A stretch of 64,000 nt of DNA from assembly GCA_046727855.1 (NCBI GenBank), contig JBKPDL010000068.1, positions 2,216 to 66,215 on the forward strand, read 5' to 3'. How positions within the stretch are numbered: position 1 is the first letter of the stretch; each line of letters begins with the position of its first letter. The notes beneath the pieces were generated by a model. The model did not search any database. It was not told the origin of the DNA and worked only from the letters and a program-made list of their open reading frames with translations. This stretch comes from Acidobacteriota bacterium (GTDB lineage Bacteria > Acidobacteriota > Vicinamibacteria > Vicinamibacterales > UBA2999). The translations under genes and the position numbers were made by a program. Below are positions 1-64,000 of the stretch, one piece after another.

Positions 1-516
1 CATCAGGTAGTTCGTGAACTTCGGATACAGAATGATGAGCATGAATGTCAGGAACGCTCCGAAGGTCGCGGTGAGCGAGAAGGAGGTGGAGAGCAGCTTC
101 GTGAACTCGTACGCGAGCCGGTCGTATCGCGGATCTCCGGTCTTGTAGCCGATCACCTCGATGATGAACGCGAAAATTGGGACGGCAAGGACGAACGCCG
201 CAAACAGCAGGTGGAGCTCCGCGACCGCCCAGATTGCCACGCGGCTCCCGATGACCGGAAAGGTCCGGTACTCAGCTTCCGCGTACGGGGTTGCGCGGGC
301 CTTGCTCTCAGCGTCTGCCTTCTCGGCAGCCAGTCCCTCCGTGCGGGGCGTTGCTTCGACGGTCGCGGCAGGAACCCGGTAAGGCTCCCTGTACTCGCGG
401 CTCACCAGCTGCGAAGCCATCCACACGACCCCGGCGAACATCACCAGGACGGTGAAGGGACCGAGTAGGAACAACACCTTGCGGTTTATCGCGCCGTTCA
501 TCACGCCGTTCGTCAC
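1..516 (-). CDS. cytochrome bd-type quinol oxidase subunit I (CydA)-like membrane protein, N-terminal 172 codons only (gene runs off window start)
   Basis: Absent from the ORF track because it is open at position 1. Hand translation of the minus strand from GTG 516..514 is stop-free to position 1; GGAG lies at 521-524, and the GTG begins 10 nt after the stop of the preceding gene. Product: VTNGVMNGAINRKVLFLLGPFTVLVMFAGVVWMASQ...RVAIWAVAELHLLFAAFVLAVPIFAFIIEVIGYKTGDPRYDRLAYEFTKLLSTSFSLTATFGAFLTFMLIILYPKFTNYLM. The pattern H-x-LF, IxE, xG, Y, F-KL, F-L, G resembles the CydA N-terminus as I remember it (E. coli [54 protein letters not shown]). Family assignment is from memory, not a search. Confidence 0.55.
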   Translation of the reverse strand, partial: MTNGVMNGAINRKVLFLLGPFTVLVMFAGVVWMASQLVSREYREPYRVPAATVEATPRTEGLAAEKADAESKARATPYAEAEYRTFPVIGSRVAIWAVAELHLLFAAFVLAVPIFAFIIEVIGYKTGDPRYDRLAYEFTKLLSTSFSLTATFGAFLTFMLIILYPKFTNYLM

Positions 517-526
517 GGTGTCTCCC

Positions 527-1162
527 TCACTTGCTGCCCGCGGGCGCGTTTGTGGCGCTTGCCGGCCGCTTGCGCTCGAGCTCTCGCACGTAAGCGACGA
601 TCGCCCACCTGTCCGAAGGGGGGATCGCCCAGCGGTACGAGGACATCAACCCCATCCCGTTGGTAATGACGTCGAAAATCTGCCCGTCCGGGTACTTCAG
701 GATCTTCTCCTGGTGGAAGGTGGCGGTCGGGACGTTGCCTCGCTGGAACAGGATCCCCTTGCCGTCCCCACGAGGGTCGTGGCAAGGCTGACAATAGATC
801 ACGTAGCGCTGGCGGCCGCGCTCGAGAAGCGCTTCGTCTACGGGATGCGGGATCGCCGCGACGAACTGCCCGTCCGCCCCCTTTCCGGTGAAGAAGGCCG
901 TGTCTTCCTTCAGCCCCCCGATCGGGACCGTTCCGGGAACCGGCTCGCGCATGGACGCGCCGTTGTAGAAGAAATCGCTGGCCGTCTGCGGAAGGACCTT
1001 CGGCTGGTCGTCCATGCTCGGGTTGATATGGATGGGAGGACGGCTCGACGTGCAGCCGCGCGCGCAGCCGGTGAGGGCGAAAAGAGAGGCGAACGCGAGC
1101 GCGCCCAGTACGCGTCCACCGCCGCTAAAGCTTCGGCGGACAAGCCGTGTGCGGACGTTCAT
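527..1162 (-). CDS. lipoprotein-type mono-heme cytochrome c, paralog of ActE
   Basis: 211 aa with a single CxxCH (CQPCH) and a lipobox-like signal (ASLFALTGC). Aligns by eye with the ActE ORF at 11493..12137: RQRYVIYCQPCHDPRGDGKG vs QQRFNIYCSPCHGRLGDGNG; DVITNGMGLMSSY vs DVITNGFGAMQGY; DRWAIVAYVREL vs DRWLIAAYVRAL. Overlaps the upstream gene by 4 nt. Confidence 0.8.
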   Translation of the reverse strand: MNVRTRLVRRSFSGGGRVLGALAFASLFALTGCARGCTSSRPPIHINPSMDDQPKVLPQTASDFFYNGASMREPVPGTVPIGGLKEDTAFFTGKGADGQFVAAIPHPVDEALLERGRQRYVIYCQPCHDPRGDGKGILFQRGNVPTATFHQEKILKYPDGQIFDVITNGMGLMSSYRWAIPPSDRWAIVAYVRELERKRPASATNAPAGSK

Positions 1163-4100
1163 GAAACGGGCCTTTCTTCCTTCGTTCGGTGCCCGACTCC
1201 CGCGTTGGTCCGCGCGTCCTCGAGGTCCGGATTCGGGTTGCGCACCTTGGCCAGATAGGTCGTCCGGGGCCTGGTGTTCAGCTCGTCGAGTAGCGCGTAG
1301 TTACGCGCGTCGGCCTTGGCCTTCACGACCCGGCTCGACGCGTCTCGAAGATCTCCGAACTCGATAGCCGAGGCCGGGCAGGCCTGTTGGCAGGCCGTCT
1401 TGACGTCGCCGTCACGGAGCGCGCGCCCCGCGAGCTTCGCATCGATCTTCGCCCGATTGATCCTCTGCGTGCAGTAGGTGCACTTCTCCATGACGCCCCT
1501 CGCGCGGACCGTGACGTCCGGGTTCATCGCGAGTTTGAGGATGTCGGGCGTGTCCTTGGTGAAGTTGAAAAAATTGAACCGGCGAACCTTGTAGGGGCAG
1601 TTGTTCGAGCAGTAGCGGGTCCCGATGCACCGGTTATAGACCATCACGTTGAGGCCTTCCCTGTCGTGGACGGTCGCGGCCACGGGGCAGACCTGCTCGC
1701 AGGGAGCGTCCTCGCAGTGCATGCACGGAACCGGCTGGAAGACGACCTCCGGGTTGCCGGAAGGCTCGCCGCTAAAGTACCGGTCGACCCTGATCCAGTG
1801 CATCTCGCGCTGCTTCGCGACCTGGATCTTGCCGACAACCGGCACGTTGTTTTCGCTCTGGCACGCCGTCATGCACGCGTTGCAGCCGATGCAGGCGTTC
1901 AAGTCGATCGTCATTCCCCACTGGTGGCCCTGATCGTAGGTATGCTCCTTCCAAAGTGAGAAGTGATGCGGTTGCTCCTCGAAGACGCCGAGTGCGCCGG
2001 GGACTTTTCCGCCTTCCGGATGTTGTGGCGGATCGCCCTCATGAGCGCTCCCTGCTCGCTCCGCCCCGGCAGCCGAGTTCGATCGAAGCGCGGTCAGGGT
2101 CGACTCGCGCACGACGGGGCGTCCCTCCATGCTGCCGTGCTCCTGGGTCGCCGCGAGCGGGTAAGTGCGCGCGAGCTTGGTGAGGCTGACCCCGCTGTCG
2201 AAGCCAGGTGCTTTGGAGCTTCGGACCGTGAACGTATCGAACCCGACTCGCGAGCCGATCCGACCCGCGTGCGAACGGCCGTAGCCGAGTGTCAAGGCGA
2301 CCACGCCGTCCGTCATGCCGGGGAGGAGCCAAACGGGTAGCTCGAGCGAGCGGCCGGCATAGTCGAGGCGGACCCAATCCTCGTTCGCGAGGCCGAGCGA
2401 ATCGGCCGTCTTCGGGCTGACGAGCGCGGGGTTGTCCCAGGTCAGCTTGGTGAGGGGATCGGGAAGCTCCTGCAGCCACCCGTCGTTCGCGAAGCGGCCG
2501 TCGTGAACCGAGGGGGAGGGGAGGAAGACGACCTCCAGGCCACTGCGAGATTCACCAGCGGCTGCTCCTGAACCCGTTGCGCCCGCGCCGCCGCCAATCG
2601 AGCGCGCGAGCTCCGCCAGTGGCTGCACGGTGAGATTGGGGACAACTTCCGGAAGCTCGCTGCCGGAAAGCAATCCGTCATGCAGGACGCGGTTCCACTT
2701 CCTGTCGAAGTCCGCCTCGGCGAGGATCGGTTTCCAGGTCTCCCGGACGATGTCATAGCCGGGACGATCCTTGCTCCCGACCATCAGCCCCAGCACTTCA
2801 ACGGGGCTTCGTCCGCCGAACAGCGGAAGAATCAGCGGCTGGACGACGCTGAGCGTGCCTCCAACGGCGCGGGCGTCTCCCCACGACTCGAGATAGTGAG
2901 CGCGAGGGATATGCCACGTCGCCTTGGCGGATGTTTCGTCGACCGTGTGTGCGAGCGCGATCGACGTAGAGACCTTCGCCATGGCCGATGCGAAGTCGAG
3001 ATCGGCGGGGGCATCGAAGACAGGATTGCCTCCCAGGACGACGAGCGTCTTGATGGTTCCCGCATTCATCGCGGCGACGAGTGAAGCGAGCGAACTGAGG
3101 CTCGGAAGCGCCGCATCCTTCGCCTCGTAATAGCTGACCGTCTGCCCCGTGTTGCCGAGATGCGTGTTCAGCGCGCAGACGGCGGCGTGGACGGCCGCGG
3201 GCTGGCGGTCCCCAGCCACGATCAGACCCTTGCCGCGGTGCGCGAGGAGATCCTTGGCAACGGCGTCGATCCAGCGCGGGTCGACACCTGGGATGCTGGC
3301 TCCCGACGCGCTCGCAACGCCAGCTGCGGACGGAGCAAGGCGTGACGCAAGGGCCGCGAGAAGCGCCGCGATCTGCCGGCTCTCGAGACGGAGCCGATGA
3401 TCCGCCATGGCTCCCGTCAGCGAGTAAACCGCTTCGACAGCGTAGAGCCGGTTCATCGCGCCACCGGAAGCTCCCGCCTGCCTTCCGCTCGCGAACCCTC
3501 GCGCGTGACGGATCATCTCCGGGTCGGTGAGTAGCGGGTCGGCGTCGAGGCACAGAATCACCGAAGCTCGATCGACCCGGAGCATGAGATCGAGATCGCG
3601 TCCCGTGGCCTGCCGCAGTCCCGCGAGCCGGTTCTCGTCACTGACGGCGTCATACGTCGCCCACTGCAACCGTGGATAGCGGGCACGAAGCTCGGAGACC
3701 AGGCGTGCGAGGGTAGGCGAGGAGAAGGAATCTGAGAGAACCGCAAGGCCAGCGCCCCCATCCGCAGCATGAGCCTCGGACAGCTGCCCCCAGGCGGTCA
3801 CGAAATCGCTCCAGGCCTTCCGTTCCCCTTTCAGCATGACGGCTTGCGAGCGGTCGGGATCGTAGAGGCCGAGCACGGACGCCTGGACGCGCGAGCTGGA
3901 GGCTCCGAGGGTCGAGGGGTGCGAGGGGTTTCCCTCGATCTTGGTCGGTCGCCCTTCGTGACTCTCGACGATCAGTCCGTAAGCACTACGGCCGAACGGC
4001 ATCGTCGTGGCGTAGTAGCGGGGGATCCCGGGAACAATCTCCTCGGGTGCGGTGACGAAGGGGACAATCTCTTCGACTGGGCGCCGGCATGCCGCGAGCC

Positions 4101-4269
4101 CGGCAAGCGACAGCGAGGCGCCCACGAGCATCATCATGTCGCGCCGGGTGATCCCCTCGGGAAGCTCCGAGGCGCCCTCCGGGAATTCCCGCTCGAGAGA
4201 GGCGCGAAATTCGGGGCTTTGCTCGATCTGCGCGAGACTTCGCCAATAGTCCCGCGTCACCGGTGGCAC
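1159..4269 (-). CDS. ActB-like subunit (Tat-signal molybdopterin-oxidoreductase-like domain fused to a 4Fe-4S ferredoxin domain), second copy
   Basis: 1036 aa. Twin-arginine-like N-terminus ITRRDMMMLVGASLSLAGLAAC. C-terminal Cys clusters CIGCNACMTAC, CMHCEDAPCEQVCP, CIGTRYCSNNCP and CTYC. Collinear with the 14119..17658 ORF (shared HEGRPTKIEGNP and GRFANDGWLQELP). GTG start at 4269 overlaps the ActA-like gene by 13 nt. Confidence 0.85.
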   Translation of the reverse strand: MPPVTRDYWRSLAQIEQSPEFRASLEREFPEGASELPEGITRRDMMMLVGASLSLAGLAACRRPVEEIVPFVTAPEEIVPGIPRYYATTMPFGRSAYGLIVESHEGRPTKIEGNPSHPSTLGASSSRVQASVLGLYDPDRSQAVMLKGERKAWSDFVTAWGQLSEAHAADGGAGLAVLSDSFSSPTLARLVSELRARYPRLQWATYDAVSDENRLAGLRQATGRDLDLMLRVDRASVILCLDADPLLTDPEMIRHARGFASGRQAGASGGAMNRLYAVEAVYSLTGAMADHRLRLESRQIAALLAALASRLAPSAAGVASASGASIPGVDPRWIDAVAKDLLAHRGKGLIVAGDRQPAAVHAAVCALNTHLGNTGQTVSYYEAKDAALPSLSSLASLVAAMNAGTIKTLVVLGGNPVFDAPADLDFASAMAKVSTSIALAHTVDETSAKATWHIPRAHYLESWGDARAVGGTLSVVQPLILPLFGGRSPVEVLGLMVGSKDRPGYDIVRETWKPILAEADFDRKWNRVLHDGLLSGSELPEVVPNLTVQPLAELARSIGGGAGATGSGAAAGESRSGLEVVFLPSPSVHDGRFANDGWLQELPDPLTKLTWDNPALVSPKTADSLGLANEDWVRLDYAGRSLELPVWLLPGMTDGVVALTLGYGRSHAGRIGSRVGFDTFTVRSSKAPGFDSGVSLTKLARTYPLAATQEHGSMEGRPVVRESTLTALRSNSAAGAERAGSAHEGDPPQHPEGGKVPGALGVFEEQPHHFSLWKEHTYDQGHQWGMTIDLNACIGCNACMTACQSENNVPVVGKIQVAKQREMHWIRVDRYFSGEPSGNPEVVFQPVPCMHCEDAPCEQVCPVAATVHDREGLNVMVYNRCIGTRYCSNNCPYKVRRFNFFNFTKDTPDILKLAMNPDVTVRARGVMEKCTYCTQRINRAKIDAKLAGRALRDGDVKTACQQACPASAIEFGDLRDASSRVVKAKADARNYALLDELNTRPRTTYLAKVRNPNPDLEDARTNAGVGHRTKEERPVS

Positions 4270-4904
4270 CCCGAACAGTCAGTCGGCGGATTGACCGCAC
4301 GTTCGCGGTCGAGCTGCGCCGCGAGCGCTTGAACATCCCGCGGAGGCGTCCACCTCATGTTGGTGACTTCCGAGACGGGGCGTCTGTAGGGACCGGGGTT
4401 GCGGTGGCAGTCGAGGCACCAGCTCATGCTGAGCGGCGTCATCTGCGTAACCGTTTCCATCTCGTCGATGCGGCCGTGGCAGGTGACGCAGCCGATTCCT
4501 GCCGTCACGTGCACGCGGTGGGGGAAATAGGCATAGTCGGGAAGATTGTGGACGCGAATCCAGCGCATCGGGCGGCCGCTCTGGGCGCTGTCCCGAATCG
4601 GTGCGAGCAGCGCGCTGTCCCTCTTCACGGTCTGATGGCAGTTCATGCACGCCTGCGTGGGCGGAACGTTGGCGACGTTAGAAATCTCGACCGACACGTG
4701 ACAGTATCGGCAATCGAGACCGAGCTCGCCGGCGTGGAGCTTGTGGCTGTACGGTACCGGCTGAACGGGACGGTAGCCCACATCTGTGTACCACGGGGAA
4801 AAGTAGTACCAGACGCCCGCGATCGCGAGCGCCGGGCCGAGAGTGCCCGCAATGGCCGTCACGATCGGGAGTTTGTTCCACCAGGGGGGAAAAATTTGGG
4901 CCAA
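4257..4904 (-). CDS. ActA-like membrane-anchored pentaheme cytochrome c, second copy
   Basis: 215 aa with five CxxCH motifs (CRYCH, CMNCH, CVTCH, CLDCH, CSGCH) and an N-terminal TM helix. Paralog of 17673..18332 (AQIFPPWW vs SQIFPKG). The start codon is TTG at 4904..4902 with GGAG about 10 nt upstream. Confidence 0.85.
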   Translation of the reverse strand: MAQIFPPWWNKLPIVTAIAGTLGPALAIAGVWYYFSPWYTDVGYRPVQPVPYSHKLHAGELGLDCRYCHVSVEISNVANVPPTQACMNCHQTVKRDSALLAPIRDSAQSGRPMRWIRVHNLPDYAYFPHRVHVTAGIGCVTCHGRIDEMETVTQMTPLSMSWCLDCHRNPGPYRRPVSEVTNMRWTPPRDVQALAAQLDRERAVNPPTDCSGCHR

Positions 4905-5034
4905 CGGCTAGGGCTCCGGGGTGCTGGAGGACAGTTGCCCCGGCCCCGAGTCCGCCATGGAACTGTGATGCCGCATCCGCGCGTCCCCAAAGAATTCGTC
5001 GGAGAAACCGAAAAATCTGTCGATCGAGGCCGCG

Positions 5035-5064
5035 ATCTTATCCACGAACTAGGACAGGGGTCAA
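5035..5064 (-). promoter_or_regulatory. candidate sigma70-like promoter for the second ACIII-like module
   Basis: The minus strand reads TTGACC (plus 5059..5064), an 18-nt spacer, then TAAGAT (plus 5035..5040). It lies in the 218-nt gap between the oxidase subunit IV stop (5123) and the ActA-like start (4904). Motif match only. Confidence 0.3.
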
Positions 5065-5122
5065 GCGCGCCGCGCCGTGGTAGCTGACGTCATGGATGCC
5101 ATTGATCGCCTGCCGAAGCGAA

Positions 5123-5425
5123 CTACTGCAGGCGAGGCGGAACGGGCAGCCACCCGCGCGAGGCGTAATCCGCCATCGTCAATCCAAGCAGGATGAAGAG
5201 AAAGAAGAAGCCCGAGAGGATCACGAGTTTGGTGAGCCGGCTGCTGTACTTCACGTGCATGAAGTACAGAATCACGAGCGTGGCCTTGATCGACGCAATC
5301 CCAAGCGCCACGACCTTGTTCAACTCTCCGAGGTTCAGGTAGGCGACGAGCACCGTGATCGTCGTGAGGACCATCAGCGTGACGAAGACGAGAATGTACG
5401 ACTTGACGGAGGCGATGTGCGACAT
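5123..5425 (-). CDS. ctaF: cytochrome c oxidase subunit IV (prokaryotic CtaF/COX4_pro family)
   Basis: 100 aa with three hydrophobic helices and the motif ATLVILYFMHVKY. Sits directly after subunit III. Confidence 0.75.
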   Translation of the reverse strand: MSHIASVKSYILVFVTLMVLTTITVLVAYLNLGELNKVVALGIASIKATLVILYFMHVKYSSRLTKLVILSGFFFLFILLGLTMADYASRGWLPVPPRLQ

Positions 5426-5428
5426 GGC

Positions 5429-6275
5429 TCAGGATCGATCGATGAGATAGAGCAGCGGGAACAGATAAATCCACACGATGTCGACGAAGTGCCAGTAGAG
5501 GCCGCTCATCTCCACGGGCGTGTAGTAGTTGGCGTCGAACCTGCCGATCCACGCCATGAACGTGATCACGGTCAGCAGCGCGATGCCGACGATCATGTGG
5601 AGCGCGTGCAGCCCGGTCATCGTGAAGTACAGGCTGAAGAAGATCTGCGTGTGCTGCTGGAGCGCTGGATCGCGCTGTGCGGCAGTCGCCGCGTGCGTTG
5701 TGTGGGCTGGCGGCGCGGCGTGCTCGCCCGCGGACGCGCCGGACTCGACAGGCGCCACGCGTCCGGGCACCTCGCCTTCGGCACCCGCCGCGCCTGCCTC
5801 GTGCCCTGCGGCCGGTTCGGCCGCATGTGAATCCCACACGAAGTCCGGGCCCGGCACGTGATGATGCTCGAACTTGTCCGCGTACTCGATCACCTTGACG
5901 CCGAGGAACACCGACCCGAGGAACATCGTCGCGATCAGCCATGCGACGGTCGCTTTGCGACGATTGATCTGCGCCGAATGCACGGCCATGGCCATGGTCA
6001 GCGAACTGGCGATCAGCACCACCGTGTTGAACGCGCCCCAGAAGAGCACGATCGACGAGCTCGCGGCCACGAACGCGTCGTGATACCAGATGCGGTAGAG
6101 CATGTAGGCCATGAACAGTCCACCGAAGAACAGGATCTCGGTGACCAGGAAGGTCCACATGCCGAACGTGCTCGCCTCCTTTTGCTGCGACATCGACTCG
6201 AAGTGATGCTGCAGCGCGGGATGGTGCGCCGCGTGTGCGTGAACGTGACCGTGAGCGTCGGCTTGAACGACCGTG

Positions 6276-6283
<8 letters not shown>
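5429..6283 (-). CDS. ctaE: cytochrome c oxidase subunit III, with a low-complexity loop insertion
   Basis: 284 aa. Contains [15 protein letters not shown] and [19 protein letters not shown], typical of COX3. An Ala/Gly/Pro/His-rich insert of about 58 aa is encoded at about 5660..5833. Confidence 0.9.
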
Positions 6284-7900
<1,617 letters not shown>

Positions 7901-7901
<1 letters not shown>

Positions 7902-8944
7902 TACGGTTTCCTCGTCGTCGATGTTGCCGACGGCGTTGACGTCGGACCCGGGGCTCCGGGCGGCGTCGTCGCGCCGGGAGCAGCTGGCGTCGCTGGCACG
8001 GCTGGCGCGCTCGAGGCCCCCGGCGAAAGTGATTTGACGTGCTCGATCAGCGCAGCCAGGCCTTCTTCGCTGATGAGGCCCTGGAAGGTCGGCATCAGCG
8101 GTTGAAAGCCTTTGACGATCCTGGCTTGCGAATTCAGGATCGACTCACGCAGATACGCCTCGTTCACGACGGCGGATGAGCCATCCTGGAATTCCACCGG
8201 TTTGCCGTAGATGTCTTTGAGTGACGGACCGCGGCCCTGGCCTGAATCGAGATGGCAGCTGTTGCACGCAAGCTGCTGGAACAGCGCCGCTCCGCGCTGG
8301 GCCAGCGAGCCTTCGCCGCCGCCGGCGAGCCAGGACTGATACGCCGCCGGCTCCATCACCACGACCTGCCCGATCATTCGCGAGTGATTGGTGCCGCAGT
8401 ACTCGGCGCAGAAGATGTGATACGTGCCGGCTTTGTTCGCTTCGAACCATAGCGTGGTGTAGCGGCCGGGAATCACGTCCATCTTCTGGCGAAAGTTGGG
8501 AAAGTACAAGCTGTGGATCACGTCCTCGGACGTCATCGTGACCCTGACGGCACGGCCGAGCGGTACGTGCAGCTCGTTGATCTCGCGCTGGCCCTCGAGG
8601 TGCTGAAACTTCCACATCCACTGTTTGCCAGTGGCATACACCTGCAGCGCCTCTTCCGGATCCCGACGCAGATGGTAGTAAACCGAGGCGCCCCAGCCGA
8701 ACATCACCATGGTGATGATCGTCGGAATGACGCTCCACAGGAGCTCGAGAGCCAGGTTGCCTTCGATCCGCGCGCCGACCTCACCGTCGTGACGCCGGCG
8801 GTACTTGACGCCAAAAATGACCACGGCAACAGCCACGACCAGCGCAAAGAACGCCGAGACGGCGATCACAAAAAAATAGAGCGCGTCGACGTCAGACGCG
8901 AATGTCGATGCCTGCGTGGGAAAGAGGGTGAAACCAGTGTCCAT
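7901..8944 (-). CDS. ctaC: cytochrome c oxidase subunit II fused to a C-terminal cytochrome c domain (caa3-type)
   Basis: CuA motif [15 protein letters not shown] and heme c motif CNSCH, followed by a Pro/Ala/Thr-rich tail. I chose ATG 8944 ([13 protein letters not shown]), 4 nt after the SCO1 stop. The ORF-track start at 9007 would overlap SCO1 by 59 nt. Confidence 0.9.
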
Positions 8945-8948
8945 GTAC

Positions 8949-9791
8949 CTAAACCGGTCGTTCTTCGCGCTGCTCGCGGCTGAGTGCCACCAGGACGAAT
9001 CCGACAAGCGCCACGAGCGTTACGGCACCGCCGATCTGCACAGCCCGCATTGCCAGGAAACTGTACGACCCCGTCGAAGGGTCGTAGTGATAGCAGTAAA
9101 GCAGTAGCTTATCGACGGCGTTGCCGGTTCGTCCGGCTGACGATTCGATGAGCGCAAACTTCACGTCGCGCGGTGCGAACTCGATGCCGAAGAAATAGCG
9201 GGATAGACGGCCGTCGGGTGTCGTGACCACGATCCCGCTGGGATGCGCAAATTGCTGCGTCTTGTCGTCCCACGCGTAATGGAACCCGGCGGCGTCGGTC
9301 ACGCGGCGAATCGAGGCTTCTTCTCCAGTAAGAAAGTGCCACCCCGATTCCGAACCGGGCCGCTTATAACGATCGATGTGCGCTTTTTTCTTGCCTGCGG
9401 CGAGCGGCGGCAGCTCGCGTGGATCGAAGCTGATGACGACGACGTCGAAATCCTGGCCCACGGTCTCGGTGAGCACGGTCAACGCGCTCGTGAGGCCGTT
9501 GAGCACCTGCGTACAGAGCATCGGGCACTCGTAGTACGCGAAGGCGAGCACGACCGGTTTGGTCCCGAAATACTGTCCGAGCTGCACGCTACGGCCGTCC
9601 TCGTCCTTGAATGTTGCGTCGAGCGGCAGTCGTTCGTTCAGACGCTGATCGAAACGAACATCCTTGAGGATGCCGGGCATCTGGCTCGCCGGCATGCCTG
9701 GATCGGGGCGCACGCCGTGCGCGCCGTCCTGCGCGCGCGCGATGGTTGCGCACGTGAGCGCTACGATGACAACGATCGATCGAAACAGCAT
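8949..9791 (-). CDS. SCO1/SenC family copper chaperone (thioredoxin fold)
   Basis: 280 aa with signal peptide MLFRSIVVIVALTCATIARAQ and the SCO CxxxC motif (YYECPMLCTQVLNG). Positioned immediately upstream of the oxidase genes. Confidence 0.85.
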   Translation of the reverse strand: MLFRSIVVIVALTCATIARAQDGAHGVRPDPGMPASQMPGILKDVRFDQRLNERLPLDATFKDEDGRSVQLGQYFGTKPVVLAFAYYECPMLCTQVLNGLTSALTVLTETVGQDFDVVVISFDPRELPPLAAGKKKAHIDRYKRPGSESGWHFLTGEEASIRRVTDAAGFHYAWDDKTQQFAHPSGIVVTTPDGRLSRYFFGIEFAPRDVKFALIESSAGRTGNAVDKLLLYCYHYDPSTGSYSFLAMRAVQIGGAVTLVALVGFVLVALSREQREERPV

Positions 9792-9796
9792 TTCAC

Positions 9797-10270
9797 TTAC
9801 CGTGTAACAGCGACTCGTCCTGCGGAGCTGTCGAGGACAACCTGATTCACCCCTTGCGGCTGATCCGGACGGCTCCGCAGCTCCCCTCGCTGGATCAGCA
9901 GATTCATCGCATCTTCGACAGGAATGCGGACCGCTCCGGCGTTCTTATCCACCCAGCCATAGCCCGACAGCTTTTCCTGCTCGCTTTGACGCAGCAGATA
10001 AATGTCTTTGAACGGCTGAGGCTGCAGGTTCGGCGCCGGGGCCTCCTTCGCGGCGCCGGCGGCGAGCGGAAACACCCGCGCTGCCTCGTCCGCGCTGCGT
10101 GCGCGGTTCTCGAACAGCCAGAACGTGCCGTAGACGATGGCGCCCGAAATCAGCATGGCCACGGTCAGCCAGATCGCGAACTTCCACGCAATCGACGGCT
10201 CGATGTCCGTGTACTCACGATTGGCGTCCGGCGGCGTCGGCCCGTATTCAATTTCAAGATCGTGTTCCAT
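9797..10270 (-). CDS. hypothetical single-pass membrane protein between actF and sco1 (possible ACIII/oxidase accessory subunit)
   Basis: ATG at 10270..10268 gives 157 aa (MEHDLEIEYGPTPPD...). One TM helix, WKFAIWLTVAMLISGAIVYGTFWLF. The longer ORF-track form (to 10921) overlaps actF and is Arg-rich shadow sequence. No family recognised. Confidence 0.55.
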   Translation of the reverse strand: MEHDLEIEYGPTPPDANREYTDIEPSIAWKFAIWLTVAMLISGAIVYGTFWLFENRARSADEAARVFPLAAGAAKEAPAPNLQPQPFKDIYLLRQSEQEKLSGYGWVDKNAGAVRIPVEDAMNLLIQRGELRSRPDQPQGVNQVVLDSSAGRVAVTR

Positions 10271-10311
10271 CTCAAATGAACCCTGTAGCGGCGGGTCTTC
10301 AGACCCGCCGA

Positions 10312-11493
10312 TCAATGAACATGGTGATGAATCGCGTTCGCAAGCCCCGGATCGTTCAACGGCAGCAGCGGACGCGCGCGCAACTGAATCGCAAACAACG
10401 CCAGGAAGATGCCGCCAAGCGCAATCGGCAGCGCCACGTCGAGAAGGCTGACGCTGAACTCTTCGTGGAACTCGGGCGCGACGTACCAGAAGTAATCGAT
10501 GATGCGAATGAACACGAGCCACGCCGCGATCACGCGCAGCCGATTCACGTCGCGCTTGACGTCGCGTGACAACAGCAGCGCGTAGGGCACGGCGAAGTGA
10601 AGAAGAATGAGCGCCACGCCAAGCCATTCGTAGCCGTTGTGCATGCGCCTGACGTAGTGCGGGATTTCCTCGATCGTGTTCGCCGACCAGATGATGAGGA
10701 ACTGCGAGAACGACAGATAGGCCCACAACATCAGGAACGCAAACAGGAGCTTGCCGAGATCGTGGAGATGATGCCTGGTCACGACCGCGTCGAGCGGCGG
10801 ATACTGCGACAGCACGATCAACACGACAATCGCAAAGGCGAGCGCGGACAACCCTTGACCGACCAGAAACAGCAATCCCCAAATGGTCGAGAACCAGTGC
10901 GGGTTGAGCGACATCACCCAATCGACCATCGCGAACGTGAGGATGAGCCCATGCATCACCAGTCCGGCGCCGGAGAGCCGCGCCAGCTTGGAGACCAGAC
11001 GCGGGTCGCCGGTGCGATCCTGCTCGGCCGACCAGCGATTGAGCAGCAGCGCCATGCCCGACCAGATCAGCCAGTAGACAATCTGCCGGATGTAGAAAAA
11101 CGTCGGGTTCAGATACGCCGACTTCTCCCTGATGATCGGATCGTTGGCGGCTTCCGGCGTGCTCCAGTGATAGAGGTGGCCCATGCCGAACAGAATCGGG
11201 ACAAACAGCACGGCCATGAACGGAATCGTTCGCGTCGCCGCTTCCAGGGAGCGCCGGATGACCAGGCCCCAGGCGCCGCCGGTGAGGTGAATCACCATCA
11301 GAATGGCGAGACTCCCCAGCGACACACCGGCCCAGAAAATGTAGGCGACGAGATACGCTTCGAAGAAGCGATCGACCCCCGAAATCACGGACCCGAGAAT
11401 CGTGAGCACGACGCCGACGAGTGCGGCGCCCATTCCAAGCCGCTGCAGGCCGGACAGGTTCTCGGGCGGTTGAAAGGACTCACTCGTGGCCAT
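10312..11493 (-). CDS. actF: ACIII subunit ActF (NrfD-like polytopic membrane protein)
   Basis: 393 aa and very hydrophobic. It occupies the position after actE in the actABCDEF order. The start overlaps the actE stop (TAATG). Confidence 0.8.
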   Translation of the reverse strand: MATSESFQPPENLSGLQRLGMGAALVGVVLTILGSVISGVDRFFEAYLVAYIFWAGVSLGSLAILMVIHLTGGAWGLVIRRSLEAATRTIPFMAVLFVPILFGMGHLYHWSTPEAANDPIIREKSAYLNPTFFYIRQIVYWLIWSGMALLLNRWSAEQDRTGDPRLVSKLARLSGAGLVMHGLILTFAMVDWVMSLNPHWFSTIWGLLFLVGQGLSALAFAIVVLIVLSQYPPLDAVVTRHHLHDLGKLLFAFLMLWAYLSFSQFLIIWSANTIEEIPHYVRRMHNGYEWLGVALILLHFAVPYALLLSRDVKRDVNRLRVIAAWLVFIRIIDYFWYVAPEFHEEFSVSLLDVALPIALGGIFLALFAIQLRARPLLPLNDPGLANAIHHHVH

Positions 11494-12137
11494 TAGCGTT
11501 CCAATTCCCCGCGCTTATCCGCCGGGACGTCGTCGATCTTCGCGTTCTGACTGAGTTGCAGCGCGCGGACGTAGGCGGCAATCAGCCACCGATCGCGGAC
11601 CGGCACCTGCTCGGCATAACCCTGCATCGCACCAAACCCGTTGGTGATGACGTCGAAGAAATAGCCGATTCGTTCCTGGCGGAGTCGATCGTTGTGATAC
11701 GACGCGGCCTGGCGGAGCCCGCGCTGCACCACCATGCCGTTGCCGTCGCCGAGCCGTCCGTGGCAGGGCGAGCAGTAGATGTTGAAGCGCTGCTGTCCGC
11801 GCTTGAGATCGTCGTGCGTGATCGCCATCGGGATGGTGTCGACGACCTGGCCGTCGACCTTGCCCGTGTAGAGCGCTTCATCTGCGCGCAACCAGCCGCG
11901 CGCGACCGTGCCGGCCGGTGGAGTGCGCGATCCGCGGGCATCGGGGAAAAAGCTGTTTGCCTCGAACGGCTCGATGCGCGGCGCGTTGTGCATGTCCTGG
12001 CGGCAGCCCGCGAACAGGGCGATCAGCAGCAGCAACGCCAAGGCGCGGTCGACGCCGAGCCCCGCTCCCGCCGGTATGCGCGGAATCTCGGGAGTGGGGC
12101 CGGGCTTCAGCCCCGCCAACCTACGCAGGAACGTCAT
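11493..12137 (-). CDS. actE: ACIII subunit ActE (lipoprotein mono-heme cytochrome c)
   Basis: 214 aa with lipobox LFAGC and a single CSPCH. GGGGAG lies upstream of ATG 12137. Overlaps the actD end by 17 nt. Confidence 0.85.
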   Translation of the reverse strand: MTFLRRLAGLKPGPTPEIPRIPAGAGLGVDRALALLLLIALFAGCRQDMHNAPRIEPFEANSFFPDARGSRTPPAGTVARGWLRADEALYTGKVDGQVVDTIPMAITHDDLKRGQQRFNIYCSPCHGRLGDGNGMVVQRGLRQAASYHNDRLRQERIGYFFDVITNGFGAMQGYAEQVPVRDRWLIAAYVRALQLSQNAKIDDVPADKRGELER

Positions 12138-12690
12138 AGACTCCCCTTGCGCCGAGCCCGCGAAGGAACTCCGCGGTCAGTGACCGATCGAATCGCGGAT
12201 CGTCCGCCTCAATGACCAGGAAAAACTTGTCCGAGCTCGCCATCGAAAACCGCGGCACGTTGAACACCGGGTGATACGGCTGCGGCAGGCCGTTGGCGAT
12301 GATCATGAAAAACGTCGCCGTCAGCGCGGAGAACAGAATCGTCAGCTCGTACGACGGCACGACGAACGACGGCCAGCTCGCGAACGGGCGGCCGCCGATG
12401 TTCATCGGGTACTCGAGCACTGCGGCCCAGTACTGCAGCGCGAACCCGGTCGCCATGCCAGCGAGTCCGCCTATCAGCGTCGCCAGCGGCAGCCGCGTGC
12501 GCCTGATGTGGATGATCGTGTTGAGCTCCTCGACCGGCACCGGCGTGTACGCCTCGAACCGGGTGAAGCCCTCTGCCGCCGCCCGGCGCGCCGCATCCAC
12601 GCACGCCTGCGCGGTCTCGAACTCCGCCATCACCCCGTGAAGCGCGCCGTGTTCTACCAGCGCGCGTTCGATCCGTTCACCTTGGTCCAT
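12121..12690 (-). CDS. actD: ACIII subunit ActD (DUF3341-like, C-terminal TM helices)
   Basis: ATG 12690 is preceded by GAGG at 6 nt and begins 7 nt after the actC stop. The ORF-track GTG at 12714 would overlap actC. Sequence HGVMAEFETAQACVDAARRAAAEGFTRFEAYTPVPVEEL is typical for ActD as I recall it. Confidence 0.75.
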   Translation of the reverse strand: MDQGERIERALVEHGALHGVMAEFETAQACVDAARRAAAEGFTRFEAYTPVPVEELNTIIHIRRTRLPLATLIGGLAGMATGFALQYWAAVLEYPMNIGGRPFASWPSFVVPSYELTILFSALTATFFMIIANGLPQPYHPVFNVPRFSMASSDKFFLVIEADDPRFDRSLTAEFLRGLGARGVYDVPA

Positions 12691-12697
12691 GGCTACC

Positions 12698-14118
<1,421 letters not shown>

Positions 14119-14119
<1 letters not shown>

Positions 14120-17100
14120 CAGTGCTTCTCGCCTTCGCGCTGGTTCTCACTCGGGCCGTGCATCTCGACGGCATGGCCGCCGACCGCACCCGCCCACGGC
14201 AGCGCGGGATTCGGATTTCTCACCGCCGCCAGATACGTGGTCCGCGGCCGGGTATTGAGGTCTTCGAGCAGCGCGTAGTTGCGCTCGGTCCTTTTCAACT
14301 GCGTCACGCGGCTGTTCGGATCGAGCACGTTGCCGAACACGATGGCGTCGGTCGGACACACCGACTGGCACGCGGTGAGCACGTCGCCGTCGCGGATGTC
14401 GCGCTCTTCGCGCTTGGCCTGGATGCGCGCCGCGTTGATGCGCTGTACGCAGTAGGTGCACTTCTCCATCACGCCGCGGCTTCGCACCGTGACGTCGGGA
14501 TTGCGCTGTAACTGGAACGTGCTCGTATTCCAGTCCTGATACAGCAGGAAGTTGAAGCGCCGCACCTTGTACGGGCAGTTGTTCGAGCAATACCGCGTGC
14601 CGACGCAGCGGTTGTAGACCATGTCGTTGAGGCCTTCGTCGCTGTGTGTGGTGGCGGCAACCGGACAGACGACTTCGCACGGCGCGTTCTCACACTGCTG
14701 GCACGGCAGCGGCTGCCAATACGTGTCCGGGTTATCGAGATCGCCGGTGTAGTAGCGATCGACGCGGAGCCAGTGCATCTCGCGGTTTTTGCCCACCTGC
14801 TCCTTGCCGACGACAGGGATGTTGTTCTCGGCGACGCAGGCCACGACACATGCCCCGCAGCCGGTGCACGTGTTCATGTCGATGGCCATGCCCCACTGCG
14901 GGCTGTTGCTGTAGTCGTACGCAGGATAGAGCGACAGCAGTTTGCCGCCAGGAACGTGCGACATCTCCTGTGCAAACCGTGGATTCTCTTTGTACTCGGC
15001 GAGCGCGTTTGCGCGCACGATGTTGCGGCCTTCGATCGACCAGTGGTCCTGTGTCGTGACCAGACGGTAGTAGTCGCCGGTCTTGCTGACCTCCGCGGCG
15101 CCAAATGACGGTGACGGGCTCCCGCGCAACACGTACGCGTTGAACCCGGTCGCATTCCCGACTCGGCCGGCCCGCGTCCGTCCGTATCCAAGCGTAACGG
15201 TGATGGAATCCTGCGCGTGGCCCGGATTGATGAACACCGGAAGTCGCAGCCGTCGTCCTTCGTGGCGGACTTCGATGATGTCGCCGTTGGAGACATCGAG
15301 CCGTTCTGCCGTACCCGGTGCGATCTGCGCGGCGTTGTCCCACGTCAACTTGGTAACGGGCTTGGGCAGCTCCTGTAACCAGCCGTTGTTCGCAAAGCGG
15401 CCGTCGTAGACCGTCGGGTCGCGGCGGAAATTCACCTCAAAAGCAGGTGCGATCGGTCCGCCTCCGCCGCCCTGAGCTGCGAGCGGAAGCGGCGCGGTCC
15501 CGCCGGAGCTCGCCGGTGATGCATTGCGAGCGGAAGCGGATGCCGCTGGTGCGACAGTTGCGGAGGGGGCGGTCACTGCGGCCGGGGTCGCGATCGCGCG
15601 GGGCACCGCGAGTCCGACTTCGCGTTCCGATCCCGCACCACCCTGCGTGCCGGGCGCGACCGGCGCAACCGTGGCGGCGGAGAAGCCTGTTCCAGGGACG
15701 AATCCGTCGTGCAGCCACTTGCGCCACACGCGCTCGAACTGTGCGGCCGCGCGTTGCTCCGGCGTCATCGGCGGTGGGGCCACTTGCGCGGCAACCGTCG
15801 CGGCGACGTTCTGTTCCGAAGGTTGCGTGCCGCGCGCGCCGGTACCTGCCTGCGCGCCACTGCCAGCGGCCGGTGGGACCGATGGTGTTGCCTGCTGCGC
15901 GCCGGGCGTTGCTGGAGCGCCAGTCAGCGGAACAGACCGTTCACCCGGTGCCGCTTGCGTCTGCGCACCGGCAGCAGTTGCCGCACTGGCGCCCGCCGCG
16001 CCTGACGCGCTCGCAGCTGGTGCAGCTGTTGCACCGGCAGCCAGCGCGCCCTCGGGCGCGTTTGCCATCCAGTATTCCCGCACAACGTCGTAGCCGTTAC
16101 GTTCGGGACGATCCGAGAGTGTCGCAATCAGTTCGTGCGCCGACTTGCCGCCGTACATCGGTTGAATCAGCGGCTGCACGATCGTCACGGTTCCGTCGAA
16201 GCTGCGCGCGTCGCTCCACGCTTCGAGGTAATGCGCTGCGGGGACGTGCCAGTGGCATAGCGTCGCGGTTTCGTCGACGAACAACCCCGAGTGCATCCGC
16301 AGCGCAACCTTCGCCATCGCGTCGGCAAAGTTCAGATCGGCCGGCGCTGTGTATACCGGATTCGACTCGCCGACGATGAGCAGCATCTGCACGCGGCCGG
16401 CCTCCATGTCCGTGACCAGCTCGCGCAACGCGGCATGCTGCTCGGTCGGCACGATCTCCGCGGGCGGCTGATAGCGCACGGTCGCGCCGACATTCCCGAG
16501 CGCCTGATTCATGGCGTGCGCAAGCGCGTGCACGGCGGGCGGCTGCGCGTCGCCGGCAACGACCAGCGACGTGCCGCGATGCGCGGTGAGATCCGCGGTG
16601 ATCGCCTCGACGTACTGTTCAGCGCCGCCAGGCACCACACCTATCGCACCGATCGCACCTGTCGCACCGATCTTTGCGGCGATCGCGCGCGCGAAGCTCT
16701 CGATCTCGCTCGCCTTCATCGGCACGCGATGATCGGCGTTCGCGCCCGTTACCGTCGGCGTTGGCTCTACCGCGTACATGCGGTTCAAACGATCAGGACC
16801 GACGTCGACCCGGCGTCGCGACGCAAATTGACGCGAGTAATACAGATTGGCGCCGCCTTCCGACGCGAGGAAGTCGGCGTGCAGCGAAAGGATGACGTCC
16901 GCTTTCGTGAAGTCGTAGATCGCATGCAGGTATTGCCCCTGCGCGATGCGCGCGCCCGCGCGCGCGTTGTCACGCGTGACCGGCTCCCACTGAATCCACT
17001 TCGCGCCGGGATTGGCGGCCTGCACCTGCTGAATCTGCCGCGCCAGCGTCGGCGAGTTCACGGTCTCAGTAAGGATACGGAGACCCGCTCCCTGCACCGC

Positions 17101-17658
17101 CGACTGCGCCGAGAGTCCCGCGCGTACAGCCGCGATGAACGCACTCCACGGCCGGATCTCTCCGAGTTGTAGGATCGAGGGCGAACGATCGGGGTCGTAG
17201 AGCGTGAGGAGCGACGCCTGCGCGTAGAGATCCGTCGCACCAAGACTCGCGGGATGATCGGGATTGCCTTCGACCTTGGTTGGACGGCCTTCGTGACTTT
17301 CGACGAGCAGGCCCTGCACCTCGCCGCCGAGAGACATGGCAGTGGCGAAAAACAAGGGCCGTCCGGGAATCTCCTCTTCCGGCTGACGCACGTAGGGAAC
17401 GATCAACTCCCTGGGCTGCACGGTGCAGGCCGCGCCCACGCCGGCAAGCGCCAGCGACGCGCTCATCAACTTGAGAAAGCTGCGGCGTCCCACCGGGTCG
17501 AGCCACTCGGTGGCGTTTTGCGGGAACTCGCGATGCAGGTATTCCTGGAACTCCGGCGTTTCGGCGACCGCCTCGAGGCTTCTCCAATAGTGCTTGCCCG
17601 TTGCGCCGCGAAGGCGCGCGCGTAGCGCGCTCAGGTCTGGTGTTCCGGCGTTCTCCAT
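14119..17658 (-). CDS. actB: ACIII subunit ActB (molybdopterin-like domain plus FeS domain) with long Ala/Pro/Gly-rich linker insertions
   Basis: Tat-like GRRSFLKLMSASLALAGVGAC. Contains HEGRPTKVEGNP and FeS clusters CTGCGACVVAC, CQQCENAPCEVVCP and CVGTRYCSNNCP. I prefer ATG 17658 (MENAGTPDLS...) over the TTG at 17685 used by the ORF track. Confidence 0.9.
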
Positions 17659-17672
17659 GTACCCTTTAACCT

Positions 17673-18332
17673 TTACCGGTGACAAACGGAGCAGCTTGTC
17701 AAGTGCTCGATCGTCCCAATCTTGTAGTCCTTGACCAAACGCGCGCCGAGTTGCCGTTGATCTTCGGCGGGCCTGTACCCCATCGTCGTGATCTCCTCAC
17801 GCGGACGCAGATAGGGTGTCGGATCGCGATGGCAGTCGAGGCACCACTCCATCTGCAGCGAGGCCTGCTGCGTCATGAGCGGCATGCGATCGACACGGCC
17901 GTGGCAGGTTTCACAGCCCACGCCCTGCTTCACATGAATGCTGTGATTGAAGTACACGAAGTCGGGCAGATCGTGCACCCGCACCCATTGCAGCGGCTTG
18001 TCGTCGCGGAAACTGGCCCGCACCGGCTCGAGGTACGGGCTGGTCACCCAGATTTGCGAGTGGCAGTTGATGCACGTCTTGGTCGGTGGAATGCCAGCCG
18101 AGGGTGAGACCTCCACCGACGTGTGGCAATACCGGCAGTCGATGCCGATGCCGCCGACGTGATGCTGATGGGAAAACTGGACCGGTTGCTCGACGTTGGT
18201 ATGCGCGGCCGTGACGTAATCCGATCGCTGAATCACGAGCACCAGCCAGCCGAGGCCGAGTACCAAGAATCCAAGGCCAATGATGCTGGCGCGCGACCAC
18301 TGGTTCGCGCCTTTGGGGAAGATCTGCGACAT
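17673..18332 (-). CDS. actA: ACIII subunit ActA (membrane-anchored pentaheme cytochrome c)
   Basis: 219 aa with five CxxCH motifs (CRYCH, CINCH, CETCH, CLDCH, CSVCH) and an N-terminal TM helix. Confidence 0.9.
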   Translation of the reverse strand: MSQIFPKGANQWSRASIIGLGFLVLGLGWLVLVIQRSDYVTAAHTNVEQPVQFSHQHHVGGIGIDCRYCHTSVEVSPSAGIPPTKTCINCHSQIWVTSPYLEPVRASFRDDKPLQWVRVHDLPDFVYFNHSIHVKQGVGCETCHGRVDRMPLMTQQASLQMEWCLDCHRDPTPYLRPREEITTMGYRPAEDQRQLGARLVKDYKIGTIEHLTSCSVCHR

Positions 18333-18500
18333 GTCGTCGGTACACTCCGGCCGGGGTGGGGACCTAACCGGCGTGCGCGCACTCTAGTGCAAGGAAAACC
18401 GGAAAACTGTACCCGCTTTTTCTCGTCCTAGCCACCTTGTGAAATATTTCTCAAGCCCACTTCTATCACAGGGGGAGGGGACTCGTAAAGCGAAGCCCAT

Positions 18501-18537
18501 CCATATGGCGATTTGGTGATTTGGTGAGATGGCGAGG
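18501..18537 (-). repeat. CCAAATC-repeat plus palindrome element (weaker third copy), about 170 nt upstream of actA
   Basis: The minus strand reads CTCACCAAATCACCAAATCGCCATATGG. It has two tandem CCAAATC words followed by the 10-nt palindrome GCCATATGGC. This is the same syntax and the same orientation relative to the downstream gene as 25341..25407 and 31604..31662. Confidence 0.4.
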
Positions 18538-18546
18538 CGAGGTGCT

Positions 18547-18591
18547 GATGTGGCGATGTCGCGCCACATCACAACATCACATCGCCACATC
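18547..18591. terminator. nested inverted repeats downstream of the S9 peptidase gene (candidate terminator or REP-like structure)
   Basis: GATGTGGCG (18547-55) pairs with CGCCACATC (18562-70), giving a 9-bp stem and 6-nt loop. Alternatively, GATGTGGCGATGT (18547-59) is the exact reverse complement of ACATCGCCACATC (18579-91). GCGATGTCGCG and CGCGACATCGC form a further pair extending to about 18609. No U-tract is present. Confidence 0.4.
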
Positions 18592-18608
18592 AACAGGTCG
18601 CGACATCG

Positions 18609-20672
18609 CTACATGCTGGCGCCTGCCGTCGTGGTCGGTTTTGCCGCGGGCTTGTCTTCGCCGGGGACCTTCTCCCAGACATACGCGCGATTGTTGATCC
18701 ACTTCTCGAACCACTCCATCTCCACCTGCAGCTTGAACAGGCGATGACGAAGCTCCGTCCAGCCGTGTCCTTCGCGCGGCGCGACGTAGAGCTTGGTCGG
18801 CACGCCGTTGTACTTCAGCGCGCGATACATCTCCACCGACTGCGGCATCGGGACGCGGGGATCCTGCTCGCCGACAAGGAAGATCGTCGGCGTCTTCACG
18901 TTGGCGACGTTCTTGAGCGGCGAGTGGTTCCAATAGAGCTCGATCGGCGCGTTTTTCTGCCACGGCGTGCCGCCGAACCACGGCGTGCGGAACTCGCGAT
19001 GATCGCTTTGCGCGTACATCGAGATCCAGTTGGCCGCGCCGGCGCCGCTGCTCGCGACCTTGAAGCGATCGGTGAAGGTGATGATCTTGTTGGTCATGTG
19101 GCCGCCAGCGCTCCATCCCATCTTCACGAGCTTGTTGGGATCGGCGAGCCCCATCGCGATCACGGCGTCGGTCCCCGCCATCACGTCCAGGTGCGCCTGC
19201 TTGAAATAGCCGTTCACCATGTCGCGCAGAAACGCGTCGCCGTAGCCGGTGCTGCCGCGGTAGTTCGGACGTAGCACAGCGTAGCCTTTGCCCGCGTACA
19301 CCTGCACGTCGCTGCTGAAGCCAAACTTGTCGGACGCCGCGGGTCCACCGTGCGTATAGACGATCAGCGGATAGCGCTGACCCTGCTGGTAATCGACCGG
19401 GTAATATAAGAGGCCCTCGACTTGCTGACCGTCCTGGCCCTTCCACGTGATCCGTTCCTGACGCGCGATCTTGAACTGCTGATCGACGTAATCGAACACG
19501 CTGGTCACGCGTTTCGGGTCGCCGCCGCTCGCGGCGGGGAGCAGGTGCACCTCGGCGGGCCGTGTCGGCGTGTTGCGCGTGAACACGAGGATATTTGCGC
19601 CGTCCGCGTAGCGCCAGTTGCCGATGTTGTGATCGCCTTTCGTGAGCGGCGTCATCTGTCCGGTCGCCACATCGACACGCAGCAGCTCGTTGTGCACACC
19701 CATGTTGGCAGACGCGAAGAGCGACTTGCCATCCGCCGACCAGACCGCGTTCTCGATCTCGAACGTCGTATTGGGCAGCAGCATCCGCGGCGTGCCTCCA
19801 GTCGCGGGAATCAGAAACAGCTTGTCGTTGTAATAGACGTCGAACTTGTCGTTGGTGCCGGAAGTGAAAACAACCGTGGAGTTGTCGGGTGACAGCGACG
19901 GATTGCCTTCGCCGACTTCGTTCTGGGTGAGCTGCTTCGCGTTGCTGCCGTCGGCGTCACTGACCCACACTTCGGCGAAACGGGAGTGCTCGAGGAGCGG
20001 CGACGGCGCACGTGACATCGCGATCTTCTTTCCATCGTTCGAGAGCTCGTAGGAGGTGACGCTGAAGTCGCCGTCCGTAATCTTCTTGGTCTGGCCGGTC
20101 AAGTCCGTCGTCCACAGATGGCGCTGTTTGAAGTTCGTCTCTTCGAACGTATACACATCGTCCTGGAGGCGATCTTTTTCTTTTTCGTCGGCGCTCTTGG
20201 CGTCGTTTGCCGCAAACCAGATCGCTTTGCCGTCGTGAGCCCACGTGAGGTCGCTCGGCGCCGCGCCGTGATTGGTCAAGCGCCGCGCTTCGCCGCCGTC
20301 CGCCTCGAGCAGATAAATCTGATTGTTCGTGTCGGGGTCACGCCGCGCGGTGAAGGCGATCGTCTTGCCATCGGGCGACCAGCGCGGGCCGGATTCACCG
20401 CGCTCGCCAAACGTGAGTTGCACCTGATTGGAGCCATCGACGTTGATGCGGTAGATGTGACCGACGCGCCGATTGTTCTTCCAGTCGGGCTTCTCCATCA
20501 CAAACAGAATCTGTTTTCCGTCGGGTGAGACCTGCGGATCCGATAGCGTCGGCAACTCGATACTGTCGACGAAAGAAAGCGGACGCTTGCCCTGCGCCAA
20601 GGCGTGTTGCGAAGCCGCCGCCGTGACAAGCGCGGCGATGAGAATGAGCAGGGGGGTACGACGTGGCCGCAT
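18609..20672 (-). CDS. secreted S9 family serine peptidase (prolyl oligopeptidase/acylaminoacyl-peptidase type) with an N-terminal beta-propeller
   Basis: ATG 20672 is preceded by AAGGAG and gives the signal peptide MRPRRTPLLILIAALVTAAASQHALAQ. TolB/WD40-like repeats (SPDG...) are present. Catalytic GWSAGGHM (GxSxGG) lies in the C-terminal alpha/beta-hydrolase part. Confidence 0.85.
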   Translation of the reverse strand: MRPRRTPLLILIAALVTAAASQHALAQGKRPLSFVDSIELPTLSDPQVSPDGKQILFVMEKPDWKNNRRVGHIYRINVDGSNQVQLTFGERGESGPRWSPDGKTIAFTARRDPDTNNQIYLLEADGGEARRLTNHGAAPSDLTWAHDGKAIWFAANDAKSADEKEKDRLQDDVYTFEETNFKQRHLWTTDLTGQTKKITDGDFSVTSYELSNDGKKIAMSRAPSPLLEHSRFAEVWVSDADGSNAKQLTQNEVGEGNPSLSPDNSTVVFTSGTNDKFDVYYNDKLFLIPATGGTPRMLLPNTTFEIENAVWSADGKSLFASANMGVHNELLRVDVATGQMTPLTKGDHNIGNWRYADGANILVFTRNTPTRPAEVHLLPAASGGDPKRVTSVFDYVDQQFKIARQERITWKGQDGQQVEGLLYYPVDYQQGQRYPLIVYTHGGPAASDKFGFSSDVQVYAGKGYAVLRPNYRGSTGYGDAFLRDMVNGYFKQAHLDVMAGTDAVIAMGLADPNKLVKMGWSAGGHMTNKIITFTDRFKVASSGAGAANWISMYAQSDHREFRTPWFGGTPWQKNAPIELYWNHSPLKNVANVKTPTIFLVGEQDPRVPMPQSVEMYRALKYNGVPTKLYVAPREGHGWTELRHRLFKLQVEMEWFEKWINNRAYVWEKVPGEDKPAAKPTTTAGASM

Positions 20673-20770
20673 GGTGAACTCCTTGCGAAAACTGGCCTGA
20701 ATTTCGCGATTGTACGGCAAAACCGGTGCTTTTCGTCCCGCAAATCGTCGTTGGCAACAGTCGAGCCCTC

Positions 20771-20809
20771 TTGACTGAGCGAGCGCGGCGGCGCATAACA
20801 GTCTGTTAT
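20771..20809 (+). promoter_or_regulatory. candidate sigma70-like promoter overlapped by a 15-nt palindrome, upstream of the Oar-like receptor
   Basis: TTGACT (20771-76), a 17-nt spacer, then CATAAC (20794-99). The palindrome ATAACAG-T-CTGTTAT (20795-20809) covers the -10 region. GGAGGA lies upstream of ATG 20853. Confidence 0.35.
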
Positions 20810-20852
20810 TCCCGGTTGTTTACAACCTTTCGCGCTGAACTCTGGCAGGAGG

Positions 20853-23800
20853 ATGGAAATGTTCCGTGCCGTTGTCGCGTTCTTCGTTGTGGTTTCTCTC
20901 ACTCCCCCCGATGTTGCGGTCGCGCAGACCGGTTCCGGCAGTCTGCGCGGCTACGTGCGTGACGAGCAAGGTGGAGCGCTTCCGGGCGCAACCGTCACGG
21001 CGACGAGTCCCGAATTGCTGGCGCCGTCAACCGGCGTGACCGACGCCAGCGGCTTTTATCGATTGCCGAATCTCCCGCCCGGCACCTACACGCTGAGTGT
21101 GGAGCTGCAGGGCTTCTCCGCGCATAAGCAGGAAGGCATCCTGCTGCGCGGCGGCGCAAATTTCCAGGTCGATGTCGAGATGAAGATCGGCGCGCTGGCA
21201 GAGACCATCACCGTGTCCGGCGAATCGCCGATGCTCGAGGTGTCAAAGCCTGGCAACGTGTTGAACATCGACGGCGAATTCCAGAAGAACCTCGTGATTC
21301 AGTCGCGGCGAAACTGGACTGACTTCCTCGAAATCACGCCCGGCGTTCATTCGCGACCCTTCGACGATGGTAGTGGGCGCATGGTGTATTTCGGCCACGC
21401 CACGGAACACTTTGCACACGTGGTGCAGCTCGAAGGCATGCAGGCCGGCAACTACAACGACTTCCAACTGACGTACGTGCAGATGGGGACCGACATGATC
21501 GCGGACACGCAGGTCAAAACCGGTGGAGCGGAAGCCTCGACGCCGATGGGGACTGGCCTTGCGATCAACGTGATCACCAAGAGCGGCGGGAACGTGTTCC
21601 GCGGCACCGCGGGCTTCGCGTATCAGCCGTTTGACTGGAACGCAGACAACACGAGCGCGCGTACGGTGTTCGCGCTGCCGCCCGAACTTCGCGCCGTTTC
21701 CGGCTGTCCGAACGGCGAGTGCATTTCGACCGGCGGCAGTCCGGTGCAGTCGGAGATCAAGCAGCTCGACGCTTCGTTCGGCGGCCCGATCATGAAAGAC
21801 AAAGTGTGGTTCTTCGGCTCGTTGCGCGTATCACGCGTGCAGACGTCGATCGGCCGCATCGACAAGCAGCTGAACGACATCCAGACCTACTATCCGGATC
21901 GTGAGCTGTTCAACAACCAGGCGAAGGGGTATCAGCCCTATGTGAAAGTCACGAGTCGTCTCGGCCAGGCGCATGAGCTCGCGACGATCTTCCAGCGTGA
22001 TCGCCTCGATGGGCAGCCGAACTGGGAGTGGTACTTCGATCCGTTCGATGCGTATTCGAACGGCGGCAACCTGTATAGCGCCAAGCTGACGTCGGCGTGG
22101 AGCTCGAATATCTCGACGACGTTCTCAGCCGGCTACAACGACAAGGGCGGCGCCACTCAAGACACCTACAAGGCATTTGGCTTCGAGGGCACGGGGCCGC
22201 GCGTCGAAGTGTATGAAGGTTCCCAGCTCAGGAGCGGGCTGCGCACCGGTAACTCGCTGATCCTCGAGGGCAGCAATCTCGATTACGAGACGTACGCGCC
22301 CGCGTCACTATGGATGATTCGTGGCGACCTGACGTGGTTCAAACAAGGATTTGCCGGCTCGCACGAAGTGCAGACCGGGTTCTTCATGGAGCCCCGGAAT
22401 ACCTACGATCAGATTCGCCATTACAACAACAACGGATTCGAATTCGAGCGGTACAGCACCACCGCCAGTGGAACGTTGCAGCCGTTCTATCGCGAGTACG
22501 CCGATCCGCTCGACATCACAACACGCATCGCCCGCGACAGCAATTACGCGGTCTACATGCAGGACGGCTGGAAGCCTAATGGGCGCTTGACGGCTAACAT
22601 CGGGCTCCGTGCCGACTTCGTGCGACGTGTCGACGAGGTGTTCAACATCACTCGACAGTCGTCGTGGACGATCCAGCCGCGCGTCGGCTTCACATATCTC
22701 GTCACCTCAGACGCCCGCAACGTGCTGCGTGGCAGCTGGGCGCGACTGGGTGAGCAAGTGATGGGCCGAGATGCGGTGACCACGTTCGGCGCAGACAACA
22801 CCGTGTCGTTCCGGCGTGAGTACGACAACGATCTCAACGGCGTCTTCGGCGAGGCGGGCAAAAACGAGGTCGTGCTGCGGCCCGCGTCGACGACCACGAT
22901 CGCCGCCGAGCAGATCGATCCCGACTTGCATCAGCCCTACCTCGACGAAGCGATCATCGGGTTCCGCAAGCAGTTCGGCGGTCAGATCGGCCTCGATGCC
23001 GCCTACATCAACCGCGCCTACAACGACATGTGGGCGGACGTCGAAATCAACGGATTCTGGCCGTCAGCGCCGGGACAGCCGTTTGGCGGGTGGGGCAAGA
23101 TCGATCCGAATCGCGGTGAGATCCTGCGTCAGACCAACAACAGCTGGAGTCAATTGAAATATCAGGCCGTGGAGATCACGCTGACGAAGAACATGTCGAA
23201 CGGCTTCCAGTTCATGGCCGGGTTCAATCGCCAGTGGCACAAAATGACGGGGACCTGGAACCCGACCGATCGCGCCGGGTTTATTCACCCGAACGCGTTT
23301 GCGAATGACAAGAATCTCTACATGCCACGCGGCAACAACGATCGCAACTCGTTGCCCGATACGGGCAATGCGCTGAGTTATGGCCCGACGTGGATGAAGT
23401 ACCGGATGAATTTCGGCGGTGTGTGGCGCGCGCCGTACGATCTCACGGTCGCTGGCAACGTCACCGTGCAGGCGGGTCCGTGGTCGGGAGCGATCCTGCA
23501 GCAGCTGCCCGAGGACGATCCAGCCATCTTGGCCTACGGCCCGGCGACGTTCAGGCTTCCGAACGGCACGTCGCAGGCCAACCCGCTGGCGACGCGCAAC
23601 CGCTACGTGTATGCCACGCGCGGCGAAGGACAGCTGCGGGCGCCCGCGATCACGACTGTCGGCCTGAAGGTCGGACGCGTGATCCGCTTCGCCGGACGTG
23701 AAGTGGAGGTCGCCGGCAACATCTTCAACCTGCTCAATGCCGGCGATTTCACGCAGTTCACGTACAACAGCGCCTACCAGAGCTGGAGCACGAATTTCCT

Positions 23801-23861
23801 GCAGATGCGCAATCGCCAGCCCGCTCGCGCCTTCCAGCTGACGACCGTCTTCCGCTTCTGA
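20853..23861 (+). CDS. Oar-like TonB-dependent outer-membrane receptor with an N-terminal carboxypeptidase-regulatory-like domain
   Basis: 1002 aa with a signal peptide. The CarboxypepD_reg-like segment reads GSLRGYVRDEQGGALPGATVTATSP...DASGFYRLPNLPPGTYTLSVELQGF. A long beta-rich body ends in the aromatic C-terminus TTVFRF, typical of OM beta-barrels. Confidence 0.8.
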   Translation: MEMFRAVVAFFVVVSLTPPDVAVAQTGSGSLRGYVRDEQGGALPGATVTATSPELLAPSTGVTDASGFYRLPNLPPGTYTLSVELQGFSAHKQEGILLRGGANFQVDVEMKIGALAETITVSGESPMLEVSKPGNVLNIDGEFQKNLVIQSRRNWTDFLEITPGVHSRPFDDGSGRMVYFGHATEHFAHVVQLEGMQAGNYNDFQLTYVQMGTDMIADTQVKTGGAEASTPMGTGLAINVITKSGGNVFRGTAGFAYQPFDWNADNTSARTVFALPPELRAVSGCPNGECISTGGSPVQSEIKQLDASFGGPIMKDKVWFFGSLRVSRVQTSIGRIDKQLNDIQTYYPDRELFNNQAKGYQPYVKVTSRLGQAHELATIFQRDRLDGQPNWEWYFDPFDAYSNGGNLYSAKLTSAWSSNISTTFSAGYNDKGGATQDTYKAFGFEGTGPRVEVYEGSQLRSGLRTGNSLILEGSNLDYETYAPASLWMIRGDLTWFKQGFAGSHEVQTGFFMEPRNTYDQIRHYNNNGFEFERYSTTASGTLQPFYREYADPLDITTRIARDSNYAVYMQDGWKPNGRLTANIGLRADFVRRVDEVFNITRQSSWTIQPRVGFTYLVTSDARNVLRGSWARLGEQVMGRDAVTTFGADNTVSFRREYDNDLNGVFGEAGKNEVVLRPASTTTIAAEQIDPDLHQPYLDEAIIGFRKQFGGQIGLDAAYINRAYNDMWADVEINGFWPSAPGQPFGGWGKIDPNRGEILRQTNNSWSQLKYQAVEITLTKNMSNGFQFMAGFNRQWHKMTGTWNPTDRAGFIHPNAFANDKNLYMPRGNNDRNSLPDTGNALSYGPTWMKYRMNFGGVWRAPYDLTVAGNVTVQAGPWSGAILQQLPEDDPAILAYGPATFRLPNGTSQANPLATRNRYVYATRGEGQLRAPAITTVGLKVGRVIRFAGREVEVAGNIFNLLNAGDFTQFTYNSAYQSWSTNFLQMRNRQPARAFQLTTVFRF

Positions 23862-23914
23862 CACGGAGAACACGGAAACGGGACTGTCGATTGTCCCGGA
23901 AACACGGAAACTAC

Positions 23915-23948
23915 GGGCCGGCTCTTTTGAGCCGGCCCGTTGCGTTTC
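23915..23948 (+). terminator. intrinsic terminator after the receptor gene
   Basis: GGGCCGGCTC-TTTT-GAGCCGGCCC forms a perfect 10-bp stem (23915..23938) followed by GTTGCGTTTC. Short word repeats of CACGGAAAC precede it (23862..23914). Confidence 0.65.
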
Positions 23949-23955
23949 AGGGCAT

Positions 23956-23972
23956 GCGGATCTAAAGTCCGC
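23956..23972. repeat. GCGGAYCTAAAGKYCCGC hairpin, copy 1
   Basis: GCGGA-TCTAAAG-TCCGC lies 2 nt before the CapA-family ATG. It is near-identical to GCGGACC-TAAA-GGTCCGC at 56157..56174. Confidence 0.45.
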
Positions 23973-23974
23973 GC

Positions 23975-25333
23975 ATGAAGACCCGCATTTCAGTTCTCTT
24001 CCTGCTCATCGGCCTCGCCTCGACCCATTTGCTCGGGCAGCAGCCCGCCGATTTCACCTTTGCGTTGACCGGCGACTCGATCATCACGCGCAAGCTCTCC
24101 GTTTATACCGAGCCAGCCTTCACGCGCGTCATCGAGCTGGTGCGCGGGGCCGATGCCGCGTTCACCAATCTCGAGATGTTGTTCCACGACTACGAGCCGT
24201 ACGCGATGAACGAGAGCGGCGGCACCTACATGCGCGCCGAGCCGGCGCTGGTCAAAGAGCTGGTGTGGGCCGGATTCGACATGGTGTCGCGCGCCAACAA
24301 TCACAGCGGCGATTACGGCGTGCTCGGGATGAACCTGACGACGAAGTACGTGGCCGAAGCGGGACTGGTGCAGGCCGGTGTTGGCCAGAGCCTGGCCGAG
24401 GCGCGCGAGGCGAAGTTCCTGGAGAGCACGAAGGGACGGGTGGCGCTCATTTCCGTCGCCTCGACCTTCACGCCGCATTCAGTTGCGGGCCGCACGCGCG
24501 GCGACATGCCGGCGCGGCCCGGGCTCAACCCGCTGCGCTTCACCACCATCACAACGGTGACGCCGCAGCGTTTGACCGAATTGCGGCAGATCCTCGCCGA
24601 GATCAACGGCCGTCCGCCGCAAGGCGGCGGCGATGCCATCAACTTCTTTGGCCGCCGCATCGTCGCGGGCGAGAAGCCCGGTGTGCGCACCGAACCGAAC
24701 AAAGAGGACATGGCCGAGATCGCCGGAGTGGTCAAAAACGCCGCTGGCCTCGCCGACTACACCATTGTCACCATTCACGCGCACGAGGGCGGGCGGGAAC
24801 GGACGCTGCCCGCCGATTTCCTTGTGCCCTTCGCGCGCGCCATGGTGGACGCGGGTGCAGATATGTTCGTCGGCCACGGGCCGCACGTCCTGCGCGGCAT
24901 CGAGATCTACAAAGGCAAGCCGATCCTCTACAGCCTTGGCGACTTCATCTTTCAAAACGAAACCCTGCTGCGGCTGCCGAGCGAAAACTACGAAAGCCAG
25001 AACCTCGGTCCCACGGCCGGCGTCAATGATTTCAACGACGCGCGATTCAACTTCGACAAAAGCGGGTTCCCGGCGGATCGGATGATCTGGGAAGCAGTGG
25101 TTGCCATGCCGAAATTCCGCGGCGATCGCCTGATTGAGCTCGCTCTCCATCCCATCACGCTCGGATTTGGCAAAGCGCGCAGCGTGCGCGGCCGGCCGCA
25201 GTTTGCCGACGGTGAGCTCGGCGCGAAGATCCTGGGCGATATCACGAAGTTGTCGGCGGAGATGGGAACGAAGATCACGGTTCGCGCCGGAATCGGTTAC
25301 GTGGAGCTGACGCAGAGCACGTCGAGCCAATAA
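23975..25333 (+). CDS. secreted CapA/PGA_cap family (metallophosphatase-fold) protein
   Basis: 452 aa with signal peptide MKTRISVLFLLIGLASTHLLG. Motifs GDSIITRKL, SRANNHSGDYG, VTIHAHEG and GHGPHVLRGIE are typical of the family as I recall it. Confidence 0.7.
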   Translation: MKTRISVLFLLIGLASTHLLGQQPADFTFALTGDSIITRKLSVYTEPAFTRVIELVRGADAAFTNLEMLFHDYEPYAMNESGGTYMRAEPALVKELVWAGFDMVSRANNHSGDYGVLGMNLTTKYVAEAGLVQAGVGQSLAEAREAKFLESTKGRVALISVASTFTPHSVAGRTRGDMPARPGLNPLRFTTITTVTPQRLTELRQILAEINGRPPQGGGDAINFFGRRIVAGEKPGVRTEPNKEDMAEIAGVVKNAAGLADYTIVTIHAHEGGRERTLPADFLVPFARAMVDAGADMFVGHGPHVLRGIEIYKGKPILYSLGDFIFQNETLLRLPSENYESQNLGPTAGVNDFNDARFNFDKSGFPADRMIWEAVVAMPKFRGDRLIELALHPITLGFGKARSVRGRPQFADGELGAKILGDITKLSAEMGTKITVRAGIGYVELTQSTSSQ

Positions 25334-25340
25334 GTGACAC

Positions 25341-25407
25341 GTGAATCTGGAAATCTCCAAATTTTCTCCAAATCTCCAAATCTCGAGATCGCCAAATTCA
25401 GGTTTCT
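25341..25407 (+). repeat. CCAAATC-repeat plus AATCTCGAGAT palindrome element directly 5' of the amidohydrolase gene
   Basis: Sequence: GTGAATCTGGAAATCTCCAAATTTTCTCCAAATCTCCAAATCTCGAGATCGCCAAATTCAGGTTTCT. About 50 of about 56 alignable positions match the reverse complement of 31604..31662 (counted by eye). It fills the CapA-amidohydrolase intergenic gap. Confidence 0.6.
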
Positions 25408-25421
25408 GAGGAGTGTCAGTA

Positions 25422-27131
25422 ATGCAGAAACTGTCCCGCAAAGAATTCCTCGGCTTCGGCGCCGCGCTTGCCGGGGCTGCCAGTGCCACCGCCATCGGCC
25501 CCGACTTCGCGCCCGAAGCGGCGCAAACGGCGTCGCCATCGCGCGTCGAGCCCGATCTGATCGTCGTCAACGCAAAGATCTACACGATCGATCCGGCGAT
25601 GCCGCGCGCAGAAGCGTTTGCGGTGAAGAACGGCCGCTTTGTCGCCGTAGGATCGAGCGGCGACGTGCGCAATCTCGCGACTCCGCGCACGCAGGTGATC
25701 GACGCGCAAAACATGACCGTGACGCCTGGCTTCATCGACTGCCACGCGCACGTCAGCGGCGTCGATGAGCTCTACGGCGTCAACGGCAACGTGCCGCGTG
25801 TGCGCGAGTTGCAGGCGGCGATCAAGAAAAAGGTCGAGTCCACGGCGCCCGATTATTGGATTGACGTCTCGATGTTCGACGACACCAAACTCGACGTCGA
25901 GCTCACGCGCAAGCATCTCGACGAGGTCGCGCCCAATAATCCCGTGGCAGTGAATCATCGGGGCGGCCATACCAGCTGGTACAACAGCAAGGCGCTCGAA
26001 CTCGCGGGGATCACGAAAGACACAAAGGATCCCGAGCACGGCCGGTTCTTCAGGGGACCGGACGGCGAGCTCACCGGACGCGTCGCCGAGCTCGCACGCG
26101 GTGTCTTCAGCGGCAAGGGAAAGCGCGAAGCCTTCTCGCCGGAACAGCAGCGTCAGCGCGGCCGGTCCGGCATGGCGCACATCTCGAAGTTGATGACGGC
26201 GGTCGGGCTGACGACGGTACACGACGCGGGCGCCAATCGCGCGCGCATCCTCGCTTTCGAGGACGCGTACAAGAATGGCGAGCTGCGTCACCGCGCCTAC
26301 TTCCTGGCGCGTGGCGCCGAGACGTTCAACGGGTTCAAAGCGGCTGGGCTCTATACGAACTTCGGCAACGAGTGGCTGCGGCTTGCGGGGGTGAAGTTCG
26401 CGGCCGACGGCTCCGCATCAGAACGAACGATGCGCATGAGCACACCCTACGTCGGCACAAACGACTACGGCATTCTGACGATGACGCAGCAGGAGATCGA
26501 TGAAGCCGTTGAGGATGCGCACGCCCATGATTTTCGCGTCGCCATTCATGCCAACGGCGATGTCACCATCGACATGGTCTTGAAGGCGTACGAAAAGGCC
26601 CTGGCCAAGCGGCCCGATCCAAACCGCCGCCATCGCATCGAGCACTGTACGCTCGTCAATCCCGATCTGCTCAAGCGCATCAAGGCCAATGGCGTGATTC
26701 CGACGCCGTTCTGGACCTATGTCTACTATCACGGCGAAAAATGGGCGCAGTACGGCGACGAGAAGCTGCGCTGGATGTTTGCGCACCGCTCGTTCCTCGA
26801 CTACGGCATCCCAGTGCCCGGCGCGTCGGATTACGTACCCGGTCCCTACGATCCGCTCATGGCTATTCAGAGCATGGTCACACGCAAGGACTATCGCGGA
26901 CGGGAATGGGGGCCGAATCAGAAGGTGACGGTCGACGAAGCGCTCAAGATCGCGACCGCGCACGGTGCGTGGGCGTCCTACGAGGAGGATCTGAAAGGGA
27001 CGATTACCTCAGGCAAGTACGCCGACTTTGTGATCCTTGAACAGGACCCACACGACGTGCCGCCCGACACGATCAAGGACATCAAGGTGGTGCGGACGGT
27101 CGTGGGAGGAAAGACGGTGCACGAAGCGTAA
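25422..27131 (+). CDS. secreted amidohydrolase-family (Amidohydro_3/YtcJ-like) metal-dependent hydrolase
   Basis: ATG 25422 has GAGGAG 8 nt upstream (the ORF track starts at GTG 25413). Tat-like N-terminus MQKLSRKEFLGFGAALAGAASATA. Contains GFIDCHAHV and later HANGD / HRIEHC metal-ligand-like motifs. Confidence 0.8.
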   Translation: MQKLSRKEFLGFGAALAGAASATAIGPDFAPEAAQTASPSRVEPDLIVVNAKIYTIDPAMPRAEAFAVKNGRFVAVGSSGDVRNLATPRTQVIDAQNMTVTPGFIDCHAHVSGVDELYGVNGNVPRVRELQAAIKKKVESTAPDYWIDVSMFDDTKLDVELTRKHLDEVAPNNPVAVNHRGGHTSWYNSKALELAGITKDTKDPEHGRFFRGPDGELTGRVAELARGVFSGKGKREAFSPEQQRQRGRSGMAHISKLMTAVGLTTVHDAGANRARILAFEDAYKNGELRHRAYFLARGAETFNGFKAAGLYTNFGNEWLRLAGVKFAADGSASERTMRMSTPYVGTNDYGILTMTQQEIDEAVEDAHAHDFRVAIHANGDVTIDMVLKAYEKALAKRPDPNRRHRIEHCTLVNPDLLKRIKANGVIPTPFWTYVYYHGEKWAQYGDEKLRWMFAHRSFLDYGIPVPGASDYVPGPYDPLMAIQSMVTRKDYRGREWGPNQKVTVDEALKIATAHGAWASYEEDLKGTITSGKYADFVILEQDPHDVPPDTIKDIKVVRTVVGGKTVHEA

Positions 27132-27165
27132 AACTTACATGCCCCCACGTGGCGCCGGCGTAGAT

Positions 27166-29409
27166 TTACGGCCGGAACAGCCGATTCACCTTCACCACGA
27201 ACGCGCGATTGCGCAACGGCGTGAGCCCGGCGCGAACGTCGGTGTCGTAGTCGTCGGTGTAGACGACGAAGAGCTCGCTGCCGGGCGCGTATTCCCACCG
27301 CAGCCTGACATTGCTGCCCGCCGAGCGCGTCGTCGAGTTGTATTGCACGATCCCGCTCACGAACATGCGCGGCGTAACCGTGTAGGTTGCGCGGTTTCGC
27401 AGCACCGTCAAGGTGGCCTTGCCTTGCGGCAAATCGACGAAGTTGATGCTGAAGCTTGGCTCCAGCGAAATCTGCGGTGTTACCTCGACGCGCGCCGTGT
27501 TCAGCGCAATCGTCTGTCGATCGCCGTCATAGAACGGACCTGCCTCGTAGACGACTGTGCCCGAGACTTTCCGCTGCTGCCCTGCGGCGTAGGAGAGTTG
27601 CAAAGTGCGAAAGTCATAGCTCCCCACCGGGACCCTGACGCTGGAGGTCACATCGAACGGCCGCGTCACCCGCTCGAAACTGTCGATCAGGCCGACCGAT
27701 GCAACGTCGCTGTTGACGAATTCGGTCTGGAAACTCCCACTCAGCTCGCGTGTGTCGAGGCGATTGTTGTTATTGGTGAGATACAGCACGCTCGCTTGCG
27801 ACACGAACCGCCGCACGTACTTGTTTTGCGCGGGCCGCGGACTGAACCGTCCGAGCAGGAAGTTGCGCCGTATGTCGGGTCTCCGTACGAATCCGATCTC
27901 CGGGAGAAAGTTTCGCTCGACCACAAGACGTTCTACCTGCACGCCGTAGCGATCGGCGTTGTAATCAAAAAAGCCGCGGTAGCTCAGGTCGTCGCCGAGC
28001 CTTTCTTCGGTGCGCGTGCGCGCGACATAGGTGTCGAACCTGACGTTCTGATAGAACGAGAAGGTCGCGTCGGCGCCGTATCCATCGTTCGCGCCCACGC
28101 GTCCTGGCGTGGACGTTCGATGCGTATACATGCCGCCGATGCTGCTCCGCCGAAGAATGTCCCGCTTGGCGCGGAGGACTGTAAAGTTTGCGTCCTCAAC
28201 CCGCGCCACCTCGTCATCTCCGGTCTGAACGTTCAGCATGCCCACCGTTAATCCGCCGACTTTGCCAGTCAGCCGGCCGCCAGCACGGAGCGGGGTCACC
28301 CGGCTGTTGTCCAGGCCGATGCGTCGCGAGAAGAAAAGATACGGCGTGTCGCCGGAGCCTGCGGCGAGCCCCGCGCTCGCACGCCCGGCAAACGCGAAGG
28401 TGCCGAGCCCCTCGAGGAAGAAGTCGCGTTTCTCCGGGAAGAAGAGACTGAAGCGCGTGAGATTGACTTGTTGTTCATCGACTTCGACCTGGGCGAAATC
28501 GGTATTCACGGTCACGTCGGCCGTGAGGTTTTGCGTCAGACCGTACTTCATATCACCGCCGACGCGGCCGGATGCGTCGTTCGAGACGCGTGGCGTCACC
28601 GTGTTGTCGATGGACACACCGCCAAGCACGTACGGTTTGAGTTCGAGGTTGCGGCTGCCCGAAGGCGCCTCCACTCCAACCAGCGTCGCGGCTGACGAGA
28701 TTTTGAGAATGCCGCGAAAGGTCGTCAGCGCGCGAGGCACCTGAGCGAGGTACGACCACTCGTTCTTCCATCGCACCACGCGACGAAGATTGATGCCCCA
28801 GGTTTGATCACGACCCGGCTGATATCGCAGCGATTTGAAGGGAATGGCTATCTCGATCGTCCATCCCCCTTCAAAGCTGCCGGTCTTCACATTCCAAACG
28901 GTGTTCCAATCGACATTCGGAGGGCCTTCGTCGGTGATCTGGCTATCGGCCAATCCACCGATCGGGTTGGCGTAAAAGAGGTATCCATTGCGACGATCGT
29001 GAAACGTATCGAACAGGACCGCGAAGGTGTCGTTCTGCCGCAGTTGACTCGTGTCGCGACGCATCTCGTTGGCGACCCGGCGTTCCGGATGTGTCTCCCA
29101 ACACCGCGCTGAGACGTACACGTGATCGTCGTCAAAAAACACCCACGCTTCGGTTTTCTCTGTTGCTGGCTTGGCTTCGTCCGGCTCCTGTTGAACGAAA
29201 TCGCCGATCGGTTCCGTCGTTGTGTAGATCGCCTCGTCGAGCCTTCCGTCGATTCGTACAGGCGTCGCCACACGCAGCGCGCGCACGGTAATCCGGCCAT
29301 CCGCCTCGCGAGAGACGACAGTTGTGGGCGGCGCTTGCGCGAATACGGCTGCCGAAAAGCAGCTGAGTAACCATGCAATCGCGCCCACGGCGGGCGGCCG
29401 GGCCAGCAT
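27166..29409 (-). CDS. secreted DUF5916 / carbohydrate-binding family 9-like domain protein
   Basis: 747 aa with signal peptide MLARPPAVGAIAWLLSCFSAAVFAQ. The N-terminal segment DGRLDEAIYTTTEPIGDFVQQEPDEAKPATEKTEAWVFFDDDHVYVSARC resembles CBM9-like/DUF5916 proteins common in Acidobacteria and Bacteroidota (from memory). The C-terminal body is beta-rich. Confidence 0.55.
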   Translation of the reverse strand: MLARPPAVGAIAWLLSCFSAAVFAQAPPTTVVSREADGRITVRALRVATPVRIDGRLDEAIYTTTEPIGDFVQQEPDEAKPATEKTEAWVFFDDDHVYVSARCWETHPERRVANEMRRDTSQLRQNDTFAVLFDTFHDRRNGYLFYANPIGGLADSQITDEGPPNVDWNTVWNVKTGSFEGGWTIEIAIPFKSLRYQPGRDQTWGINLRRVVRWKNEWSYLAQVPRALTTFRGILKISSAATLVGVEAPSGSRNLELKPYVLGGVSIDNTVTPRVSNDASGRVGGDMKYGLTQNLTADVTVNTDFAQVEVDEQQVNLTRFSLFFPEKRDFFLEGLGTFAFAGRASAGLAAGSGDTPYLFFSRRIGLDNSRVTPLRAGGRLTGKVGGLTVGMLNVQTGDDEVARVEDANFTVLRAKRDILRRSSIGGMYTHRTSTPGRVGANDGYGADATFSFYQNVRFDTYVARTRTEERLGDDLSYRGFFDYNADRYGVQVERLVVERNFLPEIGFVRRPDIRRNFLLGRFSPRPAQNKYVRRFVSQASVLYLTNNNNRLDTRELSGSFQTEFVNSDVASVGLIDSFERVTRPFDVTSSVRVPVGSYDFRTLQLSYAAGQQRKVSGTVVYEAGPFYDGDRQTIALNTARVEVTPQISLEPSFSINFVDLPQGKATLTVLRNRATYTVTPRMFVSGIVQYNSTTRSAGSNVRLRWEYAPGSELFVVYTDDYDTDVRAGLTPLRNRAFVVKVNRLFRP

Positions 29410-29429
29410 GCCGTGCGATGCTACCCGGA

Positions 29430-29452
29430 GTCACTTGCATTTTGCAAGTGAC
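29430..29452. promoter_or_regulatory. perfect 10-bp-arm inverted repeat (candidate HxlR operator) in the divergent hxlR/DUF5916 intergenic region
   Basis: GTCACTTGCA-TTT-TGCAAGTGAC. It overlaps a candidate promoter: TTGCAT (29435-40), a 16-nt spacer, then TATTCT (29457-62). That -10 ends only 11 nt before the hxlR ATG, implying a very short leader. Confidence 0.5.
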
Positions 29453-29473
29453 TTGCTATTCTAGAGCCAGGCC

Positions 29474-29806
29474 ATGCCCCGCTCGCTCTGTCCGGTATCG
29501 TGCGTGCTCGATCTGGTTGGCGACCGTTGGTCGCTGCTGGTTGTGCGTGACTTGGTGAGAGGGAAGAAGCGGTTTGGAGAGTTCCTGGAATCCTCTGAGC
29601 GCATCCCGACCAACATCCTTGCCGATCGTCTCAAGCGGCTCGTCAAGGCGGGCGTGATCGAGTCGCACCGCTATAGTGCGCATCCCCCGCGAGTCGAGTA
29701 CGTGCTCACGCCCAAGGGCGAAGACCTTCGGCCGATCGTGCGTGCAATGGTGGAATGGGGTGTGCGGCACGCGGGCGCCCGCGTGCCGCCAGGCTACAAG
29801 CCGTAA
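29474..29806 (+). CDS. HxlR-family winged-helix transcriptional regulator
   Basis: 110 aa. CPVSCVLDLVGDRWSLLVVRDLVRGKKRFGEFLES...IPTNILADRLKRLVKAGVIE is the canonical HxlR signature. Confidence 0.9.
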   Translation: MPRSLCPVSCVLDLVGDRWSLLVVRDLVRGKKRFGEFLESSERIPTNILADRLKRLVKAGVIESHRYSAHPPRVEYVLTPKGEDLRPIVRAMVEWGVRHAGARVPPGYKP

Positions 29807-29833
29807 AGACGTCTACCCGCAAACTGCGCAGCT

Positions 29834-31603
29834 CTAATAAGCCATCACGTAACTGTCGCGCGTTGGACTGACGCCGCCCATGAGCGCCCCGCTCTTGGGA
29901 TGCACGACAATCGCTTTGACGGATCCGACGCCGCGCCCGTTATTCAGATCCAGCTTGTGCCCCATCGACGTCAATTCGTCGAGCACGTGCTTGGGCACCG
30001 ACGCGGGAATCTGCAGTGTGCCGGCAGCATTGTGCGGATAGTAGGAGCTCTTGAAATTCGTCGTGACGATGTACGGCTGCTCGAGCGCCTGCTGTACGCT
30101 CATGCCGAATTCAACGACATTGAGGAAGAACTGCAATTGCGCCTGTGGCTGCGTATCGGCGCCGGGCGTGCCCAACGTCATGTAGGGCTTGCCGTCGCGC
30201 AGCGCCAGCGCGGGATTGATCGTCTGCCGCACGCGCTTACCCGGCTTCAACACATTCACATCGTCCGGCTCGAGCCCGAAGTAGGCCATGCGGTTGTTCA
30301 GGAAGAAGCCTGCGCCGTCGACGACATGACCGCTGCCGAACAGACTCAGAAGTGACGAGGTGATCGAGACCATGTTGCGGTCCTTGTCGACGACCGCGAG
30401 ATATGTCGTGTGCCCGTCTTCGTCCCCCTCGTGCACCGCGGAGACATCCGATGGCGGTTGCGGCGCTGAATACGCGATTTGCTGCGTCGAGGTCGGACGT
30501 CGTGGATCGCCTGCGGGCGCCTCGCCCTGAATCGCTCGATCGGGATCGATTAACCCGCGCCGCACTGCCGCGTACTCCTTTGAGAGCAGTTCGCGGATTG
30601 GAATCTCCGGCACCATCCTGGGATCGCCGTTCCAGCGGTTGCGGTCGGCAAACGACAGCTTCAACGCTTCGGCGACCGCGTGAAGGTAGGGCGCGCTGTT
30701 GTGGCGCATGTAGCGCACGTTCATCCCTTCGAGGATGTTCAGCGCCTGCAGCATCACATGCCCTTGCGAGTTGGGCGGACACTCGTAAACCTCCACTCCC
30801 TTGTAATTGATATGGATGGGCGCATCCTCGAACGCCTTGTAGGCCGCGAGATCTTTCTCTGCCAGAATGCCGCCAACGCTCTTCATGTACGCGGCAGTCT
30901 TCTGCGCGATCGTGCCCTGGTAAAACGCTGCGCTGCCTTTGGCGGCGATTTCGCGCAAGGTCGCGGCGAGATCTTTCTGCACGACGCGCTCGCCCATTTC
31001 GAGCGGGCGATCGCCGTTGAACCAAATGCGCGTGGTCGAGGGGGCCCGTGCGAGCTTCTCGCGATTGGAGCGCAGCGACGCGGCGACGTTGGCGCTGATC
31101 GGGAACCCGCGATCGGCAAGCTCGATCGCGGTCGCGAAGATCTCCGACAGCGGCCGCGTGCCGTAGGTTTTCGCTGCCAGTTCCACCGCTCCGACGGCGC
31201 CAGGCACGCTCACCGACAGCGGTCCCTCGTCTGGCATCCCGCCTTTGCTCTTGTAGAAGTCCACTGTTGCGGCCATGGGCGCGAATCCCGTGCCGTTGAT
31301 GAACCTCACCTCACCCGTCTTTGCCAGATAGACGAGGATGAACATGTCACTGCCCAGTCCGGTCATCTCGGGTTCGGTAAGTCCTTGCACCGCCCATGTC
31401 GCGAGCGCCGCATCCACGGCGTTACCGCCCGCCCGGAGTATGCGCAACCCGGCCTCCGACGCAAGCGGATGGCCGGACGCCACCATTCCGTTGTCGGCGA
31501 CGACCGTGGGCCGCCACGTTGTTTGTGCGCGTGTGGAGCCGGTGAGCGAAACCAGCAGGAGCGACGCGATGAGCAACGGCAACCGGCGCATACGGCACCT
31601 CAT
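29834..31603 (-). CDS. ggt: gamma-glutamyltransferase (secreted/periplasmic)
   Basis: ATG 31603 gives MRCRMRRLPLLIASLLLVSLTGSTRAQ. The autoprocessing/nucleophile region reads DGHTTYLAVVDKDRNMVSITSSL. The C-terminal part contains GSVKAIVV...GGVSPTRDSY. The ORF-track start at 31720 would include the repeat element. Confidence 0.9.
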   Translation of the reverse strand: MRCRMRRLPLLIASLLLVSLTGSTRAQTTWRPTVVADNGMVASGHPLASEAGLRILRAGGNAVDAALATWAVQGLTEPEMTGLGSDMFILVYLAKTGEVRFINGTGFAPMAATVDFYKSKGGMPDEGPLSVSVPGAVGAVELAAKTYGTRPLSEIFATAIELADRGFPISANVAASLRSNREKLARAPSTTRIWFNGDRPLEMGERVVQKDLAATLREIAAKGSAAFYQGTIAQKTAAYMKSVGGILAEKDLAAYKAFEDAPIHINYKGVEVYECPPNSQGHVMLQALNILEGMNVRYMRHNSAPYLHAVAEALKLSFADRNRWNGDPRMVPEIPIRELLSKEYAAVRRGLIDPDRAIQGEAPAGDPRRPTSTQQIAYSAPQPPSDVSAVHEGDEDGHTTYLAVVDKDRNMVSITSSLLSLFGSGHVVDGAGFFLNNRMAYFGLEPDDVNVLKPGKRVRQTINPALALRDGKPYMTLGTPGADTQPQAQLQFFLNVVEFGMSVQQALEQPYIVTTNFKSSYYPHNAAGTLQIPASVPKHVLDELTSMGHKLDLNNGRGVGSVKAIVVHPKSGALMGGVSPTRDSYVMAY

Positions 31604-31662
31604 GGTGAAAACCGAATGTGGAATCTCGAGATTTGGGATTTGGAGAGAATTTGGAGATTCAC
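31604..31662 (-). repeat. CCAAATC-repeat plus AATCTCGAGATT palindrome element directly 5' of ggt
   Basis: The minus strand reads GTGAATCTCCAAATTCTCTCCAAATCCCAAATCTCGAGATTCCACATTCGGTTTTCACC and is followed immediately by the ggt ATG. It occupies the 62-nt gap after the permease stop (31666). Orientation relative to the downstream gene is the same as the 25341..25407 copy. Confidence 0.6.
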
Positions 31663-31665
31663 CCG

Positions 31666-32904
31666 TCAGAAAATCAGGTAACACAGTAGAGCACCGATTA
31701 CGCTCATCGACAACCCCCACGCAAGGAGTTTGTTGAACAGCAACCGGCTCTCATCCGTTGGTGCACCGGCGAGACATAGCGCCCCAATCGTCGAGAGCGG
31801 CGACACATCCACGAGGTGCCCGCCGATATTCATCGAGGATGCGATCGCCAGCGCGCTCGCGCCCGGGAGTGCGGCCGCAAGCCCGGGCACCATCGGGAGA
31901 AACGCCGGCAGGACAACCCCCGACGTGCTGCTGTAGACCGAAACGAGCGCGGTGAGGAGTGCCACGACGAACGTCACCGTGTTCGGCGATGAGACCTTCG
32001 CCACGAGCGAGACGAGGAGATCGATACCCTGCGCACGCTCGACGAGAGCAATCAGCACCGTGACACCGCACACCATGACGATCACTCGCCACGGCATCCG
32101 CTTGACCGCCTCGCCATCGTCCGCCGAGTGCGACAGAACGAGGACCACGGCGCCGACGAACGCTCCCATACCGACGTTGATCTGCGCGAAAATGACGCTG
32201 AGGATCAACGTCGCGATCACGCCGATCGTGATCCAGTGCCGCCGTTTGAACGATCCGTCCGATCCATCTTCTAACGCGGGCGCCGCGGCTCGACCCTCGC
32301 CAAACAGTTTCAACCCGCCAAAGAGCGCATATCCCGCAAAGGCGACCATTGCATGCGCCGCAAGGTTATAGAGATATGTCTGAACCTCGAGGCCCTGCAG
32401 CCCGTTTCGCGCCATCAATCCATTGACAATGATTCCTGTTGGTGCAAACGGCGACAGCGCGCCCGAGTTCGCGCCATTGCCCACCATGATTGCCATCAGG
32501 AAAAGCGGAATGCCGGACTTCGCCGCGGTGGCCATCGCCAGCGGCGCCAGCAGCGCCGCGGTCGAGATGTTGCCCGGTCCCATCGAGGACAGCGCGGCGC
32601 CGAGCACGAAGAACATGACTGGAATCACGCCGCGATTGCCGCGGCAAACGCGAACGGCGTGGTGCGTGATCCGTTCGAGCGTCCCGTTGCATTGCGCCAG
32701 CGAGAACAACAACGTGACGCCTGCAAGCGTCAGGAACAGCTGGCTCGGGAATCCAGCGATCACGGTGTTCACCGGCAAGCCACCGATGTAAACACCCACG
32801 ATCCACGCCAGCGCAACCGCCAACACCCCGACGTTCAGCGAGCTGACACAACTGACGACGACCGCAAGTACGAGAGCGAACACTGAGATGACGGCGAGAT
32901 TCAT
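31666..32904 (-). CDS. ion-transporter-superfamily anion permease (SLC13/DASS or MatC/CitMHS-like)
   Basis: ATG 32904 (MNLAVISVFALVLAVVV...) overlaps the upstream stop in an ATGA junction. 412 aa, polytopic. The C-terminal SSMNIGGHLVDVSPLSTIGAL hairpin-like motif is typical of this superfamily. Substrate unknown. Confidence 0.6.
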   Translation of the reverse strand: MNLAVISVFALVLAVVVSCVSSLNVGVLAVALAWIVGVYIGGLPVNTVIAGFPSQLFLTLAGVTLLFSLAQCNGTLERITHHAVRVCRGNRGVIPVMFFVLGAALSSMGPGNISTAALLAPLAMATAAKSGIPLFLMAIMVGNGANSGALSPFAPTGIIVNGLMARNGLQGLEVQTYLYNLAAHAMVAFAGYALFGGLKLFGEGRAAAPALEDGSDGSFKRRHWITIGVIATLILSVIFAQINVGMGAFVGAVVLVLSHSADDGEAVKRMPWRVIVMVCGVTVLIALVERAQGIDLLVSLVAKVSSPNTVTFVVALLTALVSVYSSTSGVVLPAFLPMVPGLAAALPGASALAIASSMNIGGHLVDVSPLSTIGALCLAGAPTDESRLLFNKLLAWGLSMSVIGALLCYLIF

Positions 32905-35879
32905 GCGGACTCCGCGACGAGCGACCGCACCAATTCCGCCGCGTGAAGCGCGCGAACGCTGGCGAAATCGGCGACTTGATGGCGACAGGACACCCCGCTC
33001 GCCACGAGCACGGTGTCCGAGCCCATCGCGCGCGCCGCGGGCAAGAGGCGCCGCTCCCCAATCGCACGTGACACTTCGAAGTGTTCGCGCGCGTAGCCGA
33101 ACGAACCCGCCATTCCGCAACAGCCAGCGTCGAGATCAACGACTGTGGCGCCGGGGATTCGGCTTAACAGTGCTTTTGCCGACGCCACGCGGCCCATCGA
33201 TTTCTGATGGCAGTGTCCGTGCAACAGGATTTTCGACGGCCCTGGTGAGAGCCGGAGCGTGGCTCGACCGGATTCACACTCGGCTTCAACGAACTCTTCG
33301 AATAGCATCGCGCGTTCGGCGACTTGTCTCGCGCGCCGTTGAACGTCGCCACGAACAAGTGCGGGCGCATCCTCGCGAATAGCGGACAAGCAGCTTGGTT
33401 CGAAAAACACCAGCGCGGCGCCATTCTCAACGAGCGGGTAAAGGCGATCGGTATTACGCGTGGTGAGCGCGCGCGCGGGCGCGAGGAGCCCTTGCGAAAT
33501 CAGCGCTCGACCGCAACACACATTGGGCGCGAGGTCGACGCCGCATCCGATCGCGTCGAGCACATCCGCGCCCGCCATTCCGATGGCGGGATTGTAATAG
33601 TTGGTGAAGGTGTCGTTGAACAGGAGCGCGCGGGCGTGCTTGTCTGCGTGGCGCCAGCGGAACTGCCGCGCAAACGGCGTGGCGGTCCACGCCGGAGGCG
33701 TTCGACGGCGGTCGATTCCAATCAGGCGATCGTTGAGCCATCGCGCGGGTGCGCTGCGGGCGACGACGTTCGACATAGGAGCGAGCCGGCTTCCCCATCG
33801 CGAAAGCGTATGAACGTGCCCCAGCACACGCGCGCGCAGCGGCGTTCCGTGCCGCCGCCAGTAATCGGCAAGGAACTCGCTCTTGAATCGCGCCACATCC
33901 ACGCCGACAGGACATTCCGACTTGCAGGCGCGGCACTCCAGACACAAATCAAGCACCTGGCGCACGCCGTCATCACCTAATCCGTCTTCGTCTAATTCGC
34001 CAGACATGACGAGGCGGAGCGCGTTGGCGCGCCCGCGCGTCGAATCGCGCTCCTCGCGTGTGGCCATGTACGACGGGCACATCGTGCCATCGAGCGTCTT
34101 GCGGCACACTCCGAGGCCGCTGCACATCTCCACCGCTCCGGACATGCCGCCGTACTCCGAATAGTCGAAGAACGTGGCCGGTTGAGCGGTGCGATACGCG
34201 GGTCCGTAGCGGAGGTTGGCGGTGATTGGAGGCGCGTCGACGATCTTGCCGGGATTGAAGATGCCTTCCGGATCAAACGTCCTCTTGATCTGCCGGAACG
34301 CGGCGTAGAGCTCGGACCCGAACATCTTTTCCATGAACGGACTGCGCACCAGCCCGTCGCCGTGTTCCCCGGAAAGCGCGCCACCGTACTCGAGCACCAA
34401 ATCGGCGCTCGCCCTTGCGATCGCCTCGAACTGATGCACGCCCGCTTCGGTTTTCATGTTGACCACTGGCCGGACATGCAGACAGCCGACCGATGCGTGC
34501 GCGTACACGCCCGCGCTCGTGCCATGAGTCCGAATCATCGTGAGAAACCGATTGATGTAATCGCGCAGCTTCTCCGGCGCGACCGCGGTGTCCTCGACGA
34601 AGGAAAGCGACTTCGCGTCGCCTTTCATCGCCATCGACAAACCCAACGCGGCTTCGCGCAACGACCAGATGGCGCTCTGCGCAGCGCTGGTCGTGGCATG
34701 GTAATACCGATTTCCGAAGCGCCGCGCGGTCAGATCGCGCTCCAGCGCTGCGAGGCGCGGCAACAACTCGTCGGGGGTATCGCCGTAGAACTCCACGCAC
34801 AACAGGGCCTGCGGCTCTCCCTCGATGAAGGTACGACGCAGCCGCTCGAGGGCGGGACTCTGCTTCGTGTGATTCAGGATGAAACCATCCATCACTTCGA
34901 CGGCCGATGGCTGGTGCGTGAGAATCACCGGCGTGGCTTCCAGCGCCTGCAGCAGATCGTCAAACTGAATCGCGAGCACGGCTTTCGCGTTTGGCAGCGG
35001 CACCAGCGCGATCTTCGCTTCGAGCACGACGGCCAACGTGCCTTCGGACCCCACGATCAGCTTGGCCATGTTGAACGCGTCGCCCGGACACACGAAGGCG
35101 TCCAGGTTGTAGCCACCGACGCGGCGAATCACCTTGGGATATCGCGCCTCGATTGCGCGCGCGCATTCGCCAGCGACACGACGGACGTCGCGGTAGCACG
35201 CGGCCTCGAGCGTGTCACCGGCACTGGCGGCATCCAGTTCGCTCGCGGTCAGCGGGCGAAACCACGCAAGTGAACCATCTGAGAGCGCCACGTGTTGTTC
35301 GAGCACATGATCGATGGTCTTTCCGTAGAGCACAGACCGTGCGCCGGCGGAGTTGTTGGCCATCATGCCGCCGAGCGTGGCGCGGCTAGCCGTTGAAATG
35401 TCCGGAGCGAAGCGGAGACCGTGCTCACGAACAGCGGCGTTGAGCTCGTCGAGCACGATGCCAGCCTCGACGCGCGCCCAGCGCTGGTCGGCGTCGACCT
35501 CGAGCAGGCGATTGAAATACTTGGACGTGTCGACGATGAGGCCGGCGCCGATCGCCTGGCCGGCTTGCGAGGTCCCCCCGCCGCGCATGGTCAGCGGGAT
35601 GCGATGCTTTCGGCACGCCCGCACCGCCCGGATCACATCCTCGCGCGATTTCACGACAGCGACGCCGAGCGGGCGAATCTGATAAACGCTCGCGTCGGTT
35701 GAGTACAGCGCGCGCGTTACGTCATCGAAGCGGACCTCGCCTTCGAGTTGCTGTTCGAGCTCTTTGCGAAACGCGTCGATCGCGGGCACGAGTCGTGAAT
35801 TGTAGCGCGGCCGCTCTGCCCTGCGTTGTCGCGCAGCCGCCGCCTGCCGCGATACTGTGGGAACAGCTGTAGCGAGCAC
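32901..35879 (-). CDS. YdiJ-like fusion protein: FAD-linked oxidase (GlcD-like) plus Fe-S / CCG-domain (GlcF-like) oxidoreductase; D-2-hydroxyacid dehydrogenase type
   Basis: 992 aa. The FAD-binding PCMH region reads PLTMRGGGTSQAGQAIG. 4Fe-4S motifs include CLECRACKSECP, followed by C-terminal Cys-rich (CCG-like) repeats. The N-terminal FRKELEQQLEGEV...STDASVYQIRP resembles E. coli YdiJ as I remember it. GTG start lies 3 nt after the crotonase stop; the exact start is uncertain. Confidence 0.75.
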   Translation of the reverse strand: MLATAVPTVSRQAAAARQRRAERPRYNSRLVPAIDAFRKELEQQLEGEVRFDDVTRALYSTDASVYQIRPLGVAVVKSREDVIRAVRACRKHRIPLTMRGGGTSQAGQAIGAGLIVDTSKYFNRLLEVDADQRWARVEAGIVLDELNAAVREHGLRFAPDISTASRATLGGMMANNSAGARSVLYGKTIDHVLEQHVALSDGSLAWFRPLTASELDAASAGDTLEAACYRDVRRVAGECARAIEARYPKVIRRVGGYNLDAFVCPGDAFNMAKLIVGSEGTLAVVLEAKIALVPLPNAKAVLAIQFDDLLQALEATPVILTHQPSAVEVMDGFILNHTKQSPALERLRRTFIEGEPQALLCVEFYGDTPDELLPRLAALERDLTARRFGNRYYHATTSAAQSAIWSLREAALGLSMAMKGDAKSLSFVEDTAVAPEKLRDYINRFLTMIRTHGTSAGVYAHASVGCLHVRPVVNMKTEAGVHQFEAIARASADLVLEYGGALSGEHGDGLVRSPFMEKMFGSELYAAFRQIKRTFDPEGIFNPGKIVDAPPITANLRYGPAYRTAQPATFFDYSEYGGMSGAVEMCSGLGVCRKTLDGTMCPSYMATREERDSTRGRANALRLVMSGELDEDGLGDDGVRQVLDLCLECRACKSECPVGVDVARFKSEFLADYWRRHGTPLRARVLGHVHTLSRWGSRLAPMSNVVARSAPARWLNDRLIGIDRRRTPPAWTATPFARQFRWRHADKHARALLFNDTFTNYYNPAIGMAGADVLDAIGCGVDLAPNVCCGRALISQGLLAPARALTTRNTDRLYPLVENGAALVFFEPSCLSAIREDAPALVRGDVQRRARQVAERAMLFEEFVEAECESGRATLRLSPGPSKILLHGHCHQKSMGRVASAKALLSRIPGATVVDLDAGCCGMAGSFGYAREHFEVSRAIGERRLLPAARAMGSDTVLVASGVSCRHQVADFASVRALHAAELVRSLVAESA

Positions 35880-35882
35880 GTC

Positions 35883-36665
35883 CTAGCGCCCGCTGAACCG
35901 GGGCGGACGCTTGCCGAGAAACGCCGACACCCCTTCACGAAAATCCTCGCTCGCGTAGCATTGTCCGATCAGATCGTCGAGGTCGCTGGGATCGAGGCGC
36001 TTGCTGACGGCAATCCGTCGCAGCGCTTCTTTTGTGGCCCGCAGCGTCAGCGGCGCATGCGCCGCAATCGTCGCCGCGAGATCGCGTACGACGTCGTCGA
36101 TCACCGCGTGGTCGGCGATGCGCGTCACCAGGCCAAGCGCCTCGGCTTCCGACGCCTCGAGAAACCGCGCGGTAAAGATGACGTCCTTCGTACGCGCAGG
36201 CCCGATCAGATCGACGAGGCGGCCGTAATTGGCCGCAGACAGGCAGTTGCCGAGCGTGCGTGCGATCGGCATGCCGAACTGCGCGCTCGGCGTACAGACG
36301 CGCAAATCGCATGCGAGCGCAATCGCACACCCGCCGCCGGCAGCGACACCATGCACCTGCGCTATGGTAGGTACCGCCACGGCTTCGAGGCGATCGATTA
36401 CCGCATCGAGCCGCTGCTCGTAGGCGATACCATCTTCGGCGGACGAGAATTCTGTGAACTGCCGGATGTCAGTGCCCGCGGCAAATGCGTCGCCATTCGC
36501 GCGCAGCACGAACACGCGGATCTCGGTATCCGCTTCAACCTTGTCGCAGGCGTCGGCGAGCGCGTCGTACATCTCCCACGTGAGCGCGTTTTTGGCGTCG
36601 GGGCGGTTGAACGTCAGGTACGCGACGTGATCGCCGGACGAGAACAACACTTCAGAGGTAGACAT
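35883..36665 (-). CDS. enoyl-CoA hydratase/isomerase (crotonase) family protein
   Basis: ATG 36665 gives 260 aa: MSTSEVLFSSGDHVAYLTFNRPDAKNALTWEMYDALADACDKVEADTEIRVFVLRANGDAFAAGTDI. This is the canonical crotonase N-terminus. The upstream ORF-track extension is antisense to the CoA-transferase gene. Confidence 0.85.
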   Translation of the reverse strand: MSTSEVLFSSGDHVAYLTFNRPDAKNALTWEMYDALADACDKVEADTEIRVFVLRANGDAFAAGTDIRQFTEFSSAEDGIAYEQRLDAVIDRLEAVAVPTIAQVHGVAAGGGCAIALACDLRVCTPSAQFGMPIARTLGNCLSAANYGRLVDLIGPARTKDVIFTARFLEASEAEALGLVTRIADHAVIDDVVRDLAATIAAHAPLTLRATKEALRRIAVSKRLDPSDLDDLIGQCYASEDFREGVSAFLGKRPPRFSGR

Positions 36666-37845
36666 GAGTACGGGCCAGAGCGCGCTTGAAGGAATACGCG
36701 TCCTCGATGTGACGCAGGTGATGGCTGGTCCTTTTTGCGCGATGCAACTATGCGACATGGGCGCGGACGTGATCAAGGTCGAGCCTCCGGAAGGCGACTC
36801 GACGCGGCGGATGGCGGGTGCCGCTGCCGGCGAAAGTGCGGCATTCAACGCGGTGAATCGCGGCAAGCGCGGTATCGTGCTCGATCTCAAGGCGCCCCTC
36901 GGCCAGGACGCCTTTCGCCGTCTGCTACGGCACACCGATATCGTGGTGGAAAACAACAGGCCCGGCGTCATGCGCGCCTTCGGGTTGGATTACCCATCGC
37001 TCGCGTCTGACTTCCCTACGCTCATCTACGCCTCGATTTCGGGTTACGGCCAGACCGGTCCCGATGCGAAAAAAGGAGGGTTCGATCTCATCGCGCAAGG
37101 CGTATCAGGCCTCATGTCGGTCACCGGCGAACCCGGTCGGCCCCCGGTCAAAATCGGTGTGCCAATCACCGACCTGGGCGCGGCCATGTTTGCGCTGACG
37201 GCGATACTCGCTGCGCTCTATTACCGGGGGCGCACGGGTCGCGGCCAATACATTGACACGTCGCTCGTCGATGCCGGCGTCGCGTTTTCGGTTTGGGAAG
37301 CTGCGGAGTACTTCGGTGAAGGCGTAGTCCCACAGCCACTCGGTTCGGCCCATCGTCTGCTCGCGCCGTATCAGGCGATTCGATGCCGTGACGGCTACAT
37401 CACCCTTGGCGCCGCCAACGATCGGTTGTTCGAGCGGTTTTGTGCACTGCTTGGGCATGCAGAATGGGTTGGCAATCCGGACTACGCAACTGCCACCGCG
37501 AGGGTGAAGAACCGCGCCGCGTTGATCGCGCGGATCGAAGCGATCACGGCGCTGGAACCGCGGCAGCATTGGATTGCGTTACTCGAGACAAACGGGATTC
37601 CGTGCGGACCGATCAACAACTATGCGGAGGCGTTTGCAGATCCGCAGGTGCGCGCGCGTGAAATGGTGGTGGAGGTCGAACACCCGGCGCTCGGCCGCCT
37701 CCAAACACCCGGATCGCCGATCAAAATGTCGGAAACTCCGCCTCTCGTTCGGCGCCGAGCGCCAATGCTCGGTGAGCACACGGGCGAAATTCTAGGGAAA
37801 TTAGGTTACTCCGACGCTCAACTCGCGCAGTTCCGTCTTTTCTAG
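36664..37845 (+). CDS. CaiB/BaiF family (class III) CoA-transferase
   Basis: 393 aa. LEGIRVLDVTQVMAGPFCAMQLCDMGADVIKVEPPEGD is the family signature. GAGG lies 5 nt upstream of the ATG. Confidence 0.9.
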   Translation: MSTGQSALEGIRVLDVTQVMAGPFCAMQLCDMGADVIKVEPPEGDSTRRMAGAAAGESAAFNAVNRGKRGIVLDLKAPLGQDAFRRLLRHTDIVVENNRPGVMRAFGLDYPSLASDFPTLIYASISGYGQTGPDAKKGGFDLIAQGVSGLMSVTGEPGRPPVKIGVPITDLGAAMFALTAILAALYYRGRTGRGQYIDTSLVDAGVAFSVWEAAEYFGEGVVPQPLGSAHRLLAPYQAIRCRDGYITLGAANDRLFERFCALLGHAEWVGNPDYATATARVKNRAALIARIEAITALEPRQHWIALLETNGIPCGPINNYAEAFADPQVRAREMVVEVEHPALGRLQTPGSPIKMSETPPLVRRRAPMLGEHTGEILGKLGYSDAQLAQFRLF

Positions 37846-37946
37846 GTGGTAACGTTCCGGGTGCGAACGCGGCGCCACCGTCAGGGTCGGCCCGACAGGC
37901 GAAAGACGCTGATGAATCGTGCGCGAGCCGACTTACGAACGCGCGG

Positions 37947-37960
37947 GCGATTATAATCGC
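37947..37960 (+). promoter_or_regulatory. perfect TATAAT -10 box embedded in the 14-nt palindrome GCGATTATAATCGC
   Basis: TATAAT sits at 37952..37957, ending 15 nt before the ATG at 37973. This implies a very short leader for the Zn-ribbon/selenoprotein gene pair. No convincing -35 was found. Confidence 0.35.
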
Positions 37961-37972
37961 GCGTAGACCTGC

Positions 37973-38452
37973 ATGAGCGATCGGAAATACCGTCAGCGCG
38001 GTTATCAGGACGATGGTCGCGAGCGGCAGCCGCGACCGGCGTCGCCGGATGGACAACCGCGCCGACCGGAACGTGAACCCGGCGCTCCGGCGGGCGCACG
38101 CCGCATTTCGTCCGAAGGTGCGAAGAACCCGAACATGCCGGGTTTTCGCGAAGTGGCCCGATGCGCGCGATGTGGAAGCCTCGTTGAAGTGCAGGTGTTC
38201 TCGCGCAGCAAGTGCACAAAGTGCGGTCAGGACCTGCACTCATGCGCGCAGTGCGTGCATTTCGATCCGGGTGCACGTTTCGAATGCACGCAGCCGATTG
38301 CGGCACGGGTGTCGCCGAAAGACGTCGCCAACGAGTGTCAGTTCTTCACGGCGCGCACCACATGGGAGCGCGAGACCTCGTCGGCCGTCAGCAACAAGCC
38401 GGCTGAACCATCCGGCGCGCGCAAGGCCTTCGACGACCTGTTCAAGTTCTGA
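37973..38452 (+). CDS. hypothetical Cys-rich zinc-ribbon protein with a basic, disordered N-terminus
   Basis: 159 aa starting MSDRKYRQRGYQDDGRERQPRP.... Followed by CARCGSLVEVQVFSRSKCTKCGQDLHSCAQCVHFDPGARFEC. Ends 18 nt before the next gene, so a likely operon. Confidence 0.6.
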   Translation: MSDRKYRQRGYQDDGRERQPRPASPDGQPRRPEREPGAPAGARRISSEGAKNPNMPGFREVARCARCGSLVEVQVFSRSKCTKCGQDLHSCAQCVHFDPGARFECTQPIAARVSPKDVANECQFFTARTTWERETSSAVSNKPAEPSGARKAFDDLFKF

Positions 38453-38470
38453 AGCCCTTACAATCGATCC

Positions 38471-39133
38471 ATGGCCCTCCTTTCTGCTCAGGATGCCCAG
38501 GTCCTGACCGAGCACCTGTCGCCGATTCAGAAGCGCGTCACCCTCGTGCTCTTCACCCAAACGATCGGCGGATCCGAAAGTGGTCCAGTCGCCAGGCAAG
38601 TGCTCGATGAGCTCGCCACGCTCAACGACCAGGTCGAAGTGGTGGAAAAGAACTTCATCCTCGATCTCGACGATCGCGCGAAGTACGGTGTCGACAAGTC
38701 TCCCGCGATCGTGGTTTTGTCGGACGGCGACGACACGCGCATGCGGTTTTTCGGCGCGCCCACCGGCTACGAGTTCGTTCCGCTCGTCGAGGCGGTGCTC
38801 CTGGCAGGAACGGGCCATCTCGAGCTCCAGGGCGAGACCAAGGCGTTGCTCGCCACGGTCGCCAAGCCGATGCATTTGCAGGTGTTCTCCACACCCACGT
38901 GACCGCATTGCCCCAGGGCGGTCGTCCTGGCGCACAAAATGGCGTACGCGAATCCGCACATCACCGCTTCGGCGGTCGAGGCCACGGAGTTCATGGAACT
39001 CACGCGCCGCTATCGCGTCACCGGCGTTCCCAAAACCATCGTCAACGACGACGTCGAGATTCTTGGCGCGCTGCCTGAGGAAATGTTCGTCCGGGCGGCG
39101 CTGCAAATCCCCGAAGACCAGCCGTCCGCATAG
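38471..39133 (+). CDS. two-thioredoxin-fold glutaredoxin-like / protein-disulfide-oxidoreductase-like protein with in-frame TGA (probable selenocysteine, U-P-H-C motif)
   Basis: ORFs 38471..38902 and 38939..39133 share a frame (offset 468 nt). The only stop between them is TGA 38900..38902. The joined product reads ...HLQVFSTPT-U-PHCPRAVVLAHKMAYANPHITASAVEATEFMELTRRYRVTGVPKTIVNDDVEILGALPEEMF. The TGA aligns with the first Cys of the CPxC motif of PDO-type proteins. See the SECIS candidate feature. Confidence 0.65.
38910..38933 (+). promoter_or_regulatory. candidate bacterial SECIS hairpin 8 nt downstream of the in-frame TGA
   Basis: GCCCCAGG (38910-17) pairs with CCTGGCGC (38926-33): 7 base pairs and one C.C mismatch. 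The apical loop GCGGUCGU contains GGUC. An alternative, mutually exclusive hairpin is GACCGC (38901-06) / GCGGTC (38918-23), which includes part of the UGA. Confidence 0.45.
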
Positions 39134-39135
39134 AA

Positions 39136-39157
39136 TGACCTCCCGAACGGGAGGTCA
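39136..39157 (+). terminator. 9-bp hairpin after the selenoprotein gene that also sequesters the next gene's Shine-Dalgarno
   Basis: TGACCTCCC-GAAC-GGGAGGTCA. The 3' arm GGGAGG is the only SD-like sequence ahead of ATG 39159. No U-tract is present. Confidence 0.4.
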
Positions 39158-39158
39158 C

Positions 39159-39576
39159 ATGCGCCGCGCCTTTCTCGCTATTGCGTGCTTTCTACTGGCA
39201 GTTGCTGCCAACGCACAGCCATCCGGCAAGCGCGTTTACATTTCGGTTGATCTCGAAGGTATCAGCGGCGTCAACGGCGACGACCAGACGTCGGCCGGAC
39301 AGCCTGAGTACGGACGCGCGCGAAAACTCATGGCCGAAGACGCCAACGCGGCGATTCGCGGCGCGTTCGACGGCGGCGGCAAAGAAAACAGCGCCGCAGC
39401 GTACCGGTCCGTATCGCGTGACGATTCAATATCGCAACTTCACGTTTACCGAGGTGGCAGGCGCGTTCAAGGAAATCGAGGTCGTCGCACCCGACACACT
39501 CAGGTTTGCGCGTGACACGATGCCGGAAGCGTATCGCCTCATTCGCGTGCTCTATCGCTTCATCAACCCGGATTAG
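39159..39576 (+). pseudogene. remnant of an M55 (DppA-type D-aminopeptidase) gene with an internal deletion and frameshift
   Basis: The frame starting at ATG 39159 gives MRRAFLAIACFLLAVAANAQPSGKRVYISVDLEGISGVNGDDQTSAGQPEYGRARKLMAEDANAAIRGAFDGGGKE, an M55-like N-terminus (YISxDxEGxxGV). It then becomes Arg-rich nonsense. A different frame (ORF 39181..39576) ends with PYRVTIQYRNFTFTEVAGAFKEIEVVAPDTLRFARDTMPEAYRLIRVLYRFINPD, which looks like the M55 C-terminus. The total of about 418 nt is roughly half of what I expect for this family. The junction lies near 39385..39410. Confidence 0.5.
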
Positions 39577-39584
39577 ACTTCTAC

Positions 39585-39606
39585 GGATCGATGAGTTGAT
39601 CGATCC
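39585..39606. terminator. 8-bp hairpin between convergent genes (M55 remnant / NUDIX)
   Basis: GGATCGAT-GAGTTG-ATCGATCC. Confidence 0.35.
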
Positions 39607-39612
39607 GCGGCG

Positions 39613-40338
39613 TCACGCCGGAACCGGCTTCCATCCCTTCCCTTCCTCGAGAACGAAGCGCGTGTCTTCCGGGACGTCCCACCCCGGAATCGTGGGATAG
39701 AGCGGATCGCCCGGCAGCGTCAGCATCCGTCGATTGCCGCTCTGGTTGAATTGCGGCTGCACGCGTACGACACGCGTGCGACGCGCCCAGTCGAGCACCT
39801 CGGCGATCGATTGCAACCGCGCGAGCCGCCGCAGTGTCGTCCACGTCGGCGGCGGCAGCACGATCTCGCCACGGCGACAGCGCTCGATCGCGGCCGACGG
39901 ACCTCCCCACACGAGCTCAGTTGTCTCGCTCTCGTCGTGCCGCGCGACCTGGCCGTCGGGCATGAGCGCGAGAAAGAAGCGCGTGTCGTAGCGGCGGGTT
40001 TCGATCTCGGGTGTGACCCAGTGCGCGATCGGAAGCAAATCGTCCGGCGCGAGCGTGACAGCTGCTTCCTCTTGCGTCTCTCGGACGGCGGCAATGCGGT
40101 ACGCGAGTTCCTCGTCGCCGGCCGCGAGCGCACGATCGCTGTCATCGACGCGGCCTCCTGGAAATACGTAGGCGCCGCCCATAAATGTGACGCTGTCGTG
40201 CCGTCGCACGAGGAGGACTTCCAGATTCTGCGACGCGGGCTCGCGCACGAGCACCACGGTTGAAGCGGGACGTGCGGGGACCGGGTTCATCTGTCTTCGT
40301 GTTCCTAGCATATGGCACCCAGGCCGCTCTCGCATCAC
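39613..40338 (-). CDS. NUDIX hydrolase
   Basis: The Nudix box reads GGRVDDSDRALAAGDEELAYRIAAVRETQEEAAV (Gx5Ex7REUxEExGU-like). The start is ambiguous: GTG 40338, or ATG at 40335, 40311 or 40290. Confidence 0.75.
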   Translation of the reverse strand: MMRERPGCHMLGTRRQMNPVPARPASTVVLVREPASQNLEVLLVRRHDSVTFMGGAYVFPGGRVDDSDRALAAGDEELAYRIAAVRETQEEAAVTLAPDDLLPIAHWVTPEIETRRYDTRFFLALMPDGQVARHDESETTELVWGGPSAAIERCRRGEIVLPPPTWTTLRRLARLQSIAEVLDWARRTRVVRVQPQFNQSGNRRMLTLPGDPLYPTIPGWDVPEDTRFVLEEGKGWKPVPA

Positions 40339-40368
40339 GCGGTGCGCGATGCCATGTGATCCAAACCG

Positions 40369-41556
40369 TCAACGCACCAAGGTCACGACGGTTTCAATAT
40401 GGGTGGTGTGAGGGAACATATCCACGGGTTGCACCCGCGTCACGCGATAGCCGCTGGCGAGGATCGCCGGCAACTCGCGCGCCAGCGCCTCGGGATTGCA
40501 GGACACGTAGGCGACGCGGGCCGGCCGCATTTCGTTGAACAGTCTGTGGACGACATCCGGCGGGCAACCCGATCGTGGAGGATCGACGACAGCCAGATCC
40601 CACCGCAATCGCGCGTGGCGCGGCAGCGCGTCCTCAACACGTGCCCGGACAAATCGCGCGCGCTGCTCCAGCCGATTCAAGCGCGCGTTTGCCTGGCCGT
40701 CGCGCACGGCTTGCTCGCTTTCTTCGATCGCCGTCACGCGGTGGCCGCGCGCAGCGAGCGGGAGACTGAACAATCCACTGCCGGCGTAGAGATCGATAAC
40801 ATCCAACGGAGTCTCCGGCGGCGCATGCGCAAGTACGAGATCAACGAGTGTTGAAGCGACGACCGCGTTGGTTTGAAAAAACGCTGTGGGCGAGACGAGA
40901 TATGAAATCGGGCCGATGGTCTCACGGACATTCGGGCGGCCGTCAATCCGGAGCGTTTCGCGACCCACCATGTACGGCCCCGGCCTGCTGTGAATATTGA
41001 GAAAGAAGCCGGTCGGACGTTCGGGACCTGCCAGGAAGTTACGAATCGGCTCGCGCAGCCCCTTGTCGTTCCTCGTCACCACGAGCATCGCCACCGCTTC
41101 TGTATCGTCCCGCGTGGTGCGCACTAGGAGATGGCGAAGCACACCGCGAAGATCCGGCCCCGCGGCCGCGATGCGCGCGCGAGCGAGATCGGCATGAAGA
41201 GCAAACGCAATCCGGTTCGCGCGATCGGACTGAACCGGGCACTCGACAATGGCGATGACGCGATTCGAACGTGCGGCGTAGTGTCCCAGGATAAGGTGAC
41301 CGTGGCGCTGACCAAAGACGAACGAGGCTTTGTGACGAAAGCGCCACGGCCAGCCCGTTGCGTCAGGTTGCATGCCGACGAGCGGCTGCACCTCCGGCGC
41401 GCGGCCGCCGAGCGATGCGTGCAGCAGTTCCGCGACACGATCGCGTTTGCGCGCGAGTTGCGTGGCGTAGGGAAGGTTTTGCCAATCGCATCCGCCGCAG
41501 GGGCCGAAGTGTTCGCAGAGCGCGGGGCTACTTGGCTTCGACCAGCTCAACGTCAA
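40369..41556 (-). CDS. RumA/RlmD-type 23S rRNA (uracil-C5)-methyltransferase family protein
   Basis: N-terminal 4Fe-4S motif CEHFGPCGGCDWQ. SAM-MTase motif VIDLYAGSGLFSLPLA. C-terminal YVSCNPEALARE ... VQPVDMFPHTTHIE. Only TTG starts are available (41556 or 41550), both overlapping the FKBP gene end, so the start is uncertain. Confidence 0.8.
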   Translation of the reverse strand: MTLSWSKPSSPALCEHFGPCGGCDWQNLPYATQLARKRDRVAELLHASLGGRAPEVQPLVGMQPDATGWPWRFRHKASFVFGQRHGHLILGHYAARSNRVIAIVECPVQSDRANRIAFALHADLARARIAAAGPDLRGVLRHLLVRTTRDDTEAVAMLVVTRNDKGLREPIRNFLAGPERPTGFFLNIHSRPGPYMVGRETLRIDGRPNVRETIGPISYLVSPTAFFQTNAVVASTLVDLVLAHAPPETPLDVIDLYAGSGLFSLPLAARGHRVTAIEESEQAVRDGQANARLNRLEQRARFVRARVEDALPRHARLRWDLAVVDPPRSGCPPDVVHRLFNEMRPARVAYVSCNPEALARELPAILASGYRVTRVQPVDMFPHTTHIETVVTLVR

Positions 41557-41974
41557 AGATCAGCGTCGCGTTGGGCGGAATCTGCCCCGCGGCGCCTTGC
41601 GGACCGTATCCTAACGCCGGCGGAATGATCAGCGTGCGCGCGCCGCCTGCTTTCATGCCGACGACGCCCTCGTCCCAGCCGGGAATGACTTCGCCATCAC
41701 CAAGCCTGAAGGTGAACGGGTCCTTGCCGCGAGAGCTGTCGAACTGCTCGCCCTTCCGATCGGCTGCGTTGGTGTCGTAGAGCCACCCGGTGTAATGCAC
41801 CTGGACGTTCATGCCTTTGCGCGCCTCGTTTCCGGTGCCCACCTTCGTGTCGGTCTTCTGGAGAGTGGTGATGCCGGAATCCGGCATCGGCTTATCGGCT
41901 GGATTCGTCGAAGGGGAGCCGCTGCAGCCGACCGCAACAAAAACGAGCACCAAGAAGAGCGCGAAGCGTGTCAC
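41528..41974 (-). CDS. FKBP-type peptidyl-prolyl cis-trans isomerase lipoprotein
   Basis: 148 aa with lipobox VFVAVGCSG. The canonical FKBP core reads VHYTGWLYD...FDSS...PFTFRLGDGEVIPGWDEGVVGMKAGGARTLIIPPALGYG. Confidence 0.9.
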   Translation of the reverse strand: MTRFALFLVLVFVAVGCSGSPSTNPADKPMPDSGITTLQKTDTKVGTGNEARKGMNVQVHYTGWLYDTNAADRKGEQFDSSRGKDPFTFRLGDGEVIPGWDEGVVGMKAGGARTLIIPPALGYGPQGAAGQIPPNATLIFDVELVEAK

Positions 41975-42013
41975 ACGCGGAAATTACCACAAAAACGCCA
42001 GCCGTCCGGGAGT

Positions 42014-42173
42014 TACGATTTTTCGTAGAACTGGCCCTTTCGCAAAGTTCGCCACCTTTTGGACCTGGCAACCCCAACCGCTGTTTCGCGCCGCAAAAGA
42101 AGGGGAACCCGCCCCTGTTACGAGTTTTCGTAGCGTTTCGTTTCGTGGGCGACCTGGGCGACGAAATATCGTA
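42014..42173. promoter_or_regulatory. three TACGA-N4-TCGTA palindromes in the FKBP / GAF-HTH intergenic region
   Basis: Site 1: TACGAttttTCGTA, 42014..42027. Site 2: TACGAgtttTCGTA, 42119..42132. Site 3 (degenerate): gACGAaataTCGTA, 42160..42173. Sites 1 and 2 also share flanks (GTTACGA...TCGTAG) and are 105 bp apart. Site 3 ends 13 nt before the GTG 42186 start. Confidence 0.45.
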
Positions 42174-42185
42174 AAGTTTGCCGTT

Positions 42186-42884
42186 GTGCAGAACAACTTC
42201 CCTTCGCTTTTTCGCGCCATCGTGCGGGCAAAGTCTATTCACGACCTCGCACAGTCCTTTACGACTCACATCGCAGCAGGGAGGTCCATTGCTCTCGTCC
42301 GGGTCTGGCTCAAAAACGGAGTCGGTTCTCTCGAACTGATGGCAAGTGCCGGAACGCCCAGCGGCGGCGGCAGCTATACTCGCCTCGATGGCGAGTTCCG
42401 CGAGATGGCGGTGGCCGACTCCAGAGTCGCATGCATCGCTGACGCACGGGAGCCGTTTATCGTGCGCGGCATCCGCGGTGACGAAGACTGGCTCACCAAT
42501 CCAGGGTGGGTCGCACGCCAGAGCGTGCGCGCATTCATCGGCGTTCCGATCGTTGAGGACGGCGAAGCGATCGGCGCCCTAGCGGCGTTCGATCGCGAAA
42601 TGCCTTCCGACGAGCAACTCGCGAACATTCAGCTTGCGGTCGATCTTGCCGCCTCGCGCGTTGTCGATCTCAGCGCTCGAGCGATCCCACCGCCTGTGCC
42701 TCCGCCGCCGATCACGATCGTGACACGCGCCGAGGTGCGCCGGCTCGAAAGGGCGAACATCGAGGCCGCGCTCGCGGCAACGCGCGGCAAGATTTTTGGT
42801 GACGATGGCGCTGCTCGGCTGCTGGGCATGCGCCCGACGACTCTCGCGTCCCGAATAAAGGCGCTTGGAATATTTCGCCGATGA
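42186..42884 (+). CDS. GAF-domain protein with a C-terminal Fis-type helix-turn-helix (no AAA+ domain)
   Basis: The ORF-track start (41811) lies antisense inside the FKBP gene. The first usable in-frame start after it is GTG 42186 (another is GTG near 42219). The GAF-like part contains PFIVRGIRGDEDWLTNPGWVARQSVRAFIGVPIVEDGEAIGALAAF. The Fis-HTH part reads IEAALAATRGKIFGDDGAARLLGMRPTTLASRIKALGI. Confidence 0.65.
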   Translation: MQNNFPSLFRAIVRAKSIHDLAQSFTTHIAAGRSIALVRVWLKNGVGSLELMASAGTPSGGGSYTRLDGEFREMAVADSRVACIADAREPFIVRGIRGDEDWLTNPGWVARQSVRAFIGVPIVEDGEAIGALAAFDREMPSDEQLANIQLAVDLAASRVVDLSARAIPPPVPPPPITIVTRAEVRRLERANIEAALAATRGKIFGDDGAARLLGMRPTTLASRIKALGIFRR

Positions 42885-43096
42885 AAAGCGAATGACACCG
42901 AGAACATCAGATACTTTGCCAGCGCGGCCGCGGGTGAAGCCGCCGGCTTTCGGCCGTGTCTGCGGTGTCGACCCGAAGCGTCTCCTGGCAGCCCTGCGTG
43001 GTTTGGCACCTCTGGGGTTGTGTCACGTGCGCTGCGCTTGATCAGCGCCGGTGCGCTCGACGACGGCGTCGAGGCGGTTGTGGAGGGAGGATACCG

Positions 43097-43525
43097 ATGC
43101 CAACCTTATTGAACCTTCGAACGGTCGCCGCCGCCAGTCTCATCGCGCTTCTGCCGCTGACCGTGAGCGGTGACCAGCCGGCCGAGACTCGAGTGGTCGA
43201 AATCCGCGCCTACAACCTGAAACCCGGCACGCGCGATCGCTTTCACTCGTTGTTTGTCAGCCAGGGGCTCCCGATGCTCAAGCGCTGGAACGTTGACGTC
43301 GTTTCGTACGGGCCATCGCCCCACGACGCGAATTCATATTTCCTGATGCGTGGATATCCGAGCCTGGAGGAGCGCCAGAAAAGCGAGGACGCGTTCTACG
43401 GAAGCGAGGAATGGATCAAGGGACCGCGGGAGGCGATTCTCGCCTGCATTGAAAGCTACGCGACAATCGTGATTCCCGTCGACGCGGCGACGTTGCACGG
43501 ACTTAGAAACACACGCCGCGAATAA
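43097..43525 (+). CDS. NIPSNAP-family (dimeric alpha/beta barrel) protein with a signal peptide
   Basis: ATG 43097 is preceded by GGAGGGAGG. 142 aa containing VVEIRAYNLKPGTRDRFHSLF...YFLMRGYPSLEERQKSEDAFYGSEEW. Confidence 0.65.
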   Translation: MPTLLNLRTVAAASLIALLPLTVSGDQPAETRVVEIRAYNLKPGTRDRFHSLFVSQGLPMLKRWNVDVVSYGPSPHDANSYFLMRGYPSLEERQKSEDAFYGSEEWIKGPREAILACIESYATIVIPVDAATLHGLRNTRRE

Positions 43526-43560
43526 GCACAGCCGCTGGTCTGCGCTATGCTCGTTCGGAT

Positions 43561-44070
43561 ATGAAACTTACCGAAGTCTTTCTCGCCGAGCTGGACCGCG
43601 AAGCCGAGCGCTCGCGTCGAGCGCTTCAACTGGTACCCGAAGGCAACTACGACTGGAAGCCGCACGATAAATCCATGGCGTTCGGCTATCTCACCGAGAT
43701 GGTCGCGATGATGCCGTCCTGGATTGGCTTCATCATCAATCAAAACGAGCTCGACCTGAATCCGCCCGGCGGATCGCAGAACAGGCCGGCGCCCATGCAC
43801 ACGGCCGCGGAGCTGCTCAAAGGGCTCGACACGTCGGTAGCAAGCGGGCGTCAGGCGCTGCAGAGCACGAACGACGAGTTTCTCAACAGCAACTGGCGGC
43901 TGCTCGTCGGCGGCAACGTCGTGGCCGAAGCGCCGCGTCACGTAATGATGCGCGATCTGATCAACCACATGGCGCATCACCGGGGACAGATGACCGTGTA
44001 CCTCCGCCTGATGGGCGCGACGGTGCCCGCGCTCTACGGTCCCTCGGCAGACGACAAGCGTTTCGTGTAA
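43561..44070 (+). CDS. DinB-family (DinB_2) four-helix-bundle metalloprotein
   Basis: 169 aa. MKLTEVFLAELDREAERSRRAL ... INHMAHHRGQMTVYLRLMG is typical of DinB. Confidence 0.75.
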   Translation: MKLTEVFLAELDREAERSRRALQLVPEGNYDWKPHDKSMAFGYLTEMVAMMPSWIGFIINQNELDLNPPGGSQNRPAPMHTAAELLKGLDTSVASGRQALQSTNDEFLNSNWRLLVGGNVVAEAPRHVMMRDLINHMAHHRGQMTVYLRLMGATVPALYGPSADDKRFV

Positions 44071-44076
44071 TCAGGG

Positions 44077-45177
44077 TCAGAAGCGGATGATGCCTCTTCC
44101 GCCTTCTGCATCGCCGAGTGCGCGGAGTGCGTCGTTCACTTGATCGATTGTGTAGGTGCGCGTCGCGATCTCACGCAATTTGAGTTTGCCCTGCTGGTAC
44201 AGCGCCGCGAGCTGCGGGATATCGCGAAGCGGCTGACCGGATCCATAGGCGGATCCGATCAGCCGCTTCTCCTGCATGACGAACGGAAACATCGGCAGCG
44301 ACGCGCGCCCATCCACGCGCGATAGTCCGGTGATCACCACTGTGCCGCCCTTTCGCGCGGCGGCAACAGCGTCGGTAATCGTCTCTGCCGTTCCGACGGT
44401 ATCGATCACGTAATCTGCGCCGCGGCCCGCCGTCCGTTCGCGGATCGCCTCGACGGCCGACCCCGCGATCTGCGCGACGTCGGTCGCACCAAGAGCTTTC
44501 GCGAGCTCCAGCGGCTCTCGCCGGCGATCGGCGGCGACAATGCGCGACGCGCCGGCGATGGCTGCGCCCTGCACGACGTTGAGCCCGACGCCGCCGGCGC
44601 CGATCACTGCCACGGTTGCGCCGGCCGACACCCTGGCTGCATTCAACACGGCGCCCACTCCGGTGACCACGGCACATCCAAGCGCCGCAAGCGCATCGAA
44701 CGGGATCTCGTCGTCGATCCGGATCGCTGCTTCTTGCGGAACCACAACATGCGAGGCAAAACAGGCCGTGCCGAGAAACGGCGCCACGTCTGTCTCTCGC
44801 GCGCGCAGTCGCGTGCCGCCGTCCGGCATCTTGTTACGGTAAGTCGTCTTCTCGAGGCGATCGCAAAGAACTGGCCGGCCCTCGACGCACGAGGGGCACT
44901 TGCCGCAGGCGGGGGCCCAGCACAACACAACACGGTCGCCTGGTTTTAGTTCAGCGACATCGCCGCCGACTTCGCGGACGATGCCCGCGCCTTCGTGTCC
45001 GAGCACCAACGGCACGCGCATGGGCCAGTCGCCGGTGGCCGCGTGCAAATCGCTGTGGCAAACGCCGGCCGCCCTGACCTCGACGAGCACTTCGCCACGC
45101 CCGGGGGGAGCCAGTTCAGCCGATTCGAGCGAAAGTGGGGCACCTTGTTCCCAAAGAATTGCCGCGCGGATTTCCAT
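44077..45177 (-). CDS. Zn-dependent alcohol dehydrogenase (class III / mycothiol- or glutathione-dependent formaldehyde dehydrogenase-like)
   Basis: ATG 45177 gives 366 aa starting MEIRAAILWEQGAPLSLESAELAPPGRGEVLVEVRAAGVCHSDLH...GHEGAGIV. Structural-Zn Cys cluster CGKCPSCVEGRPVLC. Rossmann motif VIGAGGVG. Confidence 0.85.
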   Translation of the reverse strand: MEIRAAILWEQGAPLSLESAELAPPGRGEVLVEVRAAGVCHSDLHAATGDWPMRVPLVLGHEGAGIVREVGGDVAELKPGDRVVLCWAPACGKCPSCVEGRPVLCDRLEKTTYRNKMPDGGTRLRARETDVAPFLGTACFASHVVVPQEAAIRIDDEIPFDALAALGCAVVTGVGAVLNAARVSAGATVAVIGAGGVGLNVVQGAAIAGASRIVAADRRREPLELAKALGATDVAQIAGSAVEAIRERTAGRGADYVIDTVGTAETITDAVAAARKGGTVVITGLSRVDGRASLPMFPFVMQEKRLIGSAYGSGQPLRDIPQLAALYQQGKLKLREIATRTYTIDQVNDALRALGDAEGGRGIIRF

Positions 45178-45305
45178 TGAATGGGACGTCGCCCGTAAAC
45201 TCGCTGACTTAGCAGAATCGTTCAGGGCATTCTCTCTGATGGTGCCCTGCCAATCGTAGCTCGAACCGAGAGCGGGCAATCGTCGTCAGGAACCGGAGCG
45301 AAGGC

Positions 45306-45395
45306 TGGCGGAGAGGAAGGGATTCGAACCCCTGGAAGCCTTTCGACTTCAACGGTTTTCAAGACCGCCGCCTTAAACCACTCGGCCACCTCTCC
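45306..45395 (-). tRNA. tRNA-Ser (anticodon UGA), type II with a long variable arm and encoded CCA
   Basis: The minus strand reads GGAGAGGTGGCCGAGTGGTTTAAGGCGGCGGTCTTGAAAACCGTTGAAGTCGAAAGGCTTCCAGGGGTTCGAATCCCTTCCTCTCCGCCA. It folds by hand into a cloverleaf. Acceptor stem GGAGAGG/CCTCTCC. Anticodon stem GCGGT/ACCGT with loop CT-TGA-AA. 18-nt variable arm. T-arm AGGGG-TTCGAAT-CCCTT. Confidence 0.95.
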
Positions 45396-45436
45396 GGCTA
45401 CTTTTCAGCTTAGCGCACATCTGCAGGGAGCTCCGC

Positions 45437-46660
45437 TCAAGGCACCTGCATCGCGAAACTCTCGACCGACATCGTCAGTATCCGGCGACCGTTCGCGTCG
45501 CCAAACAAATCCATCGCGATCGGCGACAGACCGACGAACTGTATTCTCGCCAGCGTGTCCTGGAGATTCGCCGAGAAAATCGCGAGTGCGCCGCTGCGCG
45601 GGTGCACGTTGCCGTCTACTACGACTTCTTCAAACCAATCCTGGAAATCGCCCACGGTTTCACCCGTTTGCGTCGCTTCAGCGGCAATAATGCTGAACTG
45701 CGGCACACCTGGCGTGAACCGCAGGCGGGTGCCGGTCGTGATCGGAAGCTTCGGCACTGACATCCGGATTCCGCGCACGCCGACCACGCGCCTGGTATCG
45801 ATGCCCTCGATATTCATGGCGAACGCGTGCGAAAAGAACCCGGTTTGCAATTGGGCGTTCACCGTCCCCGAAGTGGAACGCAGGCGGGTCGAGTCAGGAA
45901 CGAGAGTAAAGCTGATCGATCCGGCTGTCTTCTGCGCGGCGTCGAAATCGGCAATCTGAAAATCGCTCAAGTAGGCATCGAAGATCTCGAGGCGCGACAC
46001 CTCTCTGAAGTTCAGGTCGACCTGAATCACGACAGCGTCTTTGACCGACTGATTTCCAGTGGCGACGTTGTTGAACCAATCGATGACTGAAAGAACAAGG
46101 CCGTTGGCTTTGAAGTAGCAGTCCTCGATCTGATCGATGTTGACGGCACATCCAGCGAAGGACGCGAGCCGGAAGGTGACGCCGCCGTCGATCTGTAGAA
46201 AAAAGATTCCGCCGTACGGCGTCGGCGGCACAACCGGTTCCGCAGGTCCGGGCGGTCCAGGAGGACCCGGCGGACCGGCAGGTCCGGTGGGACCGGCGTC
46301 GCCTCTGTCTCCCTTATCGGCTTTGTCACCTTTGTCGCCCTTCGGTCCCGGCGGGCCCTGTGGACCAACGGTCGACACTGGGAGAAGTGCAACATTCAAT
46401 TCGTTGTTGCCAGCCGCAACCGTCACCGTTCGTGTCTCGATCGTCCAGCCGGGCGCGGGAGCCTGCAGGGTAATCGAGTGATCGCCCACCGTCACGCTGA
46501 GCGTCACGGGCGTTACTTTGCCAGTTGGTGTCCCGTCGACAGAGACCTGCGCGCCCGAGGGGAACGAAGTCACTTTGAGCGCGGCGTTTTGCGCGAAGCC
46601 GGGCGAGGCCGTTGCAATTATCGATATGACGAACAGAGCTGTCCTGCAGACCAACGACAT
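45437..46660 (-). CDS. secreted multidomain protein: PEGA-like domain, short collagen-like G-X-Y segment, two tandem phage-tail-tube-like (T4 gp19 / 'phage tail region protein'-like) domains
   Basis: 407 aa with signal peptide MSLVCRTALFVISIIATASPGFAQ. PEGA-like segment: VTSFPSGAQVSVDGTPTGKVTPVTLSVTVGDHSITL. G-X-Y run: GPQGPPGPKGDKGDKADKGDRGDAGPTGPAGPPGPPGPPGP. C-terminal halves: FFLQIDGGVTFRLASFAGC...VIDWFNNVATGN...DAVVIQVDLNFREVSRLEIFDAYLSDFQIADFDAA...ISFTL, and FAMNIEGIDTRRVVGVRGI...FTPGVPQFSIIAAEATQ...DFQDWFEEVVVDG...GALAIFSANLQDTLARIQFVGLSPIAM. Both match my memory of the tail-tube family consensus (F.V.IDG...F.evsGL ... W...v..G ... i.l.d..g..v..w.l.na.P.k....ldA...vaiE.l.L). Not verified by search. 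Confidence 0.5.
   Translation of the reverse strand: MSLVCRTALFVISIIATASPGFAQNAALKVTSFPSGAQVSVDGTPTGKVTPVTLSVTVGDHSITLQAPAPGWTIETRTVTVAAGNNELNVALLPVSTVGPQGPPGPKGDKGDKADKGDRGDAGPTGPAGPPGPPGPPGPAEPVVPPTPYGGIFFLQIDGGVTFRLASFAGCAVNIDQIEDCYFKANGLVLSVIDWFNNVATGNQSVKDAVVIQVDLNFREVSRLEIFDAYLSDFQIADFDAAQKTAGSISFTLVPDSTRLRSTSGTVNAQLQTGFFSHAFAMNIEGIDTRRVVGVRGIRMSVPKLPITTGTRLRFTPGVPQFSIIAAEATQTGETVGDFQDWFEEVVVDGNVHPRSGALAIFSANLQDTLARIQFVGLSPIAMDLFGDANGRRILTMSVESFAMQVP
46244..46366 (-). repeat. collagen-like G-X-Y triplet-repeat coding segment
   Basis: About 13 G-X-Y triplets (aa 99-139) with one interruption (ADK), encoded by GGN-CCN-rich DNA. Confidence 0.8.
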
Positions 46661-46732
46661 TGAGGTGAATCCTTCTCGATGCTCAATTGATGGCGGAAGC
46701 GGGCGTCATTAACCCGCGACCGTCGAGCTAAG

Positions 46733-48022
46733 TCAAGAGACGGCCTCGATCAATTCGTTCCCGTTCATGAACGGTCGCAATGCTGTCGGAATCGCGACGG
46801 AGCCATCGCGCTGCTGGCAGTTCTCGAGAATGGCAATCAAGGTGCGGCCGACGGCCAGTCCCGATCCGTTCAAGGTGTGGACGAAGTCGGCCTTGCCGGT
46901 TCCCTGCGGCCGATACTTGATGTTGGCGCGCCGCGCCTGAAATGCTTCCGTATTGGAGCACGACGAAATCTCGCGATACATCTGCTGGCTCGGCAGCCAC
47001 ACTTCGAGGTCGTAGGTCTTCGCTGCGGCGAAACCCATATCGCCGGTTGACAACACCACCGTGCGATACGGCAATTCGAGCAGCTGCAACACACGCTCGG
47101 CGTCCGCCGTCAGCCCTTCGAGCTCGTCGTACGACGTTTCCGGCTCGGTAAATTTCACGAGCTCCACCTTGTCGAATTGATGCTGGCGAATGAGGCCACG
47201 CACGTCGGCGCCGTACGAACCTGCCTCGCTGCGGAAGCACGGTGTATACGCCGTGAACTTCAGCGGCAGCAAACGGCCGTCGAGGATCTCGCCGCGATAC
47301 AGGTTCGTCAGCGGCACTTCGGCAGTCGGAATCAGATACAGATCCCACTCGCCGCCAATTTTAAAAAGGTCCTGCTCGAACTTCGGCAGTTGTCCGGTCC
47401 CGTAGAGCGTTGCCGCATTGACGAGAAACGGCGGTTCGATTTCGGTGTAGCCATGCTCGGTCGTGTGCAGATGGAGCATGAAATTGATCAACGCGCGCTC
47501 GAGTTGCGCGCCTGCGCGCATGAGGACCGCAAAGCGCGCGCCGGCAATCTTGGTGGCGCGCTCGAAGTCGATGATCCCGAGCTGCGGGCCGAGTTCCCAG
47601 TGAGGCTTTGCCTCGAAATCAAACGAGCGAGGCTCGCCCCACTTGCGGATCTCGACGTTGTCCTGCGCGCTCTTTCCAACGGGCACGCTCTCGTGCGGCA
47701 CATTCGGCATGGTCGCGAGCAGTCGGCTGCGCTGACCTTCGGCCGCATCGAGTTCGACTTCCATCTGCTTGATTTTGGCCGCGCGCATCTTGCTCGCTTC
47801 GAAGAGCGGCCGTGCGTCCTGGCCCTGGCGCTTCGCGCGCGCAACCTCGTCCGCCGCGGCGTTCTGCTCGCGCTTGAGCCCCTCGAGCTGCGGAATCAGC
47901 CGGCGGCGCTGCGTTTCCAACGTTGCCAGCTGCTCGAGGTCTTTGGTCAGATCGAGACCTCGCGCCGCCATGCGTTGCCGCACGAGTTCCAGGTTGTCGC
48001 GAATGAAGCCCGGATCGAGCAT
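46733..48022 (-). CDS. serS: seryl-tRNA synthetase
   Basis: 429 aa. N-terminal coiled-coil [25 protein letters not shown]. Class II motifs include [25 protein letters not shown] and [18 protein letters not shown]. Confidence 0.97.
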
Positions 48023-48040
48023 TCCTGTATCCTATTCCGG

Positions 48041-48955
48041 ATGCCCCCGTCGATTCGCAAAGCTGTGTTTCCCGCCGCGGGGTTGGGAACACGGTTCCTT
48101 CCCGCCACGAAAGCGCAACCCAAGGAAATGCTGCCGCTCGTGGACAAGCCGACGATTCAGTACGGCGTTGAGGAAGCCGTCGCCTCCGGTGTCACTGACA
48201 TCGTTCTCGTCACGGGGCGGGGCAAGAACGCCATCGAGGATCACTTCGATCGATCGACGGAACTCGAAAGCTTTCTCGAAGCGCGTGGCAAGCGTGAGCA
48301 ACTGGAACAGGTCCGATGGATTTCAAGCCTGATCAATCTGTCGTACGTGCGCCAAGGCGAGCCGCTTGGTCTTGGTCATGCCGTGCTGGTGGCCAAGGCC
48401 CTCATCGGCGACGAACCTTTCGCCGTCGTTCTCGGGGACGACGTGATGGACGCGGACCCGCCGGCGCTCAGGCAGATGATCGAGGTGTATAACCGCGTTG
48501 ACGGACCGGTCCTTGCCGTTGAACGCGTGCCTGAAGAGGACGTCTCGAGCTACGGCATCATCAGCGTGCAGCCGGATCTGGTCGCCGACTCGTTTGCGTC
48601 AGACGCGCCACGCGTGCATCGGATCAAGGACTTGGTTGAGAAACCGCCGCGTGGCGAGGCGCCCTCGAACCTCGCCATCATCGGCCGCTACATCCTCACG
48701 CCAGACATCTTTTCAGCGCTCGAGGCGACTTCGGAAGATCGATCCGGAGAGATTCAGCTCACGAACGGCCTCCGCCGACTGCTGCAGAAGCGGCCTCTTT
48801 ACGCGTGCGAGGTGAAGGGTGTCCGCCATGACACCGGGAACAAGTTAGGTTATCTGAAGGCTACCGTCTATTTCGCGCTGAAGCGTCCGGACCTGGCAGA
48901 CGCGTTTCGCGCATATTTGGAGAGCCTGAATCTCACGTCGACGCTCAAACCGTGA
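48041..48955 (+). CDS. galU: UTP--glucose-1-phosphate uridylyltransferase
   Basis: ATG 48041 gives MPPSIRKAVFPAAGLGTRFLPATKAQPKEMLPLVDKPTIQYGVEEA, the canonical GalU N-terminus. The ORF-track extension back to 47177 is antisense to serS. Confidence 0.95.
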   Translation: MPPSIRKAVFPAAGLGTRFLPATKAQPKEMLPLVDKPTIQYGVEEAVASGVTDIVLVTGRGKNAIEDHFDRSTELESFLEARGKREQLEQVRWISSLINLSYVRQGEPLGLGHAVLVAKALIGDEPFAVVLGDDVMDADPPALRQMIEVYNRVDGPVLAVERVPEEDVSSYGIISVQPDLVADSFASDAPRVHRIKDLVEKPPRGEAPSNLAIIGRYILTPDIFSALEATSEDRSGEIQLTNGLRRLLQKRPLYACEVKGVRHDTGNKLGYLKATVYFALKRPDLADAFRAYLESLNLTSTLKP

Positions 48956-48976
48956 GGGTGTCAGTAACCGGGACGC

Positions 48977-49009
48977 CCGGCAAAGGCGCCGACACGGGCG
49001 CGCCTTGCC
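48977..49009. terminator. GC-rich imperfect hairpin between convergent galU and the fmdB-like gene
   Basis: CGGCAAAGGCGCC...GGCGCGCCTTGCCG pairs with one or two bulges. No U-tract is present. Confidence 0.3.
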
Positions 49010-49100
49010 GACTAAAGCCACGCCAACGCGCCAACCCCACTCGTCCGCCGTTACACGCGCGCGTTCTTACCGAGAGCTGATAGCCGACTGTTGACAGCTT

Positions 49101-49430
49101 CTACGATGTCGCCGGCTTGGTCTCCGGCTTCGATTCCACTTTCGTTTCTGTTTTTGGTTCCGCCTTCGATTCCGCTGACGATGTGCCGGACGCCGCGCGT
49201 TTCGAGTCGGCGGCCTTGTCGCCGCCGGCTGCGGCTCCATCCGTTTTGCCGGCGCGCGCGTAGTCGGTGATGTACCACCCGGAACCTTTGAACTGTATGG
49301 CCGGCGACGAGAGGAGCTTGCGCACGACGCCGTTGCAGCGGGGACATGCTTCAAGCGGAGCGTCGGAGAACTTCTGAATCACCTCGAAGCGATGCCCGCA
49401 GGCCTCGCACTGGTATTCATACAACGGCAT
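49101..49430 (-). CDS. FmdB-family zinc-ribbon protein (CxxC-CxxC) with a Lys/Glu/Thr/Pro-rich tail
   Basis: ATG 49430 gives MPLYEYQCEACGHRFEVIQKFSDAPLEACPRCNGVVRKLLSSPAIQFKGSGWY. It begins 5 nt after the DUF885 stop. Confidence 0.85.
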   Translation of the reverse strand: MPLYEYQCEACGHRFEVIQKFSDAPLEACPRCNGVVRKLLSSPAIQFKGSGWYITDYARAGKTDGAAAGGDKAADSKRAASGTSSAESKAEPKTETKVESKPETKPATS

Positions 49431-49435
49431 CAGGT

Positions 49436-51142
49436 TTACTCCAGCACCGCATCGGCCGGGCGCGCGCTCAAGCCGTCCGGGGAGCTTCGTGTCAGCGTCG
49501 GCACGCCGAGCATCAGTTGGCGAAGCGCCCAGAACGGCGCCGCGCCCTGCGCCAGCAACGCCTCGTGAAACGCGCGGAGCGACGCCTTGCCGGCCCGTTG
49601 TTCCTGCCAATCACGACGCAGCTTCAGCAGCGCGAGTTTGCCGGCAGTGTAGACCAGGTACGTCGGATCGAAGGTGCCGCGCTCGGCTTCGCGGCGCGCG
49701 CTCGCTTCTTCCAAAAACGCTTCGTCGCGGAAAAAGCGAACGCCTTGCTCGACCGACCAGTCGTCGGTGTGCAGCCGTATGCCCACCACAAAGCGCGCGA
49801 GGCGCACGAGCGCTTCGGCGAGCTGGCCCAGTTTGAGCGTGTAATCACGCCGGCCGAATCCGGCCTCGATCATCATCTGCTCGCAGTAGTGCGCCCAGCC
49901 CTCGACATACGACGTCGTCATGAATAACGTCGAGCGCCGCACCTTCGATTCCACGCGGCGGAGGTGCTGATAGTGCAGGTAATGGCCGGGAAAGACTTCG
50001 TGAATCGAGATGGTCCAGAGCGTCGGGATGTTGAAGTCGCGAAGATGTTCCAGTTGTCGCTCCGCTGGCCAGCTCGGGTCCACGTCGGTGAGGTAGTAGA
50101 GCGCACGTGAGGCGCGCGGCTCAAATGGGCCGGGCGACCACATGCTGGCAAACGACCAGCGGAAGAACTCCGGAGTTGGAGCAACCTCGACCGAGAGGCC
50201 GTCTGGTATGGGCACGATCGCGTTCCGTTCGAGGAACGTTTTCAGTTCTCCCAACTGCTCACGGGCAGTGGCGAGCAACTTGCCCGGTTCAGGATGCGAT
50301 TCCCTTTTCGCTTTGCGCCACGACTCGATCGGGTCCGCGCCGTTGAGGCGTCCCGCCAGGGTGCGGAACTCCTCCTGCGTGGCGTGGAGCTCACGTTCGG
50401 CGATCGCCAGCAGTCGGTCGACAGGAAGCGCAATTCCCTCATCCACGCGCAGCTTCTGTTCGAACTTGTCGCGACCGAGGCGGAACGACGCCTTGGCGCG
50501 GGGGCGCACATCGTTCTCGAGGTAATCAACATAGCTCCCGATTGACTGCACGGCTTCGGCCGACGCGTCGGCGAGATCCGCAAGCAGGTGCAAATCGTCG
50601 AGCGATGAAAACGCCTTGGGCAAATCGCTGTCGATGAACGTCATGGCGCCTCGAAGCGTCTCGAGGCCGACCTTGACGAACATCGCCGGCGTCTCTTTGA
50701 TGTTTTCGCGCGCGGCCTCGATCAGGCGCGGCGTCTGACGCAGCTTCGACAGCACCCGCCGCGCGCGTTCAGGCACCGGCGCGTAATCGAAGATCGCCTG
50801 CGCCGCGAGGCTCGAGGCGAGCGTCTCGGCATAGACGTAGGGATTGCGTTCCCAAGAGCGGACTTCCTCGAATTCGAAGAGACGCGACCGGATGTTGGCA
50901 GAGACAATCGCGTGCTCCACGCGCTCGACATCTGGAAGCGTGTCGACCGGAATCGCGTCGAGACGGCGGGCGAAGCCGGCAAGCGCACTCAAATGCGTGT
51001 CGATCGCGGGCTTTCGGAAATCCTCCAGCAGATCGTCATGGAGGTGAACGCCATCCATCGTGGCACTGGTAGGGTGCGCCTCGTATAGATAGTTGAGGTA
51101 GTCGTCGACAAAGTGTGGGAAAGGCTCGGCCGCGTGCATCAA
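49436..51142 (-). CDS. DUF885-family protein (putative metallopeptidase-like)
   Basis: 568 aa. MMHAAEPFPHFVDDYLNYLYEAHPTSATMDGVH ... ISIHEVFPGHYLHYQ ... EGWAHYCEQMM is typical of DUF885 as I recall it. Confidence 0.7.
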   Translation of the reverse strand: MMHAAEPFPHFVDDYLNYLYEAHPTSATMDGVHLHDDLLEDFRKPAIDTHLSALAGFARRLDAIPVDTLPDVERVEHAIVSANIRSRLFEFEEVRSWERNPYVYAETLASSLAAQAIFDYAPVPERARRVLSKLRQTPRLIEAARENIKETPAMFVKVGLETLRGAMTFIDSDLPKAFSSLDDLHLLADLADASAEAVQSIGSYVDYLENDVRPRAKASFRLGRDKFEQKLRVDEGIALPVDRLLAIAERELHATQEEFRTLAGRLNGADPIESWRKAKRESHPEPGKLLATAREQLGELKTFLERNAIVPIPDGLSVEVAPTPEFFRWSFASMWSPGPFEPRASRALYYLTDVDPSWPAERQLEHLRDFNIPTLWTISIHEVFPGHYLHYQHLRRVESKVRRSTLFMTTSYVEGWAHYCEQMMIEAGFGRRDYTLKLGQLAEALVRLARFVVGIRLHTDDWSVEQGVRFFRDEAFLEEASARREAERGTFDPTYLVYTAGKLALLKLRRDWQEQRAGKASLRAFHEALLAQGAAPFWALRQLMLGVPTLTRSSPDGLSARPADAVLE

Positions 51143-51245
51143 GTTCTCTGGCCCCAGTTGGATCGAACCTCGGCCTTGGATCTCCAGGCCACGAAGCGCC
51201 TCCGCGCGGGTGGGCGATCCTTCAATGCTACATTAAAATTCTGCC

Positions 51246-52094
51246 GTGACGGGCACGCTCTTCGTCGTCGCCACCCCGATCGGCAACCTGGAAGATATAA
51301 CCCTCCGCGCGCTTCGCGTCCTGCGGGAGGTGGACCTGGTCGCCGCCGAGGATACGCGGCGCACGGGCAACCTGCTTCGCCACTATAAGATCGAGACGCC
51401 GCTCGTAAGCCTGCACGAGCGCAATGAAAGTGTCCGTATTGGCCCGATCCTCGACCGGCTGCGTGCGGGTCGGTCGGTTGCACTCGTCAGCGACGCCGGG
51501 ACCCCCGCCATTTCGGATCCGGGAGCGACACTCGTCCGGGCGGTTCGCGACGCAGGGTTTACCGTCGCGCCCGTACCCGGACCCAGCGCCGTGCTCGCGG
51601 CAATAAGCGCCAGTGGGCTCAGAACCGGGCGGTTCGTGTTCGCTGAATTTCCACCTGTTAGGTCATCAGCCCGCAGGAAATGGGTGGCATGGGCGACCTC
51701 ACGAACGGAGGAGGCCGTCGTTTTCTTCGAAGCACCGCACCGAATCGAGAAGACGCTCACAGAACTCGCATCATTATTGGGTGAACGACCAATTTGTGTC
51801 GGCCGTGAGTTGACAAAGCTCCATGAGGAGTGGCGCGAGGGCCTCGCGCAGGCTCTGGCGAGGCACTTTCAAGACCCTCAGGGCGAATTCGTGATCGTCA
51901 TCCCACCGCGGCCGGATGACGGAACGCCAAGCGAACCTCCGCCTGATGATGTGGTCTACGCCTTATTTGGTCAAATAGCCAATAACAATGCGCTCGATCG
52001 TCGCGCTGCGGTCCGTGAGGTTGCCGAAAGACTGGAAATGACGCCTAAGGCCGTCTACGAAGCGATCGAGCGAGCCAAGAATTCTGGCGTGTGA
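51246..52094 (+). CDS. rsmI: 16S rRNA (cytidine1402-2'-O)-methyltransferase
   Basis: 282 aa with a GTG start. GTLFVVATPIGNLEDITLRALRVLREVDLVAAEDTRRTGNLL is the RsmI signature. A TAAAAT hexamer ends 6 nt before the GTG. Confidence 0.9.
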   Translation: MTGTLFVVATPIGNLEDITLRALRVLREVDLVAAEDTRRTGNLLRHYKIETPLVSLHERNESVRIGPILDRLRAGRSVALVSDAGTPAISDPGATLVRAVRDAGFTVAPVPGPSAVLAAISASGLRTGRFVFAEFPPVRSSARRKWVAWATSRTEEAVVFFEAPHRIEKTLTELASLLGERPICVGRELTKLHEEWREGLAQALARHFQDPQGEFVIVIPPRPDDGTPSEPPPDDVVYALFGQIANNNALDRRAAVREVAERLEMTPKAVYEAIERAKNSGV

Positions 52095-52142
52095 CCAACT
52101 TGACCTCTCTTTGGACTTTTTGCTAAGTTTTTGCGCCCGGAG

Positions 52143-52820
52143 ATGGGTCATTTGGCGAAGCAGCAGTCAGCGCGAAAGCCGGCGGCAGGTAAGCCATCCC
52201 CCTCACGCCCACCTGCAAAAGTCGATGCTGAAGTCCCGAACGAAAACCTGGGCCTGAACGCATCCCAGGCGCCCGCTCCCCGACCCTCGACCTATTTGGA
52301 AGCGGTTGGGTTATACGAGCGAGCCGTCCGGACGCTCCAGCAGCACAACTACGCGAAGGCCGCCGATCTTTTGCGGCATATGGTCGCGACCTTTCCTGAG
52401 GAACGTGAGCTCATCGAGCGCTCGCGGATGTATCTCGCGCTTTGCGAGCGCCAGTTGGAGCCACTTACGGCTGAGCCTCGAGACACGCCCGAACGCCTGT
52501 ACGCGGCCACAATTGCCCTGAATGCTGGTAAGCTCGACGATGCGGTGGCGCACCTCGAGCGAATTCTCGAGGCCGAGTCAGCCCACGATCAGGCGCTCTA
52601 CATGCTGGCTGTGGCGTACACCGAACGCGAGCAGGTTCCAGAAGCGATACGCTATCTGCAGCAGGCCATCGAGGCGAACCCGGAAAACCGCGCGCTGGCG
52701 CGCGTGGATCCCGACCTTGATGACCTCCGAGACGATGACGCCGTGGCCGCGCTACTCGAGGCGCCGCCGGTAACGCGCCCCGCCACTGAGCACAGGCGCA
52801 GGGCCGTGCGCCGCAAGTAG
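52143..52820 (+). CDS. tetratricopeptide-repeat protein with a basic N-terminus
   Basis: TPR-like helices (YERAVRTLQQHNYAKAADLLRHMVATFPEE, ALNAGKLDDAVAHLERILEAESAHDQALYMLAVAYTEREQVPEAIRYLQQAIEANPEN). The start is uncertain: ATG 52143 or TTG 52131. Confidence 0.65.
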   Translation: MGHLAKQQSARKPAAGKPSPSRPPAKVDAEVPNENLGLNASQAPAPRPSTYLEAVGLYERAVRTLQQHNYAKAADLLRHMVATFPEERELIERSRMYLALCERQLEPLTAEPRDTPERLYAATIALNAGKLDDAVAHLERILEAESAHDQALYMLAVAYTEREQVPEAIRYLQQAIEANPENRALARVDPDLDDLRDDDAVAALLEAPPVTRPATEHRRRAVRRK

Positions 52821-52847
52821 CCGCTCCGGGCGTCGCCCCGACGCCCG

Positions 52848-54260
52848 ATGTCCGATCTTCACATCGTCGTACTCGCCGCCGGAAAGGGCACGCGGATGAA
52901 ATCCGAAGTGCCCAAGGTGTTGCACCGCATAGCCGGTCTGACGCTGATCGACCATGTGCTGCGCATCGCGAGCGCGCTCAACCCGTCCAGCACAACGATC
53001 GTCGTGGGCCATGCCGGCAATCTGGTTCGCGACCATCTGGCGCCGCACTCGCATCTCGAGTTCGTTGTGCAGGAGCCGCAATTGGGGACCGGACATGCGC
53101 TGCTGCAAACCGCGCCAGTGCTTCGCGGCCGTCAGGGAACCGTTCTGCTGCTGTCTGGCGACGTGCCGCTACTCAGCTCACGCACGCTGGAGCGGCTCAT
53201 TGCTACCCATCGCGAAACGCGCGCGTTTGCCACGGTACTGACAGCCCTCATCGATCGTTCGTATGGCTATGGCCGGATCGTCAGGACGCAGGGCAGGATC
53301 ACGCGCATCGTCGAGGAAAAGGACGCGTCGAGGGTGCAGCGGGAGATCAAGGAGATCAATTCCGGCATTTACGCGTTCAATGTCGAGCCGCTCTTCGACT
53401 CCCTCGAACAGATCGGATCCGACAACGCGCAAGACGAGTACTACCTTCCCGATCTCATCGGCATCTATCGTCGCAGGCGCAAAGTTGTTTCGACGTTCAC
53501 GATTGACAATGCGAGCGAAATTCGCGGCATCAACAGCCGCTCTGAGCTCGCCGAGGTCAGCACCATGGTGCGACAGCAGAAAAACGAAGAACTGATGGCC
53601 GCCGGCGTCACCTTGATCGATCCCGCGACCACGTATATCGACGTCGACGTGGAGATTGCGCCAGACACCGTGATATACCCGTGTGTGTTCATCGAAGGCT
53701 CGACCAGGATTGGCGCCGCGTGTGAGATTCACGCCGGGAGCCGCATCGTCAATTCCACGCTCGGCGATCGCGTCGTCGTTCGGAATCACTCGGTCATCGC
53801 GGAAGCCACCATCGCGAGTGGTGCATCCGTGGGACCGTTCGCCCACCTGCGGCCTGGTGCCGACGTGGGATCCGAGGCGCACGTCGGCAATTACGTGGAG
53901 CTCAAGAACGCGAAGCTCGGAGCGCGCAGCAAGGCCAATCACCTCACGTATCTTGGCGACGCGACGATCGGCGCGAACGTCAACGTGGGTGCAGGCACGA
54001 TTACCTGCAACTACGATGGCCGGACGAAGAACCGGACGGTGATCGAGGACGGTGCGTTCATCGGAAGCGACACCACGCTCGTCGCTCCGGTCAGGGTGGG
54101 GCAGAATGCGTATGTCGGTGCCGGATCGACGATTACCGACGATGTGCCGGCCGGCGCCCTGGGCATCGCACGCGGGCGCCAGGAAGTAAAGGAAGGCTGG
54201 GTGCAAAAGAGAAGTTCACAGTTGTCAGTTGCCGGGTCAAAAGAGGCCGAGTCCATTTGA
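52848..54260 (+). CDS. glmU: bifunctional UDP-N-acetylglucosamine pyrophosphorylase / glucosamine-1-phosphate N-acetyltransferase
   Basis: 470 aa. N-terminus VVLAAGKGTRMKSEVPKVLH. C-terminal left-handed beta-helix hexapeptide repeats. Confidence 0.95.
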   Translation: MSDLHIVVLAAGKGTRMKSEVPKVLHRIAGLTLIDHVLRIASALNPSSTTIVVGHAGNLVRDHLAPHSHLEFVVQEPQLGTGHALLQTAPVLRGRQGTVLLLSGDVPLLSSRTLERLIATHRETRAFATVLTALIDRSYGYGRIVRTQGRITRIVEEKDASRVQREIKEINSGIYAFNVEPLFDSLEQIGSDNAQDEYYLPDLIGIYRRRRKVVSTFTIDNASEIRGINSRSELAEVSTMVRQQKNEELMAAGVTLIDPATTYIDVDVEIAPDTVIYPCVFIEGSTRIGAACEIHAGSRIVNSTLGDRVVVRNHSVIAEATIASGASVGPFAHLRPGADVGSEAHVGNYVELKNAKLGARSKANHLTYLGDATIGANVNVGAGTITCNYDGRTKNRTVIEDGAFIGSDTTLVAPVRVGQNAYVGAGSTITDDVPAGALGIARGRQEVKEGWVQKRSSQLSVAGSKEAESI

Positions 54261-54308
54261 ACTGAACAACCGTCACCTAAAACGTCGAACTGGTAACTGG
54301 AAACTTTT

Positions 54309-56153
54309 ATGTGCGGCATCATTGGCTACATCGGTGAAAAGCCCGTCGTCCCTGTTCTCATCGAGGGGTTGCGCCGGCTCGAATATCGCGGTTACGACTC
54401 GGCCGGCGTTGCGGTTGTCAACGGAACCGGGATCGAGTTGCGGCGCAGCGCCGGCAAGCTGTCGAACCTCGAACAGGCGATTTCGCAGGAGCCGCTGACC
54501 GGCCGCTATGGCCTTGGCCACACTCGTTGGGCGACGCACGGGCGGCCGACGGAAGAAAACGCGCATCCGCATCGCGACTGCACCGGCCGCATCGTGGTCG
54601 TGCACAACGGCATCATCGAGAACTACCTCGAGCTGAAACAGGAGCTGCAGTCGAAAGGCCACAGGTTCGTCACCGAAACCGATACCGAAGTCGTCGCGCA
54701 CCTTGTGGAACAAGAGTGGAAAGACGACGGTCTCGAGGGCGCAGTGCAGCGCGCCATGACGCGCCTGCGCGGGCTGTTCGCGATTGTGTTGATGTCTTCG
54801 GACGACGACCAGAAGATTGTCGCCGTACGCAATGGCCCGCCGGTTGTGGTCGGACTCGGGGAAGGCGAGTGTTTCATCGCATCCGATATTCCCGCCATCC
54901 TGCAGCACACACGCAACGTCGTCTTCCTGAACGATGAGGAGATGGCGATAGCGACGCGCGACGGCGTCCGCTTCACGGATCTTTCAGGCCACACCATCGA
55001 GAAAAAGCCGCAGCGCGTGACCTGGGATCCCGTTCAGGCCGAGAAGGCGGGATACAAGCACTTCATGCTCAAGGAGATCTTCGAGCAGCCCACGGCCGTG
55101 CGCGAGACGATTCTGGGCCGGGTATCGCGCGACAGTGGCTTGATTCACCTCGAGGAGATGAACCTGTCGGATGACGATTTCCGCAGGGTCGACAAGGTGC
55201 AGCTGATCGCGTGCGGAACGTCGTGGCACGCGGGTCTCGTTGGCAAGTTCCTGATCGAGCAGATGGCAAAAGTTTCTGCCGAAGTCGATTACGGCTCCGA
55301 GTTCCGCTATCGCAAGCCGATTGTCAACGACAAGACACTCACGGTCGTCATCACGCAGTCGGGCGAGACCGCCGACACGCTGGCGGCGTTACGCGAAGCG
55401 AAAAACCGCGGCTCGAAGAGCGTCGCTATCTGCAACGTCGTGGGCAGCATGGCGACGCGCGAAGTCGACGGCACAATCTATACGCATGCCGGACCAGAAA
55501 TCGGCGTCGCCTCGACCAAAGCCTTTACTTGCCAGCTCGTGGCGCTGCATCTCCTCGCCATGTATATAGGCCAGGTCCGGGGAACGCTCAGCGAGGACGA
55601 GCGTCGCAAGCACATCGACGAGCTGCTGCTGTTGCCGAAGCAGCTCGAAGAAATCCTGAAACGATCCAAGCAGCTCGAAGATCTCGCGGGTCGTTTCCAC
55701 AGCCGCAGCGACTTTTTGTATCTCGGGCGCGGCATCAACTATCCGATCGCGCTCGAAGGCGCACTCAAGCTGAAAGAGATCTCGTACATTCACGCCGAGG
55801 GATACCCCGCCGGCGAGATGAAGCACGGCCCGATCGCGCTCATCGACGAGAAGATGCCCGTCGTCGCGATCGCGCCCGCCGACCCGGTTTACGAGAAGAT
55901 GCTTGGAAACATCCAGGAAGCCAAGGCGCGCGGCGGCGCCGTGATCGCAGTGACGACGGCAGGAGACGACACGTTGTGGCGATTGCTGGATCGCAATACT
56001 GACTCGATCATTTCAGTTCCTGCAATGGCGCCAGAGCTAACGCCGATCGGAATTGTGCTGCCGTTGCAACTTCTTGCCTACCAGATCGCGGTGCGCCGCG
56101 GGTGTGACGTCGATCAGCCGAGGAATCTGGCCAAGAGCGTGACGGTAGAATAG
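54309..56153 (+). CDS. glmS: glutamine--fructose-6-phosphate aminotransferase (isomerizing)
   Basis: 614 aa. [10 protein letters not shown]-terminal nucleophile, two SIS domains, and C-terminal NLAKSVTVE. Confidence 0.97.
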
Positions 56154-56156
56154 ATC

Positions 56157-56204
56157 GCGGACCTAAAGGTCCGCGCTACATGTAGCGCGGGGCTTTGGCC
56201 CCGC
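56157..56204. repeat. three overlapping GC-rich hairpins/palindromes between glmS and uvrD (REP-like; includes copy 2 of the GCGGAYCTAAAGKYCCGC hairpin)
   Basis: GCGGACC-TAAA-GGTCCGC (56157..56174). The 18-nt perfect palindrome CGCGCTACATGTAGCGCG (56172..56189). GCGGGGC-TTTG-GCCCCGC (56187..56204). Confidence 0.5.
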
Positions 56205-56213
56205 GACCACTAC

Positions 56214-58484
56214 ATGGACTTCCTCTCCTCCCTCAACTCCGAGCAACAGCGGGCCGTCGATCACACCGAAGGCGCTCTGCTCATTCTCGCTGGCGCCGGT
56301 TCCGGCAAGACGCGCGTCATCGCGCATCGCATCGCGCACCTCGTCGCCAACAATTTCGCGCCCGCCGATCGCGTTCTTGCCGTGACGTTCACCAACAAGG
56401 CCGCGGAGGAAATGCGGACGCGTGTTGAGACCCTGCTCGGCCACGACTGCCGATCGATGTGGATCTCGACCTTTCACGCGCTCGGCGCGCGATTGATGCG
56501 CCGCGAGGCGCCACACATCGGCGTGGCGCGGGATTTCGTCATCTACGACTCGAGTGACCAGCAGGCAGTGATGAAGCAGCTGGTCAAGGAACATCAGCTC
56601 GACGACAACACCTATCAGCCGCGCGCCGTACTGGCGAAGATCAGCCATGCGAAGAACAGGATGGAAGGGCCTGAGACCTTCGCCAACAGCTGGAATCCTC
56701 GCGACCGCGAGGTTGCCCGCTTGTACGAAGCGTACCAAAAGGCGTTGCAGGACGCGAATGCGCTCGATTTCGACGACCTCTTACTCAAGGTCGTCGACCT
56801 GTTCGACCGCGTGGCAAGCGTCCGCGAGCGCTACGCGCACAAGTTCCGCTACATCATGGTGGACGAGTATCAGGACACGAATCGTCCACAGTACCTGCTG
56901 GTCAAGCAGCTCGCAAGCATCCATCGCAATCTCTGTGTCGTCGGCGATCCCGATCAATCGATTTACAAATGGCGCGGCGCCGATCTCCGCAACATCCTGG
57001 ACTTCGAGCACGACTTTCCCGAAGCCGTTGTCGTGCGGCTGGAGCGCAACTACCGCTCGACGCAGGTGATTCTCGACGCGGCATCGGCGGTCATCAGCAA
57101 CAACCGCAATCGCAAAGAGAAGACGCTCTGGACCGATCGGAAAGGCGGCGCCAAGATCACGTATTTCCGTGGCGGCGACGAAGTCGAAGAGGCCGACTAC
57201 ATCACTCGCGTTGCGCGCGCGTCGATTTCTGAAGACGTCAACGCCACTCTGGCCGTGCTCTATCGCACCAACGCGCAGTCGCGTGCGATCGAAGATTCGC
57301 TGCGCCAGGCCAACATCGGGTACATCGTGCTCGGGGGCGTCGGATTCTATGAGCGCAAGGAAATCAAAGATGCCCTGTCGTATCTCAAACTGATCCTCAA
57401 CCCTCAGGACGATCTGGCGCTGCGGCGCGTCATCAACGTGCCCGCGCGCGGAATTGGCAAAGCGGTGATGGACGCGCTCGAGCAGGTGGATATCGGTGCC
57501 GCGAACGATCTGCCTCCGCTTCTCGCTGGCCTCGCGCCGACCGTGGCCGCCAACTCCCTCTGGACGAAGCTTGTAGCCGCAACCGAGCAGCGGCTTCTCA
57601 GCCCGCGCCAGGTCGCATCGTTATCGGCTTTCCGCGACTTGATTCGGGGACTCGCGGACATGTCGCGGCGCGAATCGGTATCGATCGCGCTCGGCAAGGT
57701 TCTCGACCAATCAGGCTACCTCCGCGATCTCCGCGACGATCACACAGAGGAGTCCGAGGGCCGGATCGAGAACCTGATGGAGCTTGTCTCCGCGGCGCGG
57801 GAGTACGAAACGCGCGAGCCGGAGCCGTCGCTCGCCGGATTCGTGGATCGATTGTCGCTGCTGTCCGACGTTGACAAGGAACAAGGCGCGCGCGATGCCC
57901 GGGTCATGATGATGACGATGCACTCGGCAAAGGGACTGGAGTTTCCCGTCGTCGTGATTGCCGGGCTCGAAGAGGGGCTGTTTCCGCACTCGCGATCGGC
58001 AGAGGATGAGGCCGAACTCGAAGAGGAACGCCGGCTGTGTTACGTCGGGATCACGCGCGCCAGGTCGCGTCTGGTGCTCACGAGCGCAGCCAGGCGGCGC
58101 GTCTTCGGTGATTATCAAAACACGCAAAGGTCACGGTTCCTCGACGAACTTCCTCCCGATCTCATCGAGCAGGACTTCTCCTCGTATAGTTCGCCGTATA
58201 CGGCGCCAAGGAGCGGGTGGGAATACCGGCCGAACCCGTACGGCCGCGGCGGTCGCCGCGGGTCGCGTGTGCGCGAGCAGGAAGAATCGTTCGACTACGA
58301 GAGCGAGGACCAATCGATCCGCGGCGGCTTGCGCTCCGGCGCGAAAGTGCGCCATGGCCAGTTCGGGATCGGAACGGTTGTGAGCGTCGAGGAATTGGAC
58401 GGCGATCTGAAAGTCGTGGTGCGCTTCGCCTCGGTCGGGACGAAAACGCTTCGTGCTAAGTACGCAAAGCTGGAAATGGTGTAG
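56214..58484 (+). CDS. uvrD: UvrD/PcrA-type ATP-dependent DNA helicase (SF1A)
   Basis: 756 aa. LNSEQQRAVDHTEGALLILAGAGSGKTRVI (Walker A), VDEYQDTN, VGDPDQSIYKWRGA, and the C-terminal tudor-like segment GQFGIGTVVSVE. Confidence 0.95.
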   Translation: MDFLSSLNSEQQRAVDHTEGALLILAGAGSGKTRVIAHRIAHLVANNFAPADRVLAVTFTNKAAEEMRTRVETLLGHDCRSMWISTFHALGARLMRREAPHIGVARDFVIYDSSDQQAVMKQLVKEHQLDDNTYQPRAVLAKISHAKNRMEGPETFANSWNPRDREVARLYEAYQKALQDANALDFDDLLLKVVDLFDRVASVRERYAHKFRYIMVDEYQDTNRPQYLLVKQLASIHRNLCVVGDPDQSIYKWRGADLRNILDFEHDFPEAVVVRLERNYRSTQVILDAASAVISNNRNRKEKTLWTDRKGGAKITYFRGGDEVEEADYITRVARASISEDVNATLAVLYRTNAQSRAIEDSLRQANIGYIVLGGVGFYERKEIKDALSYLKLILNPQDDLALRRVINVPARGIGKAVMDALEQVDIGAANDLPPLLAGLAPTVAANSLWTKLVAATEQRLLSPRQVASLSAFRDLIRGLADMSRRESVSIALGKVLDQSGYLRDLRDDHTEESEGRIENLMELVSAAREYETREPEPSLAGFVDRLSLLSDVDKEQGARDARVMMMTMHSAKGLEFPVVVIAGLEEGLFPHSRSAEDEAELEEERRLCYVGITRARSRLVLTSAARRRVFGDYQNTQRSRFLDELPPDLIEQDFSSYSSPYTAPRSGWEYRPNPYGRGGRRGSRVREQEESFDYESEDQSIRGGLRSGAKVRHGQFGIGTVVSVEELDGDLKVVVRFASVGTKTLRAKYAKLEMV

Positions 58485-58518
58485 ACGTTTCAAACTGAAA
58501 CCTGGCAGCCCGCCACTC

Positions 58519-59244
58519 TCACGCGCCCTGAATCCGGGTAATGATCCAACGGCCTTCGCGCCGCTGGCCATTCAACGTTCCCACCGCACGCTGCAGCGTC
58601 AGCACCAGTGTTTTCTGCGACGTCTGACCTTTCGGCGATTTGACCTGCGCGTCGATGGTCACGTCCTTGGCAACCAACTCGCCCTGAAACTGTTCTGGGT
58701 TGAACGGCGGCTGGCCGGGCTGTGAGAGCGAGGCCTCGGCGGGCCCTATCGCGTTGTTGAAGGCCTGCTTCGCCGACGCAATCGCTTTGGTGTGCATGGT
58801 CGTGTCGGCACGCCACTTGTCCCATTCCGCCTTCATCTTGAGCTGGTCGGCCGACATCTTTGCGTTGGGATCGCGTTCGAGTTTGACAATGATCTCGAGC
58901 GCCGGAAGGTTCGCGTCTTGGTACTCGATTTTCCTCTTCTTGAACTCCGCCTCTGCGTCAATGGCCTGCTGCTGCGCTTGGTAGAGGCCTTTGAAGTCCA
59001 CCGGCGTCCGCCGCTCCTCGCTGACCTGCTTGATCTCGAAGCTGTCTACGGTGCCCACGTCGCGCGGCTCGAACGACACGGCCGACATCAAGGACAGCGT
59101 GTTGTTGTCGCGCGCCCGCGCGGCGCGGAAGAACTGGGTCAGAAACTGTTGTTCTGCCGGGCGCGAACACGCAGCGGCGAGGAAGGCAAACGGCGCGACG
59201 AAGACGACGAGCGCAACCGTCGCGCTGATCCTGGATGGTGCCAT
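58519..59244 (-). CDS. hypothetical lipoprotein
   Basis: 241 aa with lipobox AFLAAAC after a hydrophobic signal. No family recognised. Confidence 0.55.
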   Translation of the reverse strand: MAPSRISATVALVVFVAPFAFLAAACSRPAEQQFLTQFFRAARARDNNTLSLMSAVSFEPRDVGTVDSFEIKQVSEERRTPVDFKGLYQAQQQAIDAEAEFKKRKIEYQDANLPALEIIVKLERDPNAKMSADQLKMKAEWDKWRADTTMHTKAIASAKQAFNNAIGPAEASLSQPGQPPFNPEQFQGELVAKDVTIDAQVKSPKGQTSQKTLVLTLQRAVGTLNGQRREGRWIITRIQGA

Positions 59245-59304
59245 GTCTCCCTCCGTCGAAATCGCGGCACACTGCGAACCCTGAGGTCCGCGCGGTGAGA
59301 CGCG

Positions 59305-61791
59305 TCACTGAGACTCGGGAGAAGCTACACCTTCTTCGTCCTTCTCGACAAGAGCAACAGACACCACAGTATCCTCGCCGTCGAGATCCATGACGCGCAC
59401 ACCCTGGGTGGCACGGCCGATGGCACGAATGTCGTTGGTCGGCGTGCGCAGGATTTTTCCCTGCTGCGTGATGACGAGCAACTCTTCGTCGCCGTGCACC
59501 TGCGCAATACCCACCACAGGCCCGTTTTTCTCGGTCACTTCGAGATTCTTGATACCAAGACCGCCGCGGCTCTGCACCCGGTATTCGTCGAGGTCTGTGC
59601 GTTTGGCGTAACCCTTCTCCGTGACTGTCAGGAGCGTTCCACCCGGCCTCACCACTTCCGTCGCCACCACCGCGTCGCCCTCACGAAGCTGGATGCCGCG
59701 GACACCATACGCGGTGCGGCCCATCGACCGAACATCCGATTCTGGAAATCGGATCGCCATACCCTGACGCGTGCCGATGAAGATTTCGCTCGAGCCGTCG
59801 GAGAGCTGCACGGCCATGACCGCGTCGCCGTCCTCAACACCCATCGCGATGATGCCACCCGCACGGGGGTTGCTGAACGCCGAGAGCTCGGTCTTTTTGA
59901 CGGTGCCCTGCCGCGTGCCCATCACGATGAAGTGCCTGTCGTCAAACTCCTGAACGGCGAGCATGGCCGCGATCTTTTCGCCCGCTTCCATCTGCACGAG
60001 GTTGGCGATAGCCTTCCCGCGCCCGTCCGGACCGACATCCGGAATCTCGTGAACCTTCAGCCAATAGGCACGGCCGCGGTCCGAAAAAATCATCATGTAG
60101 GCGTGCGTCGAGGCGACGAAGAGGTGATTGACAACGTCCTCCTCGCGCGTGCGCATGCCGATGCGGCCCTTGCCCCCACGCTTCTGATTGCGATACGTGG
60201 AGATTGGCGTGCGCTTGATGTAGCCAGTGTCGGTCACGGTGATTGCGACGTCTTCGTCCGCAATCAGGTCCTCAATCCGGAGCTCGCCTTCGGTGTCGAG
60301 AATGGTCGTGCGGCGGTCGTCGCCGAACTTGTCGCGGATTTGTTTGAGCTCGTCGACCACAATCTGCAGCAGCAGCCGTTCGCTCGCGAGAATCGTGCGC
60401 AGCCGCTCGATTTGCCGCATCAGCTCGGCGAGCTCGTCGAGCACCTTCTGCCGTTCGAGCCCGGTCAAACGCTGCAGCTGCATGTCGAGAATGGCCTGCG
60501 CCTGAATTTCCGACAAGCCAAACTGCGCGACCAGCCCGGTGCGTGCTTCGGGCGGATTCTTTGCGTTGCGGATCAGCGTGATCACCGCATCGAGGTTATC
60601 GAGCGCGATCTTGAGGCCTTCGAGGATGTGCGCGCGCGCCTCGGCTTTGCGCAGCTCGAATTCCGTGCGGCGCCGGACAACATCACGGCGAAATTCCACG
60701 AACTGCTCGACCACTTCGAGCAGGTTCAGCACGCGCGGACGGCCGCCGACAATCGCCAGCATGATGATGCCGAAGCCCTGCTGCATCTGCGTGTGCTTGT
60801 AGAGATTGTTCAGAACCACGTCGGCGATCTCGCCGCGCTTCAACTCGATGACAACCCGAAGCCCGTCGCGGTCGGACTCGTCGCGGATGTCGGCAATGCC
60901 TTCGATCGTCTTCTCACGAACGAGTTCGGCAATGCGCTCGATCATGCGCGCCTTATTGACCTGGTAGGGCACCGCGGTCACCACAATCTGCTGCCGCTCA
61001 CCCCTTTTCGACGACTCGATCTCCGCTTGTGCGCGCACCTGGATCGAGCCGCGGCCGGTGACGTAGGCCTCGTGGATCCCGGCACGCCCAACGATGATCC
61101 CGCCCGTCGGAAAGTCGGGGCCGGGGATCAGCTTGATCAACTCCTTGAGGCGCTGCTCGCGCGAGAGCTTTGACGTCGCCGTGTCAGCCAGATAGTAGTT
61201 TTCAATCAGCCAGATGACGCCATTGCACACCTCGCGTAGGTTGTGCGGCGGCACGTTGGTGGCCATCCCGACGGCGATGCCCGTGGAACCATTCACGAGC
61301 AGATTCGGAAATGCCGTCGGGAGGACGTTGGGCTCGGTGGTGGTCTCGTCGAAGTTGGGCGAGTATTCGACGGTCTCTTTGTCGAGGTCCGTCATCATCG
61401 ACTCGGCAAGCGCCTCCAGCCGCGCCTCGGTGTAACGGTAGGCAGCGGGTGGATCGCCGTCGATCGAGCCGAAGTTACCCTGGCCGTCGACCAGGGTGTA
61501 GCGCATGTTGAAGTCCTGCGCCAGGCGAACCAGCGTGTCGTACGCCGGCGCATCGCCGTGCGGATGATAGTTGCCGATGACTTCGCCGACGATCTTCGCG
61601 CACTTGCGGTAGGCGCGGTTCGACGCCAGGCCCATCTGCCGCATCGCGTAGAGGACGCGGCGATGCGCCGGCTTGAGGCCGTCGCGAACGTCGGGCAGCG
61701 CTCGACCGATGATCACGCTCATGGCGTAATCGAGGTACGAGCGCCGCATTTCGTCTTCGATGTTGACTGGAACGCGTGATTCGGTGGTCAT
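59305..61791 (-). CDS. gyrA: DNA gyrase subunit A
   Basis: 828 aa. [23 protein letters not shown] and [22 protein letters not shown] (QRDR region), followed by C-terminal beta-pinwheel repeats. Confidence 0.97.
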
Positions 61792-61830
61792 TAACAGGTA
61801 GCGACAGCGCGCCGGACCCTTTGGCCCAGG

Positions 61831-64000
<2,170 letters not shown>

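Follow-up and report, generated by a model that had tools for sequence, protein, structure and literature searches.

ActA, ActB, and ActE paralogues encoded with a predicted OR-N2-type cytochrome bd-like protein in Vicinamibacterales (Acidobacteriota)

Introduction

Why should a gene resembling cydA follow paralogues of actA, actB, and actE? Quinol oxidation and membrane anchoring in ACIII are defined by ActC, ActF, and ActD, and a set of Act genes that runs instead into a cytochrome bd-like gene raises the question of what kind of respiratory complex, if any, is encoded. The window analysed here is a 64,000-nucleotide stretch of contig JBKPDL010000068.1 from a member of the Vicinamibacterales, which are abundant soil bacteria. 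It carries ACIII and/or caa3 genes just upstream of four minus-strand genes at positions 1-5064, which the original prediction, made from the letters of the window, had read as ActA-, ActB-, ActE-, and CydA-like, lying beyond a 218-nt gap after the caa3 genes. All four genes are present, and the gap falls between the coxIV open reading frame and the actA2 start:

1..516, minus strand: CydA-like open reading frame, first 172 aa, with a GTG start at 516 and open at the window edge
527..1162, minus strand: actE2, 211 aa
1159..4269, minus strand: actB2, 1036 aa
4257..4904, minus strand: actA2, 215 aa, TTG start
4905..5034, minus strand: conserved 5′ leader of ~130 nt from the -10 hexamer to the actA2 start, defined by alignment
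5035..5064, minus strand: sigma-70-like promoter TTGACC-N18-TAAGAT of the actA2 operon, from a scan and conservation in 8 loci
5123..5425: coxIV open reading frame, upstream neighbour of actA2
10312..18332: canonical ACIII operon, intact
12698..14119: canonical NrfD-type ActC (ActC, ActD, and ActF together lie within 10312..14119)

We find that positions 1-5064 are the 5′ half of a conserved Vicinamibacterales operon in which ActA, ActB, and ActE paralogues precede a cluster of the OR-N2 type. Nitrospirota and Nitrospinota that oxidise nitrite or manganese are presumed to rely mainly on OR-N bd-like oxidases as terminal oxidases. Murali et al. and later authors view these as putative O2 reductases; none has yet been purified, and their activity, cofactors, and subunit composition remain predictions. 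The combination of ActABE with OR-N2 has apparently not been described before: we did not find it in the literature searched, which included few subscription journals and is weak evidence of novelty.

The ActA, ActB, and ActE paralogues

The proteins that we call ActA2, ActB2, and ActE2 have the paralogy and the motifs originally ascribed to them, and are 43% (E = 8e-67), 44%, and 42% (E = 3e-43) identical to the canonical ActA, ActB, and ActE of the window. Specifically, i) ActA2 is a pentahaem cytochrome c with five CxxCH motifs, one N-terminal transmembrane (TM) helix at residues 14-32, and Pfam matches to the Cytochrome_C7 and c3 families; ii) ActB2, a Tat-exported protein, joins a molybdopterin-like domain to an Fe-S domain of four clusters, with a twin-arginine motif (TRRDMM), matches to TIGR04519 (TAT-variant molybdopterin oxidoreductase) and to QrcB/QrcC-like models, all 15 Cys of one [3Fe-4S] and three [4Fe-4S] clusters, and scores of 977-985 bits when compared with ActB from solved structures of ACIII (chains 6f0k_B, 8k9e_B); and iii) ActE2 is a lipoprotein monohaem cytochrome c with a lipobox (LTGC) at Cys33, a single CQPCH, and a Pfam match to Cytochrome_CBB3. 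The window copies are free of frameshifts and stops, and every haem and Fe-S ligand of the paralogues is intact across orthologues diverged to 55% identity. The module has the pentahaem ActA, Fe-S ActB, and monohaem ActE features of an ACIII but neither NrfD-type ActC/ActF nor ActD.

The genes are tightly packed: actA2 and actB2 overlap by 13 nt, actB2 and actE2 overlap by 4 nt, and 10 nt separate the actE2 stop from the cydA-like GTG, ahead of which stands a GGGAG ribosome-binding site. The promoter-like site predicted at 5064..5035 is the sole such match between 4700 and 5500 (0.2 expected from shuffles); its TTGACC is invariant in 8 of 8 related loci, its -10 hexamer nearly so, and conservation in the 8-locus alignment begins sharply at the -35 hexamer regardless of which gene adjoins upstream. 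The leader contains a TGTG-N4-CACA inverted repeat and long invariant blocks in the same alignment; it matches no Rfam family at E<=1, its predicted consensus fold has essentially no covariation support, and on these two grounds we rejected a known riboswitch or sRNA.

A predicted OR-N2-type CydA-like protein

Pfam, PDB, and Foldseek searches agree with the original prediction that the fourth gene is CydA-like and not NrfD-like, and neither Pfam, hhalign, nor Foldseek gave an NrfD signal. The 172-aa fragment scores 36.9 bits against PF01654 (Cyt_bd_oxida_I; curated cut-off 26.2), residues 91-170 aligning with profile positions 2-81, and a 90%-identical full-length orthologue scores 83.8 bits in a match that stops at profile position 239 of 418. 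A PDB sequence search returned CydA chains, with E down to 3e-14 and alignments confined to the N-terminal half, and the best 10 Foldseek matches in the PDB are all CydA (E 2e-8 to 3e-5). By hhalign, the probability of a match to ActC or ActF is at most 0.3%, against 97.4% for an ActC-versus-ActF control. The C-terminal 314 aa have no Pfam match even at E<=10; this, the hhalign result, and the absence of NrfD, PsrC, or ActC from the Foldseek matches led us to reject a hidden NrfD/ActC domain in the C-terminal half.

Judged from orthologous loci, the full-length protein has ~644 aa (intact orthologues, 615-660 aa). Many database matches have ~220 aa, a length that we rejected for the protein as their out-of-frame tails suggest frameshifted or fragmentary gene calls. 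An AF2 model (pLDDT 78.6, pTM 0.80) has 14 long TM helices and an extra N-terminal anchor, and in the window fragment this extra helix (TM0, residues ~12-39) is followed by a periplasmic linker and CydA helices 1-2; both the helix and a charged linker had been foreseen, although the linker measures ~50 rather than ~70 aa.

The Q-loop and the haem ligands had been singled out for inspection. In the full-length orthologue the Q-loop is missing: the Pfam match stops early, the PDB alignments are N-terminal only, and in the model the region is taken by extra TM helices. H102, within AELHLLF of the window fragment, is the equivalent of His19 of E. coli and Geobacillus CydA and is invariant in a 10-sequence alignment; the CydA-like family as a whole conserves the His19 and E107 equivalents and the four-helix core of the O2 site, and the haem b558 ligands His263 and Met424 are also conserved. 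The equivalents of H19, H186, and M393 are kept, but those of E99 and E445 are replaced by Tyr and Ser, which leaves it uncertain that the active site is a canonical three-haem one of the bd kind. With no Q-loop, and no cydB-like gene in the cluster, the protein does not qualify as a canonical quinol-oxidising bd enzyme (qOR, CydAB), and its database name, "cytochrome bd ubiquinol oxidase subunit I", probably misstates the substrate.

To which bd-like family does the protein then belong? Murali et al. (2021) give the OR-N2 signature in their Table S6 as H99, Y183, E190, Y197, Y199, H213, H269, M430, N434, S563, and W569. Every one of these residues is found in the CydA-like protein with matching spacing, H102 being read inside the window and the others from orthologue P0121 (H102, Y182, E189, Y196, Y198, H208, H263, M424, N428, S557, W563), and the ~14 TM helices typical of OR-N2 are present in the AF2 model. 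The genes 3′ of the cydA-like gene lie beyond the window and are known from related loci such as L001, where they encode two cytochromes c, of 207 and 272 aa, and then a protein joining a dihaem c to EB_dh; the published OR-N2 operon is described with matching genes, two for cytochromes c followed by one for a dihaem c-EB_dh fusion (Murali et al. 2021). In full, the downstream order is monohaem cytochrome c, 3-TM monohaem cytochrome c, dihaem-c/EbdC-like haem-b protein, and Usp/PCP_red protein, and the cytochrome c, c, EbdC-like set is conserved in loci 54% to 100% identical. OR-N2 corresponds to the NIDE0901-like bd-like oxidase of Nitrospira and to the "TO_1" cluster of Ca. Manganitrophus, and members of the CydA-like family at 39-46% identity bear the labels Nitrospira, Manganitrophaceae, or Nitrospinae. 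Signature residues, modelled TM count, and operon content together argue that the CydA-like protein is of the OR-N2 type and, as far as sequence can tell, that CydA-like, c, c, and EbdC-like constitute the known OR-N2 ("TO_1"-type) four-gene core. The CydA-like family also occurs with cytochrome c and EbdC only, and with MrpD-like and cytochrome b genes; one relative with a Manganitrophaceae/Nitrospira label (P0388) stands alone after a NuoF-like gene.

Distribution and synteny

ActA2B2E2 is present in 100 of 118 scorable loci, in a Vicinamibacterales-centred clade. In a set of 80 species-level genomes, ~76 preserve the order A2-B2-E2-CydAL-c-c-c2EbdC, none of them with a match to ActC, ActD, or ActF between actA2 and the Usp/PCP_red gene, and the same order recurs in metagenome loci, scanned with a profile from 10 closer sequences, where identity falls to 55% for ActB2 and 67% for CydAL. 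Nor does actC, actD, or actF follow the cydA-like gene in any of the ~100 related loci carrying Act paralogues; L001 and these ~100 other loci rule out actC/actD/actF just past the window edge. The two results named beforehand as fatal to the original prediction, membership of the full-length protein in NrfD or another family and actC/D/F as the next genes, were thus both looked for and not obtained.

Many lineages, among them close relatives (L076, L088, L090, L091, L093, L099, L105), have the four-gene core but no ActA2B2E2. The upstream slot of loci lacking ActA2B2E2 holds only unrelated genes (FtsH, HtrA, DnaJ, a PQQ dehydrogenase, cox genes), and no other electron-input module was found there. 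Since the core exists without Act genes in so many lineages, ActA2B2E2 is the accessory, and since it stands without them even in close relatives, the wire is dispensable. The original picture of a bd-like subunit dropped into an ACIII must therefore be reversed: ActA2B2E2 has been added to a self-contained OR-N2 cluster.

One part of the CydA-like sequence tracks this addition, for the periplasmic N-terminal linker is conserved only where ActA2B2E2 is present. The linker motif EY..P.R...TPR, which was defined after inspecting the data and scored in loci that are not phylogenetically independent, occurs in 91 of the 100 loci with ActA2B2E2 and in 0 of the 18 without; in the remaining 9 the TPR is SPR, APR, or VPR, or the N-terminus is truncated or frameshifted. 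Linker identity to L001 is 64.4% with ActA2B2E2 and 37.8% without, at equal core identity (91.1% vs 92.2%).

Proposed complex and alternative explanations

We think the best explanation, in which we place about as much belief as doubt, is that a putative bd-like O2 reductase fed by cytochrome c is coupled to an ACIII-derived haem/Fe-S wire lacking an NrfD subunit. The OR-N2 complex would be a putative O2 reductase without a quinol site, thought to be fed by c-type cytochromes, and ActA2, ActB2, and ActE2 would have been added in front of its core as a wire without ActC, ActF, and ActD. We infer that wire and bd-like complex are physically joined, perhaps via the periplasmic N-terminal linker of the CydA-like protein; that ActB2 may touch the EbdC-like haem b with its [3Fe-4S] end, in the way that beta and gamma subunits meet in ethylbenzene dehydrogenase-type enzymes; and that electrons would pass from periplasmic donors through haem b558 (His263/Met424) to an O2-reducing haem site (His102). 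The actA2B2E2 genes are apparently co-transcribed with the OR-N2 cluster, and the tight junctions, the conserved promoter and leader, and the linker co-variation suggest coupling. More tentative, and a little less probable than its opposite, is our proposal that one stable complex unites ActA2, ActB2, and ActE2 with the CydA-like, cytochrome c, and EbdC-like proteins of OR-N2. Synteny and linker co-variation make the hybrid complex of the original prediction plausible; its other element, quinol chemistry at the CydA-like subunit, is doubtful because extra TM helices stand where the Q-loop region would be. With neither an NrfD subunit nor a Q-loop, no quinol site can be named. As a counterpoint, the [3Fe-4S] cluster of ActB2 and its high similarity to ActC-docking ActBs would also fit an ActC encoded elsewhere.

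That counterpoint leads to an explanation which we regard as unlikely but worth serious thought, namely that ActA2, ActB2, and ActE2 assemble on the canonical ActC/ActD/ActF arm as a second ACIII isoform, whose ActE2 serves the co-expressed OR-N2 oxidase specifically with electrons from quinol, as canonical ActE serves caa3. The lack of a recognisable quinol site in the OR-N2 protein means that a quinol-oxidising partner is needed somewhere, and ActB2 is complete, matches the solved ActBs closely, and keeps the [3Fe-4S] facing the ActC quinol site. ACIII and/or caa3 genes lie just upstream not only in the window but in ~17 of 76 related genomes, and in L076, L091, and L093, which are without ActA2B2E2, the OR-N2 cluster can directly follow ACIII-caa3. 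In most genomes, however, there are no ACIII genes within 10 kb; the module is also without ActD; the paralogues, at 42-44% identity to the canonical proteins, are about as distant as ACIIIs of different phyla, so that the ActC interface need not be kept; and a second isoform does not predict that the linker should co-vary with ActA2B2E2.

Less probable again is that the CydA-like protein does not reduce O2 here but anchors the module in the membrane, with haem b and a new quinone site, and functionally replaces ActC in a quinol:cytochrome c (or reverse) oxidoreductase. The cydA-like gene does sit in the actC position of the gene order, and the b558 ligands are kept and the E99 and E445 equivalents of the di-haem site are not. 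Such a role was raised by Lücker et al. (2013) for 14-TM bd-like proteins that lack the Q-loop region and have extra TM helices instead; relatives of those proteins are also known from strictly anaerobic anammox bacteria. Yet the His19 and E107 equivalents and the four-helix O2-site core are conserved family-wide, no quinol-binding residues are identifiable, the core cluster also occurs without Act genes, beside haem-copper oxidase genes and in aerobic-type contexts, and OR-N proteins are treated as putative O2 reductases by Murali et al. and later authors. Finally, it is most improbable that the adjacency is merely genomic, with ActA2B2E2 transferring electrons in the periplasm on its own, or decaying as what is left of an ACIII, and co-transcribed by chance: close relatives do lack ActA2B2E2 with the OR-N2 core visibly unchanged, but ligands that survive divergence to 55% identity, conserved gene order, tight junctions and promoter, a linker that co-varies with the module, and intact window copies all speak against it.

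Significance

Returning to a wire coupled to the OR-N2 reductase, we wish to stress that the OR-N2 core is encoded here with three well-understood ACIII subunits of known structure, so that the ActABE-plus-OR-N2 operon could help explain electron supply to these oxidases. If the products do form one complex, it would i) show a route of electrons into a Q-loop-less bd-type protein; ii) show that an ActAB-type haem/Fe-S module is usable without the NrfD subunit regarded as its obligatory partner; iii) be the first CISM/ACIII-type Fe-S/multihaem module anchored by a cytochrome-bd-fold rather than an NrfD-type subunit; iv) put right the quinol-oxidase label that automatic annotation widely gives to these genes; and v) constitute a new class of respiratory supercomplex and a tractable entry to OR-N biochemistry in heterotrophic soil bacteria. 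The operon also illustrates modular evolution of respiratory chains, in which a CydA-like hub has as its partners cytochrome c and EbdC, MrpD and cytochrome b, a full ACIII, or ActABE alone.

Comparison with known systems

The closest counterpart is OR-N2 itself (Murali, Gennis & Hemp 2021), with which the system shares a 14-TM CydA-like protein bearing an N-terminal extension, the H19, H186, and M393 equivalents, the same signature Y/E/Y/Y/H/S/W, the lack of Q-loop and CydB, and an operon with two cytochromes c and an EbdC-like periplasmic haem-b subunit. It differs from published OR-N2 and TO_1 descriptions in the ActA, ActB, and ActE paralogues ahead of the cluster, in an EbdC-like domain fused to a dihaem c, and in its host, an acidobacterium living in soil as a heterotroph, the published hosts being oxidisers of nitrite or manganese. 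With canonical CydAB (qOR1-3) it has in common the fold and haem-ligand His of the N-terminal four-helix core, but it has no Q-loop and no CydB, has extra TM helices and replaced E99/E445 equivalents, and is similar in the N-terminal half only.

Type II DMSO-reductase-family enzymes (ethylbenzene dehydrogenase, NXR) offer a possible architectural analogy, in which a four-cluster Fe-S subunit ending in [3Fe-4S] leads to an EbdC-type haem b; here ActB2 (fused alpha-like and beta-like) and an EbdC-like domain share one operon, although contact between the two is purely hypothetical. The molybdopterin-like domain of ACIII ActB is regarded as cofactor-less. ActA2, ActB2, and ActE2 have orthologue-grade similarity to the ACIII of Rhodothermus marinus (6F0K), Flavobacterium johnsoniae (6BTM), and Roseiflexus (6LOD), but the module lacks NrfD-type ActC/ActF and ActD. 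Linkage of ACIII-type genes to a Q-loop-less bd-like oxidase gene is known from Nitrospirota, since ACIII with ActC adjoins OR-N5 CydAA' in Nitrospirales and in Ca. Manganitrophus ("TO_3" cluster). There actC and actD are retained (actAB1B2CDE) next to a pair of 10-TM subunits, OR-N5a/b. The present module has neither actC nor actD, and it combines a fused ActB with a single 14-TM OR-N2 subunit and its own cytochrome c and EbdC partners.

Gene organization

As originally predicted, the minus strand of window positions 1-5064 carries four closely packed genes, an arrangement that the reading frames, motifs, and paralogue identities bear out. Three encode paralogues of subunits of alternative complex III (ACIII, ActABCDEF), here ActA2, ActB2, and ActE2 (together ActA2B2E2), and the fourth a CydA-like protein:

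4257..4904, minus: actA2, 215 aa, one N-terminal TM helix, five CxxCH motifs
1159..4269, minus: actB2, 1036 aa, twin-arginine signal TRRDMM
527..1162, minus: actE2, 211 aa, lipobox LTGC, one CxxCH motif
516 to the window edge, minus: CydA-like ORF, GTG start, 172 aa inside the window, GGGAG ribosome-binding site ahead
Upstream of actA2: caa3 oxidase set (SCO1, CoxII-c, CoxI, CoxIII, and CoxIV, the last at 5123..5425)
Beyond the caa3 set: complete canonical ACIII (ActA, ActB, ActC, ActD, ActE, ActF)
12698..14119: canonical ActC, NrfD Pfam match of 77 bits

actA2 overlaps actB2 by 13 nt and actB2 overlaps actE2 by 4 nt; 10 nt separate actE2 from the CydA-like ORF. The actA2, actB2, and actE2 products are 43%, 44%, and 42% identical to canonical ActA, ActB, and ActE; ActB chains of solved ACIII structures match ActB2 at 977-985 bits, and ActB2 retains all 15 cysteines for one [3Fe-4S] and three [4Fe-4S] clusters. 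Canonical ActB (14119-17685) has 1188 aa, compared with 1036 aa in ActB2 and 1029-1039 aa in the solved ActBs; about 100 of its residues, at around 540-645, are an insertion, and Rhodothermus ActB is nearer to ActB2 than to this canonical copy (bit score 977 versus 885). The longest ORF over the actC region, 498 aa with a GTG start at 12693-14189, was rejected as actC (wrong frame, no TM helices, Arg/Ser-rich); the true NrfD-type ActC is the 473-aa ATG ORF at 12698..14119.

The promoter-like site noted earlier in the 218-nt gap, TTGACC-N18-TAAGAT, has held up: 0.2 such sites are expected by chance, and the predicted promoter is almost invariant in an alignment of eight related loci, where conservation sets in abruptly at the -35 hexamer and the upstream genes differ. 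The leader of about 130 nt that follows is strongly conserved and contains TGTG-N4-CACA; it has no match in Rfam, and its fold has no covariation support. The promoter-leader block (window 4905-5064, minus; 5405-5654 in L001, the best-matching locus of our genome scan, and equivalents elsewhere) could be a regulator-binding region or a novel RNA element. Given the tight junctions and the conserved predicted promoter and leader, these genes form the beginning of a separate transcription unit.

The fourth gene encodes a CydA homologue

On its own, the 172-aa fragment scores 36.9 bits against the Pfam family of cytochrome bd subunit I, above the cut-off, and its full-length orthologue in L001 (644 aa, 90% identity) matches Cyt_bd_oxida_I at 83.8 bits over residues 91-327 (profile positions 2-239 of 418). 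A PDB sequence search finds CydA chains only, over the N-terminal half only; in an AlphaFold model (pLDDT 78.6, pTM 0.80) an N-terminal anchor helix is joined by a poorly ordered linker to 14 long helices, and the ten best Foldseek PDB matches of the model are all CydA. Even at E<=10 no Pfam family matches the last 314 residues, and profile-profile comparison of the CydA-like protein with ActC and ActF gives a probability of at most 0.3% (versus 97.4% for ActC against ActF), so that the protein, as first proposed from its N-terminus, is CydA-like and carries no NrfD signal.

Murali, Gennis & Hemp (2021) divide the CydA homologues that lack the Q-loop into OR-C and OR-N1 to OR-N5, and list for OR-N2 14 helices and H99, Y183, E190, Y197, Y199, H213, H269, M430/N434, S563, and W569. 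The orthologue has H102, Y182, E189, Y196, Y198, H208, H263, M424/N428, S557, and W563, with the spacing of that list; the equivalents of E99 and E445 are Tyr and Ser, as in OR-N2. Among ten relatives, the most distant at 44% identity, H102, H208, H263, M424, and S557 never vary and E189 and W563 hardly do. Both the O2-site haem ligand (His19 equivalent) and the haem b558 His/Met pair are thus kept. The protein has the OR-N2 features tested and, judged by signature residues and gene context, probably belongs to that clade. Relatives at 39-46% identity are labelled Nitrospira, Manganitrophaceae, or Nitrospinae. Many database entries for this gene are of 200-300 aa; these (P0010, P0031, P0036, P0066, P0084, and P0109 among them) have out-of-frame C-terminal tails and apparently stem from frameshifted gene calls, and intact entries routinely carry the automatic name "cytochrome bd ubiquinol oxidase subunit I" despite the absent quinol-binding loop.

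Downstream genes and distribution

The gene order beyond the window edge is supplied by L001:

First gene after the CydA-like gene: monohaem cytochrome c, 207 aa
Second: monohaem cytochrome c, 272 aa, three TM helices
Third: about 564 aa, two c-haem motifs, EB_dh (EbdC-like haem b) domain, C-terminal TM helix (c2-EbdC)
Fourth: Usp/PCP_red protein, 686 aa
15067-17127, 18340-19248, 19245-19712: Usp/PCP_red region and neighbours

The possibility that canonical actC, actD, and actF follow immediately falls away, because the genes downstream in L001 are these and none of the three is among them. Two Usp domains and two PCP_red (protochlorophyllide-reductase C-terminal) domains are found in the 686-aa protein, which occupies the same position in most of the 80 genome loci (L001-L080) and, at 80-95% identity, has diverged less than the redox subunits. 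The genes after it in L001 encode a GNAT acetyltransferase, an Mrp/NUBPL-type Fe-S carrier ATPase, and a small PCP_red protein, in that order. These products may be regulators or assembly factors.

Of the 80 species-level loci from the genome scan, nearly all carry a Vicinamibacterales, Vicinamibacteria, or Acidobacteriota label, and about 76 show by tblastn the order from actA2 to the Usp gene. A metagenome scan with the family alignment added 80 loci at 54-89% identity. A four-gene core (CydA-like, two cytochromes c, c2-EbdC) occurs in every metagenome locus whose contig extends far enough, and in L166. ActA2B2E2 is confined to loci with CydA-like identity of at least about 67% and is patchy even there: it is missing from L076, L079, L088, L090, L091, L093/L094, L099, L105, L120, and L126, and from all more distant loci with sufficient flank. 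Upstream genes in loci without it are unrelated, and in several ACIII-caa3 immediately precedes the OR-N2 cluster. Among all scorable loci, ActE2 is adjacent in 100 and not in 18.

Other relatives have other neighbours. A hydrothermal-vent metagenome contig (UOGE01000106, product labelled MNBD_NITROSPINAE02; L164 6851-18424) encodes two cytochromes c, a CydA-like/cytochrome c fusion, two MrpD-like antiporter subunits, a multihaem-c/EB_dh protein, a dihaem c, and a cytochrome b, matching the "TO_2" layout of Ca. Manganitrophus, which, according to the Manganitrophaceae paper, had not been found outside that family. On Manganitrophaceae/Nitrospira-labelled contigs (L161-L163, 8001-9914) a 637-aa relative of 39% identity directly follows a NuoF-like (Complex1_51K/NADH_4Fe-4S) gene, with no cytochrome c or EbdC genes nearby. 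In more distant clades (54-69% identity) haem-copper oxidase genes adjoin the OR-N2 cluster, about 3-5 kb downstream of the cydA-like gene in L137, L140, L144, L145, and L160 and upstream in L128 (5029-9839); the CoxI-like gene among them shares 35-41% identity with CoxI of the window. This hints at a recurrent pairing of the two oxidase types. From the core without Act genes, the loci with ActA2B2E2, and those with MrpD and cytochrome b, we conclude that the CydA-like protein is a hub joined by different lineages to different electron-transfer modules, ActA2B2E2 being one such addition.

Proposed coupling of ActA2B2E2 to the CydA-like protein

The module encodes the full ACIII periplasmic wire and none of the ACIII membrane arm; the sole polytopic membrane protein encoded is the Q-loop-less CydA homologue with its haem ligands intact, and this protein has c-type cytochromes and an EbdC-like haem b as its own partners. 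Four lines of evidence bear on coupling: i) synteny is conserved across substantial divergence, with ActB2 identity down to 55%; ii) the gene junctions are tight; iii) the predicted promoter is shared; and iv) a periplasmic linker of about 50 aa, which joins the extra helix to CydA helix 1, reads REY(K/R)EPYR...TPR.EG in loci with ActA2B2E2 and is degenerate in those without. A relaxed form of this motif, chosen after inspecting the sequences of mutually related loci, occurs in 91 of 100 loci with ActA2B2E2 and 0 of 18 without (in the remaining nine the motif varies to SPR, APR, or VPR, or the N-terminus is truncated or frameshifted). Linker identity to L001 is 64.4% with and 37.8% without ActA2B2E2, at matched core identity (91.1% and 92.2%). 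This co-variation is suggestive of, and consistent with, a docking element for the Act module, but is not proof.

Most likely, though at about even confidence, the OR-N2 complex would have ActA2, ActB2, and ActE2 bound to it, and electrons would pass from them to haem b558 and thence to the O2-reducing site. Purely by analogy with the beta-gamma arrangement of ethylbenzene dehydrogenase-type enzymes, the [3Fe-4S] end of ActB2 could contact the EbdC-like haem b. It is rather unlikely that the wire instead assembles with an ActC, ActD, and ActF from another locus, as an ACIII isoform devoted to the OR-N2 oxidase. That the CydA-like protein is a quinone-reactive haem-b anchor and not an oxidase, an option weighed by Lücker et al. 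(2013) for 14-TM bd-like proteins, seems improbable, and adjacency without functional meaning very improbable given the four lines of evidence for coupling.

Comparison with known systems

The module falls outside ACIII in having no NrfD subunit, and the CydA-like protein outside the qOR family in having neither Q-loop nor CydB. The original description of the genes was right; its framing needs revision, since the Act genes are the addition here and the CydA-like subunit is unlikely to carry out quinol chemistry. ACIII genes do lie beside bd-like oxidase genes in Nitrospirales (actAB1B2CDE with OR-N5) and in the TO_3 cluster of Manganitrophus, but those clusters keep ActC and have a two-subunit, 10-TM OR-N5 enzyme, whereas the window module lacks ActC and is of OR-N2 type. 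A search of an incomplete literature found no ActA-ActB-ActE without ActC joined to OR-N2. The arrangement is real and conserved, apparently undescribed, and a variant of a known but biochemically uncharacterised system: published OR-N2/TO_1 cluster descriptions contain no Act genes, whereas the window operon adds ActA2B2E2 ahead of an OR-N2/TO_1-type core.

Follow-up and report, generated by a model that had tools for sequence, protein, structure and literature searches.

An in-frame UGA almost certainly read as the active-site selenocysteine of a thioredoxin-fold disulfide oxidoreductase from an uncultured acidobacterium

Two adjacent ORFs, 38471..38902 (143 aa) and 38939..39133 (64 aa), lie in a single frame in a 64,000-nucleotide stretch of DNA from an uncultured member of the Acidobacteriota (the window, by which we mean this whole stretch), and the only stop codon between the ATG at 38471 and the TAG at 39131-33 is a TGA at 38900-38902. 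This arrangement raises the question as to whether the locus holds two small genes, the remains of a broken one, or, as an earlier note proposed, one gene in which UGA is read as selenocysteine (Sec). From the comparisons described here we conclude that 38471..39133 is very probably one gene for a 220-residue selenoprotein with its UGA decoded as Sec, and that this codon almost certainly specifies the active-site selenocysteine of a disulfide oxidoreductase built on thioredoxin folds. The features discussed are as follows.

37973..38452, + strand: Cys-rich Zn-ribbon-like ORF, 159 aa, ending 18 nt upstream of the protein disulfide oxidoreductase (PDO) gene; conserved neighbour
38471..39133, + strand: very probable complete selenoprotein gene of 220 codons, with ATG at 38471, Sec-UGA as codon 144 and stop TAG at 39131-33
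38555..38587, + strand: degenerate N-terminal 'active-site' stretch TQTIGGSESGP, with SESG at the CxxC position of two-site PDOs
38900..38902, + strand: in-frame UGA, almost certainly read as selenocysteine, residue 144 (Cys column in homologs; recurrence)
38900..38911, + strand: predicted U-P-H-C redox motif (UxxC), aligned with CPYC, the C-terminal active site of Pyrococcus PDO
38913..38930, + strand: predicted bacterial SECIS core, CCAGGGC (38913-19) paired with GUCCUGG (38924-30), 7 bp including one G.U (RNAfold)

The coordinates and frame of the ORF pair, with its lone TGA, are as the earlier note gave them, as is the division by ORF callers into a 143-aa and a 64-aa piece, which are named 'AhpF' and 'Thioredoxin_3', respectively. 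Reading through the TGA yields a product of 220 residues (about 220 had been expected) with exactly the proposed junction, ...VFSTPT-[TGA]-PHCPRAVVLAHKMAYANP..., and the 12 codons that separate the TGA from the ATG at 38939, PHCPRAVVLAHK, are conserved in frame and contain the remaining active site. TGA is a normal stop elsewhere in the genome (the upstream gene, for instance, closes with one at 38450-52), so recoding at 38900-02 would be site-specific.

With the TGA read as Cys, the joined product scores 224.3 bits against NCBIfam model TIGR02187.2 (cutoff 185; short name PDO_seleno_TRX, product name protein disulfide oxidoreductase), with residues 7-211 matching profile positions 3-207 of 209. 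Pfam Thioredoxin_3 matches residues 134-211, and thus spans the TGA (1e-17). Sequence alignment of residues 1-211 to the solved PDOs 1J08/1A8L (E ~1e-29) reveals two tandem thioredoxin-fold units in the ~220 residues, which together with the TIGR02187 match bears out the proposed membership in the two-unit PDO/glutaredoxin-like family. The N-terminal unit lacks a CxxC: its IGGSESG aligns with CESC of the Aquifex PDO (2YWM) and CQYC of the Pyrococcus PDO (1A8L/1J08), and Cys is absent at the SESG position in all close relatives aligned. With SESG in place of the N-terminal CxxC, U-P-H-C would be the sole redox centre, as had been suggested.

Searching 5.8 billion proteins gave >3000 homologs; those of full length have 217-231 aa and are named 'glutaredoxin-like protein'. 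TP[TS]-C-PHCP is present in 20/20 full-length relatives aligned, and TPT-[TGA]-PHC in the window stands opposite TPT-C-PHC or TPT-C-PYC in Cys homologs; the homolog and PDB alignments agree in placing the TGA on the first Cys of the C-terminal CPxC, the position predicted for it, and when the joined sequence is compared with its orthologs the aligned column holds either Cys or TGA. Among the best 120 of the >3000 homologs, the only shortened proteins are those of the window's conspecifics, which carry the JGI name 'AhpF'. The window's species is represented by seven independent JGI metagenome contigs (L001-L007; protein 97-99% identical), all of which carry the TGA, so the codon does not arise from a sequencing or assembly error. 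The downstream frame is open in all six of the conspecific contigs that extend beyond the gene (6/6), and the most divergent conspecific, L007, differs downstream by four synonymous and four conservative changes with no indel.

The TGA is not confined to this species. We scanned two public DNA collections with a degenerate pattern for V-F-x-T-P-x-TGA-P-H-C-P, for which about one chance match per collection was estimated, and found VFxTPx-TGA-PHCP at no fewer than 240 loci, of which at least 120 come from species-level genomes and at least 120 from metagenome contigs. The matches listed include Acidobacteriota, Chloroflexota, Methylomirabilota/Rokubacteria, Actinomycetes, Armatimonadota, Desulfosporosinus, Sulfobacillus and others, and the nearest relatives among them, L049 and L082, are MAGs labelled Acidobacteriota. 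The earlier note had regarded orthologs that simply end at this point as evidence against its reading; instead, 231 of the 240 TGA loci listed continue in frame for at least 55 residues that can be aligned to the window's C-terminus, including a conserved E-x-x-E-F ... Y-x-V-x-[AG]-V-P-[KR], and downstream lengths of 68-83 codons are the commonest among the TGA loci listed. All 236 tabulated TGA-form sequences have P-H-C-P, a constancy that the search pattern partly imposes. The Sec form, which spans about ten phyla and at least 120 species, may be far more widespread than the early literature implies, the 2006 tables (PMC1794560) giving two genomes, Carboxydothermus and Symbiobacterium, for the PDO selenoprotein.

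The region after the TGA evolves as coding sequence. We defined the window's clade on protein alone, as the 19 sequences with VF[ST]TPT-U-PHCPRAVVLA, and compared the window with 12 of its members over codons +11 to +68; dN/dS is 0.09-0.27 at dS of 0.8-1.6, and purifying selection downstream in this clade is at least as strong as that on the 30 codons preceding the TGA. There are no frameshifts or extra stops downstream. The low downstream dN/dS indicates that the region after the TGA is translated.

These data bear directly on the possibility that the locus is a pseudogene, that is, a Cys-type PDO gene that lost its function through a TGC-to-TGA nonsense mutation and whose downstream portion is now decaying. 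In favour of this, close Cys orthologs are one base away (TGC/TGT); the adjoining M55 peptidase gene is decaying through deletions in this strain, which demonstrates that local gene loss happens at the locus; and the Sec machinery is not seen in the 64-kb window. However, the TGA is common to 19 diverged relatives (median 72% amino-acid identity, 96 codons compared) as well as to the at least 240 loci in many phyla, the downstream frame is intact and constrained at dS ~1, the codons of the hairpin described below are frozen, and a Cys-form gene (P0001) falls inside the Sec clade in a rough tree, in which the TGA looks ancestral. We consider inactivation exceedingly improbable, and the earlier note's own alternative, a recent TGC-to-TGA mutation, is contradicted by the 19-sequence clade that shares the TGA under strong downstream purifying selection and by the nesting of a Cys form within it.

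An alternative is that UGA simply terminates translation, giving a 143-residue N-terminal product, with the 64-residue ORF starting at ATG 38939 being a separate small protein or unexpressed. This is how ORF callers report the locus (P0008, P0011; JGI 'AhpF'), and because termination always competes with Sec insertion, some shortened product is likely in vivo. Nonetheless, the codons PHCPRAVVLAHK are conserved in frame and carry the rest of the active site, the 64-residue piece from M156 lacks both the redox motif and the first helix of its fold, and the N-terminal unit alone has no redox Cys. Termination as the main outcome is thus very unlikely.

For the single gene with a recoded UGA, a Sec-insertion signal is expected close behind the codon, and RNAfold predicts the hairpin at 38913..38930, whose apical loop GGUC (38920-23) starts 17 nt past the UGA. 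The earlier note had proposed a stem of GCCCCAGG (38910-17) with CCTGGCGC (38926-33), with one C.C mismatch, beneath an 8-nt loop; the stem and its mismatch stand, but RNAfold adds the inner pairs G38918.U38925 and C38919-G38924 and the loop is 4 nt, GGUC, not 8. A lower extension is possible beyond the C38912.C38931 mismatch (UGC 38909-11 with GCA 38932-34), for which comparative support was not found across the TGA-form family. The second hairpin that had been proposed, GACCGC (38901-06) with GCGGTC (38918-23), can likewise be drawn in the sequence, but has no comparative support and is not favoured: CCC or CCA Pro codons in relatives break its pairing and are uncompensated. A regulatory role for this alternative fold is possible.

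The bSECIS model of Zhang & Gladyshev (2005), as relayed in PMC13188914, specifies a loop of 3-9 nt, an upper stem of 4-16 bp, a G within the first two loop positions, a spacing of 16-37 nt and an MFE <= -7.5 kcal/mol; the window hairpin, with its GGUC loop, 7 bp, 17 nt and -15.9 kcal/mol, lies within all of these published bounds. The 36 nt after the UGA, at -15.9 kcal/mol, are more stable than synonymous recodings that keep the protein and the codon usage (-8.9 +/- 2.8 kcal/mol; z -2.5), and 0/100 recodings are as stable. Among 218 non-redundant TGA-form genes the mean z is -0.98 (p ~6e-43), versus -0.07 to -0.22 for four control regions of the same genes. Against dinucleotide shuffles the window hairpin shows no extra stability (z -0.62, range -0.35 to -0.73); shuffling of this kind says nothing useful about short hairpins in coding sequence that is rich in GC, and synonymous recoding was used for that reason.

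Hairpins of this kind are general in the family, although not in one register. Of 225 TGA-form genes, 214 have a stem of at least 5 bp and a loop that begins 18-25 nt from the U of UGA, and in 205 of the 225 a G is found among the first two loop nucleotides; several registers are found within the PDO family, with loops CGUGC, CGUGCU, GGUC, GGUCA and GGC. In a family-wide frame-locked alignment, in which registers vary by subfamily, a fixed-register count gives 66.7% paired versus 64.4% when shuffled, and a -1 slide has a covariation score similar to that of the fixed register; we count this as a negative result. No SECIS family was reported by Rfam at gathering thresholds in the whole 64-kb window.

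Within the window's clade the constraint on the hairpin is plain. First, the inner hairpin codons AGG GCG GTC GTC are invariant (4/4) in 19/19 sequences, versus 1/29 comparable, equally conserved degenerate codons elsewhere. Second, the flanking Pro and Leu codons change in concert at their third positions, with CCC...CTG in seven sequences and CCG...CTC in 12 and zero mismatches; one stem pair has thus changed between C-G and G-C through two synonymous changes, which may represent a single evolutionary event. Third, the hairpin depends on AGG, which makes up 5.6% of Arg codons in the window. The same P-R-A-V-V-L-A peptide is written as CCG CGA GCC GTG GTG CTC GC in the unrelated genes L106 and L226, and this sequence forms a different, 6-bp hairpin. 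Hairpin 38913-38930 is under RNA-level constraint, and the conservation after the TGA in relatives that the earlier note had sought is found in these frozen codons and in the compensatory pair change.

Downstream translation alone is compatible with more than one inserted residue, and the UGA could in principle be read by a near-cognate Trp or Cys tRNA or by a suppressor tRNA, with the hairpin only stimulating read-through; the failure to find tRNA-Sec in the window or in 60 related loci would accord with this. However, the UGA sits exactly on the catalytic Cys of the CxxC, the classic Cys/Sec pair, the hairpin fits the SelB-type SECIS model in both its spacing and its loop G, a Trp replacing the catalytic Cys would inactivate the enzyme, and curators already class the family as a selenoprotein. 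Read-through with another residue is accordingly a very remote prospect, and we favour Sec as residue 144.

The searches for Sec machinery were local ones. No SelA, SelB or SelD domains were found by Pfam in the 40 window ORFs, and ARAGORN and Rfam find a single tRNA in the 64-kb window, tRNA-Ser(tga) at 45306-45395, and no tRNA-Sec; nor did ARAGORN find tRNA-Sec in the 60 related loci. Searches (tblastn) of the window and 254 loci with E. coli SelA, SelB and SelD gave no matches, which is a weak negative. The window is a housekeeping chromosomal region with two ACIII-like clusters, an aa3 cytochrome oxidase, GyrA/B, UvrD, GlmS/GlmU-like proteins and SerRS, and the ACIII and aa3 oxidase genes indicate a host that is apparently aerobic. 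Other in-frame-TGA genes in the window are limited to two weak candidates (47601, + strand; 5431, - strand), which are probably adjacent genes. Selenium use has precedent in this phylum: Acidobacteria were credited with selenoproteins in 2006 (PMC1794560), and one member of the Acidobacteriota, Occallatibacter riparius, is on record as using Sec.

Sec and Cys forms occupy the same syntenic locus. The Cys forms P0004 and P0007 share the window's gene order (M55 peptidase / NUDIX / tRNA-U5 methyltransferase), P0004 also sharing FKBP, and in a rough NJ tree without bootstrap the Sec and Cys forms are interleaved; in this tree the window groups with Sec forms L082, L049 and L208, and the Cys-form P0001 is nested among them. 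The hairpin is retained to different extents in Cys forms. Distant ones use CGC for the hairpin Arg and have no hairpin, the Cys ortholog P0004 has two disrupted stem positions, and P0001 retains the exact hairpin after its TGC. Because P0001 is nested in the Sec clade and carries a fossil hairpin, the TGA looks ancestral in the window's clade, with some lineages having later switched to Cys. This pattern matches the 'dynamic' evolution of Sec and Cys described in PMC1794560, and the Sec form may be ancestral to Cys forms more often than the early literature suggests.

The upstream Cys-rich ORF, 37973..38452, which is separated from the PDO gene by the 18-nt gap that had been noted, is a conserved neighbour: 38 TGA-form loci have a homolog of it (47-85% identity) immediately upstream and in the same orientation, as do the Cys-form orthologs L248/L250/L252. 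The ORF itself could be assigned to no family of Pfam or NCBIfam at their thresholds. Between it and the PDO gene neither a promoter-like site nor a + strand terminator-like one was found, and the two are probably co-transcribed as an operon. In several relatives the pair adjoins alternative-complex-III genes. We can speculate that soil Acidobacteriota have a fixed Sec-PDO/Zn-ribbon module in which the Zn-ribbon protein is a dedicated redox partner or substrate, and, separately, that the Sec form is the more widespread and more often ancestral one, leaving fossil SECIS hairpins such as that of P0001; this broader proposal is tentative and, taken as a whole, rather unlikely. If true, Sec-PDO/Zn-ribbon would be an undescribed selenium-dependent thiol-redox pair of aerobic soil bacteria, and a description of the gene pairing was not found in the portions of the family's literature consulted.

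A plausible mechanism is that the UGA at 38900-02 is recoded to selenocysteine, with hairpin 38913-38930 acting as the bacterial SECIS, its GGUC loop presumably recruiting SelB.GTP.Sec-tRNASec while the UGA is in the ribosomal A site. The U-P-H-C centre would stand where helix 1 of the second thioredoxin fold begins, and there the selenolate may serve as the attacking nucleophile and Cys147 may resolve the selenenylsulfide. The first thioredoxin-fold unit would have lost its CxxC (SESG), as in the AhpF N-terminal domain, and expression would probably be coupled by co-transcription to the Zn-ribbon ORF, the conserved partner in Acidobacteriota.

These findings reveal neither a new mechanism nor a new family and would not surprise a specialist. 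Their value lies in correcting an annotation whose split hides a selenoenzyme in an apparently common soil Acidobacteriota lineage, in adding a probably aerobic acidobacterium to the well-supported cases of selenium use, and in providing a clean example both of a SECIS freezing synonymous sites, to the point of forcing the rare codon AGG, and of Sec/Cys interconversion at one orthologous, syntenic locus.

Among known systems, the hairpin resembles the E. coli fdhF-type SECIS and bSECIS in being a coding-region stem-loop right after the UGA with a 4-nt loop opening GG[U]; no sequence similarity to the fdhF SECIS is expected or seen. The two thioredoxin folds also align with those of the AhpF N-terminal domain (1HYU, 1ZYN, 4O5Q; E ~1e-11), and in AhpF the redox CxxC is found only in the second fold. 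AhpF differs in having a fused FAD/NADH thioredoxin-reductase-like module, whereas the window protein stands alone; with 63.8 bits against a TIGR03140 cutoff of 502.9, and with 220 residues and no reductase module, it is not AhpF, and the JGI name 'AhpF' for the 143-aa fragment is a mis-annotation. No AhpC or AhpF reductase gene was found among the Pfam-scanned ORFs of the 64-kb window. The archaeal and Aquifex PDOs (1A8L, 1J08, 2AYT/2YWM, 2HLS) share the two-unit thioredoxin-fold architecture, the C-terminal TPTCP[YH]CP and the cis-Pro region VP[K], and the Pyrococcus (1J08, 1A8L) and Aquifex (2AYT, 2YWM) proteins align end to end with the window product (E 1e-28 to 1e-29). They have Cys rather than Sec, however, and a second, N-terminal CxxC (CQYC, CESC) where the window has SESG; the lack of an N-terminal CxxC rules out a two-site hyperthermophile PDO of the Pyrococcus or Aquifex type.

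The closest counterpart is the Sec-containing PDO family, which was reportedly described in 2004. PMC13188914 places the PDO family among the UxxC selenoproteins 'predicted with high confidence'. The window gene shares with this family a model score above the cutoff, a stand-alone protein of ~220 residues with two thioredoxin folds and a single UxxC, a predicted Sec on the first Cys of the C-terminal CxxC, a putative SECIS directly after the UGA, and the existence of Cys homologs. It differs in its host, an uncultured and apparently aerobic acidobacterium, and in its pairing with a conserved Zn-ribbon ORF. Nothing essential differs, and judged by its sequence the window gene is a member of this known selenoprotein family, agreeing with it in every sequence-level feature examined.

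The PDO gene (38471-39133, +), in which TGA 38900-02 is very probably read as Sec, has a conserved neighbor on its upstream side and a decayed one downstream. Further features of the window are as follows.

Features of the window around and beyond the PDO gene
527-4904 and 11493-18332: two clusters resembling alternative complex III, with genes for cytochrome c7, the large Fe-S subunit, NrfD and ActD
5123-9007: aa3-type cytochrome oxidase cluster
37973-38452 (+): ORF for a Cys-rich protein of 159 aa, whose cysteines include three CxxC pairs and another two that stand singly
39136-39157: perfect 9-bp hairpin, TGACCTCCC-GAAC-GGGAGGTCA
39159-39576: Peptidase_M55 remnant, compared with nearest Sec-form relatives L049 and L082, Cys-ortholog locus L250, and conspecific contigs L001/L003/L004
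45306-45395: tRNA-Ser (anticodon tga, decodes UCA), near the seryl-tRNA synthetase gene
46733-48022: seryl-tRNA synthetase gene

In Acidobacteriota, the Cys-rich Zn-ribbon ORF is a conserved companion on the upstream side of the PDO gene, and accompanies Sec and Cys forms alike; its N-terminus is disordered and rich in Arg, Pro, and Glu, and no family was assigned to it. At the Cys-ortholog loci L250, L252, and L253, the cytochrome c7 gene is on the strand opposite to the Zn-ribbon/PDO pair and upstream of it, joined in L250 and L253 by the large Fer4 gene, and this arrangement may hint at a functional link.

On the downstream side, the 9-bp hairpin starts 3 nt past the PDO stop codon and stops just short of the M55 remnant's start codon (ATG); it has no T-run on its 3' side and was not called in the terminator scan. 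Relatives carry a Peptidase_M55 gene after the PDO gene, of which the window keeps only the remnant. In blastn comparisons with intact M55 genes, window segments 39134-39381 and about 39384-39576 are matched, and because the matched parts sit ~470 bp further apart in the intact genes, the alignments indicate an internal deletion in the window copy. The deletion in the conspecific contigs L001, L003, and L004 is a different one, in which window 39172-39390 is absent, and in conspecific L005 and L007 the match to the window past the PDO gene is limited to the first 248 bp; one further conspecific contig has a full-length M55 gene (293 aa).

Two further sites in the window have a single TGA between same-frame high-GC3 stretches. 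The first, at 5431 (-), lies between a COX3 ORF (5429-6283) and a 100-aa ORF (5123-5425), and probably reflects merely adjacent genes; the second, at 47601 (+), is opposite the seryl-tRNA synthetase gene and is probably spurious. The tRNA gene at 45306-45395 encodes an ordinary tRNA-Ser and not tRNA-Sec. A 407-aa ORF (45437-46660, -) is unusual in its make-up: a PEGA domain and collagen-like repeats occur together with weak similarity to the phage T4 gp19 tail-tube protein.

The L248 (P0001) gene (445-1098), a relative of the PDO gene, is of the Cys form, with TGC followed by a hairpin identical to that of the window, rare AGG codon included; it seems to have switched from Sec to Cys recently and to have kept the SECIS as a 'fossil'. 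The unrelated TGA-form genes L106 and L226 encode the same peptide around the TGA as the window, U-PHCPRAVVLA, but use entirely different codons for it, CCG CGA GCC GTG GTG CTC GC (CCG CGA GCC GTG GVG-type), and this codon set forms its own 6-bp hairpin in a register other than that of the window; there are therefore two RNA solutions for one peptide.
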